A stretch of 64,000 nt of DNA from Armatimonadota bacterium (GTDB taxonomy: Bacteria > Armatimonadota > UBA5829), in NCBI GenBank assembly GCA_039679645.1, contig JBDKUO010000067.1, forward strand, positions 28,208 through 92,207, written 5' to 3'. The translations under genes and the position numbers were made by a program. Shown here piece after piece: positions 1 to 64,000 of the stretch. Under the pieces are notes generated by a model, which was given only the letters and a program-made list of their open reading frames with translations, made no database searches and was not told the origin of the DNA. The first letter of the stretch is position 1, and each line of letters opens with the position of its first letter.

Positions 1-959
1 CCGATCATAGATTTGTCGCAGTGTCCACAGCGAATGATGCCCTGCAGGAGCGACTTGACCTCGTGGGTTTCCTGGCCTTTCTTCCGCGCGGTGCCGCTTG
101 AAAATATCTGCTGGACTTTATCCCAGAGAGACTTCGAAACAATCGCCTCGTGCTCGCCGGGATATGACTTGTCTTTATGGACAGTCTCGCCAAGATAAGT
201 TCGGTTGTTTAGGACACGGTATATGTGTTGAGTGTTCCAAGGCCCACCCTGATGGAACGATCCATTTTTCGTGGTCCATGACTTGGTAGGGATTCCATTT
301 GAATTGAGTTCCCTGGCGATTTCCAGACAGGAGCCAGCCTCGATGAATCTTTTGAAAACCTGCCGGACCAGTTTTGCCTCTTCCTGATTCACGATGAGCT
401 TCGTATTTTTGTAGTCTACATCATAGCCATATGCAGGAGTGCCGCCGAGATACTTACCTTTCTTTTTAGCGGCAGCTATTTTGTCCCTGACTCTTTCGGC
501 ACTTATAGCCCTCTCAAATTCAGCAAAGCTCAGAAGGATGTTCAGAATCAACCGGCCCATCGCCGTCGTACTCGAAAACTGCTGTGTGATAGATACAAAG
601 GTCACATTATGCTGGTCGAAAAACTCCGCGAGTTTTACGAAGTCAAGTAGCGACCGGGAAAGCCTGTCGAGCTTGTAAAACACAACGCAGTCAATTCTGC
701 CGCGCTCGATGTCTCGCATGAGCTTTTTCAGCCCCGGCCGTTCGATGTTGCCTCCAGAAAAACCAGGATCATCATAATGCTCTGTCAGCGCAATCCAACC
801 TTCGTGACGCTGGCTCGCTATGTATGCCTCGCATGCCTCCCGCTGGGCATCAAGCGAATTAAACTCCTGCTCGAGGCCCTTTTCCGTGCTCTTGCGTGTG
901 TATATCGCGCAGCGCATACCTCGACAGGGTTCAGAAGAGCCGTTGCTTTCGTTTATCAT
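1..959 (-). CDS. Large serine recombinase (integrase), 3' part of the gene in window; N-terminus at 959, C-terminal part runs beyond window start
   Basis: Own translation of minus strand: MINESNGSS...AIYTRKSTEKGLEQEFNSLDAQREACEAY (resolvase catalytic Ser region), then recombinase domain and Cys-rich zinc ribbon (IRCGHCDKSM). ORF is open to position 1, so not in supplied track. Confidence 0.85.
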   Translation of the reverse strand, partial: MINESNGSSEPCRGMRCAIYTRKSTEKGLEQEFNSLDAQREACEAYIASQRHEGWIALTEHYDDPGFSGGNIERPGLKKLMRDIERGRIDCVVFYKLDRLSRSLLDFVKLAEFFDQHNVTFVSITQQFSSTTAMGRLILNILLSFAEFERAISAERVRDKIAAAKKKGKYLGGTPAYGYDVDYKNTKLIVNQEEAKLVRQVFKRFIEAGSCLEIARELNSNGIPTKSWTTKNGSFHQGGPWNTQHIYRVLNNRTYLGETVHKDKSYPGEHEAIVSKSLWDKVQQIFSSGTARKKGQETHEVKSLLQGIIRCGHCDKSMI

Positions 960-1417
960 CTCGCATTCCTTCCCGCAAGTCCAAAGAACGCGCGCCCGTT
1001 CCAATGCGTGCCGGTTATCACCTTTGCGATAGCCGACAGTGACCGGTACTTCCGGCCCTCATACTCGAAACCGTCGCGAAGCGTCGTGACCTCATAGCGT
1101 CTGCCGTTCCATTCACGAACGAGCTTGCTTCCGATGACGGGCATGTCTTTCTTACCCTGTGCCCGGCCGGACGTTACCTTGGGCATGCCGAACTCATCAT
1201 AGCCGTGGCGCTTGAGGGCTGCGTCCATCTTGGCGTGCGCTTCCTCGGAAAGCCCACCGTAGGTTATTTCTTGTATGCGGTGTGCTAGCCTCTTTATAAC
1301 GAACCTCCGGTTGCTGGCCGGAGGCTTATTGCCGAAGAGTGTGCGCCACAGAGACACAAGTTCTTCGTGAGTCAGGTTTTGCAGATCCGCAATCTGCTTA
1401 AGTACACTCATAGTCAT
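956..1417 (-). CDS. DUF2924-like small protein paired with serine recombinase (overlaps its start by 4 nt)
   Basis: 153 aa; position immediately upstream and translationally coupled to serine recombinase, as is typical for DUF2924 partners; family assignment from memory only. Confidence 0.45.
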   Translation of the reverse strand: MTMSVLKQIADLQNLTHEELVSLWRTLFGNKPPASNRRFVIKRLAHRIQEITYGGLSEEAHAKMDAALKRHGYDEFGMPKVTSGRAQGKKDMPVIGSKLVREWNGRRYEVTTLRDGFEYEGRKYRSLSAIAKVITGTHWNGRAFFGLAGRNAR

Positions 1418-1467
1418 TTACCTCACCGTCAGTTTCGGGTGAAGATCGGGAGAGGTCGCCATTGGCT

Positions 1468-1875
1468 TCACTTCTTTGATGCGGCAGCTTTTCGCATTTG
1501 GGCGAGCGTCCTGCCTTTTGTCCACTGCACATGCGGCCGGTCGACTATGCTTTTGAAATCGCCGCCCCATTCAAGACCGCACTCACGCGCCGTTTTCCCG
1601 AACACATCCCACGGGCCGTTCCAAGTTACCTTGCCGTTGACTATGAATGCATAATCGGCGGCAAGGGCGAAGTTGTGCCACGAATATCCTCCGCGAGCGT
1701 TGGTTACTCTCTTTCCCGGCGTCGTCCTGCCGATGGCATAAAGCCTGTTCTGTTCGGCTATGGAGCGATACCCGCAGGTCATCATTACCTTGATGCCGCG
1801 CCCGGCAAGCTTCTTCTCGAACAGGTTCAGTTTTGTTACAAACTCGGGATCGAGTCCCTGCTTTGTAGCACTCAT
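1468..1875 (-). CDS. Peptidase M15 family endolysin (L-alanyl-D-glutamate peptidase / VanY-like)
   Basis: Motifs CGYRSIAEQNRLY and SWHNFALAAD, HVQW; typical M15 zinc peptidase signature. Confidence 0.75.
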   Translation of the reverse strand: MSATKQGLDPEFVTKLNLFEKKLAGRGIKVMMTCGYRSIAEQNRLYAIGRTTPGKRVTNARGGYSWHNFALAADYAFIVNGKVTWNGPWDVFGKTARECGLEWGGDFKSIVDRPHVQWTKGRTLAQMRKAAASKK

Positions 1876-2063
1876 CGGCCTCCTCCTTCCGCACCCGGTA
1901 TGTCACCATGAACGCTCACACTTTTAGAAATATCAAGTCCGTGTGCGGTGATTCCGGTGTTAATACCAGCTTGATTCATCGCACGCAGCTTTGCCCGAAG
2001 GAACCCCGCCGCCAGTATCGCGGCTGCTTCGCCTAAGCTGCTGGTTTTCGTAACGTGTTGCAT
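1872..2063 (-). CDS. Hypothetical 63-aa protein, translationally coupled (ATGA) upstream of endolysin
   Basis: ORF overlaps endolysin start by 4 nt; not clearly hydrophobic enough to call holin. Confidence 0.3.
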   Translation of the reverse strand: MQHVTKTSSLGEAAAILAAGFLRAKLRAMNQAGINTGITAHGLDISKSVSVHGDIPGAEGGGR

Positions 2064-2138
2064 CTGTCTACCTCGCTTTTGTGTGATTTGCCCCCACTTG
2101 ATATGTACTTCTGGGAATGGTGCAGTTGTCGAGTTTTT

Positions 2139-2726
2139 TCAGGAGTAATTCTTTATCCCGGCCGCACTCAGGATGTCTCGCAGCCTGCGCATCATCTCGT
2201 AGAGCTTCGAGCGTTTTATGCCGAGTTCCCGCGCGGCGGCTGTCACCGTCGTGTATGAGAGAAGCTTGCAGACCTTTTGCAAGTCTTCGGGAAGCGAAGA
2301 GACCGCCCGCCGCACGTCTATCCGCAGCTCGACCATCTCAATAAGGGTACGGTTTACATTGCCGAGCATTATCTGGTAATCGTCTGTGTCAAGTATGTCG
2401 GCCATGGTGAACTCATCGAATCTCGCGCTTTCGGCGGCAGCATCGATGGAGTAAGCGTGCATACGGACGTCCAGCGTCGAGCAGCTTCTCGACTTGATGA
2501 TCGCCTTCACCCTGTTATCGAGAACACAGTTTATGAAGGTCTTCAGGGACCCTCGTGAGGCATCATGCTTTGGCAGATTCTGTCGCAGGTGGATCGCTAG
2601 GTCCTGCTCGATGTCCTCCCGGTCAGACTCGGTGAGTCCGAGGTAGCCGATAAGTCGTTGAGCCTTGTAGCGAATAAGGTGTACTGAGTAGCCGTCCAGG
2701 CCCTCGAAAGCGTTTGTGTTTCCCAA
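2139..2726 (-). CDS. Sigma-70 family (ECF-like) RNA polymerase sigma factor
   Basis: 195 aa; region-2-like DREDIEQDLAIHLRQNL and region-4 HTH LPEDLQKVCKLLSYTTVTAAARELGIKRSKLYEMMRRLRDIL. Confidence 0.7.
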   Translation of the reverse strand: MGNTNAFEGLDGYSVHLIRYKAQRLIGYLGLTESDREDIEQDLAIHLRQNLPKHDASRGSLKTFINCVLDNRVKAIIKSRSCSTLDVRMHAYSIDAAAESARFDEFTMADILDTDDYQIMLGNVNRTLIEMVELRIDVRRAVSSLPEDLQKVCKLLSYTTVTAAARELGIKRSKLYEMMRRLRDILSAAGIKNYS

Positions 2727-2927
2727 TGTCTCCTCCGAATCTGGAGGAGATCGCCGTGGGCGTCACACGTTTTCGGGGACAACACGTGCCCAAACGCAAA
2801 GGCGGAGGCATTGTGATGCCGCCGTAATTGGCGACACCCACAACGACCTCCGCCTTGCGGTCAGTCTGTTGTCTGGTGATGTAAAATTTTGTGATTAGCG
2901 CTGCAGCATTAGCTGCAGCGCCTGGCG

Positions 2928-3260
2928 CTATTCCCAGTCCACAAGGACCGGCAGTCCATCCTGCACGGTTACGGACTTAATGACACCATTGCCTACCTCG
3001 GCAATTTCGGAAAGCAGCCAGGACATCTGTGCTTTAAGCGCGAAGTCTCTTTCCTGCGGTGTTTGTGTCTCGGTCTTCTTGGTGTACTTTCTGCTGCGGC
3101 GAAACGCAGGCGCTGGATACTGCAGCGGCTTGCCGTCTCTGACATGAAGCGTCTCGACCTTGCCATAGCGCAGCTTCCGCATTGCCTCGACAAGCCAGTC
3201 TTCCGACTCATCGAGCGACGATTTCATTTGGTCCATTCTTTGCCTCCTTCGAGTTCTCAA
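2928..3260 (-). CDS. Hypothetical protein, first gene of leftward operon at divergent control region
   Basis: 110-aa ORF, position only. Confidence 0.35.
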   Translation of the reverse strand: MRTRRRQRMDQMKSSLDESEDWLVEAMRKLRYGKVETLHVRDGKPLQYPAPAFRRSRKYTKKTETQTPQERDFALKAQMSWLLSEIAEVGNGVIKSVTVQDGLPVLVDWE

Positions 3261-3571
3261 GTGATTTGTAATCCATCAGCACATGGCCATACTGCTCAGT
3301 TCTATATTTACCGGAACCGCATGTGAAGTGGTGAAATTTATTTTTAACGGCCTCAAACCTCGACAAGTTGAGGCCAGATCAGCCTCCGCGAAAATTCCAC
3401 CCCCACTTAGTTATTTACTTCTGTAATCCATGAAGTGTCGGGATTATTTTTTGTGGGGACGGAACATGTGGACGCCTGTCCCCTCGATTATAGCAACCGA
3501 ACAAGTGTTCGGTCAACACCAACAAATCTACTCCCACACAGGCGCGAGCCAACCAGCCCTCGCAGAGTTTT

Positions 3572-3610
3572 CCGACACATCCTGGTTTTCGGAAGTACAT
3601 ATCAAGTGGG
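3572..3610 (+). promoter_or_regulatory. Conserved ~40-bp phage promoter-like motif, copy 1 (core AGTACATATCAA 3593-3604)
   Basis: ccgacacatcctggttttcggaagtacatatcaagtggg; near-identical to three other copies, each in front of a + strand operon. Confidence 0.6.
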
Positions 3611-3661
3611 AGCGAAACCACGGGGATTCTCTTCCAGGCGCGCCATTTTACCCCGCACCAG

Positions 3662-4000
3662 ATGATCCTTTGGAGGACGGATGTGAACAGAACAGTCTAC
3701 AAAATCCAGTTCGCTAAAAGGCTGCCTGTCGGAATGGTGGACTACCACCTTATGACGGCAGCGCTCGCGGCTGAGAGCCTTTACGGAAGAAACGCGGTGC
3801 GCCTGGACGCGGTGGCGCGGCTTAACTCGAAGAATCGCACAGTAATTATCGATGCTGAGACCCAGGTCGGAGTCGACCTCGCCAAGATGTTCATGGGCTT
3901 CATGACTAACGAGTACGGCGAGAAGAGCTTTGCCGTTACGAAGGCAGAGGAGTTTATGCGCTTTGACGACCAAGAGCTTTTAGCGAGGGTCATTCTGTGA
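3662..4000 (+). CDS. Hypothetical protein, first gene of rightward early operon
   Basis: 112-aa ORF directly downstream of motif copy 1; overlaps next gene by 4 nt. Confidence 0.4.
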   Translation: MILWRTDVNRTVYKIQFAKRLPVGMVDYHLMTAALAAESLYGRNAVRLDAVARLNSKNRTVIIDAETQVGVDLAKMFMGFMTNEYGEKSFAVTKAEEFMRFDDQELLARVIL

Positions 4001-5016
4001 GCAAGCGGTTCCTCACTACCTATTCATTCTGGAACTCGTTTCGTAATTGCCGGAAGGCGTGCGAGTGGCGGTATTTGGAAGAGTTGGTTCCCATCAGTCG
4101 GGACCAGGCTCTCTCATTCGGGACGCTTATCCACTCATGCCTTGAGATGTGGCACGGTGGCAGCGGATTGGATGCGGTGCTTGACTTCATCGACAAGTCA
4201 CTACCGAACCGCTCGCAGGATGAATCCCAGAAGTCCGACTGGCACCTGGCGACGGCAATGATGACGGGTTACGCCGCGCGCTACCCGGTTGAAGAATTCG
4301 AGATTGTTGCTCTTGAGAAGATCTTCGAGGGCAGGATCATAAATCCCGCGACAGGAGCGTGCTCACGGAGTCTTATCATTGCTGGGAAAGTCGACGGCAT
4401 TGTAAGAATCGGCCGGGATTACTACATCCTGGAGCACAAGACTGCCTCGCAGCTAGACGCCGACTATCTTGAGCGACTGTGGACCGACCTACAAATAAGC
4501 CTCTATGCGCATTACGTCGAGCAGGCATTTGGTATCAAGATCGTGGGTGTCATCTACAACGTGCTCGTGAAGGCGAAGCTCCAGCAGAGCAAGGGCGAGA
4601 CCCAGGCCGAGTTTGATACCCGCCGCGCGGAGTTGCTTGCAAAGTCCAAGACCGGCAAGACGACGGCGGCGCGCAAGCTGCCGGAGACCGACGAAACGTT
4701 CCAGGAACGACTGGCCGCGAAGTATGCCGAGCCAGGCATGCTTCATCGTGAGATGCTCTACATCTCGCGTGATCAGTTCGACGCCATGAGAGCCGACCTC
4801 TGGGAGCTTGCCCGGCAGTTCCTCGACTGCCGCCGCCGTGGTGCATTCTATCGCAACACGGCATTCTGCTTTGCCAACCACAGGCAATGCGCCTATTTCC
4901 CGCTGTGCCGTGCAAACGGCAACGAGAATGTGATCGCCAACTTCTACGAGGTAAAACCGCCGCACGAGGAACTGCGGTCGGACGATACTGCTGACCAGGA
5001 TAAGGAGACATTCTAA
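3997..5016 (+). CDS. PD-(D/E)XK nuclease, Cas4/RecB-like exonuclease with C-terminal Cys cluster
   Basis: GKVDGIVRIGRDYYILEHKT (D...ExK), C-terminal FCFANHRQCAYFPLC cysteine cluster, N-terminal CRKACEWRY. Confidence 0.75.
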   Translation: MSKRFLTTYSFWNSFRNCRKACEWRYLEELVPISRDQALSFGTLIHSCLEMWHGGSGLDAVLDFIDKSLPNRSQDESQKSDWHLATAMMTGYAARYPVEEFEIVALEKIFEGRIINPATGACSRSLIIAGKVDGIVRIGRDYYILEHKTASQLDADYLERLWTDLQISLYAHYVEQAFGIKIVGVIYNVLVKAKLQQSKGETQAEFDTRRAELLAKSKTGKTTAARKLPETDETFQERLAAKYAEPGMLHREMLYISRDQFDAMRADLWELARQFLDCRRRGAFYRNTAFCFANHRQCAYFPLCRANGNENVIANFYEVKPPHEELRSDDTADQDKETF

Positions 5017-5750
5017 TGCTGCTTCCAACTGCAAAGACGCCGCCAAAACCCAATCTGGCGGACCTGACGGTGTTATGTTACGGAGCCACGAAGATAGGCA
5101 AGAGCACATGGTGCTCTTATTCCGATAACGCGATCTTCCTATCGACCGAACCGGGTCTCAATTCCCTGGAAGTGTTCCAGGTCCCGATCCGGTCGTGGGA
5201 CGAGCTGCTCACAACCTGCGGCGAGATCGCCGAGGGCAACCATGAGTTCAAGACAGTCATCATCGACACCGTGGACAATGCCTATCGTATGTGCGCGGAC
5301 TACGTCTGCCGGAAGTTTAAGGTCGAGCACGAGTCCGACCTCGGTTACGGAAAGGGATTCTCGCTGACAAATAATGAATTTCAGCGAGTACTGAACAAGC
5401 TTGCATTCATGCCCTACGGCTTGTATCTCGTCTCGCACTCTCAAGAAGTAGAGATCGAGACGAGGACCGGCAAGTACAACAAGACCGTCCCCACATTGCC
5501 GGAGAAGGCACGGAAGATCGTGCTCGGCCTTGTCGACATGGTCCTCTTCTGCGACATCGAGGCCGTTACCGGGCCGGACAACAAGGTCGTGGGGCGGCGG
5601 GTCATGCGCACCAAGCCGAGCATCTATTATGAAGCCGGTGATCGCACCGGCAGGCTTCCCGATATCATCGACCTCGACTATGGCAAGTTCGTCGAGGCGT
5701 TCAATGCCACTGCAGGCGGCAAACAAGCTGCAAAGGAGAAGACAACATGA
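5016..5750 (+). CDS. AAA_24 / Sak4-like RecA-fold ATPase (phage recombination)
   Basis: Walker A CYGATKIGKST; hhhhD Walker B VIIDTVDN; size and neighbourhood (after Cas4-like nuclease) typical of Sak4 module. Confidence 0.7.
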   Translation: MLLPTAKTPPKPNLADLTVLCYGATKIGKSTWCSYSDNAIFLSTEPGLNSLEVFQVPIRSWDELLTTCGEIAEGNHEFKTVIIDTVDNAYRMCADYVCRKFKVEHESDLGYGKGFSLTNNEFQRVLNKLAFMPYGLYLVSHSQEVEIETRTGKYNKTVPTLPEKARKIVLGLVDMVLFCDIEAVTGPDNKVVGRRVMRTKPSIYYEAGDRTGRLPDIIDLDYGKFVEAFNATAGGKQAAKEKTT

Positions 5751-6220
5751 GTACGGACTACTGCCCTAATCAGGATTCGAGTGTCGAAGACTTCGACCTC
5801 GCTCAGTTCGACGGAAGTTATGACGAAGCGCCCATAGAAGAGCGCGAATTCGAGGATGTCCCGGATGGCAAGTATCAGGTAAACGTGGAGAATGTTGAAC
5901 TCACCCGCTCTCAGACATCCGGGAATCCAATGCTCAAGTGGACCCTGAAAATCCTCGGGCCCAAGTATGCCGGAAGACTGTTGTGGCGCAACAACGTCAT
6001 TACCAACGACAGCCTCAAGTGGCTCAAGACCGACCTACATACCTGCGGGGTCACCCTTGGCAAGCTATCTGAACTTCCATCCAGGCTCAACGATCTTTTG
6101 GACGTGAAGCTGGAAGTGACCAAGCGCACCCGGGGCGAGAGCGAAAGCATCTACCTAAACCGCCGCATAGTGGTAGACGACACCAGGGCGGTCGATGAGT
6201 CTGCTCTGGCTCCGTTCTAG
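5747..6220 (+). CDS. Hypothetical protein, possibly DUF669-like ssDNA-binding partner of Sak4
   Basis: 157 aa, acidic N-terminus, gene position after AAA_24 gene; family assignment is by synteny only. Confidence 0.35.
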   Translation: MSTDYCPNQDSSVEDFDLAQFDGSYDEAPIEEREFEDVPDGKYQVNVENVELTRSQTSGNPMLKWTLKILGPKYAGRLLWRNNVITNDSLKWLKTDLHTCGVTLGKLSELPSRLNDLLDVKLEVTKRTRGESESIYLNRRIVVDDTRAVDESALAPF

Positions 6221-6690
6221 TGAAGGCGAAGCCTGTCGTAGTAGTCGACACGCGGGAAAAAGAGCCTTACACGTTCGATCCGGCCCGAGTAGAAGTCGTT
6301 CGCCGTGCGCTTGCTGCTGGTGACTATTCTCTGCTCGGGTTGGAAAGCTCTGTGGCGGTAGAACGCAAGAGCATGGAGGACTTCGTGGGAACCGTGATTC
6401 GTGGGCGGGAGCGGTTCGCAAACGAGCTTGCCAAACTCCGAGGATGCGAATTCGCCTGCGTGGTCGTGGAAGGCAGCCTGATGGACGTTCTCTCCGGCAA
6501 CTACCGGTCCGACGCCCATCCCAATGCCGTGCTCGGCTCTGCGCTTTCCATCATTGTCGACTACCGCATCCCGGTATTCTTTTGCTCAAACAGGCAAGCG
6601 GCGCGTCTGTTTGTCGAGCAGTTGCTTTTGAGACTCAGTGAGAAGGTAGATGCTACATGCCAAAACCAGGAGGTGCCACGACAAAGCTAA
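6220..6690 (+). CDS. ERCC4-type (XPF/Mus81/Hef-like) nuclease domain protein
   Basis: VVVDTREKE ... GDYSL ... VAVERKSMEDFV matches ERCC4 signature (DxRE, GDY, ERK). Confidence 0.5.
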   Translation: MKAKPVVVVDTREKEPYTFDPARVEVVRRALAAGDYSLLGLESSVAVERKSMEDFVGTVIRGRERFANELAKLRGCEFACVVVEGSLMDVLSGNYRSDAHPNAVLGSALSIIVDYRIPVFFCSNRQAARLFVEQLLLRLSEKVDATCQNQEVPRQS

Positions 6691-8867
6691 GAGGCCGGGT
6701 CGTGGCAGTGTTCTACGCCAGCCCGACGTTTTCGGCCGGGAAACTCAAGACAGAGGCTGGTGATAAGGTGTCGTTCGCGGGTCCCGTGTTCGTTCAAGAC
6801 GGGGACCGACTCATTCTGATCGGCAGGTGGGTCAAGCACCCGAAGTTCGGTCGGCAGCTTGAAGTCGAGAGCATGGAATATGACCAGGACCTCGATGCTG
6901 AGGGGCTTGCCAACTATATAGCAAAGCACCCGGACATCAAGGGTATCGGTCCCGCGAAGGCTCGCGTCATAGCAGAGAGGTTCGGAGGTGACTTCGACCG
7001 CTGCCTTGTCGAGGAAGCAGAGCAGATAGCGCAGGCGGCCCATCTTCCGCTTGAGGCAGTCGAGCATCTGCGCGATGTCTGGCAGGAGACCGGCAAGGTA
7101 AACCAGGCAATGACCGCACTTTCGGCTTTCGGCCTCACGCATCTTCAGGTGGTAAGCCTGGTGAAGAAGTTCGGCGGCGCGGCGGTCGGGCTTTTGAAAA
7201 GCGATCCATATTCTATCGTCCGGCTTGTGCCTGGCTTCGGCTTCAAGCGGATCGACCAGATCGCCCGCGAGAAGATGAACGTGCCGAAGGAAACACCGGG
7301 ACGAATTTGTGCTGGCGTCGCATTCTGTGTGGAAGATGCGCTTGAGCAGGGGCACTGCTGGGTGGAATATGAAGAACTCATAGACCGTGCAAATACCCTG
7401 CTGGTAATGGACTGTCTGGACAGCAGGGAACGGATCGAGCACGCCCTCGAAGAGCTTATCAGCGAAAGACAGCTTACATGCTTTGGAACCAGCGGCAGGT
7501 TCCTCGTCGCCATTCCACGTATCCGGGAAATGGAAGAGTATCTTGCGCAAATACTCCGGCGTGGCGATGGTCCCAATCCAAGGTTTCCGAAACTGGCTCC
7601 TGATGCTTTGGATGCTGTCGTGCGCCAAAGTGCTCCGAGTCTTAAGCCCTGGCAGCATAACGCGGTAGCTGCGGCGCTCAGGCATTCCATCACGCTCATA
7701 TCGGGAGGCGCTGGCAGCGGCAAGACATACACCATATCCGCGCTTGTCGGTATCTGCCAGGAATATGACCTGTCCGTCATCCTTGCGGCCCCTACGGGCA
7801 AAGCGGCGAAGCGTATGGAGCAGGTTGTCGGTATGGAAGCGCAGACAATCCATAGGCTTCTCGGCTACGACGGGCATGCGTTCACGCGCGAAAGTGTCGA
7901 CGCCGATGTGGTAGTGATCGACGAGCTTTCCATGGTTGATGTGCCGCTTGCGTGGCATCTTTTCAAGGCCATAGACCTTTCCAAAACGGCTGTTGTGCTG
8001 GTGGGAGATCACAACCAACTCCCGCCCGTGGGACCGGGCAATCTGCTGCGGGACCTTGTGCGCTCACGTGTCGTGCCGACCGTCATACTTGATGGTGTTC
8101 AACGGCAGGCTGGAGTCCTTAAAGAAAACAGCATAGCGATCCTTTCGGGCGAGGTGCGAAAGACGTCAGAAAAGAAACCCGACGGCAGGCGCGCGTGGTA
8201 TGTGATAGACCAGTTCACCGACCCGATGCAGGCTCAGACATTTATCCTTGAGCTGTTCGACAAAGTTCTTTCAGAGAGGCTCAACTTCGACATCATAAAC
8301 GACGTGCAGGTGCTCACACCGACGCACAAGGGTCCGCTCGGCACCCGGGAACTGAATACTCTGCTGCAGAGTCTTGTGCAGCGTAAGCTCTGGGACCGGT
8401 ATGTGGAGCCGACGCCTCCAGGCAAGCGTCCGAAGCTTATGCCCGGCGACAAGGTCATCCAGACCCGCAACAACTACACCACAGGCGTCATGAACGGGGC
8501 TGTTGGAACGGTTGTCGATGCGGACGAGGCCGGAGGGTTGACCATCGACTTCGACGGCACGCTATTGAACTTCGAGAATGGCGCTCCTGAACTCGCCCAC
8601 ATCCAGCTTGCCTTCGCGCTCACGTTTCATAAAGCCCAAGGCTCGGAATATCCCTGCTCGATAGTGGTCGTGCATAAGTCGCACTCATTTATGCATCATC
8701 GTAACTTGCTCTACACGGGAGTCACTCGCGCCTCCGAGTCCGCCATTATCGTAGGCGACCACTGGGGGATCGGGCACTGCGCCAAGGTGAAACAGGTGGA
8801 GGAACGCAAGACATTCCTCTCGCTGCTTTTGGGTCAAACCCTGGATTCGGACAAATGGGGCAAGTAG
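6657..8867 (+). CDS. RecD2-like ATP-dependent DNA helicase (SF1) with helix-hairpin-helix region
   Basis: HhH IKGIGPAKARVIAERFGG; Walker A GGAGSGKT; Walker B VVVIDELSMVD; C-terminal SH3-like/helicase motifs QTRNNY...GDHWG. Confidence 0.85.
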   Translation: MPKPGGATTKLRGRVVAVFYASPTFSAGKLKTEAGDKVSFAGPVFVQDGDRLILIGRWVKHPKFGRQLEVESMEYDQDLDAEGLANYIAKHPDIKGIGPAKARVIAERFGGDFDRCLVEEAEQIAQAAHLPLEAVEHLRDVWQETGKVNQAMTALSAFGLTHLQVVSLVKKFGGAAVGLLKSDPYSIVRLVPGFGFKRIDQIAREKMNVPKETPGRICAGVAFCVEDALEQGHCWVEYEELIDRANTLLVMDCLDSRERIEHALEELISERQLTCFGTSGRFLVAIPRIREMEEYLAQILRRGDGPNPRFPKLAPDALDAVVRQSAPSLKPWQHNAVAAALRHSITLISGGAGSGKTYTISALVGICQEYDLSVILAAPTGKAAKRMEQVVGMEAQTIHRLLGYDGHAFTRESVDADVVVIDELSMVDVPLAWHLFKAIDLSKTAVVLVGDHNQLPPVGPGNLLRDLVRSRVVPTVILDGVQRQAGVLKENSIAILSGEVRKTSEKKPDGRRAWYVIDQFTDPMQAQTFILELFDKVLSERLNFDIINDVQVLTPTHKGPLGTRELNTLLQSLVQRKLWDRYVEPTPPGKRPKLMPGDKVIQTRNNYTTGVMNGAVGTVVDADEAGGLTIDFDGTLLNFENGAPELAHIQLAFALTFHKAQGSEYPCSIVVVHKSHSFMHHRNLLYTGVTRASESAIIVGDHWGIGHCAKVKQVEERKTFLSLLLGQTLDSDKWGK

Positions 8868-8868
8868 C

Positions 8869-11800
8869 ATGGTGGAGGCGGGATTCGACAATGTAAGAGA
8901 GTACTACCAGATCGTAACCGACATCGACATCGGGCTTGTCGCAAGGGAGCTTCTTGCCGGACGGATCACCCAGCAGTCCGAGAAGCTGCTTCAGTGCGAC
9001 TGCCCGAACCACAAGAGCCAGTCCCATCGTTCTCTGCATATACAAATCGACAAACAGTGCTGGTTCTGCTTTGGCTGTGGAATCGGCGGCGACGTGCTGC
9101 AGCTTGCCGAGTTCGTGCAGTCCGGGCGCATCACTGTGGGTGTGACCGGTCCAATGCCTGAGTCTCACCGGCAGGCGCGGGACTACCTTGCCGAAAAAGC
9201 CGGACTTCCACCGCTCGCAAACTACGGACTCTCGCCGGAAAAGATAGCCCAGACCGAGGCCGCCCGCGCGTTCGGGCTTCGTGTCCAGTCTGCGCTCACG
9301 GCTGTCGCCCGCTATTATAACGAACGTCTGAAAGCATCACCCAAGGTGCTGGAGTGGTTCACGCGGCACTATGGCATATCGCTTGAGACAATAGACTCGC
9401 TTCTCATTGGGTATTCTGACGGGACGCCATATACTGACGGCCAGGGCGGTAAGCATCCAGGAATAATATCCGCGCTCACCAGTGGTGATGACCCATTTAC
9501 ATTTCGGGAACTCGCTGCGACCGGCGCTTTCAATCCGACCAGCAATGACGATCTGGTTCCCGCATTCAATAATCGGATCACATTTCCTTACTGGAGCCGT
9601 GGGCGCGTTGTATTTATGATAGGGCGCAAGACTCCATGGACGCCGGAGAGTAATTGGGAGCAGGGCAAGTACAAGAAGCTCAAGTGCCGCGACGAACACT
9701 CCCGCAAGCACATAGCACCGTGCATCAGCAACAGCTTTCTCTACAACGAGGACTGTCTGACGGCGCGGCCGGAGCGCGTAATCATCACCGAGGGTGTGAC
9801 TGACTGTATTTCCCTGATGGAGCGCGATTTCGCCACGGTTTCTCCGGTCACTGTCCAGATAAAGGAGGACGACTGGAAACGGATACTGCCGAAACTCGCG
9901 GGAGTAAAGACGGTCTACATCTGCCAGGACAATGAAGTGTCTGAGGTCGGCCTGAAAGGATCGCTCCGCACGGCGCGTCATCTTGCTTCAGCCGGAATAG
10001 AGACTCGCTTGGTGGTCCTTCCGCTTGAAGAAAAGCACACGACGGCACGCAGCGCCCTGAAGGAGCGGTTCGGTCTGGACTCGGCTGTCGGTCCTCGCGA
10101 GCTTGCAAAGCGCCTTGCCGGGAAGCCGCCGGAGCAGGTCAAGGAAGCCGAGGGTCTGTTCGCCGATGCCAAAGTGGATGTCAATGAGTTCTTTGTCGCC
10201 GGTCATTCAGCGGAGGACTTCGAGTCCCTGCTTGCATCCGCGGTCACGCCGCTCGAATATAGCATCGATAGGATTCCATCGGGGCTACCGGAAACCGAGC
10301 GCAACCGGCTCCTTACCCCAATCCTGTGTGAAGTGGCGGATCTGCCACCACTGGATCAGTCTCGAGAACTGCGGCGAATAGTCGAACGCTGCGGCAGAGA
10401 CGGGCTGTCGATCGGGGTCCTAAAAGAACAGATGAAGGCTCTGCAAAAAGACAAGCAGGCACGGCTGCGCCAGGAGCGCAGGCAAGAGAAGCGGATAAGC
10501 ACCGCCCCAGCAGGTTCCTGCAGGGCGTGTGTTGAACAGGTTTTGCTGGATTCCGAAGCCGAAACGGGAAGCGCCGATTATTCCAAGGCTGCAGAGGCGA
10601 CGTATGATTGGTTTATGTCTCATGGCGCGCGCTTTTTCAAGACTCGTCACGGTGAACCATTCATGTTCTATGATGATGTCATGCTTTGGATGGACTCGTC
10701 CGAGCGGGCGCGCAAACGCGTGTATTCTTCTGTTATTTTCAACGCGACCGGCCTGGTGTCAGCTACCACTGGCGGGCGCATCTTCTTGGAAGTGCTTGCC
10801 AATCTTGCCGCTATTCGCGGTGAGGTTCGGGATCAGTTGTCCTGGCTGCACACCGATGTTGCCAATAACACAGTGTATTTCAACCTGAACAACGAGCGCC
10901 GCGAGATCGCTAAGATAACGCCCGATGGTGTAGAAATAATGAAGAATGGGAGTAACACTGACGGGATTATTCTGGAAGCGTCCGACAAAATCGACCCGAT
11001 AACTTTTATTCCAGATATGGACAACGACGAGGCAGACCGACTTATCATGGAATTGGTGGGCGAGAATCTCACCTGCTCGCCGTCGAACAGGTTCCTTATA
11101 CTTGCCTGGCTTTCCTGTTTCTTGCTTATCGACTTTGCAGGCACACGTCCCATGATTCGGTTCGAGGGCAGTTCGGCGTCGGGCAAGACATCGGCCGCCA
11201 AGCTTATAACTGCCCTTTTGTACGGCCAGCCGCAGCAAAAGAAGGCCACTGATGCTGCCAATTACTCTGATGCTGCACGCAACCCGTTGATTTCACTCGA
11301 TAATGTGGAGTCCAATGATGTAACGGAGGATTTCGTGAACTTCTTGCTCACTAGTATCACTGGGATTGCCAAGGAAAAACGCAAGGCAGGTTCGGATACC
11401 GAGACAGTGATAGAGCGTCCGCGCTGTCTGATAAACACGACCGGCATAGAACCGCTTGCGACCGACCTGACAGAGATTCTTTCACGCTCATTCATCCTGA
11501 AGTTCGAACTCGGAGAAGCGACAGGCAATTGTTTTCTTGAGGCCAAGGTACTCGCGAAAATCCGGCAACACAGAGACGAGATGCTTTCAGTCATAATGAA
11601 ACGCACGAGTTGGGTCTTGAGAATGCTTCAGGATGGTGGTCAGGAACGGGTAATGACATTGCTTCACCGAAACCTGGGAAACCACAGCAAACGGCGCTGC
11701 AACGACTATTTGAGCTTGATGTATCTGATGGGTATTGCCGGAATGCCGGAGGCGGACGTCAAGGTCGCGATGGAATCCATAGACTCCAGGTTTGCGGACA

Positions 11801-12204
11801 TAGTAACGTCTCTAAACGCCATAACGGAAGATGCTGCCCGGGATTCCAACCCAATCGCAACCGCACTTGTGGGCCTGTTTAAAGCATACGCAAGCGCAGT
11901 ACGGGCTGACGAGCAGTCTTACGGGTTTCCGCCGTCGCGGTCTGCGAAAACCGTGTTTCTGGAGCGCTATCAGATCGAGTTTGCCGATGAGAATTCGCTC
12001 AAGGGAGTGCTTGCCAGAGATTTGTTCATCGCCTTGAAGCGCGTTGCCAAGGAATATGGTCTTGCTTTCAATATGATCTCGGTGCAGCAGTTCGCTCAGC
12101 GGTTTGCCAACGATATGGACACGGTACGGACAGCAGGCTTTGAGATAACCGTGAATCAGCTTGCGCATAGGGTGAGGACGTATGATATTGCGCTATTGCG
12201 TTAA
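8869..12204 (+). CDS. DNA primase (CHC2 zinc finger + TOPRIM) fused to C-terminal P-loop NTPase, primase-helicase-like replication protein
   Basis: CPNHKSQSHRSLHIQIDKQCWFCFGCGIGGDVLQLAE (DnaG-type CHC2 Zn finger); TOPRIM IITEGVTDCISLMER...YICQDNEVSEVG; Walker A GSSASGKTSAAK near residue 770. Confidence 0.8.
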   Translation: MVEAGFDNVREYYQIVTDIDIGLVARELLAGRITQQSEKLLQCDCPNHKSQSHRSLHIQIDKQCWFCFGCGIGGDVLQLAEFVQSGRITVGVTGPMPESHRQARDYLAEKAGLPPLANYGLSPEKIAQTEAARAFGLRVQSALTAVARYYNERLKASPKVLEWFTRHYGISLETIDSLLIGYSDGTPYTDGQGGKHPGIISALTSGDDPFTFRELAATGAFNPTSNDDLVPAFNNRITFPYWSRGRVVFMIGRKTPWTPESNWEQGKYKKLKCRDEHSRKHIAPCISNSFLYNEDCLTARPERVIITEGVTDCISLMERDFATVSPVTVQIKEDDWKRILPKLAGVKTVYICQDNEVSEVGLKGSLRTARHLASAGIETRLVVLPLEEKHTTARSALKERFGLDSAVGPRELAKRLAGKPPEQVKEAEGLFADAKVDVNEFFVAGHSAEDFESLLASAVTPLEYSIDRIPSGLPETERNRLLTPILCEVADLPPLDQSRELRRIVERCGRDGLSIGVLKEQMKALQKDKQARLRQERRQEKRISTAPAGSCRACVEQVLLDSEAETGSADYSKAAEATYDWFMSHGARFFKTRHGEPFMFYDDVMLWMDSSERARKRVYSSVIFNATGLVSATTGGRIFLEVLANLAAIRGEVRDQLSWLHTDVANNTVYFNLNNERREIAKITPDGVEIMKNGSNTDGIILEASDKIDPITFIPDMDNDEADRLIMELVGENLTCSPSNRFLILAWLSCFLLIDFAGTRPMIRFEGSSASGKTSAAKLITALLYGQPQQKKATDAANYSDAARNPLISLDNVESNDVTEDFVNFLLTSITGIAKEKRKAGSDTETVIERPRCLINTTGIEPLATDLTEILSRSFILKFELGEATGNCFLEAKVLAKIRQHRDEMLSVIMKRTSWVLRMLQDGGQERVMTLLHRNLGNHSKRRCNDYLSLMYLMGIAGMPEADVKVAMESIDSRFADIVTSLNAITEDAARDSNPIATALVGLFKAYASAVRADEQSYGFPPSRSAKTVFLERYQIEFADENSLKGVLARDLFIALKRVAKEYGLAFNMISVQQFAQRFANDMDTVRTAGFEITVNQLAHRVRTYDIALLR

Positions 12205-12275
12205 TGTTGCTCTGGACATCCCAGGGCAGAATTGGTGCCATTCCGACCTTTTCAAATGAAAGCTCTCTTCTATAC

Positions 12276-15098
12276 CTAGAAGCGATTACGGCGGTTAAAT
12301 GTGCCTTTTACCCACGAAATGTCCTCAAGATCTTTCCAAAGCCATTCGTAGGCGATGTCGGTTGCCGGCCTAGCGCCAAAGACCTTCAATATCTCTTGAT
12401 GCGAAGAGGCACGAAGCCAGTCTATTCCAGGGCGATTCTTCTGAATACTGCCTCTTATCGCTTCGTGATTGCTAAACGGATGTGAAGGCCGAGGCCCGTA
12501 GTCAATGCAAACCTGATTGTCATCACCTTCAGGCAAAGCTTCGAAATGCCAAGATAGGACGGGAGAGCCTTCGAACCCTTTGCCAAGGCGAGGGGCGTTT
12601 AAAATCCCCACTAAGCGCATTGGCATAAGAACATAGGACTTGAGGCGACTGGAAAACATTGGAAACCATTGCTCAACGATCATCTTGTACATTTCTAGAG
12701 CTGCTGTGTACACCTGTCTAGTACGCTTCAAGAGTGCTTCCTCGCTGTAGAATTGCCAAGGATAACCAGTAATAATCTTGCTTTCAGGAATTAGGTCGGG
12801 ACCTTGCCAAGGAGCATTTATTTGAGTCTTACCTAGGCCACGCAAACGAGCAACCTCTGATTTGAGAGGTTCTATTATATGGGGAACATTCATTGAGCCC
12901 AAAACGACCATTTTGTGGCCAGAATCACGTGTCGTGCAAATCCAAGTTTCTATATCTGACAGTTCTCTTTCAATATCCGATAGCGATATGGGCTGCTCCA
13001 ACCCCTTATAGGAGGCACACAAATTGGCTGCAGTATCCCAAGCTGCTTCATATGCCATAGGGCCTATTACAACCGGCAGCTTCCTTGCCTGTAATATTTC
13101 CGCCAGTTTTTCCACAAGCTCATCGTATGTCCATCGCCACGCCCAAGTCGGCTGGTCGCTTGTGCTCGAACATGTTATTGACTGATAACCTTTGGGCATC
13201 GATTCAGAAAACAATGCTTTAGTGTCCGCCTCAAACACATACTCAGATATGTCATTGCCGCAATACCATCCAACAGTCAGCATATCGTTGTCAGTACAAA
13301 TGCCAACACGATAGACAATGCCCTTTTCATTTACAGGGGCAACCAATTTTGCCAATCCTCCCAGGCCGTTTGCCCACGCCTGCATAGCTGTTCGTATTCT
13401 CTTGCCGCACTCAATTGGCGGAGGCAGCTTGGCAGTTCTGAACCCGTCCCGTTCGGCGACCCCGTTTCGAACGATTGCTGCTGCTAAACGAGGATGTTTC
13501 TCAGCAATCGAAACGAGATAATGTGATGCGGTATCGTTGTCCGCAGACGCGGTCAATACGGTTAGAGGCGCTTGCCAATTATCTACGCTGGTGCTGTCGG
13601 ACAAATCTTCGGGTGATATCCTCCTTTGAGCGAGAGCCTGGAAAGCAAACCAGTCGTGAAACAGAGGCAATGCAAAGCCAAGCATTCCTGAATCTTCAAC
13701 GACTAGGCGAGAATCAAGCAGAGGCTGAATTTGAGTAAGGCTGCCAAACTCTGCGGCAGGTATTCGCCCGTTTCGTTTTACGCATTCACAGCCAAGCCGT
13801 GACAGAAGATGGAGCGCTTCTCCCAAATCTGCGCTAACGCCGCGTAATGCACGTTTCACTACAAAAGAAATCATTTCGCCTTCTGACTTTGGCTGCATGA
13901 TATTATTATTTCGTATGAATGTACCAAGAAGAAGGGCAAAAAGTGGAAAATGCACGGCATCTCGCACTGATTTATCGAGACCGTAAAGATTGTGTTCATG
14001 ATATTCCCAGTCAACGCATCTATTGATCAGTGCTGCGGCTTCATCATCGGTTAAAGGTGGTACGTCGACCCTGGCTTCCTCTTCCGTCAGATGTTTTAAC
14101 TCTGGGATTGTTGAACGGCTCGTCATAATGATTTGAGAGTCTGACCACATCAGGCTCATTTCTCTAGCCGCATCAATAAGTCGGATGGCAGTATCGTTGC
14201 CGCATTCGTCCAGACCATCAAGAATAAGCGAAATACCAGAGATTCCAGGTTCTCCCAGACCTCTTGAAAAATCGCGGACGGCGGCCTTAAGATCGATTGC
14301 AGCTGTTTTCAATGCAGCCTCGGTGAGATAGATTGGAATTGGGGCGTTCGGATCACTTATGGCGGCATTTACTGCAACTTGATGCAAACGTTCTGCAACT
14401 AGCGATTTTCCAGATCCAATATCACCTGTGATAATAATCCGCTTGTCTTGCATGTGTTTGTACAACCACGGGCCTGGAAGCCCAAAGCTAACATCATCAA
14501 TCCATAGCTTAGCTTGTTCTTCTGGCAATCCTGTTGCAATCAACCTTCTTACACACCGAGCATGAGATGCGCTCAGCAAATCATTTAAGGTCCTATTTCT
14601 GAGATCGATGTCAATTCCACTGCGCTTTTCGTTTTCCATATCCAAGAGTGCTTTGCAAACTGCTCTTACAAGCTCATCTGGGCTATTGAACGTTGCACGT
14701 ATTTGCTCGTTTTCCACGCGTGCTCTGAGCTGTTTTAGCTTTGCTTGCTTTTCGATGTTATTCTCCATCAGATTAGCAGGCACTAAGAAATCATTTGGAG
14801 CCAAGAACATTAGACGCGGCTTCTTCAATTCAACAGCGGTGTTGTACTCTCGTTCGGTATATGATTGTCCATTGGAAAAGCAGCTTCCATATACATGGCC
14901 AATTATTCCTACGAAGATATCGGACTCAGCTACTTTAGCCCTGCAGAATTCATCCGAATCCCGATCACGTGCATTAAATTTCTCCATGCAAATGCACTTA
15001 TAGCTGTCCAAACCATCGAAGAACTCTATGAGCTTCTTGCGGTGTTCCTGCAAGTCCTTAAATGTAGAACTCAGGAAGACAGTCGTGATTTCAGACAC
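12276..15098 (-). CDS. DUF4062 (TIR-like) - NACHT NTPase - C-terminal sensor-like domain protein; candidate STAND/NLR-like antiphage defence gene
   Basis: N-terminus VFLSSTFKDLQEHRKKLIEFF (DUF4062-like); Walker A ITGDIGSGKS; NACHT-type Walker B ILDGLDECGN; ~500-aa C-terminal region; visibly AT-richer than flanks; opposite strand to flanking phage operons. Confidence 0.6.
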   Translation of the reverse strand: MSEITTVFLSSTFKDLQEHRKKLIEFFDGLDSYKCICMEKFNARDRDSDEFCRAKVAESDIFVGIIGHVYGSCFSNGQSYTEREYNTAVELKKPRLMFLAPNDFLVPANLMENNIEKQAKLKQLRARVENEQIRATFNSPDELVRAVCKALLDMENEKRSGIDIDLRNRTLNDLLSASHARCVRRLIATGLPEEQAKLWIDDVSFGLPGPWLYKHMQDKRIIITGDIGSGKSLVAERLHQVAVNAAISDPNAPIPIYLTEAALKTAAIDLKAAVRDFSRGLGEPGISGISLILDGLDECGNDTAIRLIDAAREMSLMWSDSQIIMTSRSTIPELKHLTEEEARVDVPPLTDDEAAALINRCVDWEYHEHNLYGLDKSVRDAVHFPLFALLLGTFIRNNNIMQPKSEGEMISFVVKRALRGVSADLGEALHLLSRLGCECVKRNGRIPAAEFGSLTQIQPLLDSRLVVEDSGMLGFALPLFHDWFAFQALAQRRISPEDLSDSTSVDNWQAPLTVLTASADNDTASHYLVSIAEKHPRLAAAIVRNGVAERDGFRTAKLPPPIECGKRIRTAMQAWANGLGGLAKLVAPVNEKGIVYRVGICTDNDMLTVGWYCGNDISEYVFEADTKALFSESMPKGYQSITCSSTSDQPTWAWRWTYDELVEKLAEILQARKLPVVIGPMAYEAAWDTAANLCASYKGLEQPISLSDIERELSDIETWICTTRDSGHKMVVLGSMNVPHIIEPLKSEVARLRGLGKTQINAPWQGPDLIPESKIITGYPWQFYSEEALLKRTRQVYTAALEMYKMIVEQWFPMFSSRLKSYVLMPMRLVGILNAPRLGKGFEGSPVLSWHFEALPEGDDNQVCIDYGPRPSHPFSNHEAIRGSIQKNRPGIDWLRASSHQEILKVFGARPATDIAYEWLWKDLEDISWVKGTFNRRNRF

Positions 15099-15264
15099 AG
15101 TGGCACCTCAGCGCGTTTCAAGTCTCTGGCGCGATTATACTCCTTGTTTACGTTAATTGTAAAAGTGAGTATAAAACCAGGTGGACGAATCAGATGATTC
15201 GTGTAGTCTGGTACCGTTAGCATTGGTCTGACGGTCTGCACGAGTTTCGGACATATAACTCGAT

Positions 15265-15615
15265 GATGACCTTTCACCTGGATACGATAAGTTACGCAAG
15301 GTCCAAAACACACCTTTCACCCTCCGAATTCCAGGGATTTCACGCTCAAATCCGGTCCAAAACCGGCCGCGCGGTGAAAGGGTGAAAGGTTTCCGGCATG
15401 TCCGCCCCCATGTTTTTTCATGCATGTATATTACACGCATGTAATCCACTCACGCGCATGCGTGCGCACATGTATCATACATGCACGCGCGCGCATACAC
15501 ACGTATACATATATAACCTTTCACCCTTTCACCTTTATATAGTTATAAGATAAGAAATCAATCTCAAATAGAGTTAAATAGACCATGTGAAAGGGTCCGG
15601 TGAAAGGTCTGTTCA
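15265..15615. repeat. Repeat-rich non-coding region: GGTGAAAGG direct/inverted repeats flanking a ~110-bp alternating purine-pyrimidine tract
   Basis: GGTGAAAGGGTGAAAGG at 15373-15389; inverse copy CCTTTCACCCTTTCACCTTT at 15527-15546; half sites at 15271, 15314, 15588-15608; CA/CG/TG alternation 15410-15520 (catgcatgtatattacacgcatg...cacgcgcgcgcatacacacgtatacatatata). Confidence 0.6.
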
Positions 15616-15668
15616 AGACTCAAGAGCATTCACCCATTCACCTCCGCTGATTGATTTCCCAAGGAAAC

Positions 15669-15707
15669 CCCGACACTTTCTGGTTTCCAGGAGTACATAT
15701 CAATTGG
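15669..15707 (+). promoter_or_regulatory. Conserved phage promoter-like motif, copy 2
   Basis: ccgacactttctggtttccaggagtacatatcaattggg, 26 nt upstream of GTG start at 15733. Confidence 0.6.
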
Positions 15708-15732
15708 GGGACATTTCCAGCGGAGGTATACT

Positions 15733-16566
15733 GTGAGCTTGCTGAATTGCTTGCCGCCAGTCGAACAAGCAAGTCGACCAGAGACCATAAATGCAGACTC
15801 TACAAATTCAGTTTTCAAGGGCCGCGACGCTCCGAACCCCTTCGCACGCGACATTCTGTTTGTCGCCACCAACCTCGATTCCTGGGCGGCCGATGATATC
15901 CGGTTCGGGCATGAAGTTATGCTCGATGTCTGCTACCGCCAGTTCGACGCGTCCTATTATGCCTGGCTGCGCGACAAGATGACCCAGGTGAAACAGGCGC
16001 ATGATTCAGGCAAGATGAAGCCCGAACTCTTCCAGGGACTCCGCTATCAGTTCAACACTATCCACGAATGGGCCGTAAAGCATATTGGCGAGGAAGCTCT
16101 ACTTCAGGCTGTGCAGACCACGAGCGCGAAATCCTTTGTCCCTCCGTCCGAGCGGACATTTACCGCCTACCGAAAGGCACAAGATGATGCATGGGAGGCA
16201 CATCAGCGGCAGACAGCGCAGAGTGGTTCCTCCCAATCCGAGCAAGCTCAAAAACTGGAATACGTGCTTGCAACTCGGGGTTACGCCTGCATCAAATCTT
16301 CCATAGTTGAAGACATTGTGGTGTTCGTCCGCGACGACTCGGTAGTCGTGCCTGATAAGTGGACCGATAAAGTTCGTTTCATGATGGACGAGTTGAGCCT
16401 GATGATAGGTTCCTCGTCGGAAGCCGTTAAGCAGATTTACGAGGTCAAGCACGTGTTTGGTGGAAAAGTAGTGCCTGCGGGCGACGACCCGTTCGGAAGC
16501 GATACTCAATCGACAGTATCGGCGGCTCAGCAGACGTTATTTCCGGCTGCGGCAGGTACAAAATGA
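15733..16566 (+). CDS. Hypothetical protein (277 aa) preceding small terminase
   Basis: ORF with RBS ggagg upstream; no recognisable motifs. Confidence 0.4.
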   Translation: MSLLNCLPPVEQASRPETINADSTNSVFKGRDAPNPFARDILFVATNLDSWAADDIRFGHEVMLDVCYRQFDASYYAWLRDKMTQVKQAHDSGKMKPELFQGLRYQFNTIHEWAVKHIGEEALLQAVQTTSAKSFVPPSERTFTAYRKAQDDAWEAHQRQTAQSGSSQSEQAQKLEYVLATRGYACIKSSIVEDIVVFVRDDSVVVPDKWTDKVRFMMDELSLMIGSSSEAVKQIYEVKHVFGGKVVPAGDDPFGSDTQSTVSAAQQTLFPAAAGTK

Positions 16567-16569
16567 GGC

Positions 16570-17145
16570 TTGATGCGCCTCTCTCGCCCGACTCCGACTT
16601 GCCGTAACAACATAAGCGATAGGAACACACTGATGACTAACGACAAGCAAATCGAACAGACTGAGACTGAGGTCGGCGTCAGAGATCACGACGGAATGGA
16701 CCGTTGGAAAAGGAATGCCGAGCCTATAAATAAGGGCGGCGCTCCCGAAGGCAACACCAATGCGCTGAAGCACGGCATCTACGCGGACCGGTTCCTTACG
16801 CCGGAGGAGAAACCCATCTTCGAGGCAATCATAGCGCAGCTTTACGAGGACTTTGTGTTCAACAAAAGCTCGGACTTCATTCAAGTCGAACTGGTGGCCG
16901 TATACTTCCTTAAGCTGGGCCGCGCGCAGGAGGCTGGCGACTGGGACGCCGCCGAAAGGCTCGACCGGATGATCCGATGCCACATGAAAGACCTGAAGAC
17001 GACTAAGATCAGCCGCGAGGGAGCAGATGCTCGAGGTGACGAGACCACGCCTGCCGAATGGGCGACTGCACTCTTGGAGAAGTACGCCGAGGCCGAGAAA
17101 GCAAAAGCCGATAATCCCACTCCTGATTCGGAAGAAGCGAAATAG
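16570..17145 (+). CDS. Terminase small subunit (true start possibly ATG 16633)
   Basis: GGAPEGNTNALKHGIYA motif characteristic of a terminase small subunit family; position directly before packaging genes. Confidence 0.55.
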   Translation: MMRLSRPTPTCRNNISDRNTLMTNDKQIEQTETEVGVRDHDGMDRWKRNAEPINKGGAPEGNTNALKHGIYADRFLTPEEKPIFEAIIAQLYEDFVFNKSSDFIQVELVAVYFLKLGRAQEAGDWDAAERLDRMIRCHMKDLKTTKISREGADARGDETTPAEWATALLEKYAEAEKAKADNPTPDSEEAK

Positions 17146-17148
17146 TGA

Positions 17149-17556
17149 CTATTGCGTTGACTTGCGGCTGTTCAGGTACTGTGCGGGTGTGAGTACTAGA
17201 ACGCCGTGCACGGAGGTTCCGAAAAAAACTCCAAAGTGCTGGCAGTCGCCGGTGACGAGGTGCGAACATTGCGCGTGCAGGGCGGCAGCCAAAATGGGAG
17301 CGTCTTTGTCTGCAATGTCTATCTCATCGGGCAGCGATGATTCTGAGATGTTTATAATCGTAATTACGTTGCAGAGTTCTTCCAGGCGAAGCAGGGCGCT
17401 TGGTCTATGCGCGGCAAGGTTGCGGCGTGCTTCTTCCAGTGCCAGACGTGATGTCACTAGTTCGACTTGGTCCAGTGACCACAAGTCCGTAAGGCGTGAG
17501 TCCTGACGATATGCAGCTGAAAAAAGGACGTTGGCGTCCAGAAAGACCTTGTCCAT
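17149..17556 (-). CDS. vapC: PIN-domain toxin (VapC-like)
   Basis: MDKVFLDANVL... acidic residues D7, E42-ish, D98-ish; 135 aa; downstream of AbrB-type antitoxin gene. Confidence 0.7.
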   Translation of the reverse strand: MDKVFLDANVLFSAAYRQDSRLTDLWSLDQVELVTSRLALEEARRNLAAHRPSALLRLEELCNVITIINISESSLPDEIDIADKDAPILAAALHAQCSHLVTGDCQHFGVFFGTSVHGVLVLTPAQYLNSRKSTQ

Positions 17557-17562
17557 ACGACT

Positions 17563-17898
17563 TTACTCCGGCTTTTTGTGAGGTATGTTTTCAGGGTCAA
17601 GGCGCATTCGCTTTACCTCTTCAACAGCCGATGCATAGTCAGCCGAGTCAATCGCATTGGACAAAATGAACTCAGCGATCCTTTCAGGGGAATAGCTCTC
17701 TATGGGAAGCGCAACAGCCGGGCGTATCAGAACGCCGTCGCCGGTTTCTTCGGCAATAACTAGTGAGCCTTCGGTGATCCCGAAGCGCTTCCTCAGCTTT
17801 GCCGGAATAACAACTGTGCCACGTTTGCCGACTTTACTGGTTTCTTGAGTCTGTAGTTTGCTCATAATAACCTGCCGGAATATCAGATATTCTAACAT
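17563..17898 (-). CDS. vapB: AbrB/SpoVT/MazE-type antitoxin (VapB-like); likely start at 17865
   Basis: GTVVIPAKLRKRFGITEGSLVIAEE swapped-hairpin motif; 6 nt upstream of PIN toxin gene. Confidence 0.6.
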   Translation of the reverse strand: MLEYLIFRQVIMSKLQTQETSKVGKRGTVVIPAKLRKRFGITEGSLVIAEETGDGVLIRPAVALPIESYSPERIAEFILSNAIDSADYASAVEEVKRMRLDPENIPHKKPE

Positions 17899-18127
17899 TC
17901 AAATTATACCCCTGAACCGGGCTATTTGCAACAACAATCTTGTGAGGAAGTCTGTGAAAACGCGAAAAACAGTTCAGATAACACCGGCGCGACCCTGTAA
18001 AACCGGGTGAAATCACGCGTGAAAAACAGGGGGACTGCAGACGCAATGTCAGATAACACTCATTATCGGAACAAGCGGCGGCCGGGAAATGCCTCGGTGC
18101 TGAAGTTCTTCCCGGCACGGCGCGAGG

Positions 18128-19051
18128 TCAGAGTCGCTCTATCGCGTCTTCGAGTGGTTCGTTCGCAAGGTGAGTGTAGACTTCGGTGCTGCCGATGCAT
18201 AGGTGGCCGAGGGCTTCCTTGACCAGCCGCACATCGGAAGTAGCGGCATAGAGGTGAGTAGCGAAGGTGTGCCGCAGTCCGTGCGGCGTGACGTTCTTCT
18301 GGATTCCGGCTTTGCCGAGCCAGTAAGCAAGGCGCTGGGCGATCTGTCGGCAGCAGAGCCTCGTTCCGCGAGAGGAAACAAACAGTGCGGTGACCTCGGA
18401 GCCTGTCAGTCGGTGGCGCTCTTTGAGGTAACTGCGCAGTAGCGTCCGCAGGGACGATTTCAGGAACTTGGCCTGCGGGATGCCGCCCTTGCCTGTGATG
18501 TAGATGTGTTTGCCGTCAAGATCGACGTCGTCGATGTCGAGGCTCACAAGTTCGGCTATGCGAATTCCGGTGCCGAGGAAGAGTTCAAAGATGACCCGGT
18601 CGCGGCGTGCGAGCGGACTGGTTCGGTCGTGCAGTTCCTTAATAAGCCTGCGCTTCTCGTGTTCGGTGAGGAACTTCGGCAGCTTACGGGAGAGTCGTCT
18701 GGACGTGATCGACCTGCCCGGGTTGGATTCCACCAGGCCGCTTTCGGCAGCCCAGGTGAAGAAGGCTCGCAGCGTGGCCTTCAGCCGATACATTGTCGCA
18801 GGGGACTTCAGCGAGCCATTTTCGGAGCAGATCAGTGCGGGATCGGCGAGCGCCGTGTCCATTATCGTAGGCGTCACTTCGTATATTCCAATGCCCGGTA
18901 TGGCTCTGGCAAAGCAGTGCAGGTCGCGCAGGTAGGCGGAAACGGTAAGCTCCGAGCGACCTTGTGCCCGGAGCCTTACCGCGAAGTCATCTATTGCCTG
19001 TTCGAGACTGCTGCTAGGCTGCAGCAGCCGGATCGATGTGTTCGTCGGCAT
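18128..19051 (-). CDS. Tyrosine recombinase (XerC/D-like) located inside the packaging module
   Basis: N-terminal SAM-like LTVSAYLRDLHCFARA; catalytic R (ARRDRV), HGLRHTFATHL, terminal Tyr in GSTEVYTHL. Confidence 0.85.
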   Translation of the reverse strand: MPTNTSIRLLQPSSSLEQAIDDFAVRLRAQGRSELTVSAYLRDLHCFARAIPGIGIYEVTPTIMDTALADPALICSENGSLKSPATMYRLKATLRAFFTWAAESGLVESNPGRSITSRRLSRKLPKFLTEHEKRRLIKELHDRTSPLARRDRVIFELFLGTGIRIAELVSLDIDDVDLDGKHIYITGKGGIPQAKFLKSSLRTLLRSYLKERHRLTGSEVTALFVSSRGTRLCCRQIAQRLAYWLGKAGIQKNVTPHGLRHTFATHLYAATSDVRLVKEALGHLCIGSTEVYTHLANEPLEDAIERL

Positions 19052-19451
19052 TTGTCACCTCGTCTGTAGTCTTGAGACTGTGGCCAAGTGGGACGTCCTT
19101 TGGTAGCGGGAGCTTGCTGATGTAGCCCCGCTCCAAACACCAGGCAAGGAAAACTCGGAAGACGCGGATGGTCTTCTTGATCGTGATTTCCGAACGGTCT
19201 TTGTCGCCGTGCATTTTGAGAAGTATGTCCGACTTGAGAAAGCCGGAGACGTGGGGAATGAGGATCGAGCGGAGCTTCTTGTCAGGGCCGAAGTAAGCTT
19301 CAACCTGCTCGAAGTCCTTTCCATACGTGTAAAGGGTGCGCTCGCTCTTGCCTTGGCTCTTGAGGTATTCAACGTGTTCCTCAATGGCCTCGTGTAGTGT
19401 TTTCTGTTCCATTTCACTACCTCCAGTGGTTGTGTTGTTCACATGGATCAC
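19014..19451 (-). CDS. Integrase N-terminal (SAM-like core-binding) domain protein, separate ORF overlapping recombinase start
   Basis: 145 aa; TLYTYGKDFEQVEAYF...IRVFRVFLAWCLERGYI pattern of phage integrase N-terminal domain. Confidence 0.4.
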   Translation of the reverse strand: MIHVNNTTTGGSEMEQKTLHEAIEEHVEYLKSQGKSERTLYTYGKDFEQVEAYFGPDKKLRSILIPHVSGFLKSDILLKMHGDKDRSEITIKKTIRVFRVFLAWCLERGYISKLPLPKDVPLGHSLKTTDEVTNADEHIDPAAAA

Positions 19452-21043
19452 TCATATCGCGTTTGAAGTCAAGGGTTCTTGCCTCGAATGTGCGAGAAAA
19501 AGCGGAGGAAAAACAGTTGGTTGAGATAACGTCGGAAGAAGAAAGACTGGGAATGTCGCTGCGGGACCCGGTGCTCTGGGGTGAGAAGTACCTGCGCAAT
19601 CGGGACGGTTCCGCGCGCAGTTATTGGCCACACCAGATCGACGACCTCAAGTGCGAGGATCGGAACATCATCCACCTCGACGGCCGTGATTGCGGAAAGT
19701 CGATATCGCTTACGACTGATGCTCTGCACTTCGCCTTTACCAAACGCGGCGGCCAGGGGCTCATCGCTGCTCCCCACCAGGGACACCTCGATACGCTCAT
19801 TGAGGAGATTGAGTTTCAACTCGATTCCAACTCCGAGCTTATGAGAAGCATTGCCCTCACCAAATACGGTAAGCCGAAGATCACACGCAAGCCGTACTTC
19901 AGACTGGAGTTCACCAACGGCGCGGTCCTCTATTTCCGACCTGCCGGGGCCTACGGCGACGCCTTCAGATCATTGCACGTCGAGCGTGTCTGGGTAGACG
20001 AAGGCGCATGGCTCACCGAAAAGGCATGGAAGGCTCTCCGGCAGTGCCTCAAGGCCGGAGGACGACTGCGTATATACTCGACTCCGAACGGCCTGCGGAA
20101 CACCACCTACTACCGGCTCACGACGTCGCCGCAGTTTGAGGTATTCAGGTGGCCGTCGTGGATAAACCCGGACTGGAGTGAGGAGCGCGAACGCGAACTC
20201 CTTGAGTTCTACGGTGGACGCGACACTGCGGGCTGGCAGCACGAGGTCGCCGGTGAACACGGCAAGCCGTCCTACGGTGCGTTCAACGTCGAGCACTTGA
20301 ACCTCTGCCGACAGGAAATGCCGGAGTATTTGAAGGTCGTGATAACTGGCGAGGGCATGCGCGACTGCGTAACTGAAGAAGAATCATACGACCGCCTGGA
20401 GATGCTCCTGAACCTGATGCCGCAGACCGGCGTCTTCTGGATAGGCGGCGACCTGGGTTACACCAATGACCCGACAGAGATCGTCGTCTTTCAGGAGATA
20501 GAGGTCGGGGACCGCTCGGTCGTGAAACTCGCGCTGCGAATCCACATGGAGCACGTTTCATACCCGCACATTGCTCAGACGATCAGCCTGCTTGAGCGAT
20601 ATTTCACTCCGGTCGGGATCGGTGTGGACAATGGCGGCAACGGTCTGGCGGTCGTGCAGGAACTACTCACACTCGACAAATATAAACCTCTCCAGCTTGA
20701 AGGTCGACTGCGCGGTTACGACTTCGGCGGTATGACAACACTTGCCGTGCGCGAAGGCCAGGAGGTGAAGAAGCGTACCAAGGAGCTTATGACCAGTCTT
20801 ATTAACGGCGTGCTCCAGCGCAGGCAGCTAGTCCTGCCTGCCGACGATCTTGAGATAGAGGACCAGTTCACCACTCACACATATACTCTCTCGAACGGCA
20901 ATGTCATCTACTCCAAAGGCAACGACCACATAATCGACGCCGTGCGCTGCGCGATGCTGGTGCGGGAACAGAGAAGCCTGGACCATGTAACCGAGGAGAC
21001 GGTCTGTGTCATGCCGGTGCTTACCGACCCGATATTTTTCTGA
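19397..21043 (+). CDS. Terminase large subunit (real start probably near 19553)
   Basis: ATPase Walker A-like HLDGRDCGKS, Walker B-like VWVDEGAW; C-terminal nuclease-like acidic motifs (GIGVDNGGNG, NDHIIDAV). Confidence 0.8.
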   Translation: MFSVPFHYLQWLCCSHGSLISRLKSRVLASNVREKAEEKQLVEITSEEERLGMSLRDPVLWGEKYLRNRDGSARSYWPHQIDDLKCEDRNIIHLDGRDCGKSISLTTDALHFAFTKRGGQGLIAAPHQGHLDTLIEEIEFQLDSNSELMRSIALTKYGKPKITRKPYFRLEFTNGAVLYFRPAGAYGDAFRSLHVERVWVDEGAWLTEKAWKALRQCLKAGGRLRIYSTPNGLRNTTYYRLTTSPQFEVFRWPSWINPDWSEERERELLEFYGGRDTAGWQHEVAGEHGKPSYGAFNVEHLNLCRQEMPEYLKVVITGEGMRDCVTEEESYDRLEMLLNLMPQTGVFWIGGDLGYTNDPTEIVVFQEIEVGDRSVVKLALRIHMEHVSYPHIAQTISLLERYFTPVGIGVDNGGNGLAVVQELLTLDKYKPLQLEGRLRGYDFGGMTTLAVREGQEVKKRTKELMTSLINGVLQRRQLVLPADDLEIEDQFTTHTYTLSNGNVIYSKGNDHIIDAVRCAMLVREQRSLDHVTEETVCVMPVLTDPIFF

Positions 21044-21413
21044 GGCAGTCTATGTTTCCGGCAGCGCCGATTCCACAAGTGCAAGAAGTGTCGCAAGTGG
21101 AATACGCAGCGCCCATGCTATGACGATTATCTCGGAAAGCTCCGGGTCGTGCTTGCCATTCGAGGCACTCAAGGACAACCCTTGACACCAAAGCGCTCGC
21201 TGCATAGATCAATTGTGTTTTGATGTGTTTTATACTTATCACCTCTGCGCTTTAGTCAGGGGATTTTGTCGCTTCATTTCCCTGCAATGGTGCTCATGCC
21301 TCTTGTTGTGCTACTTATATGATTCGACAAACACCAGTATTTACGATGGGTTTGCAAGCTCGTTGCCACCCGTGCGGAAACCAGGGGTATCGTCAGGCCG
21401 TTTGCGGATTACT

Positions 21414-21454
21414 CCGACACTTCCCGGTTTTGGCGAGTACATATCAAGTAGAGG
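21414..21454 (+). promoter_or_regulatory. Conserved phage promoter-like motif, copy 3
   Basis: ccgacacttcccggttttggcgagtacatatcaagtagagg, 47 nt upstream of portal ATG 21501. Confidence 0.6.
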
Positions 21455-21500
21455 CACTCTTGTGTGCCATTACCGACTTCAAGACAGCGAGTATCCTATA

Positions 21501-23012
21501 ATGAAAAACTCCAGACGACGATCAGGGCCACGAAAAGCTGTGTCCGACCAGCCGGGCATGCGGACCGACGGTATTGTCGTTGCGCCGCTTGCGTCAGCGG
21601 CGGCACTAGACTCCTCCACGTTTGCCGGTGTGAATGCAATTGATGTCATCCCAAAGACCTGGGAAGAGCGCGCTAAGAAAGCCTGGGATTACTACGTCGA
21701 GGAGCCGCTTGTCAAAAACTGCATCAACTCCTGGCGGACGTTTGCCGTTGGAGACGAGATACGGATATCCAGCAACGACGACACCGTCAAGACCGAGGCA
21801 AACGATCTTGCCGACAAGCTCGGCATCTCTGAGTTCGTAAAAGACATGGTCCTCCAACTTCTCGTTAAAGGCGACGCAGTAGGCTTCAAGCATTACGCAA
21901 AAGATGGCAGAGACATCGAAGAGCTGACGTGCGTGAACCCGATCTCGATTAAGGTCAAATACGCTCAGTGCCAGCTAATCGAAATTCAGCAGTTTCCCGG
22001 TGATGGTCTGGCTGTAGGCGACGGCCTGAAGCTGCCCATTGAGCAGACCCTGCACCTTAAGTGGGACGCGCCGTCGTTTTCCCCTCGCGGCAACTCACTC
22101 GTGCTTCCGGCCTTCCAGTCCATCGAGTTGCTGCGTGACTACCGAAGGGCTGAACAGGCCATAGCTAAGCGCTGGGCGACACCGTTTCGCCTGCTCAAAG
22201 TCGGCGGTGCATTCGGTCAGAAGATGATAATGCCCGACCAGAAGATGCTCGAACAGACACGCGACATGGTCAACAGAATGGATATGAAAAGCGGCCTGGT
22301 CGTGCCGTTCTACATCACCGTCGAGACCCACGGTACTGAAGGCCAGGTTCTCAATGTCGAGGACAAAGTCAAGGATGTCAAGGAAGACATCGTCGTCGCT
22401 CTCGGCCTGTCGCGTTCTCTTGTGGCTGGCGACGGCCCCAACTTTGCCACGGCATCAGTCTCTATGCAGAAGATGCTCATCATGATCCGCGAGATTAAGC
22501 ATGCGGCGAAAACCATACTCGACTGGGTGTTCGACGACTGGCTGGAGATCGCGGGGCATCAGGGCAAAAGCGTCCAGTTCGTCTTCAACGACCTCGATCC
22601 GACCGATGCGGTAGACTTCAAGAAGCTCCTTATCGAGCTATACGACCGGAAACTCATAAGCCGATCAAGTCTGCAATTGAAGATGGACCTTGACCCGGAT
22701 ACCGAGACGGCAAATCGGCAGCACGAGGGTCAGTCGGTCGACTTGCTCGATGAGAAGCAGGTCAAGCCAATCGTGGACATGGTCGTGGCCGGGATAATGA
22801 GTATAGAGACCGCGCAGCAGATGCTCGGCCTCGATCCGGCGAAGAACCGACCGGATGGCCAGACAGCCGCGTCCCTCTATTCCAGCGTGGGTGTCGGCGA
22901 GATGTGCGACTCCTGTGCCTACTTTGGCGAGGATCACAACTGCTGCGGAGTCACGCAAGCCGAGACAACTTTCGATTCCCCGGCATGCCGCTTCTTCGTG
23001 CGACAAAGATGA
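21501..23012 (+). CDS. Portal protein (ORF open from 21213; start chosen at ATG 21501 after promoter motif)
   Basis: ~500 aa between TerL and MuF-like gene; C-terminal Cys cluster CDSCAYFGEDHNCCG...ACRFF. Confidence 0.65.
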   Translation: MKNSRRRSGPRKAVSDQPGMRTDGIVVAPLASAAALDSSTFAGVNAIDVIPKTWEERAKKAWDYYVEEPLVKNCINSWRTFAVGDEIRISSNDDTVKTEANDLADKLGISEFVKDMVLQLLVKGDAVGFKHYAKDGRDIEELTCVNPISIKVKYAQCQLIEIQQFPGDGLAVGDGLKLPIEQTLHLKWDAPSFSPRGNSLVLPAFQSIELLRDYRRAEQAIAKRWATPFRLLKVGGAFGQKMIMPDQKMLEQTRDMVNRMDMKSGLVVPFYITVETHGTEGQVLNVEDKVKDVKEDIVVALGLSRSLVAGDGPNFATASVSMQKMLIMIREIKHAAKTILDWVFDDWLEIAGHQGKSVQFVFNDLDPTDAVDFKKLLIELYDRKLISRSSLQLKMDLDPDTETANRQHEGQSVDLLDEKQVKPIVDMVVAGIMSIETAQQMLGLDPAKNRPDGQTAASLYSSVGVGEMCDSCAYFGEDHNCCGVTQAETTFDSPACRFFVRQR

Positions 23013-24574
23013 TCTGCACTATTGCATCGGATTTAACTCCGCAGGCTCAGGCGATCCGCGAAGCCACGCTCAAGAGTCTACATGCCCGTGACCTATACTC
23101 CGAGCAGATCGCGCACGAACTGACACAGTCCTTAAAGACCGCGCAGGAACAGGTACGCAAAGTGCTCCTCAACTATAAGAGCCTGGGGTCACTGCCCGAC
23201 AACAAACTCGCCGCCTTGAAAGGTCTTGAGAAGCTGGACGCGGAGATAGGCGACCTGATGAAGACGCTCAAGAAAGAGCAGACTCTGGTGTTCCGCAAGG
23301 CTTCCCGCGCGTCGTTCAGGTCTGGCATATATCACGGCATCGGGGAATTCGTCGCGGCGCAGTTGCCTTTCTACCGTGATCTTGCACCAGACGGGATAGA
23401 CAAGCTCACCACGTCTATGTTTACCCTTATCGACACCGACGCGCTCGATTTTATTGTCAACTACAACCTCGTGCTTGCAGCCGATGTGCATCGGGAGCTT
23501 TCAGACGGCATCAAGCGCACGATCCTCTCCGGGATTGCCACAGGCAAAGGGGTAGACGACATCGTCCGCGACCTGGGCAGGGTCATCGAGAACAAGGAAT
23601 CATTCCGCAACGCGGGAAGCAAGGTGTTCAGCCGGGCGCAGTATCGCATGGAGATGATTGCCCGCACCGAAGTCCTGCGCGCTCACAACCAGGGTCGCAT
23701 CAAGTTTTACCAGCAGGTCGGCGTTCAGAAGCTCGAATGGATGGCTGTGGAAGACGAGCGGATGTGCCCTGTCTGCGGCGGTCTCGACGGCCAAGTATTC
23801 GACATTGACAAATTCCCCAACATCCCGGCACATCCTCTATGCCGCTGCCAGTCTCTGCCAGCATGGCCGCTGGTTGTAAGCGGCGGCGAACTCGGCGCTG
23901 CGGCTACCAAGGATAAGCCCGCCTGCATTCTATCTCCGCAGGCGATCCAGGAGCAGGCAAGACGGAAGATAGAGGAAGAGAAGATGCTCAAGGGCGCATT
24001 CGAGTCAGGCCAGATCGCGGATTTGAGCGCCCTTACGGTAAAACAGCTACAGACGCTGGCAAAACAAAACGGCATATCAATCGCGCGCACCAAGTCCGAC
24101 TTCATCAAGCTGCTTGATCTGGTGGAGCCGGGGGTTCACCACAGTGATCTATCGGGAGCGGTGCTGCAGGCGAAGATAGGGCAGTACAACATCGCGGCGT
24201 TACGGGGTAAAGACGAACTCGTGAAGCTGTTGGCCGAAAAGCAGGCTGCAATCAGGAAGGCGAAGGCTCTTGAGGAAGCCGCGAAGAACGCGATCTCTCA
24301 GGAAGGTCTTGCCGCTCTCAGCGTGGCCAAACTCAGGGAGATGGCCAAAGATCAAGGTATTCCTCTGAGCCTTACGAAGAGCGAGGTTATTGAAATGCTG
24401 GATACGCTCGAACCCGGAGTGGATCACTCAGGTCTTGCCGGAAAAGCGCTCGCTGCTGCGAAAGCCAGGCATAACATCGGGTCCATCAAGAATAAGGATC
24501 AGCTCATAAATGCTTTGGAGAAGGTCGCCGGTCAAAAGATGGCGCTTCGTGTTCTCCGAGATAAGCAGCCCTGA
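23009..24574 (+). CDS. Head morphogenesis protein, MuF/SPP1 gp7 family, with duplicated C-terminal SAP/Rho-N-like domain
   Basis: MCPVCGGLDGQVF...AHPLCRCQ motif; ATGA overlap with portal stop; two ~70-aa repeats LTVKQLQTLAKQNGISIARTKSDFIKLLDLVEPGV / LSVAKLREMAKDQGIPLSLTKSEVIEMLDTLEPGV. Confidence 0.8.
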   Translation: MICTIASDLTPQAQAIREATLKSLHARDLYSEQIAHELTQSLKTAQEQVRKVLLNYKSLGSLPDNKLAALKGLEKLDAEIGDLMKTLKKEQTLVFRKASRASFRSGIYHGIGEFVAAQLPFYRDLAPDGIDKLTTSMFTLIDTDALDFIVNYNLVLAADVHRELSDGIKRTILSGIATGKGVDDIVRDLGRVIENKESFRNAGSKVFSRAQYRMEMIARTEVLRAHNQGRIKFYQQVGVQKLEWMAVEDERMCPVCGGLDGQVFDIDKFPNIPAHPLCRCQSLPAWPLVVSGGELGAAATKDKPACILSPQAIQEQARRKIEEEKMLKGAFESGQIADLSALTVKQLQTLAKQNGISIARTKSDFIKLLDLVEPGVHHSDLSGAVLQAKIGQYNIAALRGKDELVKLLAEKQAAIRKAKALEEAAKNAISQEGLAALSVAKLREMAKDQGIPLSLTKSEVIEMLDTLEPGVDHSGLAGKALAAAKARHNIGSIKNKDQLINALEKVAGQKMALRVLRDKQP

Positions 24575-24859
24575 TTGCTGCTGCGTGCCGATTCGCCGAT
24601 AGGCTTTATAATTGTTATCCCGCTGACCGCCGCAAACCGGGCGCGCGCTTTACTTTGAGCATCCCTTGCAAAGCTCGTCTATCTTTTCCAGCGCGGTCCT
24701 CACGTGTCGAGCCGACACCGTTTTGTGGCCCGAATCACCCGAGTGGTCCGTGTAGTCTTGTCAGTGATTCTCGGAGCTATTATACGGAGAACCACCAGAT
24801 CGCTAAAGTCAACGCACTTGCCCTATCCAACTTCCAGCATCGCACACCACAAAATTATT

Positions 24860-24900
24860 TCGACACTTTCTGGATTTCAGAAGTACATATCAAATAGAGG
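24860..24900 (+). promoter_or_regulatory. Conserved phage promoter-like motif, copy 4
   Basis: tcgacactttctggatttcagaagtacatatcaaatagagg, 39 nt upstream of ATG 24939. Confidence 0.6.
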
Positions 24901-24938
24901 GCCTTTTTGTTTTGGCCTGTTGAATGTCGGAGTGATAC

Positions 24939-27900
24939 ATGCAGCTTTTCGCCACAGACCTGGATCGGCTGGCATTTCTTCTTGAGACGGATGCTTCGCG
25001 CCACCTTGAGCTTCTTCTCGCACAGGCGGCCGAGCTTATTACCGAGGAACTGCCGGAAGATAAGCGGCCAAAATACATAACAAACTACATCGGCTCGAAA
25101 CAGAAACTCGTCGATTGGATCTGGAAGAACACGCCGGAAGATGTCGGCTCCGTTCTTGATGCGTTCTGCGGCTCGGCTGTTGTGGCGTATATGTATAAGA
25201 CCAAGGGTCTGTGCGTTCTGGCTAACGACCGGCTCCACTACTCATATCATGCCGCGCGTGCAATCATCGAAAATGACAGTGTACGCATAAGCCAGGATGA
25301 ACTGGACGGGCTTCTGGCAGACAATCCGAAAGCTGGAACCTTCGTCCGCGACAACTTCAAGGGACTCTTCTTCGCCAGCGGCGTCCACGCAATTATCGAT
25401 ACCATCCGAGCCAACATCAACAAACTCGATGGCTTCAAAAAAGACATCGCGCTGTTTGCTCTGGGTAAGACCTGCCTCTCGGGTAAGGGCGGGTTCGGGC
25501 ACTTCTCTTCGTCTACGAATTATGGCAAGTTCCAGGACTCGCCGGAGGAGTTCCGCAATCGATTCGCGGACAACATCGCCCGCATAAACGCCCTCATATT
25601 CAACAACGGCAAAGAGTGCAAGGCGTATCGGAAAGATATCAATGACGTGCTTTCCGATGCAAGGGTCGAACTGGCCTACTTCGATCCTCCTTACGCGACA
25701 GAGTTCTCGACAACCAACTACGAGAAAAGCTATCACTTCATCGAAGGCCTGATGACTTACTGGGATGGCCTTGAGATCAATACAGACTCGAAAACCCGTC
25801 ATTACGAGACCGACCACAAGTCGGTCACGAAGGCAAATGCCAACGAGTTCTTCGGTACGTTTCTGGCCAACGCTAGGCACATTCCGAACTGGCTCATTTC
25901 ATATCGTGACCATGCCTATCCCAACGAGAGCGAGATGAAAGGGATCATCTCGGTAAACGGCATGTCCAGCCGGATGCAGTCTCAGAAGCATCGTTACAGC
26001 ATTTCATCGAAATATTCTGAGAACTCAGATGCGGTGGAGCGGTTGTTTATCTGTAGCCGCGCGAAAGAGATGAAACAGGCAGCGTCTGTACGTCCGGCAT
26101 GCTCACAAATGCAGACACAGGCAGAATGGGATGAGACTGCAAACGAGATTCGCTATCGCGTGCGCGATCCCGAGCAGTTCCAGCCGGATAGTATTAGACG
26201 AAAAGCCCTCGAAGGCGTTGATGGCATCTCCATCATTACCGGCAGGCTTAAGGAAGAATTCGTTCCTGATGGCCACGACCCAAAATCCATGGTCCTTCAG
26301 TCTTACAGGTTCGCAAAGAAAACGGATGATAACGCCTATGGCTGGACGATGGAGAAGGCAAAGCAGTGGATTACCGAACACGAACTGGAAGCATCAAAGG
26401 CCGAGGTCCGCATCGAGGACAATATGCAGGCTCTGGCGGATGCGCCGTTTGCCGAAAGCCTTGATCTGCTTTCCTGCCAGGCAGGAACCGATGACCCCGT
26501 CAAAGTCACAGGCTTCATGGGAAACAAATACGTAATGCTCGGCTGGATTGAACGACAGGTTCCCAAGGATGCAAAGACCGTGCTTGATGCCTTCTCCGGT
26601 GGAGCCAATGTTGCATATCATTTGAAGCGCAGGGGCATGAAGGTCATCGCCAATGACCTGCTGCTCTATCCGTACCATATTGCGCGCGCCGTAGTGGAGA
26701 ACTCTCACGAGACTCTTTCGAATGAGGATATCGAACGCATCCTTGCACCAAATTCCAATGCAGGCACGTTCATAGTCGACAATTTCCACGGCTACTACTA
26801 CACCAAGAAAGTCCTGGCGTGGCTGGATCAGGTATGGTCGAACATCCAGAAGCTCTCCGGTTACAAGAAAGATTTGGCTCTTGCCGCACTCGGCAACACG
26901 GTGAAGGCGAAATCCATGTTCGGGCAGTTCCACCGCTCGAAGATCAACCTCAAAGCAGATATGGATGCTGACGCAGGTATCAAGGAAAACCAACTCGTAA
27001 GCATTCCAGTAACGCATATGGTCGAGAGCTTCAGGCGCTACGCCAGCCAGCTCAACAAGCTCGTTTTCGATAACGGTCAGGAATGCAAGGCATTCTGCGG
27101 GGATGCAGTGGAGGCAGTGCGCAAGTACGGTGCCGATGTGCTGTACCTCGACCCGCCTTACATCACGGAGTTTTCTAACAACGATTACGAATTTTCGCTG
27201 CACTTTGTCGAGGGTCTCATGAACCGCTGGGCGGATAAGGAACTCCTGAACGACAACCGCCGCAGCTACAAATCGCGCACGCATTACGACCGTGACAGTA
27301 TCCGCTCCCTCATAGACAACCTTGCTTCCGAAGCGCGCGGCAAGTATGAGACCGTGATTATGTCCTACCGGGACCGCGCATTTCCCACAGAGAAAGAAAT
27401 CAAGGACATGTTCGCCCAGCGATTTGGGCATGTCCGGGTCAGAGGAATGGACGTCGAATATGGCATTGTTCTGGGAAAAGGCAGCGAGGGAAAGACTGCC
27501 CGTGAACTGCTCTTCGTGGCGTCGAACAGTGGCCGTGTTCCGAAATCTACAGCAGCGTCGCTTGCAGCGAATTGTCACACATCCATTCCTGTGGAAGTGG
27601 CCATCTCCGGTGACAGTAGTCTTTCAGCGTCGGCCGTGGACATCAATCCCAACGCCGGTGATCCACAATTCGGCTTTATTATGTGCCGAGCGGGGACGAA
27701 CAAGAATGGCGATCACTTTACAGCAGATGAACTAGCGTCACGCTACACAACGGCCATCAACAAGAAAATTGATCTAAAACACTCTCAGGATTTGACGGAT
27801 ATTGTCGGCGGCATCATTGCTTCCGAGTTTGTGGAGGATGAGACCGGCGGTCGGGTCGAGTGTGCTGGGGAGTTATATGTGGCCGACTCTCCCACTGCCG

Positions 27901-28772
27901 CCCTCGCTTACAAACTCATGAAACGCGGGATCATCGCGCAGGTCTCTATGGAATGCGACTACGAATCGGGCGAGTGTTCCGTCTGTGGCAAGAAGGTGAC
28001 AAACAAAAGCGACTACTGCATCCATCTCCGAAAATCCAAGGGCGGCGAGTATCAGGGTAAGCCGGTCTTCGAGATTTTGCACGGTGTCACATTTACTGGC
28101 CTTGGACTTTTGGATCGTAAGGGTGCGGATGAGAACGCACGCATAACACAAGTTGCCTCGGACATGACGGGGCACACAACTTCAGGAGGCGACTCAGTGG
28201 ACGATGATAAGAAAGACCAGTTGACAGACGAGCAGCGCGAAGAGGCTGCCAAGAAGAAGGACTCCGGCGGCGGGGGTGCTTCGATGGATGACAAGGCTCG
28301 GATAAAAGAGCTTGAAGACGAAAACAAGCAGCTCAAGCAGCAGGTTTCAGACATGCAGAAGCAGATTGCTGAACTTGAAGCCGAAAGCAAGGCTGTCGCA
28401 AACAAGTCTCGCGCCGCGAAACTCATAGACAAGCTCGAAAAGTCAGGCATGAGCTTCGCCTCTGACGATGAGCGCGAGAAGGAGCTGGGTCGCCTTTCTG
28501 AACTTTCGGACGATGCATTCGCTGCAACCGAAGCTGCATATGATCGTGCTATCAGCACAAAACCGGCTGATTCAAAGTCGTCTGAGGCAGACGGCGCGGG
28601 CGACAAAGGCAAATCTGAATCCAAATCGGATCAGACTGACAAGCAGATGCGGACTGACGCAGGTGTGCGCCCTCTTGATGTGGACGACAAAAAGACCAGC
28701 CTTGAGGACAAGCTGCGCGACGGGTTCATGGTCGCATATCGAGATCGCGTAGGCGCGGGTCAGAGCAAATAA
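24939..28772 (+). CDS. 1277-aa protein: two tandem Dam-like (D12 class) N6-adenine DNA methyltransferase domains plus C-terminal Cys-cluster, coiled-coil and acidic tail (protease/scaffold-like) region
   Basis: Domain 1: YIGSKQKLVDWI, DAFCGSA (motif I), YFDPPYATEF (motif IV). Domain 2: FMGNKYVMLGWI, DAFSGGA, YLDPPYITEF. C-terminus: SMECDYESGECSVCGKKV, coiled coil KELEDENKQLKQQVSDMQKQIAELEAE, acidic/lysine-rich tail. Sits between MuF and capsid genes where scaffold/protease is expected. Confidence 0.7.
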   Translation: MQLFATDLDRLAFLLETDASRHLELLLAQAAELITEELPEDKRPKYITNYIGSKQKLVDWIWKNTPEDVGSVLDAFCGSAVVAYMYKTKGLCVLANDRLHYSYHAARAIIENDSVRISQDELDGLLADNPKAGTFVRDNFKGLFFASGVHAIIDTIRANINKLDGFKKDIALFALGKTCLSGKGGFGHFSSSTNYGKFQDSPEEFRNRFADNIARINALIFNNGKECKAYRKDINDVLSDARVELAYFDPPYATEFSTTNYEKSYHFIEGLMTYWDGLEINTDSKTRHYETDHKSVTKANANEFFGTFLANARHIPNWLISYRDHAYPNESEMKGIISVNGMSSRMQSQKHRYSISSKYSENSDAVERLFICSRAKEMKQAASVRPACSQMQTQAEWDETANEIRYRVRDPEQFQPDSIRRKALEGVDGISIITGRLKEEFVPDGHDPKSMVLQSYRFAKKTDDNAYGWTMEKAKQWITEHELEASKAEVRIEDNMQALADAPFAESLDLLSCQAGTDDPVKVTGFMGNKYVMLGWIERQVPKDAKTVLDAFSGGANVAYHLKRRGMKVIANDLLLYPYHIARAVVENSHETLSNEDIERILAPNSNAGTFIVDNFHGYYYTKKVLAWLDQVWSNIQKLSGYKKDLALAALGNTVKAKSMFGQFHRSKINLKADMDADAGIKENQLVSIPVTHMVESFRRYASQLNKLVFDNGQECKAFCGDAVEAVRKYGADVLYLDPPYITEFSNNDYEFSLHFVEGLMNRWADKELLNDNRRSYKSRTHYDRDSIRSLIDNLASEARGKYETVIMSYRDRAFPTEKEIKDMFAQRFGHVRVRGMDVEYGIVLGKGSEGKTARELLFVASNSGRVPKSTAASLAANCHTSIPVEVAISGDSSLSASAVDINPNAGDPQFGFIMCRAGTNKNGDHFTADELASRYTTAINKKIDLKHSQDLTDIVGGIIASEFVEDETGGRVECAGELYVADSPTAALAYKLMKRGIIAQVSMECDYESGECSVCGKKVTNKSDYCIHLRKSKGGEYQGKPVFEILHGVTFTGLGLLDRKGADENARITQVASDMTGHTTSGGDSVDDDKKDQLTDEQREEAAKKKDSGGGGASMDDKARIKELEDENKQLKQQVSDMQKQIAELEAESKAVANKSRAAKLIDKLEKSGMSFASDDEREKELGRLSELSDDAFAATEAAYDRAISTKPADSKSSEADGAGDKGKSESKSDQTDKQMRTDAGVRPLDVDDKKTSLEDKLRDGFMVAYRDRVGAGQSK

Positions 28773-28791
28773 ACACTGGAGGTGTTGTAAA

Positions 28792-29154
28792 GTGTCGTTT
28801 CTTAATCCAAATCATCGTGGTCTCGCGTATGGCGATGGCTATTTGCAGGGCGTGGGTTCGTGCGGCCAGTTCGTGAAACTGGTCGGGAACGACTTGTTCG
28901 CCGTCAATACAGACCCGCAGGCCAAAAGCTTTGGCACGCTGGCGAAGGATTATAAAGCGGGCGATATGCCCGGCATTTTCTGCATGGGTGGCGTGTACGA
29001 AACCGACGTCTACGAAGGCACCATCAATGCAAATGACGATCTTAAGGTTTCGGCGAACGGCAAGCTCACCTCGGGTGTCGCAGAGGGCGATGAGGTCGTG
29101 GCCAGGGCGATATCAATGTCGGCGGGGACACTGAAGTTCCGCCTGCTTATCTAG
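28792..29154 (+). CDS. Small capsid-associated protein (DUF2190-like, possible decoration/head fibre)
   Basis: 120 aa Gly-rich beta-type protein directly upstream of major capsid gene; family call from memory. Confidence 0.35.
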   Translation: MSFLNPNHRGLAYGDGYLQGVGSCGQFVKLVGNDLFAVNTDPQAKSFGTLAKDYKAGDMPGIFCMGGVYETDVYEGTINANDDLKVSANGKLTSGVAEGDEVVARAISMSAGTLKFRLLI

Positions 29155-29168
29155 GAAGAGGAGAAGAC

Positions 29169-30029
29169 GTGGAAACGAAAATAGATGTGCATAGCCAGCA
29201 ATATATGGAGGCCATGGCTCGCCTCATGAGCGAGGCATTGGAGTCTCCTGATGGGATGCGTGCTCTTGCAGCGGCAATTGCCGATCCAATCGAGCAGGAA
29301 ATAAAGCGTAAGGAGATTACGTCGCTCCTCCTCACTCAGCACACTTTGCCTAAGGGCGAACGGCCAATCTATCAGAAAAAGCCCAAGGTTAAGGCTTATT
29401 GGATAAGCACAGAAGGTGAGGCGCGAGAGCAGGAGCTTGGGCTTGAGGAAGTCGAGTTCCCTACAAATCGACTTCATTCTACGCCTATGGTTGACATTGG
29501 CGTGCTCAAGAATGGCAACATCGGCACGCTTATGGACATCCAGACATCTGCAGCCGACCAGATTCGAAAAGAGCTGGACAGGCGCACGCTCACCGTGCTT
29601 TCGGCTGCGGTTCCTGCCGCAAACACCATTGAGGTCACGGGCGGCAAGCTCACCGATGATGCCTTGAACGAAGCCATTTCGATAATCGAGGACCTTGAGC
29701 TCTCGGTTAAATACATCGTCATGCGAGGACGGCTGTTCAACGATATGCGCGACTGGGACCTCGACCCGGAGACCCGTGCAGAACTGCGGACCAAGGGTGT
29801 CATTAAGAACTACGGCACCGGTGGCATTATGCTTACCGCGTCGGCTGAGATGGACGAGATTCTGCTTGTGCCGGATGAGGAGATCGGAAAGATGCCTGTG
29901 CGTGAGTCACTTAAGACTGAGGCAATCGAGCAGAAGACGCGCTTTAAGACCGGGTGGCTCGTATGGTCTGAAATCGGTCAGGGAGTAACTCGGCCCGACA
30001 TTCTCGCCAAAATCAAGATTCTTGCGTAA
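29169..30029 (+). CDS. Major capsid protein (probable)
   Basis: 286-aa ORF after scaffold-position gene and decoration-like gene; no motif-level proof. Confidence 0.5.
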   Translation: METKIDVHSQQYMEAMARLMSEALESPDGMRALAAAIADPIEQEIKRKEITSLLLTQHTLPKGERPIYQKKPKVKAYWISTEGEAREQELGLEEVEFPTNRLHSTPMVDIGVLKNGNIGTLMDIQTSAADQIRKELDRRTLTVLSAAVPAANTIEVTGGKLTDDALNEAISIIEDLELSVKYIVMRGRLFNDMRDWDLDPETRAELRTKGVIKNYGTGGIMLTASAEMDEILLVPDEEIGKMPVRESLKTEAIEQKTRFKTGWLVWSEIGQGVTRPDILAKIKILA

Positions 30030-30031
30030 GT

Positions 30032-30394
30032 ATGGTTGCTTGGGAGGTAGCCGTGATTAAAGTTAAAAATGTGAGACCAGGGACACTTATACTCGCTGAC
30101 GCAAAGCTCAAGCTCGCGCCAGGCGAGACTGCTGAAGTGGAGAACCTTACTGCTCAGATGCAGAGGTGCATCGATGATGGTCTGCTTGCACGGATAGACC
30201 CTGAGCCGGAGGCCAAATCTAAGCCCAAGCCAAGTTCGCGTAGTTCAGCGGCAAAGACCGAGGCTAAGGAGCGTGCGCCCAGGACCAGTGGCAACGACGG
30301 CAGCGGTATTGCTGATTCAAATGCCGGGACCAATGGCGATAAGGCGACAACTGCGAGTGGAAGTTCATCAGAACTTCCGGGAGCCAATGAATGA
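30032..30394 (+). CDS. Hypothetical protein with low-complexity Ser/Gly/Ala-rich C-terminus
   Basis: ORF only. Confidence 0.3.
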   Translation: MVAWEVAVIKVKNVRPGTLILADAKLKLAPGETAEVENLTAQMQRCIDDGLLARIDPEPEAKSKPKPSSRSSAAKTEAKERAPRTSGNDGSGIADSNAGTNGDKATTASGSSSELPGANE

Positions 30395-30837
30395 CAATAG
30401 CGGATCTCGCCGTCCTGCTGCGCACGGATCTGGCCGACCCGAATGCTGAGAGGTTCAGCGATGAAGTGCTTACTCGATGTGTTCTGAGAAGCATTTATCC
30501 TGTTGGTTGGGACCTTGAAGTGAAGATGGTTGTGGTGGAAGGAGTAATCGACCCCACGCCGGACGACATCACTCAGGAGATGATTCTCCTTCAGGCCAGG
30601 ATCGAAGCGTGCCGATTTATGCGGGCGGCCACGGCTAACGCGTTCTCGTTCTCCTCCGGCGATAAAAAGGTCGACAAGACAAGCCGGCCCGAGCATTGGG
30701 CGAAGCTTGAGGAGGACTTGAACGCGGCATACCGTGAGCGGCTAAACGATATCCGACCGGGTGCAGGCGATGATGATATTCTCACTCCCGACCTCACGCC
30801 GGTCATCTATGGGCACAGGCATAGACATTGTCACTGA
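30391..30837 (+). CDS. Head-tail connector (gp6-like) protein
   Basis: MTIADLAVLLRTDLADPNAE...LTRCVLRSI pattern typical of gp6-like connector; position. Confidence 0.45.
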   Translation: MTIADLAVLLRTDLADPNAERFSDEVLTRCVLRSIYPVGWDLEVKMVVVEGVIDPTPDDITQEMILLQARIEACRFMRAATANAFSFSSGDKKVDKTSRPEHWAKLEEDLNAAYRERLNDIRPGAGDDDILTPDLTPVIYGHRHRHCH

Positions 30838-31190
30838 TGTCGGACTCTGAAAAGATATCTGCCGCAGCGGATGTTCGTGAGCTTATTGAGTCGTGTGGCC
30901 AGGAAGCAATTCTCCTGCGTAAGCAGGCTGGCGAGCAGCTTTATGGCTCTGACGACGAATCCTTTTCGGAGTTGTGCGCTTTCAAGCTGGAGTTCGTGCG
31001 CACACCCCCTGAGGATATCGCAAACAGAATAGACGCTGTATCCAGTGTTCTTCCGGACCTGGATGTGAGATCAGGGGATCGTGTTCAGATAGGCAGCGGC
31101 AATTTCCGGGTGCAGACAGTTGTTGAGCAGTTACTGTTTGGTGTCGTTACGCACAAGACCTTGAAACTGGTGAGACTGCATGGGAGTTAA
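30828..31190 (+). CDS. Head-tail joining/neck protein (hypothetical)
   Basis: Position in neck region only. Confidence 0.3.
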   Translation: MSLMSDSEKISAAADVRELIESCGQEAILLRKQAGEQLYGSDDESFSELCAFKLEFVRTPPEDIANRIDAVSSVLPDLDVRSGDRVQIGSGNFRVQTVVEQLLFGVVTHKTLKLVRLHGS

Positions 31191-31668
31191 GCGATTCGGT
31201 GATTGGGAGAAAGCAAAGGCTAGACTCGCCGGTAATCCGGGAATGCGTCTCACTCTGGCCATCCGGCAGGCTACTATCAAAAATGCCTTGCTTCTTGTTC
31301 GGGAGATTAAGCGAGGGATACGCGACCAGGCACCGGGCGGCAAGCAGTTCACTCCGCTTGCACAGGTTACTATCGAGCGCAAGGGGTCTTCGAAGGCTTT
31401 GATAGATACTGGATTTCTAATTAATAGCATCACTCAGAAGATTATGGCCGACCAGGCGTTTATCGGCCTGCTGCGGACCAGTGCTTACAAGAACGGAGAA
31501 AGTCTGGCCAATGTTGCAGCGGTGATGGAATATGGAGCGACGATCCAGCAGCCCAATGGTGCGGTAATAGTGATTCCTCCAAGGCCGTTTCTGCACCCGA
31601 CGATGGAGAAGTATCGGGATGATGTGATCGAGAACTACCGGCAGGTGCTGGCTTCAGTTTTCAACTGA
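31180..31668 (+). CDS. Neck/tail completion protein (hypothetical)
   Basis: Position only. Confidence 0.3.
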   Translation: MGVKRFGDWEKAKARLAGNPGMRLTLAIRQATIKNALLLVREIKRGIRDQAPGGKQFTPLAQVTIERKGSSKALIDTGFLINSITQKIMADQAFIGLLRTSAYKNGESLANVAAVMEYGATIQQPNGAVIVIPPRPFLHPTMEKYRDDVIENYRQVLASVFN

Positions 31669-31683
31669 AAGGAAGATTAAGCA

Positions 31684-32118
31684 ATGAAATACATACTCTC
31701 AATAATCCTGATCATTACATTGACCGGGATCGGGCAAGCAGATTCGCTGCAGGTACGGACTACATCGGCACCGGTGGTCGTAAAGCGCGGCGAGGTTATC
31801 GCGATGAGCGTGAACCTGAAGAACATCCTCACCCCGCGCGAACCTGTCACCATTAATGCCCAAATCGAGTGGGAAGACGAATATGGAGCCGCACAGACAT
31901 CTTCGGATAGCGCGACCATAAACATAGTGCAGCCTGTGAATGTCACGAGATACAAGGTGGCTATCCCCGCTCTTTTTGATTTTGTGGCTGGCAGTGCGGT
32001 AGTAGACGGCCAGTCGATCACTCCTACATACAGTAGTGGTTCTTTGGTTTTGGAAGTAGGTCGAACACTGCTCGAAGGTGAATCGATGATACTCGGATAC
32101 GCAGTAAAGGCTCAATAG
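31684..32118 (+). CDS. Secreted small protein with N-terminal signal peptide, embedded in structural module
   Basis: MKYILSIILIITLTGIGQA followed by D; 144 aa; beta-rich. Confidence 0.5.
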   Translation: MKYILSIILIITLTGIGQADSLQVRTTSAPVVVKRGEVIAMSVNLKNILTPREPVTINAQIEWEDEYGAAQTSSDSATINIVQPVNVTRYKVAIPALFDFVAGSAVVDGQSITPTYSSGSLVLEVGRTLLEGESMILGYAVKAQ

Positions 32119-32651
32119 TGGATATTCTGCGCGAAGTGGTGGAAGCGCTCATTCGGCTCGCAAAGTCAGAGGTCGACCCCAGCGTGGTGCTGATCTCCGC
32201 TGATGATATGTTCGAGGTGACAAAGACACCCAGCGTGGTATTGCAGGGTCCGACACTTACAGAAGACAGCGACCGTCGAACACAAACGTCGTTGGTCAAT
32301 CGCAATGAAACGGACCTGACCTTTGAGCAGTGCAGGTATCCGAGGTTATATCATCTCGACTTTGACATTATCGTTACGACGGCCAGGGAAAGCGAGCTGT
32401 TGGATCTGACTGAGAAGATTGCCAGGTTCTATCAGCTTCATCCATTACTTTCAGTTGGGGATCACTGGACTGTGAACCTGACAGAGCTTACTGCGCTTGG
32501 CGGTCTCAAGCGAGTAAACCTGTCGAACCTGCGGCAGGCATCGGGTAGGTGCCGGATCGAGGACTTCCCTGTGTATGACAGCCGCGTCCAGTCCGGCAAG
32601 CTCGTGGCCGAAGTCACGATAGAGACTATTCCAATGGAGGACGAACAGTGA
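32118..32651 (+). CDS. Hypothetical tail protein
   Basis: Position upstream of sheath. Confidence 0.3.
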   Translation: MDILREVVEALIRLAKSEVDPSVVLISADDMFEVTKTPSVVLQGPTLTEDSDRRTQTSLVNRNETDLTFEQCRYPRLYHLDFDIIVTTARESELLDLTEKIARFYQLHPLLSVGDHWTVNLTELTALGGLKRVNLSNLRQASGRCRIEDFPVYDSRVQSGKLVAEVTIETIPMEDEQ

Positions 32652-32920
32652 TTGAAATACGTAACCTGACATTCCAGCCTCTTGCGCTTCATCTGGCTGG
32701 TGACGCCGGTGGCATTCATTTGAGATCGCGGGAGATAAAGGCTATCGCAGCCGAACAGTTTTCGGACGAGATACGCATGGCTGCGGAGCGTGGGTTCGTG
32801 TCGATTTCTGATGTCCCTGTAAGAACACAACCCGATCCACGCGTGGAAACGGCGAATAACGAACACATAGCTGAACCAATGGTCGACCAGGCCAAGCCCA
32901 GAAAGCGGAGGGAACGATGA
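32648..32920 (+). CDS. Hypothetical protein
   Basis: ORF coupled to neighbours by 4-nt overlaps. Confidence 0.25.
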   Translation: MIEIRNLTFQPLALHLAGDAGGIHLRSREIKAIAAEQFSDEIRMAAERGFVSISDVPVRTQPDPRVETANNEHIAEPMVDQAKPRKRRER

Positions 32921-34752
32921 CATCATACCTTTCACCCGGGGTTTACACTCGGGAAACGGATTTCAGCTTCTACGTGAAGCAAATCTCGACATCCTCGTGT
33001 GGGATGGTCGGTATCGCTCAGAAAGGTCCCATCAACCAGCCTATACTGGTCACAAGTTGGGAGCAGTTCGTGCGCAGCTTTGGTTCATACATTCAGGATG
33101 GATACCTCGCCTATGCTGCGCGGCTCTTCTTCGATAACGGTGGGCAGGTTCTTTACGTGAACCGTGTGGCTCATTACGAGAGCGGCAGTCTGGCTGCGAA
33201 GAAGTCGTTGGTCACGCTCAAGAATAGACGATCCGTCGCCGGAACACTTTCTACCGGCGCACTCGGAATTGACAGAATTGTCTGGACTGCGAAAACGGCT
33301 GGCGCAGCGGGGAACAACATAACCATTGCGCTGGTCGCAACCGGCAATGATACACCGCTTTCGGTCGAGGTAACCGGCCAGGCAATCACAGTTCATCTTG
33401 CCACGGATAGTTCCGGGGATGTTACAAGCACAGCCGCAGACGTAATCACGGCTGTCACCGAACATATCGGCGCTTCGGCTCTGGCTGGAGCGGTGTCGAC
33501 AGATAGTGGGATTGTTACCCCGGCCGCCGTCTCCAATCTCACTGGCGGACAGGATTCACAGGATACTCTGACAATCAGTGCGATAAACGAGGGTGCCTGG
33601 GGCGATGATATAAGCATCGAGGTTCTGGATGGAACGGTCGACCCAGCCGCAGAGTTCGACATCATAGTTCGATACAAGGGCGAGGCTGTCGAAATGTTCA
33701 GAAACCTTGGCGTGGATGAGTCAAAGTCCAATCACATTGAACTTATCGTGAATGAACGCTCCGATTACATCACTGTGGAGGACCTTGCACCGGCATCCAA
33801 TGGCGCGATGGATCGTCCTGCGGTAGGCTCGTCAGTTCTTACTGGTGGTGATGACGGTCTCACTGGTATCAGCGATACCGACTACATCGGTGAATCGTCC
33901 AGGCATACCGGGGTCTATGCTTTTGATGAAATAGATGCTCTCAATATTCTGGCAATCCCCGGTGTCACAACCGCACCTGTGATAGCAGGTGGAATCTCCT
34001 ACGCCGAGTCTAGAAAAGACCTGCTGTTTATAGCAGAAACTCCAATACATCTCGAACCTGCCGAAGCAGTGGAGTTTCGCAAGGGCGAGGGAACTTACAC
34101 TCACGCGGCGTTCGACTCTTCGTACGCCGCGCTTTATTATCCCTGGCTGGAAATAACTGACCCACTCACAAGTAAGAGTAAGGTCATACCTCCGACCGGC
34201 GCTGTCGCAGGATGCATCGCCCGCTCTGACCAAAAGAGCGACGTATGGAATGCACCGGCTGGAATAGACCGTGGCCGGATATATGGAGTGGTTTCTCTCT
34301 CGTATAACACCAGCCGTGCCGAACGCGACGTGCTGTATCCAGAGGGAATCAATGTCATAGCATCCTTCCCAGATACCGGAATCGACATCTGGGGACAAAA
34401 GACTCTGCAGTCTCAATCGTCGGCAACAGATCGTATCAACGTTCGCCGCCTGATGATGTATATCGAAGAGGCTATCTCGCAGTCTGCACGATTCGTAGTC
34501 TTTGAACCCAACAACTCCTTCACGTGGCGGGCGCTGGTCAGGTTCATTACTCCATTCCTGCAGAATATCAAGAGCAGGGGTGGATTCTACGATTTTCGTG
34601 TTCAGTGCGATGGTGAGACCAACACTGCCGCGATGATTGACCAGAACCAACTGGTCTGCCGGATATTTGTGAAGCCAACCAGGACTGCCGAGTTCGTGGA
34701 ACTCAGTTTCGTTCTTACCGCCACCGGCGCGAACTTCACGGAGGTGCTCTAG
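32917..34752 (+). CDS. Contractile tail sheath protein
   Basis: N-terminus MTSYLSPGVYTRETDFSF...GMVGIAQKGPINQPILVTSWEQF typical of phage sheath; 611 aa; followed by tube gene. Confidence 0.85.
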   Translation: MTSYLSPGVYTRETDFSFYVKQISTSSCGMVGIAQKGPINQPILVTSWEQFVRSFGSYIQDGYLAYAARLFFDNGGQVLYVNRVAHYESGSLAAKKSLVTLKNRRSVAGTLSTGALGIDRIVWTAKTAGAAGNNITIALVATGNDTPLSVEVTGQAITVHLATDSSGDVTSTAADVITAVTEHIGASALAGAVSTDSGIVTPAAVSNLTGGQDSQDTLTISAINEGAWGDDISIEVLDGTVDPAAEFDIIVRYKGEAVEMFRNLGVDESKSNHIELIVNERSDYITVEDLAPASNGAMDRPAVGSSVLTGGDDGLTGISDTDYIGESSRHTGVYAFDEIDALNILAIPGVTTAPVIAGGISYAESRKDLLFIAETPIHLEPAEAVEFRKGEGTYTHAAFDSSYAALYYPWLEITDPLTSKSKVIPPTGAVAGCIARSDQKSDVWNAPAGIDRGRIYGVVSLSYNTSRAERDVLYPEGINVIASFPDTGIDIWGQKTLQSQSSATDRINVRRLMMYIEEAISQSARFVVFEPNNSFTWRALVRFITPFLQNIKSRGGFYDFRVQCDGETNTAAMIDQNQLVCRIFVKPTRTAEFVELSFVLTATGANFTEVL

Positions 34753-35210
34753 TGGATGTGACTATGCCTCAAAGCCTTTACCAGAACTGGCAGTTTGCAA
34801 TTGAGATAAACGGCTTTGATGTCGCTCTTTTTCGAAAAGGCCAGGAACCCAAGACTGAGTTCGAGGAAGTTGCATTTTCACCCGCTGGCTCGATGTTCGA
34901 CCAGAAAGTCGCGGGCCGAGTGAAGTTCGACGATATTACCCTCGAAAAGGGCGTGCTTGCAAACGGCTCAGACGAAGCTGCGCGCGACTGGGTGAAGCTT
35001 CAGACCAATGTGAACCTCAATACCGGTGCGCTGCCGGATCAGTATATGAGGGATATCGACATCGTTCGCTACGACCGGTCCGGAAACGAGACCCGCCGCT
35101 GGACTCTGCATGGTGCGTGGATTAAGACTCTCGAATATGACGAACTCGAGGGCGGCAGTTCTGACAACACTATCGAGAAGATCAGCATAACCTATCAATA
35201 TTGGAGTTAG
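34752..35210 (+). CDS. Tail tube protein
   Basis: 152 aa immediately after sheath; tube-like size and composition. Confidence 0.7.
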   Translation: MDVTMPQSLYQNWQFAIEINGFDVALFRKGQEPKTEFEEVAFSPAGSMFDQKVAGRVKFDDITLEKGVLANGSDEAARDWVKLQTNVNLNTGALPDQYMRDIDIVRYDRSGNETRRWTLHGAWIKTLEYDELEGGSSDNTIEKISITYQYWS

Positions 35211-35214
35211 CGAT

Positions 35215-35892
35215 ATGTATACATTTACTATACCAAGCAGGTCAGATATTGATATTCGAGAGATGACCGGCGTCGAAGAAGAACTACTGACGAACCAAAA
35301 GCTCATTCGATCCGGTGACGCCGTAAACCAGGTACTTGCTAATTGTATATTACGCATCGGTGAAAGTGACGACGTTTCGACCAAACAGGTGCTGGATATG
35401 CTCTCGGGCGACAGGCTGTTCGTGTTGGTGAAGCTCCGGCAGATATCACTCGGCGACGAAGTCGAGCTGGAACTCACTTGTCCCAATCCTGCGTGCCGCG
35501 CAAAGAATCGGGCTGTGGTCAATCTGGACGATTTGACCGTCAATCCTTATCCGGACGAGAGAGAGTTTGTGTTCACACTCCCGTCGTCTGGAGCAAAGGT
35601 GCGTTTCTGCTATCTCGATGGCCATAAAGAAAAGCGCCTGTCTCAAATGCAGGAGCCATCTATTACTGCTGCTATGCTTATCCGTATTTTGGATGTCGAC
35701 GGCAACCCGCCATCCAAAAAGGTTCTGGCCGAGATGTCTATGCGCGACCGCAGTGCGCTCAGGGCTGAAATGCTTCGTGTAGACGCTGGTATAGACACAT
35801 CCATTGAGTGCGACTGTGATTCGTGTGGCGCTCGAATCCGGAGTCGCCTGGAGGCTGAACCCTCTTTTTTATTCCCAGGAGTTCGGTTGTGA
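35215..35892 (+). CDS. Tail assembly chaperone (upstream ORF of frameshift pair); frameshift product would extend to 36032
   Basis: Position between tube and tape measure; slippery heptamer T_TTT_TTA at 35865-35871 in correct register; -1 frame open to 36032. Confidence 0.5.
   Translation: MYTFTIPSRSDIDIREMTGVEEELLTNQKLIRSGDAVNQVLANCILRIGESDDVSTKQVLDMLSGDRLFVLVKLRQISLGDEVELELTCPNPACRAKNRAVVNLDDLTVNPYPDEREFVFTLPSSGAKVRFCYLDGHKEKRLSQMQEPSITAAMLIRILDVDGNPPSKKVLAEMSMRDRSALRAEMLRVDAGIDTSIECDCDSCGARIRSRLEAEPSFLFPGVRL
35865..35871 (+). other. Candidate -1 programmed ribosomal frameshift site (T_TTT_TTA)
   Basis: Zero-frame codons TTT(35866-68) TTA(35869-71) preceded by T35865; -1 frame IPRSSVVRDAFF...QELRK* open to stop at 36030-36032 which overlaps tape measure ATG 36029. 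Confidence 0.5.
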
Positions 35893-36028
35893 GAGATGCG
35901 TTCTTCCTTGCTTACGGCGGTCTGCACTGGGAATACGCGCAGGTCGCGGGGCTGCCATTGCGTATCCGGCATGAATTTGTCGAGGCTCTGGAAAAGCAGT
36001 TGGATTTTGAAAGGCAGGAACTGCGCAA

Positions 36029-38959
36029 ATGATGGGTGATCTGGGCCTGGGGATAATTGTCACCTTGAAGGATGCATTCAGCCGTAATGCTGCACGGGTG
36101 CAGTCATCGATGCAGTCTCTGGATGCATCCGTCGAAGCTGCAAGTGAGAATATGACACGCAATATGGGCTTCATCGAAAAGGGAACTATGATGATCGGGG
36201 CGGGTCTTGCGCTGCTCGCACTTCCCGCTGGTCTTGTTGCATCGACCGCAGCAACTCAAAAGGCTCTGGGTGAACTTGCATCCGTTGGCGTCAGAGATTT
36301 CAGAGCGATGGAAGATGCAGCCGAATCGTTTACTAACAAGTGGTCAGGGACTCAGAAAGCCGAGTTCATATCGGCGGCATATGATGTGAAGTCAGCGCTG
36401 TCGAACTTGAGTGATGAAGCAGTAGGCATATTTGCGTCAATGGCTGCGCTGACTGCCAAAGCGACCAAAGCCACAACCCAGGAGATGGTCGGGACATTCA
36501 CCACGGCATACGGCATCTTTAAGCCTATGATGGCCGACATGTCCGATATGGACTGGGCGAAAATGTTTTCCGGTGCTCTTTCCCAGACTGTAGCATCATT
36601 CAAGACCACCGGCCCCCAGATGGCGGAGGCAATAAAGAACATCGGTGCGATTGCGGCAGCATCCAATGTGCCTTTGCAGGAACAGCTTGCAATACTCGGA
36701 CAGCTTCAGACTACTATGCCTGGTTCTGAGGCAGGAACACTATACAAAGCGTTTATGATGAAAGTCGCCGAGGCAGGGGACGAACTGGGCCTCAGCTTTG
36801 TAGATGCAAGTGGCACACTCAAGGGGATTGTGCCGATACTTCAGGAACTCAAGACCAGGTTCCCAGACCTGTCGCAGGCTGCAGCACAGGTAAAGCTCAA
36901 GAAAGCATTCGGGTCCGATGAGGCTGTGCGGTTCCTGCTGCAGATGTCGGCAGGTATGGGCCAACTCGAAAGCAATATCCACACTGTCGAGGAGGCGATG
37001 GAATCCGGCACCGTGGTGACCGAGAAAATGGCGCAGGCAATGAATATAGATATCGGTTCGCAGTACGGACTCATACGCCAGCAGTTCACGAATCTTCTGG
37101 AGATTCTCGGACGCACATTTCTGCCGGTAGTGCTGCCGATTATGCATGGAGTTTCAATGTTTATTTTGTATCTTCAGAACCTGGCGAGGTCCGCTCCAGG
37201 CGTGACACGCGTAATGCTGACACTATGCGCCGTGCTGGGTCTGCTGCTGGTGGCAGTTGGAAGTGTTGTATCCGTGATAGGGACAGTTGGATTACTGCTT
37301 CCGGCTGTCCAGGCTGGAATTGCCGCGATAGGGCCGGTTTTCGCCGGAGTCTGTGCGGCGATATCCGCGTCGTTCTGGCCGGTGGTTGCCGTAATAGCAG
37401 CCGTTGTACTTGCAATCGTGTTGTTGAAGCGTGCATGGGAGACCAACTTCGCCGGTATCAGGACTGTGGTTCTCGGTACGTGGAGCAAAGTAAGTCTTGT
37501 ATTTCAAGGCGTTCTGGCTCTAATCGGCTCACTTCGGAATGGTGCAGGTCAGATGTCTGCGGATCTTGCCCAAAAGCTTCAAGCCGAAGGATTGATGGGG
37601 TTCGTGACCACTGTTTTCCAGGTCTATTTCCGCGTGCGGCAGTTTCTTACTGGACTGTGGCAGGCGTTCTCATCGGCGTTTAGCAAGGTTCGCGCGATTC
37701 TTGAGCCTGCGGTACGCGTCCTGATCGGTGCCTTTTCCGAACTTGGAAAGGCTCTGTTTTCTGTCTTTGGCGCTTTTGGAAAAGCCGGAACTGCTGTGAA
37801 TGCATCGTCGTTCCAGAATGTTGGAGTCGTACTCGGCAGGATTCTCGGAGTGATAGTGCAGATTACAGCCTATGTTTTGAAGTTCGTTATTTCCCCGCTT
37901 GTGTTCATCATCAGGACTGTGGCCCTGGTTGTGCGGGCTGTCGTGTGGCTTGGTCGAACCATTGTTAGTGCATTTATTGCCGCTGCGCCGGTGGTCTACA
38001 AGTTCTATCTGCCGCTTCGGATGCTGGTGCAGGGACTCCTGATGGTCGGCCGGGTTGCATGGTCGGTATGGCAAATACTTACTGGTCAAATATCAGTGGT
38101 CGATGGCCTGAAATCCATCGGCAGCGCAATTTATCAGTTTCTCACGACTCCATTTCTATGGGTTCGGGACGTGGCATCATCTTTGTGGACGGCGATTCAA
38201 AGCGGGGCGGCAACGACAATGGGTGCACTCAGGACATTCTTTGGTGGCATTGTCGGCTCAGCATCCACAGCATGGATATCTATTCGTGGCGCGGCCGTGA
38301 GCGCTTTTGCCAATATAGTCAGTGGTCTGCGCAGCTTGGTTACGAACGCATTCCAAAGCGGACGGTCCATTATGACCGCTGTAGCTTCAGGAATCCGCAG
38401 TGCGATCACCGCGCCGTATGAAGCTGCGAAATCGGCACTTGCGAAAATAAGAAGACTGCTGCCGCACTCGGATGCTTTGGAAGGGCCTCTTTCCACACTT
38501 ACGAGAAGTGGATCGGCGATGTTGGAAGCATTCAGCTCAGGGATCTCAAAGGCATCCAGTTTGCCATCGCAGGCTTTGCAGCAGGCATTTGAGTTTGCAA
38601 GGTCGGCTGCACTGCCAACGGCAATTGCTGGAACTATGGCTCTCACACCGTCTATTGCTGGTGCTGTGCCCGAATCGCACATGCCAGTGGCTGTTACTCA
38701 CAGAGAAAGTGGAGCGATGAACACCAGGCAGGCGACGTTACTTTCCGGCGTGCGTGGAACATCCGGCTTTGGTCGGAATGCGGATTACGACGCTCAGAAC
38801 CTGCAGCCATTACTTCAGGCTATCCTGGCAAAGTTGGATGCTTTGGGTGACAGGCCAATAGATGTCTCGGTGACTACGAATCTTGACGGCCGAAAGATAG
38901 CTCAGGCTGTTTACAACGACATTCGCGATAGAAAGGTCAGGAATTATGAGCAAGCCTGA
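36029..38959 (+). CDS. Tail tape measure protein
   Basis: 976 aa, long helical N-part, multiple hydrophobic segments, Ala/Gly-rich repeats; follows chaperone pair. Confidence 0.8.
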   Translation: MMGDLGLGIIVTLKDAFSRNAARVQSSMQSLDASVEAASENMTRNMGFIEKGTMMIGAGLALLALPAGLVASTAATQKALGELASVGVRDFRAMEDAAESFTNKWSGTQKAEFISAAYDVKSALSNLSDEAVGIFASMAALTAKATKATTQEMVGTFTTAYGIFKPMMADMSDMDWAKMFSGALSQTVASFKTTGPQMAEAIKNIGAIAAASNVPLQEQLAILGQLQTTMPGSEAGTLYKAFMMKVAEAGDELGLSFVDASGTLKGIVPILQELKTRFPDLSQAAAQVKLKKAFGSDEAVRFLLQMSAGMGQLESNIHTVEEAMESGTVVTEKMAQAMNIDIGSQYGLIRQQFTNLLEILGRTFLPVVLPIMHGVSMFILYLQNLARSAPGVTRVMLTLCAVLGLLLVAVGSVVSVIGTVGLLLPAVQAGIAAIGPVFAGVCAAISASFWPVVAVIAAVVLAIVLLKRAWETNFAGIRTVVLGTWSKVSLVFQGVLALIGSLRNGAGQMSADLAQKLQAEGLMGFVTTVFQVYFRVRQFLTGLWQAFSSAFSKVRAILEPAVRVLIGAFSELGKALFSVFGAFGKAGTAVNASSFQNVGVVLGRILGVIVQITAYVLKFVISPLVFIIRTVALVVRAVVWLGRTIVSAFIAAAPVVYKFYLPLRMLVQGLLMVGRVAWSVWQILTGQISVVDGLKSIGSAIYQFLTTPFLWVRDVASSLWTAIQSGAATTMGALRTFFGGIVGSASTAWISIRGAAVSAFANIVSGLRSLVTNAFQSGRSIMTAVASGIRSAITAPYEAAKSALAKIRRLLPHSDALEGPLSTLTRSGSAMLEAFSSGISKASSLPSQALQQAFEFARSAALPTAIAGTMALTPSIAGAVPESHMPVAVTHRESGAMNTRQATLLSGVRGTSGFGRNADYDAQNLQPLLQAILAKLDALGDRPIDVSVTTNLDGRKIAQAVYNDIRDRKVRNYEQA

Positions 38960-38968
38960 ACTTAAGCC

Positions 38969-39436
38969 GTGAGTTCCGAGTTGAGGAAGATAACGGGCTA
39001 TCTGGTTGATGTGGTAACCCGGGAGTCTCTGGAGTTTCAGTATAACCCGGACGATATCACTGACGAGAAGAGCACGGATTTCGCAACGATAAAGATTCCT
39101 GGGATGAGCCACCCGAGGTACCAGTTTGTTTCCGGCGAGGCAAGGAAGATTGCATTCACTGTTGTGTTTTTCAAAGGTTCGGTGAAACAGAAAGTCGCCT
39201 GGCTGCAGTCACTTTTGTATCCGCAGCACGACAAGACGATACTCAAAAGCGCGCCGCATAAGGTGCTGTTCTTTCTGGGTGACTTGTATCCCGGTGTGCT
39301 TTGCATTGTGCGAAGCGTCCGCGCCAGATACTCATATATGTTCGACGAGAATAGCCTGCTGCCGCAGCATGCCGAGGTAGAGATGCAGTTGGAAGAGGTT
39401 GTGGTCAAATCGGTGAGTTATAGCGAGGTTCGATGA
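38969..39436 (+). CDS. Hypothetical tail protein
   Basis: Position after tape measure. Confidence 0.3.
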   Translation: MSSELRKITGYLVDVVTRESLEFQYNPDDITDEKSTDFATIKIPGMSHPRYQFVSGEARKIAFTVVFFKGSVKQKVAWLQSLLYPQHDKTILKSAPHKVLFFLGDLYPGVLCIVRSVRARYSYMFDENSLLPQHAEVEMQLEEVVVKSVSYSEVR

Positions 39437-39726
39437 TGATTGGTGTGGATTCCCGATATGCCGGTTGCGTGCTCTATGTCGACGGCAGCGATGAGTATAT
39501 CGGCAGCAGGGAGCGTATAGACGCAGCGGCCCAGCCGGATGATATCTTTCACACCGTAGTCGAGGGCGACCGTGTCGACCTCATTGCTCACAGATATTAC
39601 GGACGGGCGGAGTTGTGGTGGGTCATCTGCGATTACAACGACATTTTCTTTCCGTTGGCGATTGATGCAGGGACTGTGCTGAGATTACCTTCTGTTGAGC
39701 AGGTGGAGATGAGAGTACTGAGCTAA
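39433..39726 (+). CDS. LysM-like tail protein X (P2 gpX-like)
   Basis: HTVVEGDRVDLIAHRYYGRAELWWVICDYNDI...GTVLRLP LysM-like motif; 97 aa. Confidence 0.6.
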   Translation: MMIGVDSRYAGCVLYVDGSDEYIGSRERIDAAAQPDDIFHTVVEGDRVDLIAHRYYGRAELWWVICDYNDIFFPLAIDAGTVLRLPSVEQVEMRVLS

Positions 39727-39992
39727 TCATAGACTTCTCGTCTGTGTCGAACACGGGTTATTATGATCTGGCGTGAGGCATCATCGACATTATACACAAC
39801 GCGGTAAACGCCGACACGGACGCGGTAAAGGCTCCCTCCTCCTTTGAGTTTGAGAGAACCTCTCGGACGAGGATCATAGCACAAGGAATCGATAGTCTTA
39901 ATTACACGCTGCTTGACATCTGAAGGAAGGGAGCGGATTTCTTTGGCCACGGCCTCACGAACTACTATCAGGTATTCAGGCTTGTTGGGCAT
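39723..39992 (-). CDS. RelE/ParE family toxin
   Basis: LYRVRVGVYRVVYNVDDASRQIIITRVRHRREVY typical RelE/ParE C-terminal pattern; 89 aa. Confidence 0.7.
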   Translation of the reverse strand: MPNKPEYLIVVREAVAKEIRSLPSDVKQRVIKTIDSLCYDPRPRGSLKLKGGGSLYRVRVGVYRVVYNVDDASRQIIITRVRHRREVYD

Positions 39993-40167
39993 TCTCGTTT
40001 TCCAACTCGGCCTTCAGCGTTTCCCAGGGAATTGTGGGTTCATCCTTGCGAGATTCGGAGACTATGACGTCCTGGAAGTCTTCCCAAAGCTTGCCCCAGT
40101 TTCCGAGGTCTATCATAACGGCTTTTTTCTTGCCGCTGTCATCGATAAGGTAGCTTATGCCGCGCAT
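39976..40167 (-). CDS. Putative antitoxin of RelE/ParE pair
   Basis: 63-aa ORF overlapping toxin start by 17 nt, upstream position. Confidence 0.45.
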   Translation of the reverse strand: MRGISYLIDDSGKKKAVMIDLGNWGKLWEDFQDVIVSESRKDEPTIPWETLKAELENENAQQA

Positions 40168-40226
40168 AGGCGAGCCTCCTTTGATTCGGTAATTACACTA
40201 CCATTATAGCCTATTTCGCAGAGCAA

Positions 40227-41552
40227 ATGAACAACGACATTTACCAACCAACATTCCTTGTAGAAATCGAGGGCCACAGGCTCTCGAAAGACATAACGCA
40301 CGAGATAACCTCTTTTGTCTTTGAGGACAACGAAGAAGAGATGGATATGATGGAGATCGCAGTAACGGACAGAAACCTGCAGTTTGTGGATGATCCACTG
40401 TTTCAGGAGGGCAACGAGATTGTTGCCCGCTTTGGTTATGCCGGTGATCTATCCGGCCTAAGAATCGCCGTCATAAAGGAAATAGAATACGACTTTCCGG
40501 ATGGTGGTGACCCTACAATCCAGCTTAAGGCATATGATAAGGGTCATAAACTGGCCGGCAAACAGATTCAGCGGGTCTGGCAAAAGGCTGCTCCAGGTAT
40601 TCTTTTTTCGGAGATCGCCGAGCAGATTGCCGGTGAACACGGCTTGACTCCCGTAGTGACAAAGACTATCGGCAGACATTTGCGAGTAGCACAGGGGAGT
40701 TTGTCCGACGCGCAGTTCCTGAAACAACTGGCAGCAAAGAGTCGCGATAGGGATGGGAAAGGAGCGGCAGGCTATGTTTTCTATGTTCAGGATAATGAAC
40801 TTCACTTTCATCCCAGACACCTCGAAAAGAGGCCCGCCCTGATATTGGAGTATTTCGCTGACCGTGAAGGAGTGCTGCGTTCGTTCAAACCGTCGACTCA
40901 ATCGCAGGGTGTAAAAGGAGCAGGCACGGAGACTAAAGTGGTGGGAGTCGACCCTCGGAAGAAAGGCCGAATCGAGCATGTTGCCAATAATACAAGCACT
41001 TCTGACAGGACATCACTCGGCGGGAAAACATACCTTGTGGACGGAAATTCCGGTGACAGCAAATATCGCAAGCAGGAATCAGGCAAAATTGTTCCAAGCT
41101 GCGACCGATCCGAGAGTTTCCACGAGGAACCGCACCAGGAACCGGCGCAGGATATGGCCGAGAGCCGGTTCAAGGAGGCTGAACTCAGACAAGTCGAAGC
41201 TACCGCCGTGACAATCGGCATCCCCACTTTGGTCGCAAAGCAGAACATAGAAGTTCGCGGTGTCGGTCGAAAATTCTCCGGTGTATATTACTGCACATCT
41301 GTGCGCCACATTTTTAGCGGCGGCTATTCCTGTGAACTAAAACTCAAACGAAACGCTCTCGGCAAGGGTGCCGGTGCAAAATCGGTTGACTCTGGCGGCA
41401 AGAAGAATGAACTTGCAGCACCCAGGCAGCCCAAACGAGCCGTGGCAAAAGGAGGCAAACAGACCAGACAGCCGACTGCCCCGCAGCCGGTGAAGCCGAG
41501 GCCAAAAATGGTGAAAGTGAACGCAAATACTGGCCAGATCATTAAGAGCTGA
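40227..41552 (+). CDS. Late control protein D-like (P2 gpD / baseplate hub family) with Lys/Pro-rich C-terminal tail
   Basis: 441 aa; N-terminal YQPTFLVEIEG...; size and position before spike gene. Confidence 0.6.
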   Translation: MNNDIYQPTFLVEIEGHRLSKDITHEITSFVFEDNEEEMDMMEIAVTDRNLQFVDDPLFQEGNEIVARFGYAGDLSGLRIAVIKEIEYDFPDGGDPTIQLKAYDKGHKLAGKQIQRVWQKAAPGILFSEIAEQIAGEHGLTPVVTKTIGRHLRVAQGSLSDAQFLKQLAAKSRDRDGKGAAGYVFYVQDNELHFHPRHLEKRPALILEYFADREGVLRSFKPSTQSQGVKGAGTETKVVGVDPRKKGRIEHVANNTSTSDRTSLGGKTYLVDGNSGDSKYRKQESGKIVPSCDRSESFHEEPHQEPAQDMAESRFKEAELRQVEATAVTIGIPTLVAKQNIEVRGVGRKFSGVYYCTSVRHIFSGGYSCELKLKRNALGKGAGAKSVDSGGKKNELAAPRQPKRAVAKGGKQTRQPTAPQPVKPRPKMVKVNANTGQIIKS

Positions 41553-41572
41553 CGATTGGAGAAGCGGAAAAG

Positions 41573-41875
41573 ATGAACGATGTTTACAGACTCATAGTTG
41601 AAAACAAAGATGTGCTCATTACATTTGTTGTCGCGCTCGTGGCGGTGATAAAGCTCACGGCCTGGGGCAAAGCTCGGGCTGCCGCACTCGACACGGTGGT
41701 TGGAATTATAGAGAAACTCGGCGCAGGCAGCGTAAAACTTGGCGTTGCTACATCTATGGTCAAATTGTCCGAAGGCGCTCAGGATGCAATCACTGATTCC
41801 GTGGCCAAGGCCGACCCTAAGAAGACGCAGCCGAATATCATCATTCGGTTTCTGCGAGAACTCTTCAGGTTATAG
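41573..41875 (+). CDS. Hypothetical small protein
   Basis: ORF only. Confidence 0.25.
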   Translation: MNDVYRLIVENKDVLITFVVALVAVIKLTAWGKARAAALDTVVGIIEKLGAGSVKLGVATSMVKLSEGAQDAITDSVAKADPKKTQPNIIIRFLRELFRL

Positions 41876-41878
41876 GCA

Positions 41879-42556
41879 ATGCTCCCATTCGAGGACGAGG
41901 AACACAAAGATCGCTACGCCGGAAAGTGGTACGGCAAGTACAGGGCATTTGTCAGAGACCATCATGATCCAGAACGATTGGGCAGGTGCAGACTGGAAAT
42001 TCCGGCAGTGCTTGGTGTGGGTGAGGAGAACTGGTCTGACTGGGCGTCGCCATGCTTTCCCTATGGCGGAACCGACAACTGTGGCATGTTCCTCGTCCCT
42101 GAAGAAGGTGCATCGGTATGGGCTGAGTTCGAAGGCGGCGACGCGCAATTTCCAATATGGTCCGGTGTATGGCTTGCCGGGAGCAATCCCGGCGAGCAGC
42201 CTGATGAGTCAAAACGTCTATGCGATTCGGATATGTGCGCGGATTGCGGGGATATGACGGATCATGCGTCGAATCGGACAGATAATCTGGAGCATGCCAA
42301 GTTCCACGGCCACCCGCCGTTCTACTGCCCAAAGATGAAAGTGCTTGCCAAGACGCCGCTGGGTCACACGATACTGCTGGATGATAAAGACGATACAGCC
42401 TGTGTGCGAATTATAGATTCGTCTGGCCAGTCCATAACCTTGGAATCTGGCCGAAGAGTACAAATCGCCGACAAGGCTGGTAGCACCATTACGATGGATG
42501 CCGTGTCTGGTGATATCACAATCATATCTGCAGGTAATGTCCTGATTAACCCGTGA
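41879..42556 (+). CDS. Baseplate spike protein (gpV / gp5-like)
   Basis: GRCRLEIPAV...ENWSDWASPCFPYGG...VPEEGASVWAEFEGGD...PIWSG, gpV/VgrG OB-fold signature. Confidence 0.7.
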   Translation: MLPFEDEEHKDRYAGKWYGKYRAFVRDHHDPERLGRCRLEIPAVLGVGEENWSDWASPCFPYGGTDNCGMFLVPEEGASVWAEFEGGDAQFPIWSGVWLAGSNPGEQPDESKRLCDSDMCADCGDMTDHASNRTDNLEHAKFHGHPPFYCPKMKVLAKTPLGHTILLDDKDDTACVRIIDSSGQSITLESGRRVQIADKAGSTITMDAVSGDITIISAGNVLINP

Positions 42557-42565
42557 GGTAATGAC

Positions 42566-42940
42566 ATGAACGAGAATGAATGCAAAGGTCCGTCGGGCTG
42601 CGGTTGGGTGGAGAGCGAGCGATTACTCGCCCAGACATTCGACAAATGGCGTGCCGAGTTTCGGGAGATCCTTGAAAACCATCGGCGTGACATTCAGGAT
42701 CGCTTGGAGGCCATCGAGCGGCGAATCGAGACCAAGTCGGATAGAGAGTCGGTAGACATCCTGGTTCGCGGTCTCAACGATGATCTCACCCGTCACGCTG
42801 AAGAAATACGCTCCCTCAAGTCTGAGGTCAAAACCAAAGTCAGCAGCGATACTCTGTGGAAGACTGCCGGGGTCGTAATTGCGCTGGGTGGAGTCATCAG
42901 CGGGATAGTGAGTGCTATTATAAGCCACTTCGGGAGGTAG
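42566..42940 (+). CDS. Hypothetical protein with C-terminal transmembrane helix
   Basis: C-terminus WKTAGVVIALGGVISGIVSAIISHF. Confidence 0.3.
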   Translation: MNENECKGPSGCGWVESERLLAQTFDKWRAEFREILENHRRDIQDRLEAIERRIETKSDRESVDILVRGLNDDLTRHAEEIRSLKSEVKTKVSSDTLWKTAGVVIALGGVISGIVSAIISHFGR

Positions 42941-42942
42941 AT

Positions 42943-43203
42943 ATGACAAGTTCAATTGCGCGGTTGGGCGACGGATCTGACCACAATGGAGTCATCATCA
43001 CCGCAGCAAGCCGCACGTTCATAAATGGGAAACCGGCTGCGCGCAAAGGTGACTTGCACTCTTGCCCGATGCACGGGATAACACCCATTATTTCCGGCAG
43101 CGACCGGCTCCTCATAGAAGGTCAGCCAGCCGCACGCGTGGGCGACTCGGCTGCATGCGGGGCAGTAATAACCTCCGGCAGTCCGGATACCAGTGCCGGT
43201 TAG
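42943..43203 (+). CDS. PAAR-repeat spike tip protein
   Basis: ARLGDGSDHNGVIITAASRTFINGKPAARKGDLHSCPMHGITPII...GQPAARVGDSAACGAVI. Confidence 0.8.
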   Translation: MTSSIARLGDGSDHNGVIITAASRTFINGKPAARKGDLHSCPMHGITPIISGSDRLLIEGQPAARVGDSAACGAVITSGSPDTSAG

Positions 43204-43220
43204 CATGAAAGGATAATAGA

Positions 43221-43811
43221 TTGTCCATACATTTATATATAGACGCGCAGCTTTCGCAACAGATTTCAGAGGGCGATCTGACAAATCCCGATTCCGATAC
43301 GTTCGATGGCTCGAACGGAGATAATAAAGATCGCCAGCTTTTTGTGGCAAACGAGCAGACAACTCTTGCCGAAGTATTGGATGCTGTTCAGTCAGCGATG
43401 GTTCTGGCAGTTCCACGCTTTAGTGACGGTGAAGTGATTATGATTGACTCGGAAGAAATGCGAGTCGTCTCTGGCGGAGGAACTACAACATTAATGGTCC
43501 AGCGTGCGCTCTACGGAACCCAGCCAGCGGCTCATGCGCAGGATGCGATAGTCTACAGCGCATGCAATTATTCCAGCCTGTTATTGGAACCGGTCGATAC
43601 CTCTGGAACAGACGAGTCCTCCTGGTGCAAACTGGCATTGACACAGGCCGGACTGGATGCAGCCGTGCCGGGTGGGGGTATTTTTCTGAGCGACAAAAGC
43701 TTCAACGAAACCATATCATTTTGGCGTCGGATCAGCGTCCCTGCAGGCATAAGCGCTCAGAAAAAGACGGACATCAAACTCAGGCTGACCGGGACAATGA
43801 GCCTGGCGTAA
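43221..43811 (+). CDS. Hypothetical baseplate/tail protein
   Basis: Position only. Confidence 0.3.
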   Translation: MSIHLYIDAQLSQQISEGDLTNPDSDTFDGSNGDNKDRQLFVANEQTTLAEVLDAVQSAMVLAVPRFSDGEVIMIDSEEMRVVSGGGTTTLMVQRALYGTQPAAHAQDAIVYSACNYSSLLLEPVDTSGTDESSWCKLALTQAGLDAAVPGGGIFLSDKSFNETISFWRRISVPAGISAQKKTDIKLRLTGTMSLA

Positions 43812-43826
43812 TCGAGGAGAAAAACT

Positions 43827-44813
43827 TTGGCAAATCACAGTTCATATCAGACGGCGAGCAATACCGCCGACCTGCTTGCAAAACTCAAGGATTTTTTAAC
43901 GAATACTTGCGGGTGGACCCTGCACGACGACGGCATGGGTCAGGCGCAGCCCTACTTCGTCGCATACTCAGCCGGAGAGTCAGGACAGGAAGATATATAT
44001 CTGCAGTTTATCGATGACTCCAGCACAAACATGATCTCCATCCGAGGAGCGCTTTACTGGGACGCAGCCAGTCATACAGCAGTGAAACCCGTTTATTCCG
44101 CATCGAACACCGGAATCGTCACGTCAGACTCTGCATCTTTCAACTGTTGGTTGTTTGGAAGTCTCGACAGAGTGTTTATCGTGACACGGATCGGCGCAAT
44201 TTACAACCCTCATTACAGCGGGCTTATCAAGCGATTCTGGTCGGAGCAGATTGCCGTAACACAGGAAGCAGCAGGAGTCGGAAGCGACATCACTGTTTCG
44301 GTAAATGACGCGTCGATTCTCACGCCCGGCAAGTATTATATTATAAAAGACAACACCAACATCACGCGGGTTCAGATCACTGCAACGGACCTGGTTTCCA
44401 ATCCAAACACAGTTACGATAGCCAATCTTTCGGCCGGTTACTCGGCAGGTGCAAAGATCGGGGAGGATCCGCAGCCCGTGATTATCGGCTACAGCAATCT
44501 GCCAGGCTGCCTTCTGCTGAACCGATATGATGGGTATGCCGGGCAATCGACCCACGTAGCATACGCCCGCGACTTTCAAAATTATCAGCTAAACAACTCT
44601 GACCCCGACAATAGATACGGCATGGTTGCAATGTTCCCGGTCTTCGTGACTTGTGAGGCGTCTAATTACAACGAACTGCGCGGTGAACTCATCGAGGTGT
44701 ACTGCATTGGGCCGGGCGCTGGAGCGTCCGAGGATGTCATAGACCTTGGAACATCTACTTATAAGATGTTCAACAACTCAGGCGGCAGCAGTTGGCTTGC
44801 AGTAAAAGAGTAG
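43827..44813 (+). CDS. Hypothetical structural protein
   Basis: Position only. Confidence 0.3.
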   Translation: MANHSSYQTASNTADLLAKLKDFLTNTCGWTLHDDGMGQAQPYFVAYSAGESGQEDIYLQFIDDSSTNMISIRGALYWDAASHTAVKPVYSASNTGIVTSDSASFNCWLFGSLDRVFIVTRIGAIYNPHYSGLIKRFWSEQIAVTQEAAGVGSDITVSVNDASILTPGKYYIIKDNTNITRVQITATDLVSNPNTVTIANLSAGYSAGAKIGEDPQPVIIGYSNLPGCLLLNRYDGYAGQSTHVAYARDFQNYQLNNSDPDNRYGMVAMFPVFVTCEASNYNELRGELIEVYCIGPGAGASEDVIDLGTSTYKMFNNSGGSSWLAVKE

Positions 44814-44935
44814 CGATATGGCAGCAAAACCCGGTAAACCTGTCAAAGTCTCTATCCCACGCGGCGCGTATGGTGTTCGTCAAAAGCTCTTTATACACAA
44901 TGGCAAAGCCATAAAGCTGAAAGGAATCATTTGGC

Positions 44936-45724
44936 GTGGCAACGCATAATGGCAAAAAGGCGGCTGTCCAAACTGCTGCAGGGGCTGTTACCCCCAGATT
45001 TCGATTTGCGGGGCTGCACAAGCCTGGAGTGCTCTACACATTTGAGGAAGCCGCAGGCGACGAGTTCGGCGTTCTTGGGGACATCTCGATTTTCGTTGCA
45101 GGCGGACACAGTACAGACTCGGATGTGCGCGTTGACGTGACTAACGCTGTGGTGATTGATGCTGACCTTGAGTTCACGATCACAAACGCTTTTGCCGCTC
45201 TTTGCGATCTGGAACTCATAGTAACAGAGCCGCTCACGATTACTGCCGATGTATCAATTCTGGTCATGTGGCCTGCAACTTCAAACGGCGGCGGTTCTAC
45301 AGGCGAGACCAATAATCCGGCATTGGAGTTTCTTGGCAAGGGTCTGAAGTATCCGTTCACTTTTCAGAAGCGGTCCGGCGGTGCACAGATATCGACCGCG
45401 ACATCATCAGATCACGCTCACATTCATGAGAGCATCCGACAGATACTTGGTACAAAAAAAGGCGAGCGGTTTATGAGACCTGACTTTGGAACTCGCCTTC
45501 ACGAACTGGTTTTCGAGCCAAATGACCAGCTCCTGTATGGTCTCATTCGACATGATGTTATCGAGGCTCTGTATGCATGGGAGCCGAGGATTATTGTCAC
45601 CGATGTTACTGTAGCAGCCGATGGCAGTGATGAGCACTTGGTGATTGTAAATATCAGTTACAGGCTTATATCTTCGCAGGTCGAGGGAAATATGGTCATC
45701 CCCTTCTGGCGCGAATTGGAGTAA
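44936..45724 (+). CDS. Baseplate wedge protein (GpW / gp25-like) with N-terminal extension
   Basis: C-terminal GERFMRPDFGTRLHELVFEPND...LYAWEPRIIVTDVTV matches gp25/GpW signature. Confidence 0.65.
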   Translation: MATHNGKKAAVQTAAGAVTPRFRFAGLHKPGVLYTFEEAAGDEFGVLGDISIFVAGGHSTDSDVRVDVTNAVVIDADLEFTITNAFAALCDLELIVTEPLTITADVSILVMWPATSNGGGSTGETNNPALEFLGKGLKYPFTFQKRSGGAQISTATSSDHAHIHESIRQILGTKKGERFMRPDFGTRLHELVFEPNDQLLYGLIRHDVIEALYAWEPRIIVTDVTVAADGSDEHLVIVNISYRLISSQVEGNMVIPFWRELE

Positions 45725-45727
45725 AGT

Positions 45728-47146
45728 ATGACAACCCGACGCGGCAGACTGCCGTATGTAGATAAAGATTATGATTCTATCCGTGAGGAGCTTATATCTC
45801 GGATTCCTCAACTCACTGAACGCTGGACTGACTTCAACTCGAGTGACCTGGGTGTAGTGCTCCTCGAGTTGTTCTCAGGGATCGCGGATATGCTCACATA
45901 CTATATCGACTCCCAGGCGGCCGAATGCTATCTTCCGACAGCACGGCAGCGGCAGAACATCATAAATCTGTGCTCACTGATAAGCTACAAGCTCCATGGA
46001 CCAATTGCTGCAAGCACTCAAGTTCAGTTCACACTGGATCAGGCGTTGACATGCGGCATCCTGATTCCATCCGGCACGGCGCTCCTGGCGCCGGACGAGG
46101 CCCTCGAGGTGCCCTTCATCACCGTTCAGGATGTGAGCATCCCCGCTGGTCAGACTCAGTGTGATGTGGATGCAATCCAGGGTCAACTCGTGATAGAAGA
46201 GTTTGTAAGCACCGGTATCGCCTGCTCAAGTATAAAACTGGCCCGCACGGATGTGGCACACGGCTCTATTCAAGTGTCGGTATCCGGCGTTGAGTGGACA
46301 CAGGTCGAACACTTCGTCGAAAGCAGTTCTGACGATACGCACTACGTTCTTGCTACAGACGGATTGGACAATGTGTCTATCATATTCGGCGACGGCAAGA
46401 ATGGAGCTTTCCCTGGTAATGGAAAACAGATACAGGTAACGTATCTGGCGACGTTTGGTTCCGACGGCAATCTCGCGCCTCACCGGATTACGAAGATGCT
46501 GTCTACCATATATATGCAAAGCGGCGAGAGCGTGCGTTTTACAATTGACAACCCCATCGCGGCAACGGGTGGGGCGGACAGGGAATCGCAGGAGCATGCA
46601 AAGCTCGTGGCCCCGGCTACCGTGAAGTCCACCTGGAAAGCTGTGACAAGGGATGACTACATTGCTCTGTGTCTTGCGTTCCCAGGCGTGGCTAAGGCTA
46701 AGATTCAGGACATAAATGATGATCCCGGCCTGCTGATCTACAGCGTCAGGATTTGTATCGCGCCGGAGGGCGGCGGGCTGCCGTCGCCTCTCTTGAAGTC
46801 TCAGATCCTCGACTATCTTGATTCGAGGCGGCTTCTGACGATAGATGCTGGTATAGTCGATCCGGTCTACATTGCGGTCGATGTCAGTGCCGATCTCTAC
46901 ATATACCCAGGTGAGGTTATTGAAACAGTCCGTGAGCGGGCACAACAGGCACTGGAAAATTACTTCGACTTCGATAACCAGGACTTCGGACAAAAGCTTT
47001 ATCTGTCCGACCTGATAGTGCTTCTGGACGGAGTGCAAGGTGTGAGCCATGTGGTCCTTCGTGAGCCATTCGCGGATGTTCTTCCAGGAATACGCGAGAT
47101 ACCGGTTCTAGGCAGCGTGGCGCTCACCATAGCGGAGGTGCAGTGA
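45728..47146 (+). CDS. Baseplate J-like protein
   Basis: 472 aa following gpW-like gene; Baseplate_J-like layout. Confidence 0.7.
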   Translation: MTTRRGRLPYVDKDYDSIREELISRIPQLTERWTDFNSSDLGVVLLELFSGIADMLTYYIDSQAAECYLPTARQRQNIINLCSLISYKLHGPIAASTQVQFTLDQALTCGILIPSGTALLAPDEALEVPFITVQDVSIPAGQTQCDVDAIQGQLVIEEFVSTGIACSSIKLARTDVAHGSIQVSVSGVEWTQVEHFVESSSDDTHYVLATDGLDNVSIIFGDGKNGAFPGNGKQIQVTYLATFGSDGNLAPHRITKMLSTIYMQSGESVRFTIDNPIAATGGADRESQEHAKLVAPATVKSTWKAVTRDDYIALCLAFPGVAKAKIQDINDDPGLLIYSVRICIAPEGGGLPSPLLKSQILDYLDSRRLLTIDAGIVDPVYIAVDVSADLYIYPGEVIETVRERAQQALENYFDFDNQDFGQKLYLSDLIVLLDGVQGVSHVVLREPFADVLPGIREIPVLGSVALTIAEVQ

Positions 47147-47685
47147 TGAAGCCATTTGCCGAGAGATTGTTGGAAATGCTGCCTGACATATATGCGGAAT
47201 GCGATACCTCCGGGGATTTAAAGGCGCTGCTTGCAGTAATAGGGCCAACACTTGATGAACTGAAATCCCGCATAGACGGCATTACCAGTCTTGCGTCACC
47301 TGTCGATTGTCTGCCGGATTTCCTGGCGTATCTTGCTGCCTTAATCGGTGCAACGTTTGACACGACGACGAGCCCGACGCCTCAGCGCAGGAGTATTCAG
47401 GAAGCCATAGAGAGATACAGGCGCACCGGCACTACAGCCGCGCTTGTCCGAGACCTTGCCAGGCTAGGCTGGGCAGGCGAAATAGTCGAGACTTACCATT
47501 CGGTTCTACGCCTGAATTACAACGCGAAACTCAATCACCAGAAACTGCCGGGCATAAAATACAACCACGGGATTTATGGAATTACTCAGCCACTGGAGGA
47601 TAGTGAGTTCCTGGAGATAGCCGCCAGGCACCAGCCGGCAGGAACAATTTGTTGGATCGAAGAGGAGGAGATTGAAATATCATGA
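47143..47685 (+). CDS. Tail protein I (P2 gpI-like)
   Basis: LLEMLPDIYAECDTSGDL...LPDFLAYLAALIG pattern; 180 aa; position. Confidence 0.55.
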   Translation: MMKPFAERLLEMLPDIYAECDTSGDLKALLAVIGPTLDELKSRIDGITSLASPVDCLPDFLAYLAALIGATFDTTTSPTPQRRSIQEAIERYRRTGTTAALVRDLARLGWAGEIVETYHSVLRLNYNAKLNHQKLPGIKYNHGIYGITQPLEDSEFLEIAARHQPAGTICWIEEEEIEIS

Positions 47686-49397
47686 CCGACAGTACATTCG
47701 ACGCGGCTAGAAACTACAAGAAAATCTGCTACAGGGTGGACAGGGACCTCTTGAATACCGAACTCAACGAAGCCCAAGACATAGCGGCTCACGAAAGAAT
47801 GGCCCTCCTCGATAAGATTCTAGCGCCGGGGACGATCCTTTCGGGCTTGGTGGGAACTGTAGCTGGCAGCGATGTGACAATTGCCGATGGTATCGTCTAT
47901 ATCGACGGCTGCGCTGTGAATGTTCCTGGCGCAGCGCTGTCGTTTCCAGCGTCCGGCGACTACATTATATATGTGGATGTGTTCCGCAGAGAGGTCACGG
48001 CATCAGAAGATGCGTCCCTCGTGAATCCGCTCACCGGAGAGCCGACAGCAGAACGAGAGAAATGGATCGCCGCGCTGCAGACACGCGATACGTCAGGTGA
48101 TCCGCTCCCAGAGGGAGCGCTGTCCAGAACAGTTGTGCCGGTGTACACCTTTGATGTCGACACAGGAGAACTTCGACCATATGTCTGCATCTCCAGTCAA
48201 GGCAGCGACATCCTTTCGATACTGGCGGATCACATCGGTCATGCCGGACTGGAACGCCACCCGGCTGTAAGTTCAGAATCCGCTGGTTTCATGACACCGA
48301 CCCAGCTTGCCGATCTTGAATCCAAGGCTGAGAATACCGACCTGACAGCCCTATCGAGCGCTCTGAACACACACAAATCATCATCCGATCACGACGGCAG
48401 GTATTTTACCGAGACCGAGTCCAATGCGAACTTCGCTCCGAAATCCCATGTCGGTTCGGGCGGCACAGCTCACTCGAATGCAACTACTTCAACTGCGGGA
48501 TTTATGGCACCTGCTGATAAGACTCAAATTGGCGACCACGAGACACGTATCGATACAATAGAGGCTGCACTGCCCGGAAAAGCTGATAATGCGGACGTGA
48601 CCGCTGTCTCCAATGCCTTGAGCGCACACAAATCGTCATCAGATCATGATGGCCGATATTACACAGAAACCGAATCCAATGCCAACTTTGCTCCACACTC
48701 ACACATCGGTTCCGGCGGCACGGCTCACTCAGATGCAACCACATCCGACGCTGGTTTTATGGCACCGGCGGACAAGACCCAGCTTGCAGATCATGAGACC
48801 AGGATAGACGCAGTTGAGGCTGCGCTCCCTGAGAAGGCCACAGAAGTTGAACTGCAGGTGCTTGCGACTGCATTTACCTGGCACAGGACATCTAATGACC
48901 ACGATGGGACATATTACCCTAAAACAGAGTCCAATGCCAGATATTCGCCCCTGCGCTACTTCCAGGACCAGATGAAATGGTACTGCGGATACAGCTATGA
49001 TGGCGTCAGTTTGTTGGAATATGGAGTAATGTCCGCGAATAACGGCATGATCTGGCAGGGCAAGTGCGACGCCAACTCCGAGCATAAATTAATGACTCAC
49101 CTGAAAGCTACGTCATACACGATAACAGCGCTTTTCGAGTTCTATCACATAACCGGCACCCTGACAATGGAAACCGGCAGCAGGGTAACCCTCGGTGACC
49201 CCGGCACGTATCCGCCGAAGGTTCCGGGAGGCAAAATATATCTGGTGCAAATCTATCCCGACAGCTACACAAATGCGATTATCCATGTGTCCGGATCGGG
49301 GGATGTAGGGTTCAGTCTGAATATTTTCCCGGGCGATAACCGCCAGCTTTGCCGTGCATTCGATCCCGGCCATGAAGACGACCAGTCGTATACATAG
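47682..49397 (+). CDS. Tail fibre protein with three tandem ~67-aa repeats
   Basis: Repeats SSDHDGRY(F/Y)TETESNANFAP(K/H)SH(V/I)GSGGTAHS(N/D)ATTS.AGFMAPADKTQ..DHETRID..EAALP x3 (approx nt 48370-48960). Confidence 0.65.
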   Translation: MTDSTFDAARNYKKICYRVDRDLLNTELNEAQDIAAHERMALLDKILAPGTILSGLVGTVAGSDVTIADGIVYIDGCAVNVPGAALSFPASGDYIIYVDVFRREVTASEDASLVNPLTGEPTAEREKWIAALQTRDTSGDPLPEGALSRTVVPVYTFDVDTGELRPYVCISSQGSDILSILADHIGHAGLERHPAVSSESAGFMTPTQLADLESKAENTDLTALSSALNTHKSSSDHDGRYFTETESNANFAPKSHVGSGGTAHSNATTSTAGFMAPADKTQIGDHETRIDTIEAALPGKADNADVTAVSNALSAHKSSSDHDGRYYTETESNANFAPHSHIGSGGTAHSDATTSDAGFMAPADKTQLADHETRIDAVEAALPEKATEVELQVLATAFTWHRTSNDHDGTYYPKTESNARYSPLRYFQDQMKWYCGYSYDGVSLLEYGVMSANNGMIWQGKCDANSEHKLMTHLKATSYTITALFEFYHITGTLTMETGSRVTLGDPGTYPPKVPGGKIYLVQIYPDSYTNAIIHVSGSGDVGFSLNIFPGDNRQLCRAFDPGHEDDQSYT

Positions 49398-49540
49398 AAT
49401 AACAAACACACTCTGACTGGATAATCCGCGTGTCAATACCAGTTTCTCGCTGAACACTCTCAATTGACTTGACATCCCTGCGTGTTCGAGGTAATTCATC
49501 ATTGGTGATGAACACTACCAGATCAATACGGAGGTATCAA

Positions 49541-50217
49541 GTGATAGATTTTCGTGAACTGAAATTCGGAGTGGAGATAGAGACTACCGGCAAGTCGCGC
49601 GGAGCCGTGGCTAAGGGGATCCAGTCCGTGGTCGGCGGCACCATTGAGCATACAGGTCAGCCCGCTGCCTACGATCCTCACACGGTAACAGATCCAAATA
49701 GCAGACAATGGAAAGTGGTTGCCGACGCGTCACTATCCGATGCACCTGCCAACCTTAGAGCTGAGATAGTAACGCCTATTCTTACATATCGGGACATACC
49801 TGTGCTGCAGGATGTTGTCAGAGCCGTGCGCAGAACAGGCGCGCAGGCCACACAGACCTGCGGGTGCCATATACTGTAGATGGTTCGCATTTCGATGGCC
49901 GTACCCTCGCCAACCTCATGAAGATCTTCTATAAGCAGCAGGAGCTTATCATCCAGGCACTCGGTGTTAGAGCGGACAGGCTGGCTAAATATACCAAGCG
50001 GATCGATCCTGACCTGATAAGGAGAATAGACTGCAAGCGCCCCAAGACGCTCGATGAGATGAATAAGCTGTGGTATGGCGCATTCAATTCCTCACCACAG
50101 CACTATGATAGCCAACGCTATTATGTTGCGGCTCGAATTATGTTGCGCCGGGCCGCGATTCGTGCGGCCCGACTGCGGATTGCGCTACATAATATATCAC
50201 CCTGCCGTATTTGGTAA
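49541..50217 (+). pseudogene. Amidoligase_2-like (glutamine synthetase-fold COOH-NH2 ligase) gene, frameshifted near 49864-49879 and C-terminally truncated by RIT insertion
   Basis: N-terminus VIDFRELKFGVEIETTGKSRG (FGxExE); ...TQTCGCHIL* then -1 frame continues VDGSHFDGRTL...; last ~36 codons are encoded by the RIT-1 terminal inverted repeat. Confidence 0.5.
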
Positions 50218-50266
50218 TGGAGCTTCGGATTGGTTCCGGGGCTTACATTAACCAAGAGGTGTTTCT

Positions 50267-51523
50267 ATGTTGGAATATTACTTTAGCGATCCCACTCGGC
50301 TGCGCCAGCTTCGTCGTGGGCCGCTCGTCCAGTATCTGGACGGCATGGCTGCCGAATTGCGACGGCACGGCTATCAGAAGACCACCGGAGTCAACATCCT
50401 GGGATTGGCCGGACAGTTCAGTCGGTTCCTTTCCACCTGCGGGATCTCCGATGCCAGCGAAATCAGCGAGGAACTGGGACAGAAGTTCGTTGATGAGGAA
50501 CTTGTGCCCATGGGAGTTTTTCGCGGAGCAGCCAATGCAATCGTCCACGTTCTCAGGTATCTCAGACAGTCCGGCATCATAGCAGAGGTCGAGAAACCGC
50601 ATGTAGATGACCCTTGCGCGGATATCATCAAGCGCTACATCACCTATCTACGCGATATTCGTGGTCTGAGCTTTGCTACCTGCGATGGCTACACACGATC
50701 CGTACGACGCTTCCTCGCTTTTCATATCGAGCGCCATAAGAAGTTGGAATTCTCGGCTCTCGATGGCCCCGAGGTACTCGACTATATAACCACTTGGGCA
50801 AACTACGCCTCCAGCCGGTCCTGGGTACACAACCTTGCAACCAACACACGCTCGTTCCTGGGATTCTTACGCTGGGAAAACCTCATTGACCGCGATCTTG
50901 AGCGTGTTGTGCCGTCACTACGCCGGTGGCGACTGGCCACGGTTCCCAGCCATCTACCTTGGGAACAGGTTCGCGAGATAATTGACGGCGTGAATGCCGC
51001 TTCGCCCGAAGGCATGCGCGACCGGGCTATTCTGCTCTTGCTTGCCACGCTTGGGCTGCGAAACTACGACGTGCGCACGATGGAATTCTCACACATCGAC
51101 TGGCGTGAAAGCGTGATTCGCCTGCCGAAAACCAAGAACTTGCGCGCTCGCGTTCTACCGATGTCGCAGGAGCTGGGCGAAGCCATTGCCGACTACATTC
51201 TCAATGGCCGCCCACACACCGATTTGCCCTTCGTATTTATCCGCCACAAGGCGCCTGTCAGTGCGTTCACCACATCCCCCGCCATAACGGGTATTGTGCA
51301 AAGACATGTAAAGCGTCTTGGTATTCCGACATGGGCCGGTCATCGCGGTTCTCACCTGCTGCGCCACAGCTTGGCGAGCAAGATGGTCAACTCAGGCTCT
51401 TCCATAAAGGGAGTCGCCGACATGCTCGGCCACGCCTGTATAGACACCACGGCCATATACACGAAAGTCGATACCGTTCACTTGATGGAGGTTGCATTGC
51501 CGCTACCCGGAGGAGTGAAATGA
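50267..51523 (+). CDS. Tyrosine recombinase RitA-like (element 1)
   Basis: 418 aa; RDRAILLLL, HLLRHSLASK, TAIYTKV catalytic motifs. Confidence 0.8.
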   Translation: MLEYYFSDPTRLRQLRRGPLVQYLDGMAAELRRHGYQKTTGVNILGLAGQFSRFLSTCGISDASEISEELGQKFVDEELVPMGVFRGAANAIVHVLRYLRQSGIIAEVEKPHVDDPCADIIKRYITYLRDIRGLSFATCDGYTRSVRRFLAFHIERHKKLEFSALDGPEVLDYITTWANYASSRSWVHNLATNTRSFLGFLRWENLIDRDLERVVPSLRRWRLATVPSHLPWEQVREIIDGVNAASPEGMRDRAILLLLATLGLRNYDVRTMEFSHIDWRESVIRLPKTKNLRARVLPMSQELGEAIADYILNGRPHTDLPFVFIRHKAPVSAFTTSPAITGIVQRHVKRLGIPTWAGHRGSHLLRHSLASKMVNSGSSIKGVADMLGHACIDTTAIYTKVDTVHLMEVALPLPGGVK

Positions 51524-52485
51524 GCAACTATTGCTTTCGAAGCATCTTTGCCGAATACCTGATAAGATACATCAACCTGCGGCGCAGCTTCGGTTTGAAG
51601 TTCGCCAGTCAGTCAGGCATCCTACATAAGTTCGACGGCTACGTTTATGACCTTAGCCACACTGGGCTGCTTACACAAGAGTTAGCGATTGGGTTTGCCA
51701 CTGCCAACCCGAATGTTACTGCTCAGGAATGCGCTCGTCGCTATGCTACCATACGTAACTTCTCGGACTTCCTTGCCACGTTCGAGCCGCAGACACCACT
51801 TCTGGATCCCAAGGCTCTGTATGCGCGGCGGGTGCGTCCGCCTGCACATATCTATTCGGAAGAAGAACTCGTTCGCCTGCTCGAACTTGCCAAGCGGATC
51901 GCGCCAAAGAATCCTATGAGAGGGTTTGCCTTACATGCAATGGTCGGTCTGGCCGCAGGAACCGGTCTGAGGATTAGCGAAGTGGTTGCTCTTGACCGTG
52001 CGGATGTGGACATGAAATCGGGTGTCATAATGGTGCGGCGCACGAAGTTTTTCAAGGACCGCCTGGTGCCGGTGCATTCAACTGTTCTGGCAGTTCTTAA
52101 TCAGTATGCTCGCCTGCGCGACGCGGCACATCCCCAGTCGCAGAGCCCGGCGTTCTTTCTTCACCAATGGGGACGACGCTTCTCGAAGCATACTCTGCAG
52201 ATGACCTACTGGGATCTTACTCGACGTGCAGGGTTGCGGGGTGACAGCGGAGACGGCCCCACATTCCATGATCTTCGCCACACCTTCGCTGTCAGGAGAT
52301 TGGCCGCATGGTATCGAGAAGGCAAGGATGTGAATGCCATGCTGCCCATGCTGGCGACATACATGGGCCACGCTCATTACACCGATACCGCCTACTATAT
52401 TACGGCGATCCCCGAACTGATGGAACTTGCTGCCCAGCGCGCACGAACAAGCCAAACAAGTTCGGACAAGGAGGCAACTCGATGA
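51520..52485 (+). CDS. Tyrosine recombinase RitB-like (element 1)
   Basis: 321 aa; ATGA overlap with previous; HDLRHTFAV, TAYYITA. Confidence 0.8.
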   Translation: MSNYCFRSIFAEYLIRYINLRRSFGLKFASQSGILHKFDGYVYDLSHTGLLTQELAIGFATANPNVTAQECARRYATIRNFSDFLATFEPQTPLLDPKALYARRVRPPAHIYSEEELVRLLELAKRIAPKNPMRGFALHAMVGLAAGTGLRISEVVALDRADVDMKSGVIMVRRTKFFKDRLVPVHSTVLAVLNQYARLRDAAHPQSQSPAFFLHQWGRRFSKHTLQMTYWDLTRRAGLRGDSGDGPTFHDLRHTFAVRRLAAWYREGKDVNAMLPMLATYMGHAHYTDTAYYITAIPELMELAAQRARTSQTSSDKEATR

Positions 52486-53492
52486 GCGCAAAGCCTCAAA
52501 CTCTAGCAACCCTCATCGAAAGCTACTTCAAACAGCGACTGATAGCTCAACGGCACTCAAGCCGAGAGACGATTGCCTCTTACCGGGAGAGTTTACGGCT
52601 TCTTGCCGTATTTGCATCCGAGTGTTTACATACGGCTCCAGAGAAGCTGACCATTGAGAATCTCGACCGAGAGGTAGTCCTTGCTTTCCTAGATTACCTT
52701 GAACAGACACGCTGCAACTGTATTCGCACCCGCAACAGTCGTCTAGCCGCAATCCGCTCGTTCCTTAAGTATGTGGCGTATTTGGACCCAACTGCAATGG
52801 GCGTGGTTCAGCGAGTATTGGCAATACCGAGTAAGAGAACGGTCAAGCCGATACTTGGATATCTTACCCGAGAAGAACTCGATGTTCTTCTCAGCGTTCC
52901 GGACCGCAACAGCAGACAAGGACGCCGTGACTATGCGCTGTTGCTCTTTATGGCTCGCACCGGCGCGCGAGTATCGGAAGCTGTTGGGGTCAACGCGAGT
53001 GACCTGCGTTTGAATCATCCATGTCAGGTGCTTCTGCGTGGAAAAGGCGGAAAGGAGCGTGTTACGCCGATGAAATCTGACATTTCGGATATCTTGAACA
53101 CACTTTGCGGGGAAATGAATATTGCGCCAAACACAAATGCCGCTGTCTTCGTCAGCATGGCCGGCAAACGGCTCACGCGTCACGGAGTCACACATTTGAT
53201 GCGGCGCACCGTACCCATAGCGGTTGCGAACATGCCGATACTGGCAAGGAAGACGATCACGCCTCACACCCTTCGTCATACTACAGCAATGCACCTGCTG
53301 CAGGATGGAATCGATCTGAATATGATTCGTTCATGGCTGGGACATGTCAGCCTCGACACGACTCATCAGTACGTTGAGGCTGACGTGGAGATGAAACGTT
53401 GTATATTAGAGCAGTGCGGGGTAGTTGAAGCCGGGCAGATGCGCTACCAACCAACGGACAAATTGTTGGCACTACTGGAGAGCCTGTGCTGA
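52482..53492 (+). CDS. Tyrosine recombinase RitC-like (element 1)
   Basis: 336 aa; ATGA overlap; HTLRHTTAMHL, THQYVEAD. Confidence 0.8.
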   Translation: MSAKPQTLATLIESYFKQRLIAQRHSSRETIASYRESLRLLAVFASECLHTAPEKLTIENLDREVVLAFLDYLEQTRCNCIRTRNSRLAAIRSFLKYVAYLDPTAMGVVQRVLAIPSKRTVKPILGYLTREELDVLLSVPDRNSRQGRRDYALLLFMARTGARVSEAVGVNASDLRLNHPCQVLLRGKGGKERVTPMKSDISDILNTLCGEMNIAPNTNAAVFVSMAGKRLTRHGVTHLMRRTVPIAVANMPILARKTITPHTLRHTTAMHLLQDGIDLNMIRSWLGHVSLDTTHQYVEADVEMKRCILEQCGVVEAGQMRYQPTDKLLALLESLC

Positions 53493-53569
53493 TTATTATG
53501 TGACGCAAATCGAGTGCCGGGCCGCACGAATCGCGGCCCGGCGCAACATAATTCGAGCCGCAACATAAT

Positions 53570-53599
53570 AGCGTTTATGTAGCGCGCTACATAAACGCT
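53570..53599. repeat. Perfect 30-bp palindrome agcgtttatgtagcgcgctacataaacgct at outer edge of RIT-1; related palindrome ttatgtggcgcgccacataa at 53859-53879
   Basis: Read directly; both lie in the 310-bp spacer between the two RIT elements. Confidence 0.8.
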
Positions 53600-54112
53600 A
53601 CTGTGTTTTGAACCTTTCCTCTATGTTCTATAGAGGCAGCATAGAGATGAGGGCTGCGAATTCCACACTGCACGCTGGAGTAATCCGAGGTTATGTGACA
53701 TTCGTGCTTGCACTCGCCGCGAAGGCTCTAAACAATCGCTGCGCATCCGGACGACCCAGAGAATACAATCCCCAGAGTGCTAAGTATGACTTTCGGGTCT
53801 TTGCATGCATCAATCTCGGGCTTATAGGCGATGAGTTCAAAAATGTGAGAAAGCACCTGTTATGTGGCGCGCCACATAGCAAGTGTTATGCGTCGCGTGC
53901 GATTATGTGGCGTCGGGTGCTTTTTCAGGCTCCCCGACGCCGGTTTTGCGATACATAACAATCCCTACCAGATGATTCACGCTTGGTTCGGCAAATAAGT
54001 CAAGTGCAATCTGAAAGGGATGGGGCTGTATATGAAAGCTTATGCAGAGCCGTATTCCTTGTGGAGGCTCGGATTCGCCCGGGTCTTACATTGTTTCTCT
54101 AGGAGACAAAAC

Positions 54113-55357
54113 ATGCTGGAGTATTACTTCAAATCACCAATCAGAATTCGTCAGTTGCGTTGCGGCCCCATCGCACCTTATCTGGACGGACTTGCTGCGC
54201 GCCTGCATCAGCGGGGTTACTGCTATGGTCAGGCTCACACCATTTTGGGACTTGCTGGCGACTTCAGTCGCTACCTGTCACTAATAGGCATCGGCGACGT
54301 TCACAAGATCACAGAGGACCTTGCCCATCGCTTTTCCGGTGATTTTGCCTCGCACGGTGACTACGAGAAGACCGGTAATATGTTGACCCATCTATTGAAC
54401 CACCTGCGTGACGAGGGTATTGTGCCGGTTCTGGAACAAGAGAGTTCTGCGGATGATCCATTTACAGACATCATCTCACGATATGAGGATTACTTGGCAA
54501 ATGTGCGCGGAGTCGTCGTTAAGACCAGGATATACAGTCGGTCCGCCAGGCGTTTTCTGGATTTCCATCTCAGGCGCCATGGCTGCTTGGATCTTAGAAA
54601 AGTGGACGGTCCACAGATATTGGATTACATTGCCTACTGGGCAAATGTCTCTCAAAGTCGGACCTGGGGACAAATGCTGACCACATGTACCCGGTCATTC
54701 CTGCGGTTTTTGCGCTGGGAAAGCATTGTCGAACAAGACCTAGACCGAGTCGTACCATCCATATTTCGCTACCGACTAGACACGATTCCCAAACACCTGC
54801 CCTGGCAACAGGTGCGAGCGTTAATCGACGGTATGGAGACGCTTTCGCCGCGGGGAAGGCGTGATAAGGCAATCCTGCTGCTACTTGCGACACTCGGACT
54901 CCGCTGTATGGACGTTCGAGATCTCCAACTGGACAATATCATATGGCGCAAGTCCGAGATACACCTGCCGAAGACTAAAAGCATGCGCGCTCGTGTTCTG
55001 CCGCTTACTCAGGAAGTCGGTGATGCCCTGACCGACTATGTCATCCATGGGCGTCCCGCACACAATTCGCGGTATGTATTTCTTACTCACAATGCCCCCA
55101 TAGTGCCCATATCTTGTGAGGCAGTCACGGCCATTGTGTCAAGGAACATCAAACGCGCAGGCATACCAGCCCCTCATTATGGCGCCCACATGCTTAGACA
55201 CAGTCTTGCGGCCAAGATGGTGAATGAGTCAAGACCAATCAAGGAGATAGCAGACATGCTTGGGCACGTCAGCATCGACACTACGGCCATTTATGCCAAG
55301 GTTGACACTACTCATCTGGCGACCGTGGCTCTGCCTTTTCCAGGAGGTGCAAGATGA
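54113..55357 (+). CDS. Tyrosine recombinase RitA-like (element 2)
   Basis: Paralog of 50267-51523 (MLEYYF.. N-terminus, HMLRHSLAAK, TAIYAKV). Confidence 0.8.
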   Translation: MLEYYFKSPIRIRQLRCGPIAPYLDGLAARLHQRGYCYGQAHTILGLAGDFSRYLSLIGIGDVHKITEDLAHRFSGDFASHGDYEKTGNMLTHLLNHLRDEGIVPVLEQESSADDPFTDIISRYEDYLANVRGVVVKTRIYSRSARRFLDFHLRRHGCLDLRKVDGPQILDYIAYWANVSQSRTWGQMLTTCTRSFLRFLRWESIVEQDLDRVVPSIFRYRLDTIPKHLPWQQVRALIDGMETLSPRGRRDKAILLLLATLGLRCMDVRDLQLDNIIWRKSEIHLPKTKSMRARVLPLTQEVGDALTDYVIHGRPAHNSRYVFLTHNAPIVPISCEAVTAIVSRNIKRAGIPAPHYGAHMLRHSLAAKMVNESRPIKEIADMLGHVSIDTTAIYAKVDTTHLATVALPFPGGAR

Positions 55358-56319
55358 GCTACAAATGTCGCAGTTTCCTTGCAGCTTATCTAGAATCCTA
55401 CATCAACCTGCGGCGCAAGCTCGGATGCCAGTTCAGGCAGCAGGCAAATACTCTGCACGAGTTCGACCGATACCTGTGTAAGCACGAATCAGTCGCTAAG
55501 CTGACGCAGGATTTGGCTGTGGATTTCGCCACGTACCGCCCTGAGCTAAGTTCGAAGCATTGTGCTAATCGCTACAACTTTGTACGCAACTTCTCCAGGT
55601 ATCTGGCTGCATTTGAGCCTGAGACTCCACCTTTGAGTCCGAAAGTCCTTTGTCCTCAAAACACTCAGCCTCCGGCCCACATCTATACCGAGTCTGAACT
55701 CGCGCTGCTTCTTCAGTCGACCATGAAATTGACTCCCCAGCACCCAATGCGAGGGCTGACGTTCAGAACAATTATTGGCCTCGCGGCCAGCACGGGGCTG
55801 CGAAACGTGGAGGTAGTCAATCTTGACAAGGCAGACGTGGATTTGGGGTCTGGAGTTCTCCTGGTGCGCGGGACCAAATTCCACAAAGAACGAATTGTGC
55901 CGGTCCATCCTACCACGCTTGTTGAACTGACGAGCTATGCTCGTCTGCGTGATGTTTCGTTTCCCGAGCCGCAAACCCCTGCCTTTTTCCTTAATATGAG
56001 AGGCTGTCGTATTCAGACCCACACAATACAGTGCACATTCTGGAGGCTTACCCAGATCGCCGGACTGCGAGATGAAAGCGGCAAAGGTCCGAGATTTCAC
56101 GACTTGCGCCACACATTCGCGGTTAAAAGGATGGCGAGATGGTATCGCGAGGGAGTTGACGTCCAAGGATTGCTACCTCTGCTTGCCACCTACATGGGAC
56201 ATGTCCACTACAGCAATACCGCATATTATATCACCGCCGTCCCCGAACTGATGGAGCTTGCTACTCAGAGATATCAGACCGCACAGAATACAAGCGGCGA
56301 TGTGGAGGCAAGCAAATGA
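55354..56319 (+). CDS. Tyrosine recombinase RitB-like (element 2)
   Basis: Paralog of 51520-52485; ATGA overlap. Confidence 0.8.
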   Translation: MSYKCRSFLAAYLESYINLRRKLGCQFRQQANTLHEFDRYLCKHESVAKLTQDLAVDFATYRPELSSKHCANRYNFVRNFSRYLAAFEPETPPLSPKVLCPQNTQPPAHIYTESELALLLQSTMKLTPQHPMRGLTFRTIIGLAASTGLRNVEVVNLDKADVDLGSGVLLVRGTKFHKERIVPVHPTTLVELTSYARLRDVSFPEPQTPAFFLNMRGCRIQTHTIQCTFWRLTQIAGLRDESGKGPRFHDLRHTFAVKRMARWYREGVDVQGLLPLLATYMGHVHYSNTAYYITAVPELMELATQRYQTAQNTSGDVEASK

Positions 56320-57323
56320 GCAAAGTTTCTCCGACACTAGGCGACATGCTCGAAAGCTACTTTCGCCGTCGACTGATAACACAGCAACGAGCCAGCATCG
56401 AGACTATTCGCGGGTATCGTGACGCTCTTCGACTGCTAGTAATTTTTGTCGCCGAGCAGCTACAGACGGCTCCCGAGCGCTTGAGTATTCAAGACCTGGA
56501 CCGCGACGTGATTCTGGCATTCCTCGACCACTTGGAGGATTTTCGGCATAATTGCGTACGCACGCGCAATAACAGGCTGGCCGCAATCCGAGCGTTCATG
56601 CAGTATGTGGCCTACATGGACCCGGGAGCGCTGGGTGTGGTACAGCGGGTACTAGCCATTCCCAATAAGAAGTACGTCAAACCAATTCTTGGCTATCTCA
56701 CCCGCGAAGAACTGGACGTTCTGCTCAATGTGCCGGATCAGGCAACAAGACAGGGGCGGCGGGATCATGCCTTGCTTCTGTTTTTCGCGCGGACTGGCGC
56801 ACGTGTTTCAGAGGCTGTCAGGGTGAATGCGGTGGATATCTGCTTGAACTCACCTTGCCAGGTTCTGCTGCACGGAAAGGGTATGCGGGACAGGTCGACT
56901 CCAGTTGCTACAGACTTGGTGGCCGCGCTTCGCTCATTGTACGAGGAACGCCGTATTACCACAAGCGACAATGTGCCGGTATTCGTCAGTGCGACCGGAC
57001 AGAGGCTGACCAGATACGGGGTCACGCATATGATCCGACGGATGGTCGCCACAGCGGCTGAGCGGAATTCAAGCATTGCCGGACGCAAGATAACGCCACA
57101 TACTTTGAGGCACACGACGGCCATGCATATGCTCCAGTCAGGTGTAGATTTGAACATGATCCGATGCTGGCTTGGACACGTCAGCCTCGATACCACCCAC
57201 CATTACATAGAAGCCGATGTTGAAATGAAACGTCGAGCACTGGAACAAAGCGGCGTGGTTGCACCACGGCAGGCGCGCTACCAGCAGACGGACAGGATAC
57301 TGACAATACTGGAAAACCTGTGA
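56316..57323 (+). CDS. Tyrosine recombinase RitC-like (element 2)
   Basis: Paralog of 52482-53492; ATGA overlap. Confidence 0.8.
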   Translation: MSKVSPTLGDMLESYFRRRLITQQRASIETIRGYRDALRLLVIFVAEQLQTAPERLSIQDLDRDVILAFLDHLEDFRHNCVRTRNNRLAAIRAFMQYVAYMDPGALGVVQRVLAIPNKKYVKPILGYLTREELDVLLNVPDQATRQGRRDHALLLFFARTGARVSEAVRVNAVDICLNSPCQVLLHGKGMRDRSTPVATDLVAALRSLYEERRITTSDNVPVFVSATGQRLTRYGVTHMIRRMVATAAERNSSIAGRKITPHTLRHTTAMHMLQSGVDLNMIRCWLGHVSLDTTHHYIEADVEMKRRALEQSGVVAPRQARYQQTDRILTILENL

Positions 57324-57478
57324 GGATTATGTAGCGCAAAACCGGCGTCGGGGAGCCTGAAAAAGCACCCGACGCCACATAATCGCACGCGACGCATAAC
57401 ATCTGCTTGCTAACCTCCAGGGCGACTCGGCATTCAAGTATGGCCGCAAATCCAAAAAAGCTAAGGAGGCGGCAGTCA

Positions 57479-57694
57479 ATGCATAACATCAGGGTCCTAG
57501 TTCCGAAAGCAGTTATGGACGGCATGCTGGCTATTCGTAGCTCAGGCAGAACTAATATGTTCGACTTATCTGAAGTAGTGCGCATCGCGGTTGAACTCGA
57601 TTATATAGAAACTGCGATGCGGATAGAGAACAATCGCGCCAAATTCTGCCTTGGGATATTTCACGGATTCAAAGTAATGGAAGGAGAGCGCTGA
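57479..57694 (+). CDS. Small hypothetical protein upstream of amidotransferase (ORF open from 57407)
   Basis: 72-95 aa ORF; could alternatively be displaced C-terminal remnant of the disrupted operon. Confidence 0.25.
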   Translation: MHNIRVLVPKAVMDGMLAIRSSGRTNMFDLSEVVRIAVELDYIETAMRIENNRAKFCLGIFHGFKVMEGER

Positions 57695-58488
57695 TGTGTG
57701 GACAGACTGGGGTCATCTATGGACCAAAAAAGAGACAGTCGGAGGAGCAGACATATCTGAAGTGGCTTTTTATACATTTGCTGCTATTGAGTGAGAGGCG
57801 AGGACCTTTCGCGACCGGTCTTGCCTGGCTGAAAAAAGATGGCAGTCACTGCATTTTCAAACGTCCGATGCGCGCAGTTGAGTTTGTGAAGATGAAACAG
57901 TTTGTTGATGCGATAGCCTATGTTGACAACTCAACGACCTGGCTTGCCGGACATACCCGCTGGCCTACACGCGGTTCGATAGAGAGAATTGAAAATGCAC
58001 ATCCCATTCGCTCGGGATATGTCTTGGGCACTCATAACGGCACTATTGCAAATGCAGACGAATTGTTCAAAGAGTTTGACCTGCCAAGGTTTGCTGAGGT
58101 AGACAGCGAGATAATCTTCAGAATGACCGATGCTGATATGAAGAACGGTCGTATCGATACCGATGTGCTCAAGAGCCGACTCGCCCTTTGCAGTGGGCAG
58201 ATAAGCGCGGTAATGGCATCTAAGCTCGATCCCCAAATTGTAGTCGTGGTAAAGGGCAATATGCCCCTGGAATTGAGATATCATCCGGAGCACAGGGTAG
58301 TAGTATATGCCTCAGATTCCACGTATCTCAATACCGCGCTTTCTCGTGAGAAGGGCTGGCGACGGATAGCAGCGAAACCTATGAGCATAATGACTTTTCA
58401 CATTGACAACCTGCCGAATTTTGAAAGCGTGCCGTTTCGGTTAGCCGGAGTGTCTGTTGCTAACTTCGAGCGTTTTACAGGTCGGTAG
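57694..58488 (+). CDS. Class II (Ntn) glutamine amidotransferase domain protein
   Basis: N-terminal MCGQ (Cys2 nucleophile after Met removal), GHTRWPTRGS (HxRxxTxG), HNGTIAN; 264 aa. Confidence 0.7.
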   Translation: MCGQTGVIYGPKKRQSEEQTYLKWLFIHLLLLSERRGPFATGLAWLKKDGSHCIFKRPMRAVEFVKMKQFVDAIAYVDNSTTWLAGHTRWPTRGSIERIENAHPIRSGYVLGTHNGTIANADELFKEFDLPRFAEVDSEIIFRMTDADMKNGRIDTDVLKSRLALCSGQISAVMASKLDPQIVVVVKGNMPLELRYHPEHRVVVYASDSTYLNTALSREKGWRRIAAKPMSIMTFHIDNLPNFESVPFRLAGVSVANFERFTGR

Positions 58489-58586
58489 GCTCGAAAATAT
58501 GAATATTGTCTGTGAGTCCCCAGGAGAAATCCGTATGAATCTGTCTGCCTTCTGGGGACAAGAATTTATCACAGAGAGTGATACTT

Positions 58587-59672
58587 CTACAGTCCGAGAG
58601 CATCCGCGCTGTTTTCTTCGAACAGACGGCCCAGACGGATATATCTCTTCAATGAACTGATGGATTTATGCCCGGTCTGTTGAGCAATAATGTGCTCAGC
58701 CACACCGGCTCTGCTTGCCTGAGTGCAGTGACCGGACCTCAGTGAGTGCCCGCTGTATTTCTCAGGGTCCAGCCCTGCTGCATTTGCAGCTCTTTTGACA
58801 ACCGTCCCTATCGCTCTTCTTGAAAGCCTGTCGGACACTAGATTGTTATATCTATCGAGTCCTCGGAAGATTGCACCCTCTGTAATCTGAGATATCTCCA
58901 ACCAGCGCTCGAGTGCAGCTACCGGGCAGGTATCGAAATTCTTGCCACGGGGGATACCCACTAATCGACCCTCTCCCTGCTGGTCGGTTTTACTTCGCCT
59001 CAGAAGAATAACAATACCTTCATCCCGATAGTTGATGTCAGCGACATTCAATCCAACGATTTCTGAGCGCCTGAATGCTCCGGCGAAACCTATGAGGATT
59101 ATTGCTTTGTCACGTATACCGAGAAATGTATCCGGCAGTGCCTCTACCATCCGCTTGATATCTTCCGACAGCAGAGCATCCACCGGCTTTGGCGGGCTGC
59201 CTATCTTCCTCGTCATTCCGTGCAGCAATTCTTTTATTGCCGGGTGACTTGTCGGGGTTGGATATCCGGCCTCACGATGAGCTGCGGCTATTGCGGCACA
59301 GTGTCTGCGGATAGTTGTAATGCGGAAGTTCTTCATCGCTAGTGATGTGAAGTAACAGCCGACAACATCCGGTGATGAAGGCATATAAGGAAGAGCGTGA
59401 CTTATACACCACCGCTCAAAGCCCTTCCAGTCACGCGCATATATCTCTTTCGTGGAATCGGCAATGGTGGTTGTGAGGAAGTTTTGAGCGTTTTCGAGGA
59501 GTTCAAGAAGCTCGGAATCAGCCCCCTCCGCAGCTTCCTGGAACACAATATTTCTGGTAGTCAGTGTAGCATGAGAATCTGTCATTTGCAAGCATTTTCT
59601 TCGCATTTCGGCAATTTTTCGGCCCGATAGTGCGATGAAAGGAGTTGCCGTGACCCTGAAGCATAAACGCAA
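58587..59672 (-). CDS. Tyrosine recombinase / phage integrase (likely start at 59585)
   Basis: RRSEIVGLNV, GHSLRSGHCTQASRAG, GHKSISSLKRYIR catalytic motifs. Confidence 0.8.
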   Translation of the reverse strand: MRLCFRVTATPFIALSGRKIAEMRRKCLQMTDSHATLTTRNIVFQEAAEGADSELLELLENAQNFLTTTIADSTKEIYARDWKGFERWCISHALPYMPSSPDVVGCYFTSLAMKNFRITTIRRHCAAIAAAHREAGYPTPTSHPAIKELLHGMTRKIGSPPKPVDALLSEDIKRMVEALPDTFLGIRDKAIILIGFAGAFRRSEIVGLNVADINYRDEGIVILLRRSKTDQQGEGRLVGIPRGKNFDTCPVAALERWLEISQITEGAIFRGLDRYNNLVSDRLSRRAIGTVVKRAANAAGLDPEKYSGHSLRSGHCTQASRAGVAEHIIAQQTGHKSISSLKRYIRLGRLFEENSADALGL

Positions 59673-59797
59673 ACCGGTGATAAGTCAAGGCGTTGGCAGC
59701 GAAAAGCGAAGAAATGATCTTCTGGCTTCCACGAATATTGTGTTATCGGTTTTTTACCCGTCTGATGGTCGATCTATGTGGTTGATGGAGGCTGTTC

Positions 59798-60043
59798 GTG
59801 AAGTTATATCGTCTGGTTGCAGTGATTCTGCTGGGTGGGCTTATCCTCGGCGCCGTAGGATATTGCTTGTGCAGCAGTATTGTTCCAATTCAGACACCGG
59901 CTTACATCGGAAATGTGCGGACCGGTATCTTTCATCGCAGGACATGCAGCTATCTGCCACATGAAAAGAACAGGTCGTATTTCGAGTCCAGAGAGGAGGC
60001 GATCGATGCAGGATACAGACCGTGCCGGAAATGCAGGCCGTAG
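59798..60043 (+). CDS. Membrane-anchored Ada-like zinc-binding domain protein
   Basis: N-terminal TM LYRLVAVILLGGLILGAVGYCLC; C-terminal TGIFHRRTCSYL...SREEAIDAGYRPCRKCRP closely matches Ada N-terminal Zn-binding motif. Confidence 0.55.
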   Translation: MKLYRLVAVILLGGLILGAVGYCLCSSIVPIQTPAYIGNVRTGIFHRRTCSYLPHEKNRSYFESREEAIDAGYRPCRKCRP

Positions 60044-60474
60044 TCTGCAGTTACTGTGGCCGGAACTGCTTGCCTTTGGGGGCTGTGTTTCCGGTTGCGG
60101 TCTTCCTGCAAAGAGAATGTTCTGTATGATTGAGTATAAGCTCGTCGGTTCCCAGAAGACGGTATTTCTGGATTTCAGTGTAGCATGGCAATCAAGCATT
60201 TGCAAATATATTTTCGCCTTATTGTTGATTTAAGCACACTTTCGGCTTTATCTAGTATTCAGTGCCTTAGCTCATATGCTTGTTCCTTCATTAACTTAAT
60301 AATCTCAGAACATTGAGTCTAATAGCTTCATCCCTGGTTCCAAGAATACCGTCTTATCGCATCTGGCACATTGTTAGAATGGTTGATTGACACCGGTATT
60401 GATAGATTTATTGATTTGCACAGAACAAAGAAATAAGACAAGAGATCATATTCATAACTTTATGCATTGAAGTG

Positions 60475-60503
60475 TTGACTTACTCTAGCTTGCCTGCTAT
60501 ATT
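60475..60503 (+). promoter_or_regulatory. Sigma-70-like promoter (TTGACT - 17 nt - TATATT) upstream of first secreted paralog
   Basis: ttgacttactctagcttgcctgctatatt read directly. Confidence 0.4.
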
Positions 60504-60539
60504 ATCCAAGGTGAAATTTGACTGTATGGAGGCAGTAAG

Positions 60540-61214
60540 ATGAAAATATTGATTATTGCACTTGTGCTGATAGTTATGGCAAGCGGTTTTGTTGTTGCAG
60601 ACAGCGTCACATATGATGTATATGAGGGGTGGAACCTTATAGCTGCGCCATTAGTTCCTTACAATTCCACTCCATCAAGTGCTTTCAGTGGTATTACGGT
60701 AATGAATCGTATTACTCGCTTTGATGCTGTTTCTGGCGGCGACGTTGCACTGACAATATATACTGAAGATGAATTCGGCAACATTCTGCTCGGTGATGGT
60801 TATTGGCTTTCCCAAAGCCAGGATGGATCAGTTACTATTGATGGCATTGCCGATGGTGTTCCCACTAATGGTGTGATAACAGATATGTGCATATCATTAC
60901 CAGGTGTTACGGATGGTGAAGGTGGATGGCATCTTATCAGCAATCCATATAACCATGAAGTTCCGGTTGGAGAAGACGGTGTAAACATCAAGTTTACTGA
61001 CGGCATAACACTTAAAACATGGAAAGAGGCTGCTGAGAGTGAATGGGTGTCAAATAATATGATCGGCTTCGATGGTTGTCTGGGTAGTGATCTTGATACA
61101 AGTTACACGGTATATGCCTCTATGAACAGCTTGCTTCCATTCCATGGTTATTGGTTGGCTACCTCTAGGAGCAACCTTTGCATGATCATCAGTGGAACTG
61201 CTGTTGCTGAATAA
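60540..61214 (+). CDS. Secreted hypothetical protein, paralog A (signal peptide)
   Basis: MKILIIALVLIVMASGFVVA; VTYDVYEGWNLIAAPLVP...; AT-rich region. Confidence 0.5.
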   Translation: MKILIIALVLIVMASGFVVADSVTYDVYEGWNLIAAPLVPYNSTPSSAFSGITVMNRITRFDAVSGGDVALTIYTEDEFGNILLGDGYWLSQSQDGSVTIDGIADGVPTNGVITDMCISLPGVTDGEGGWHLISNPYNHEVPVGEDGVNIKFTDGITLKTWKEAAESEWVSNNMIGFDGCLGSDLDTSYTVYASMNSLLPFHGYWLATSRSNLCMIISGTAVAE

Positions 61215-61410
61215 TGCTGAACTGCAGTTCTAAGAGGATAGCTCTATAGTCCGAGCACTTATTGTTTATATGATTCAGAAGCAGTCTAGTCACTTACAGG
61301 TTTCAGACCCTAGTTCTGGTTGTAACGATGTCAGTCATGGATGAGTATTGTGTATGAGTAAATTGCATTTCAATTTAATACACAAATTATAATCTTGAAT
61401 GGGTGAGTGA

Positions 61411-62085
61411 ATGAAATTAATAAGTGTGGTGCTTGCATTAGTTATTGTAGTATCCTGTTCAGCGCTTGCAGACGGCGTTACTTATGATGTCTATGATGAG
61501 TGGAATTGTATCAGCGCACCGCTTGTTCCGCTAAATTCCGATCCGTTGAATGTGTTCGATGGCATTCCAATTATTAATAATCTAACAAGATTTGATGCCC
61601 AAACTCAGGGTAATGTTGGATATGATGACCTTGATCCTACTGGATTTGGTAATGTCTTGCTCGGCGATGGTTTGTGGCTGCTTTCGAATGACGAATATAC
61701 AGTCAGTTACGAAGGAGTTGCAGATGGTATCCCTTCTGGTAGTGTAATGACTGACATATGTATATCGCTGCCTGGCGATTCGCTAGATGGTGAGGATGTT
61801 GGGGGTTATCAGCTAATCGGAACACCGTTCAATCATGATGTTCCTATGACTGTAAGCTCTCCTGGCGATAACATAAAAATAACAGATGGAACGCGGTTAC
61901 TCACATTGAAAGAAGCTGCTGATTCAGGATGGTGCGAAGCCTTTATGACTGGATATGATGCTACCATAGGGTCCCAGTTCTCATGCGGATACGATCTTTG
62001 TGATCGTGAAGAGATGGAGCCAGGATATGGTTATTGGTTCCTCACATATAAAGACAATCTCATAATGATTATTCCGGGCAGCTAG
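61411..62085 (+). CDS. Secreted hypothetical protein, paralog B (signal peptide)
   Basis: MKLISVVLALVIVVSCSALA; VTYDVYDEWNCISAPLVP...; same length (224 aa) and conserved blocks as paralog A. Confidence 0.5.
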   Translation: MKLISVVLALVIVVSCSALADGVTYDVYDEWNCISAPLVPLNSDPLNVFDGIPIINNLTRFDAQTQGNVGYDDLDPTGFGNVLLGDGLWLLSNDEYTVSYEGVADGIPSGSVMTDICISLPGDSLDGEDVGGYQLIGTPFNHDVPMTVSSPGDNIKITDGTRLLTLKEAADSGWCEAFMTGYDATIGSQFSCGYDLCDREEMEPGYGYWFLTYKDNLIMIIPGS

Positions 62086-62408
62086 TAATCCAACTGCTTA
62101 TTAGTTCCATACTCAGGTATCATATGTGGTTAGTATGCTTCCTTTGTTGATGAAATAAAAGGAACAAAGGTATCTAGCAGGGGGTCATACAAAGAAAACA
62201 ACGTCCATCTGGCCGGACAAGTTGGTGTGATTTTGTATGCAATTGATGAGCCTGATAAATTATACGGACATAGGTAATATAGCTCGCTTGGCACAATCCT
62301 TGCAGATAAGTTAGGTAAGGATAGCTGTGAGTATATGAATGCCAAAGTAATATGCACTTGATTCAGAAATCATCAAAATCGTAAACACAGAAGGAGACGA
62401 GGGCGATA

Positions 62409-64000
62409 ATGTATCGAAGATGGGCGTTTATACTGCTATTCGTAATTTTTACACTGGCAATACTGTTTACGGCTTCCACTGCCCGGGCAAGTCAGCCTTT
62501 TGACTGGTATACGGGCAGCGGGACAATATATAATGCGAAAACACTTCCAGACGGCAGCCATGTAGACTTGATTCTGGAAGACATCATTAAGATAAAGGAT
62601 AACTACATTGTAATTGCCGAACCGTTCAGGCCGAAAGACAGACTAATTGTACTCACCACTCCTGATACAGAACTCCGGCTGGGTCAAGTTATTGACTGTT
62701 CAGGAACACTTACCACTCTATCATCCGGCGAGCGTGCTCTTCAAAACGTTACAGTTCGAGGTTATGCTTCTGAAAACGGTGAACTGCTGTATCACCCCAA
62801 TATTATCAAGGCATTCCCTGGTGCTGCTCAGCAGACATGGCCATGGAAGACCGATCTGACAGTATATTATGTTGAGTCGGGCACAGCTTCATCGGCATCC
62901 ACATCGGATTCATCTGAGGTACCTAACTCTGATCCGGCTGAGGGGCCGACTTTTTATTCTAAGATATCCGACACGGATACCAGTACATCTACATCTGTCC
63001 AGACTCAAGGTGTGCACACACAGTCATATTACAGCAATATTCCTGGTCTGAAGACAAGTGCATCGATCGGTGATCCTGTGGAACTGCAGTGCAAGCAGAT
63101 TCTGGCTGTCGGCACCGAAACAATAAACAGCGTCACTTATAACTACGTTGATATTGCAGAGGACTCGTCCATTACGGACTCGATAAGGTGCTACTATAGT
63201 GACGGCAGCCCTACAACAAGCGACAGAATCAACAAAGTCACCGGGCAAGTTCAATATACGACTGAAATGGTGATCTGTGTAGATGATGGTCCAGACTACA
63301 ATCCTCAGATACTTGTTGGCCGATTGAGTATAGTTAACTCGAACACAATACCTTACGTTTTGAGCCAGGCTGATGGTGCATCTGCAAGTTTGACTGGCAA
63401 GGTCGTCACTGCGAACCAGACGGATTTCCCAGGGTCGATCTATATCCAGGAGCCATCCAGTTCCGGCAGCTTTGGTGGAATCCGCGTAAGCTATTCCGGC
63501 AGCACAATTGCTCGCGGCAGCCTTGTGAGTGTCACCGGAACGGTTGCGCTTGATTCTGATGGTGAACGCAAGATTTCGAGTGCATCTGTAACTGTAACCG
63601 ACACAGGTACGGTGCCGGGTGCATTGGGGATGCCGAACAAGATACTTGGCGGCGGCGAGTTTAACGTCAATACTCCCGGTGTGGATTATCCGACCGACAG
63701 CGGCACAGGACTCTATAACAAGGGTTTGCTTGTAAAGAGCTGGGGCAGAATAACTGCTGTAGATGCAACAAACAAGTTTTTCTACATCAACGATGGTACC
63801 GGCTTTGAAGATGGGTCAGGTAACACCGGCGTGAAGGTCAGTTGGGACTGGGCAACAAGCGGCAAGGCGGACATTATCGCACCATCTGTTGGTTGGTATG
63901 TATCTGTTGCGGGAATATCGAGCAGTGAAACGGATGCCAGTAGCAATGTGATTCGAGTCCTGCGTCTGAGAAGCTATGATGATATACTCGCATTCGATCC
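62409..64000 (+). CDS. Large secreted/surface protein, 5' portion (ORF runs off window end)
   Basis: Own translation: MYRRWAFILLFVIFTLAILFTASTARASQ... Ser/Thr-rich, >530 aa open to end of window; not in supplied track because no stop in window. Confidence 0.5.
   Translation, partial: MYRRWAFILLFVIFTLAILFTASTARASQPFDWYTGSGTIYNAKTLPDGSHVDLILEDIIKIKDNYIVIAEPFRPKDRLIVLTTPDTELRLGQVIDCSGTLTTLSSGERALQNVTVRGYASENGELLYHPNIIKAFPGAAQQTWPWKTDLTVYYVESGTASSASTSDSSEVPNSDPAEGPTFYSKISDTDTSTSTSVQTQGVHTQSYYSNIPGLKTSASIGDPVELQCKQILAVGTETINSVTYNYVDIAEDSSITDSIRCYYSDGSPTTSDRINKVTGQVQYTTEMVICVDDGPDYNPQILVGRLSIVNSNTIPYVLSQADGASASLTGKVVTANQTDFPGSIYIQEPSSSGSFGGIRVSYSGSTIARGSLVSVTGTVALDSDGERKISSASVTVTDTGTVPGALGMPNKILGGGEFNVNTPGVDYPTDSGTGLYNKGLLVKSWGRITAVDATNKFFYINDGTGFEDGSGNTGVKVSWDWATSGKADIIAPSVGWYVSVAGISSSETDASSNVIRVLRLRSYDDILAFD

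Follow-up and report, generated by a model that had tools for sequence, protein, structure and literature searches.

Two diverged recombinase-in-trio elements interrupt one prophage amidoligase gene and share with related copies a one-sided palindrome and flanking hexamers

The window, a stretch of 64,000 nucleotides (64 kb) from an Armatimonadota MAG, carries two tandem trios of tyrosine recombinase genes, hereafter RIT1 and RIT2, within a prophage Amidoligase_2 gene. Trios of this kind are known as RIT (recombinase in trio) elements, reportedly described by Van Houdt (2009/2012) and Ricker (2013). The locus comprises, from left to right:

49469-50120, + strand: amidoligase N-terminal part, ending ...HYDSQRY (PF12224 profile positions 2-115 and 117-206)
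50115-50120, + strand: RIT1 hexamer O at the left junction, ACGCTA, a direct repeat of 53595-53600 (6/6) and putative crossover (overlap) region
50121-50192, + strand: RIT1 IR-L, with site 1 TTATGTTGCG at 50121 and site 2 TTATGTTGCG at 50138
50267-51523, + strand: ritA1, 418 aa, PF00589, 39% identity to Mesorhizobium RitA (E 1e-86)
51520-52485, + strand: ritB1, 321 aa, ATGA overlap with ritA1, 43-44% identity to RitB
52482-53492, + strand: ritC1, 336 aa, ATGA overlap with ritB1, 48% identity to RitC
53496-53568, + strand: RIT1 IR-R, with site 3' TTATGTGACG, a hairpin, site 2' and site 1' CGCAACATAA
53569-53574, + strand: RIT1 inner hexamer O', TAGCGT, the reverse complement of O
53575-53594, unstranded: palindrome P1 of RIT1, TTATGTAGCG followed by CGCTACATAA, two extra inverted copies of the 10-bp motif
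53595-53600, + strand: RIT1 hexamer O at the right junction, ACGCTA
53601-53859, + strand: amidoligase middle piece, CVLNLSS...NVRKHL, between both insertions
53854-53859, + strand: RIT2 hexamer O at the left junction, CACCTG, a 5/6 match with 57400-57405
53860-53879, unstranded: palindrome P2 of RIT2, ritA side, TTATGTGGCG followed by CGCCACATAG
53880-53885, + strand: RIT2 inner hexamer O', CAAGTG
53886-53958, + strand: RIT2 IR-L, with site 1 TTATGCGTCG, site 2 TTATGTGGCG, a hairpin and inverted site 3 CGATACATAA
54113-55357, + strand: ritA2, 414 aa, PF00589 and RitA blastp match
55354-56319, + strand: ritB2, 321 aa, PF00589 and RitB blastp match
56316-57323, + strand: ritC2, 335 aa, PF00589 and RitC blastp match
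57327-57399, + strand: RIT2 IR-R, located by inverted repeat search
57400-57405, + strand: RIT2 hexamer O at the right junction, CATCTG
57406-57486, + strand: amidoligase 3' end, LANLQGDSAFKYGRK... to the stop codon

A Pfam profile search matched PF00589 in all six Rit proteins, and the ATGA overlap was present at the four internal gene junctions of the two trios (4/4), in agreement with the original prediction of two tandem units, each with three coupled recombinase genes. The ritA2 reading frame is open from 54020, and an upstream ATG would give a protein of 445 aa. Identity between RIT1 and RIT2 was 54% for A/A, 57% for B/B and 64% for C/C, with 24-31% between classes; as already proposed, these sequences mark the two trios as diverged paralogues. 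By blastp, same-class identity to the Rit proteins of Mesorhizobium amorphae and NGR234 was 37-39% for A, 43-46% for B and 47-48% for C (E 1e-80 to 1e-105, coverage 93-99%), with cross-class matches at E 1e-14 or worse; the RitC proteins aligned with Mesorhizobium RitC over their full length (98% coverage). Their protein sequences identify the window trios as RIT elements, since the six proteins pair as RitA, RitB and RitC orthologues of rhizobial RITs, the pairing that the original prediction had anticipated, with far lower cross-class scores. RIT1 and RIT2 are each present as a single copy in this MAG (one contig each).

The motif HxLRH was found in all six Rit proteins and LGH-x8/9-Y in A and C, the equivalent in B being MGHAHY(T/S)xTAYY. 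The R...HxxR...Y catalytic residues are thus carried by all six, which are putatively active recombinases. An AlphaFold2 model of RitA1 (pLDDT 84) exhibited two helical bundles (1-101 and 118-203), followed by a catalytic domain (232-409), and fits the two sequential core-binding domains described for RitA (PMC8138268). In a PDB fold search, this predicted fold resembled Xer (XerA, XerD, XerH), IntI, Tn1549 Int and Cre, with matches spanning only about 290-340 of the 418 residues.

The RIT1 inverted repeats (50114-50171 versus 53518-53575) were 100% identical over 58 nt; beyond this core they continued in diverged form, across a 1-nt indel, as far as 50192 and 53496. Those of RIT2 (53878-53958 versus 57327-57407) were identical at 78 of 81 positions, the longest stretch free of mismatches being 67. 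The long inverted repeats first described were thereby reproduced by computation, with perfect cores of 58 and 67 nt rather than 56 and 66. In IR-L, a pair of 10-bp motifs in direct orientation, TTATGNNNCG, spaced at 17 bp, is followed after about 35-45 bp by a third, inverted motif; in RIT1, the part beyond site 2 comprises a GC hairpin and inverted site 3, CGCTACATAA (50183-50192). The motif TTATGTNGCG occurred 11 times in the 64-kb window, where 0.39 occurrences were expected, and all were at RIT ends.

The palindromes lie on different sides: P1 is next to the ritC end of RIT1, and P2 next to the ritA end of RIT2. The first is perfect over 32 bp (53569-53600) and contains the 30 bp originally recognized. 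The second, which reads TTATGTGGCGCGCCACATAG at 53860-53879 (the string first given had one wrong base), is perfect over 18 bp (53861-53878). No other perfect palindromes of at least 14 bp were found in the window. Shuffled windows yielded palindromes of up to 18 bp, and therefore the one at 53861-53878 is unexceptional by length alone; it is exceptional by its content and position. Both palindromes had been noted to resemble the inverted repeat ends, and they are very probably recombinase binding sites, because the 10-bp motif of the inverted repeats also makes up both palindromes.

RIT1 lies between ...HYDSQRY and CVLNL..., with flanks matching Amidoligase_2 profile positions 2-206 and 209-244; RIT2 lies 259 bp downstream, between ...RKHL and LANL.... 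The gap between the inverted repeats of the two elements is 302 bp, not the 310-bp spacer initially reported, and 259 bp of it (53601-53859) are coding sequence, the middle piece of the split amidoligase gene. Removing the two mobile units in silico (RIT1, 50121-53600, 3480 bp; RIT2, 53860-57405, 3546 bp) restored one Amidoligase_2 gene, which was 76-77% identical to the intact P0121 and P0122, colinear and ungapped at both junctions. The restored amidoligase was also colinear with phage proteins, and its gene showed 74% DNA identity over 978 nt with an uninterrupted homologous locus (L039). A frameshift is present in the N-terminal part, near 49864-49879. The palindrome found at the insertion points was absent from the uninterrupted amidoligase homologues compared. 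Overall, RIT1 and RIT2 are each inserted in the same prophage Amidoligase_2 gene, with exact boundaries. The RIT1 site, in the HYDxxRY codons, is a hotspot for at least four RIT lineages; a second example of the RIT2 site was not found among the compared RIT loci. The target arms showed little similarity to the element motifs (3-7 of 10 positions; RIT2, 3/10).

The ends were compared across 13 RIT copies from Armatimonadota to Alphaproteobacteria (including the canonical alphaproteobacterial elements L015 and L025), drawn in one orientation. All 13 read B-O-site1...site1'-O'-P-O-B', that is, target, 6-bp hexamer, IR-L, ritABC, IR-R, mirrored hexamer, 20-bp palindrome, the same hexamer and target, where P represents two extra 10-bp motifs on one side of the element only. 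The two O hexamers matched at 6/6 positions in eight copies, 5/6 in two, 4/6 in two and 3/6 in one. Two further copies, L017 and L028, were inspected by eye, and the palindrome overlapping the inverted repeat end was seen in both, as well as in L015 and L025. Mesorhizobium also carries this 10-bp motif, together with the same palindrome, TTATGTGGCGCGCCACATAA, and P1 and P2 match the palindrome overlapping one inverted repeat end of proteobacterial RITs (PMC3414803). An inverted repeat search did not find clear ends in Bacteroides (L027), Rhodococcus (L026) or Dinoroseobacter (L029).

P matched the motifs of its own element, and its sequence varied by element, not by target. It adjoined unrelated flanks in L006, L018, L030 and L032, and P plus O, 26 bp in all, would put any intact target gene out of frame. 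P belongs to the element and travels with it. In the amidoligase insertions, P was always on the C-terminal side of the target, in either orientation of the rit genes (W1, L002, L004, L005, L007, L036a); P keeps to one side of the target but may be on either side of the rit genes. Recombined copies with two C-terminal flanks had two Ps (L008 and L010), and the one with two N-terminal flanks had no P (L009). A related RIT was present as four identical copies at different loci of one genome, and many contigs were of element length (about 3.4-3.5 kb).

We consider it probable that two diverged RITs hit one amidoligase gene independently, each by way of a palindromic attP and a crossover in the hexamer. 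Joining of the ends, for which an excised circle is the simplest form, would create the junction IR-R-O'-P-O-IR-L, a single large palindrome that would serve as an attP. It would contain two mirror-image core sites, each comprising one half of P, 6 bp and the outermost inverted repeat motif, a geometry like that of dif, lox or attP cores. Tyrosine recombinases would exchange strands across the 6-bp hexamer between one core and the target, so that each junction would retain the hexamer and one end would retain P. Hexamers that do not match would be tolerated and would segregate, as in Tn916-type coupling sequences, and since either core could be used, the rit genes could be found in either orientation with respect to P and the target. 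Across the four copies in one 5.18-Mb genome (L004-L007), the hexamers CCGCTA and ACGATA change places between O and O', as expected if two cores were used alternately with heterologous overlaps. We infer the circular intermediate, the hexamer crossover and the assignment of Rit proteins to motifs from sequence comparison, and the related copies suggest that the palindromes mark where and how RITs recombine.

Rather than by two independent hits, the tandem might have arisen when a RIT already in place, through its conserved motifs and the recombinases bound to it, attracted the second to a nearby pseudo-site, which we regard as possible but rather unlikely. Another amidoligase gene contains a tandem pair of independent origin (L036), in which the first element occupies the same RY site. 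The second L036 element has a RitA just 32-35% identical to all others and is found 214 bp downstream, at an exact site unlike that of RIT2; the Ps of the two L036 elements face each other. The Ps of RIT1 and RIT2, 265 bp apart, have the same P-to-P geometry. The poor resemblance of the RIT2 target arms to RIT2 motifs and the RIT clusters noted on pHG1 and pNGR234a point in the same direction. However, these are only two examples, the attracting mechanism is itself hypothetical, and the amidoligase gene is a general RIT hotspot, where double hits may reflect target abundance and the loss of selection after disruption.

Palindromic attP recombination, as preferred here, also has to be weighed against a linear intermediate, which we judge improbable. 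P would then be a telomere-resolution-like site, where a Rit protein would cut the joined ends at the GC centre and seal each side, giving a linear RIT with covalently closed hairpin ends as the transposition intermediate. Integration would proceed from this linear form, or the ends would fold in single-stranded DNA, like attC or the CTX attP. P and its surroundings form a strong predicted hairpin (z = -3.6), and the GC-alternating centre of P (GCGC/GCGCGC) resembles N15/TelK-type tel sites, which have a comparable (CG)n centre. Moreover, a mobilome study found exonuclease-protected ritABC DNA with no circle-junction reads, and its authors proposed hairpin intermediates (PMC5737581). Such an intermediate, if real, would explain this protection, would give the third recombinase a role, and would make RITs the first transposons to move via hairpin telomeres made by a tyrosine recombinase. 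However, the integrated layout, with a complete P at one end, no P at the other and a direct hexamer repeat, is what a conservative one-core crossover predicts, and the joining of two hairpin ends does not lead to it. For RitA1, the Rit protein that was modelled, the best 50 PDB matches included Xer, IntI, Tn1549 Int and Cre but no telomere resolvase in sequence or fold. A perfect palindrome of ~200 bp at the junction would be hard for short reads, which would explain the negative mobilome result without hairpins. In our data, neither a circle junction or other excision product nor an empty site from the same population was seen. Our own scans of public contig collections for the circle-junction pattern returned none and were powerless, since the integrated-form control also found no true RIT.

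That the trios are not mobile here, as resident recombination or inversion modules or decayed relics, is very improbable: each has one copy in this MAG and no laboratory has yet reproduced RIT transposition (PMC10214605), but the six ORFs are intact with catalytic motifs, the RIT1 inverted repeat shows no mismatch over 58 nt, both insertions interrupt, with precise boundaries, a gene found whole elsewhere, and related elements are identical at four loci of one genome. Equally hard to credit is the original suggestion that the palindromes are pre-existing host sequences to which RITs home: they do abut the inverted repeat ends and look like their motifs, but removing unit and palindrome restores a frame colinear with uninterrupted, palindrome-free Amidoligase_2 coding sequence (the actual target), the 26 bp would frameshift the gene, and P tracks the element, even beside unrelated flanks.

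Among known systems, telomere resolvases (TelN, TelK, ResT) share with RITs a tyrosine-recombinase-type catalytic domain and a perfect palindrome, whereas the integrated RIT layout needs no hairpin formation. In Tn554, SE and GInt, several tyrosine-recombinase-like proteins are likewise jointly needed for site-specific integration, with a 6-bp footprint carried from the donor flank (PMC10214605). They differ in their gene set (TnpC, Srap or Tfp-type partners), lack long inverted repeats and the palindrome, and usually carry cargo, unlike most RITs; the match to GmtY was faint (E about 1e-4). XerC/XerD act at dif, and some elements integrate by way of dif-like sites; dif, like the proposed RIT core, has two related but unlike half-sites around a 6-bp centre, and this likeness suggests two different recombinase subunits per RIT core. 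The best partial NCBIfam matches of the Rit proteins were XerC, XerD and XerA, with scores far below the curated cut-offs (XerC, 163 versus 335 bits; XerD, 160 versus 330); by these equivalog cut-offs the Rit proteins fall outside the XerC/XerD chromosome-dimer resolvases. RITs differ from Xer/dif systems in their element-encoded recombinases, extra accessory motifs per end and double, mirror-symmetric core. Tn916/Tn1549 and CTnDOT-type elements use a ~6-bp staggered tyrosine-recombinase exchange that needs no element-target match, as proposed for RITs, and in both the junction hexamers may differ and be carried to the next site; Tn1549 Int was among the structural matches of RitA1. These elements have one integrase plus Xis and short imperfect ends, without a one-sided palindrome or recombinase trio, and their heteroduplex circle is only hypothetical for RITs.

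RITs are a known element type whose mechanism is unsolved, and the window trios are further members. They share the ritA-ritB-ritC order, three distinct tyrosine-recombinase subfamilies, ORF overlaps of 4-8 bp (typically ATGA), a length of about 3.5 kb, terminal inverted repeats and insertion in genes of other mobile elements (known for radC, IS66 and the Tn6049 transposase). They differ from known RITs in their Armatimonadota MAG host, their prophage setting and their target, the HYDxxRY codons of a phage Amidoligase_2 gene. The RIT literature consulted has called the ends variable and unconvincing, and lists target specificity and movement as untested. Boundaries, hexamer repeats and palindrome polarity are resolved here, part of which Ricker et al. 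2013 may already describe, and the layout shared by RIT copies makes the RIT mechanism testable.

The two units RIT1 (50121-53600) and RIT2 (53860-57405) are recombinase-in-trio (RIT) elements, both of which lie in prophage surroundings.

Features of the two RIT elements and of the surrounding prophage
40227-49397: baseplate-wedge, tail and tail-fibre genes (DUF4815), upstream of the RITs
50114-50171 and 53518-53575: inverted repeats (IR-L, IR-R) of RIT1, 58 nt perfect, with a diverged extension to 50192 and 53496
50267-51523, 51520-52485 and 52482-53492: three co-directional ORFs of RIT1
53569-53600: perfect palindrome, 32-mer
53861-53878: perfect palindrome, 18-mer
53878-53958 and 57327-57407: inverted repeats of RIT2, 78 of 81 nt identical, with a 67-nt perfect run
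54113-55357, 55354-56319 and 56316-57323: three co-directional ORFs of RIT2
57407-59672: downstream prophage genes (DUF5049, GATase_6-type amidotransferase, then tyrosine integrase)
58587-59672, minus strand: tyrosine integrase, near the presumed prophage end

Both trios were located between 50.1 and 57.4 kb, with an ATGA stop/start overlap at every internal ORF junction. All six products matched the tyrosine-recombinase catalytic domain PF00589, and their scores against the XerC, XerD, XerA, and integron-integrase models were far under the curated cut-offs. Protein identity between the two units was 54% for RitA, 57% for RitB, and 64% for RitC, versus 24-31% between classes. The window proteins paired class by class with the trios of Mesorhizobium amorphae pM0123d and Sinorhizobium NGR234 (37-39% identity for RitA, 43-46% for RitB, and 47-48% for RitC), with same-class E values of 1e-80 to 1e-105 (93-99% coverage), while cross-class matches were never better than 1e-14; the six recombinases thus formed A/B/C orthologous pairs with known RIT proteins, as originally predicted. 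In an AlphaFold2 model of RitA from RIT1 (pLDDT 84), whose fold matched XerA, XerD, XerH, IntI, Tn1549 Int, and Cre, two helical bundles (residues 1-101 and 118-203) were predicted to precede the catalytic domain, which agrees with the two core-binding domains published for RitA (PMC8138268).

The contig that carried the units, from an Armatimonadota MAG, is 115.6 kb long. A megablast search of the 7.5-kb region against plasmids gave no match, and a single-protein query with RitA of RIT1 against genome contigs returned only one match, distant and irrelevant; RITs are nevertheless widespread, homologues numbering in the thousands in the protein search alone. Among the matches listed, many homologous RitA proteins were on contigs of about 3.4-3.5 kb, both ends of which fell inside the inverted repeats (for example, comparison loci L011, L020, L035, and L037). 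Such element-length contigs, as assemblers yield for multi-copy repeats, fit RITs being repeated across many genomes.

The inverted repeats bounding each unit were reproduced by computation (58-nt and 67-nt perfect runs). Of the two palindromes in the original prediction, the second was indeed present, although one base of its sequence had been given wrongly (the true end is ...CACATAG). The 32-mer and the 18-mer were the sole perfect palindromes of at least 14 bp in the entire window, and shuffled windows contained palindromes of up to 18 bp, never near 32. A 10-bp word, TTATGTNGCG, occurred 11 times in the 64 kb versus 0.39 expected, every time at RIT ends; with near-variants, each unit had eight copies of this motif, each inverted repeat contributing three (two direct and one inverted) and the palindrome contributing two. 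When single-stranded, the second motif and the inverted third motif of each inverted repeat can base-pair, enclosing an inner hairpin rich in GC (50138-50192 and 53903-53958 of the window; L015 3374-3439). The strength of this hairpin ranged from z = -3.15 in RIT1 to z = -1.8 in RIT2 and z = -0.1 in L004, and it was dropped as a family feature, being weaker in RIT2 and missing in L004.

The ORFs directly left of RIT1 corresponded to positions 2-206 of the Amidoligase_2 profile, the ORF beginning right after the 32-bp palindrome to positions 209-244, and the amidoligase protein continued in sequence beyond RIT2. When 50120 was joined in silico to 53601, and 53859 to 57406, and one frameshift near 49870 was corrected, a 317-aa protein was restored, with 76-77% identity to the intact proteins P0121 and P0122 along its entire length. 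Since the restored protein was colinear and ungapped at both junctions with these two proteins, with phage amidoligases and with others, and the excised DNA aligned with the uninterrupted locus L039, which has the same gene order (74% over 978 nt, both junctions ungapped), both RITs split one gene, RIT1 at ...HYDSQRY/CVLNL... and RIT2 at ...RKHL/LANL... (slashes mark the insertion points). The N-terminal part of the gene also carried the extra frameshift, at 49864-49879 within the conserved CGCHIHVDG stretch, which reflects either an error of assembly or the continued decay of a gene already dead.

The restored gene contained the hexamer ACGCTA only once, whereas the sequence with RIT1 has it at both junctions (50115-50120, outside IR-L, and 53595-53600, outside the palindrome). 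The right end of RIT1 read IR-R, TAGCGT, palindrome halves TTATGTAGCG and CGCTACATAA, ACGCTA, target. In RIT2 the order was mirrored: target, CACCTG, palindrome, CAAGTG, IR-L ... IR-R, CATCTG, target. We extracted 13 RIT copies in one orientation: RIT1, RIT2, L002, L004-L007 (four copies in one 5.18-Mb genome), L018, L030, L032, L036a, L015 (Mesorhizobium), and L025 (Phaeobacter). All 13 exhibited the layout B-O-site1 ... site1'-O'-P-O-B', where B and B' are the target arms, O is the hexamer at the target junctions, O' the mirrored inner hexamer, P a 20-bp palindrome on one side, and site 1 and site1' the outermost 10-bp motifs of IR-L and IR-R. The same layout was seen by eye in Methylovirgula L017 and Tardibacter L028; an automatic inverted-repeat search in Bacteroides L027, Rhodococcus L026, and Dinoroseobacter L029 gave no ends, or chance seeds only. 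The two O hexamers agreed at 6/6 positions in eight of the 13 copies; two further copies had 5/6 positions in common, another two had 4/6, and one had 3/6, the unequal pairs including those of L006, L007, L036a, RIT2, and L025. In the 5.18-Mb genome, CCGCTA and ACGATA were found in varying combinations at O and O'.

The palindromes had been proposed as possible target sites, which was not borne out by the 13-copy comparison: they belong to the elements. P adjoined unrelated flanks in L006, L018, L030, and L032, its sequence followed the element and not the target, and P plus O amounts to 26 bp, which is incompatible with a place inside an intact coding sequence; P therefore travels with the element. 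Seven copies had P at their ritC end and six had it at their ritA end. With respect to the target, P was always on the C-terminal side in amidoligase insertions, in either rit orientation (RIT1, L002, L004, L005, L007, and L036a), and the same polarity was observed in IS66 tnpB targets (L015 and L017). At L008 and L010, a copy lay between two inverted C-terminal amidoligase parts with P on both sides, and at L009 between two inverted N-terminal parts with no P. Such arrangements are what inversion, by recombination between two oppositely oriented copies in two amidoligase genes, would be expected to produce; such recombination has evidently taken place, with outcomes that fit the polarity rule.

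Insertions at the HYDxxRY site of the amidoligase gene, within the stretch CAGCACTATGATAGCCAACGCTACTGTGTTTTGAACC, came from at least four RitA lineages, mutually at most 56% identical, from different metagenomes and in both orientations. Other lineages were located at other conserved coding motifs, in genes typical of mobile elements.

Target sites of RIT elements
HYDxxRY, phage amidoligase gene, by lineage: RIT1 and L002; L004 and L007; L008, L009, L010 and the contig of protein P0012; L036a
DPF/SG, IS66 tnpB: L013-L017 (rhizobial and Methylovirgula plasmids)
HExxH codons, zincin-like metallopeptidase gene (probably ArdC-type), plasmids: L025, L028
Tyrosine-integrase gene: L032-L034
Y2-transposase-like gene: L021

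Further RIT targets in the literature are radC and a Tn6049 transposase. Overall, these targets suggest a mainly parasitic life of RITs on other mobile elements, with entry at conserved coding motifs. Similarity between target arms and element motifs was dismissed as the ground of target choice, with only 3-7 of 10 positions alike. One lineage was found to carry cargo (L002 3043-10252, also L003): between its IR-L and ritA, the element contains an intact Amidoligase_2 gene of 308 aa (L002 3286-4212), and the gene that the element itself interrupts, at the RY site, is the resident phage amidoligase gene. This lineage seems to supply a spare for the gene that it breaks. Its gene layout recurs on the P0012 contig, where RitA is just 51% identical. 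An IS21 element was also observed inside ritB of L002.

A second, independent tandem pair was found in an amidoligase gene of another metagenome (L036 1-5650, JGI 3300057039), with a first element at the RY site, then a 69-aa amidoligase fragment, then a second RIT of a very distant lineage, whose RitA shares only 32-35% identity with all others. This second insertion was about 20 codons upstream of the second site in the window, at a different codon. The palindromes faced each other in both pairs, 214 bp apart in L036 versus 265 bp in the window. Such pairs may be independent hits in a broken hotspot gene or, with lower probability, may reflect attraction of a second RIT by the resident element, two cases being too few to decide. 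Duplication of one unit was excluded by the 54-64% protein identity, the different inverted repeats, and the different insertion sites of RIT1 and RIT2.

These ends most likely reflect a crossover, within the hexamer, between a core formed by the joined element ends and the target. Joining would give a junction IR-R-O'-P-O-IR-L, a palindrome of some 200 bp, perfect or nearly so, predicted for RIT1 as ...CGCAACATAA TAGCGT TTATGTAGCGCGCTACATAA ACGCTA TTATGTTGCG..., with two mirror-image cores, each comprising a P half-site, 6 bp, and the outermost IR motif. Crossover of one core with a target B-O-B' would yield the two junctions exactly as observed, B-O-site1... and, at the opposite end, ...P-O-B', and the choice of core would determine the orientation of the rit genes. 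Swapped and unequal hexamers would be expected if the two cores were used alternately and mismatched overlaps were tolerated and then segregated; were the two halves of a core bound by different Rit subunits, the remaining motifs would serve as accessory sites. A search of metagenome contigs for the circle-junction pattern (site1'-6-P-6-site1) gave no match, with an integrated-form control that missed known positives such as L010 and returned one chance match (a queF-like gene) in metagenome contigs and none in viral contigs. A hairpin intermediate was proposed in a mobilome study in which RIT DNA was exonuclease-protected and junction reads were absent (PMC5737581). A palindromic junction of this length would in itself be difficult to retrieve from short reads, and we consider a hairpin intermediate improbable.

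The element type is known, and the units described here add members from a new host, with a new target. ATGA coupling, inverted repeats, a palindrome at one end, and disruption of genes of other mobile elements have been published for RITs; in the accessible literature, their ends are called variable, and target specificity and movement are listed as "not tested". (The "RIT" of a paper on REP sequences refers to Rho-independent terminators and not to these elements.) To our knowledge, RIT transposition has been reproduced by nobody. Base-exact anatomy with hexamer repeats, the polarity rule for P, the double-core reading of joined ends, and the amidoligase hotspot were not found in the accessible literature; Ricker et al. 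(2013, Plasmid 70:226) may cover part of them. The mobile unit of RITs can now be delimited to the base, a candidate attachment site with two mirror-image cores is defined, and so are natural targets of about 40 bp around the HYDxxRY, DPF/SG, and HExxH codons. Although the kind of result is unsurprising, the long-standing question of how RITs move becomes directly testable through a concrete prediction: crossover in the hexamer, mismatch tolerance, and orientation set by the core used.

The proposed cores have the geometry of a tyrosine-recombinase core, in which a 6-bp overlap is flanked by two binding sites in inverted orientation. Mismatched overlaps that are tolerated and then segregate, as proposed here for RITs, are likewise a property of Tn916-type coupling sequences. 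Finally, site 1 differed systematically from the P half-sites, being variable at positions 6-9, while the P halves were near TTATGT(G/A)GCG. This hints that different Rit subunits may occupy the two halves of one core, as do XerC and XerD.
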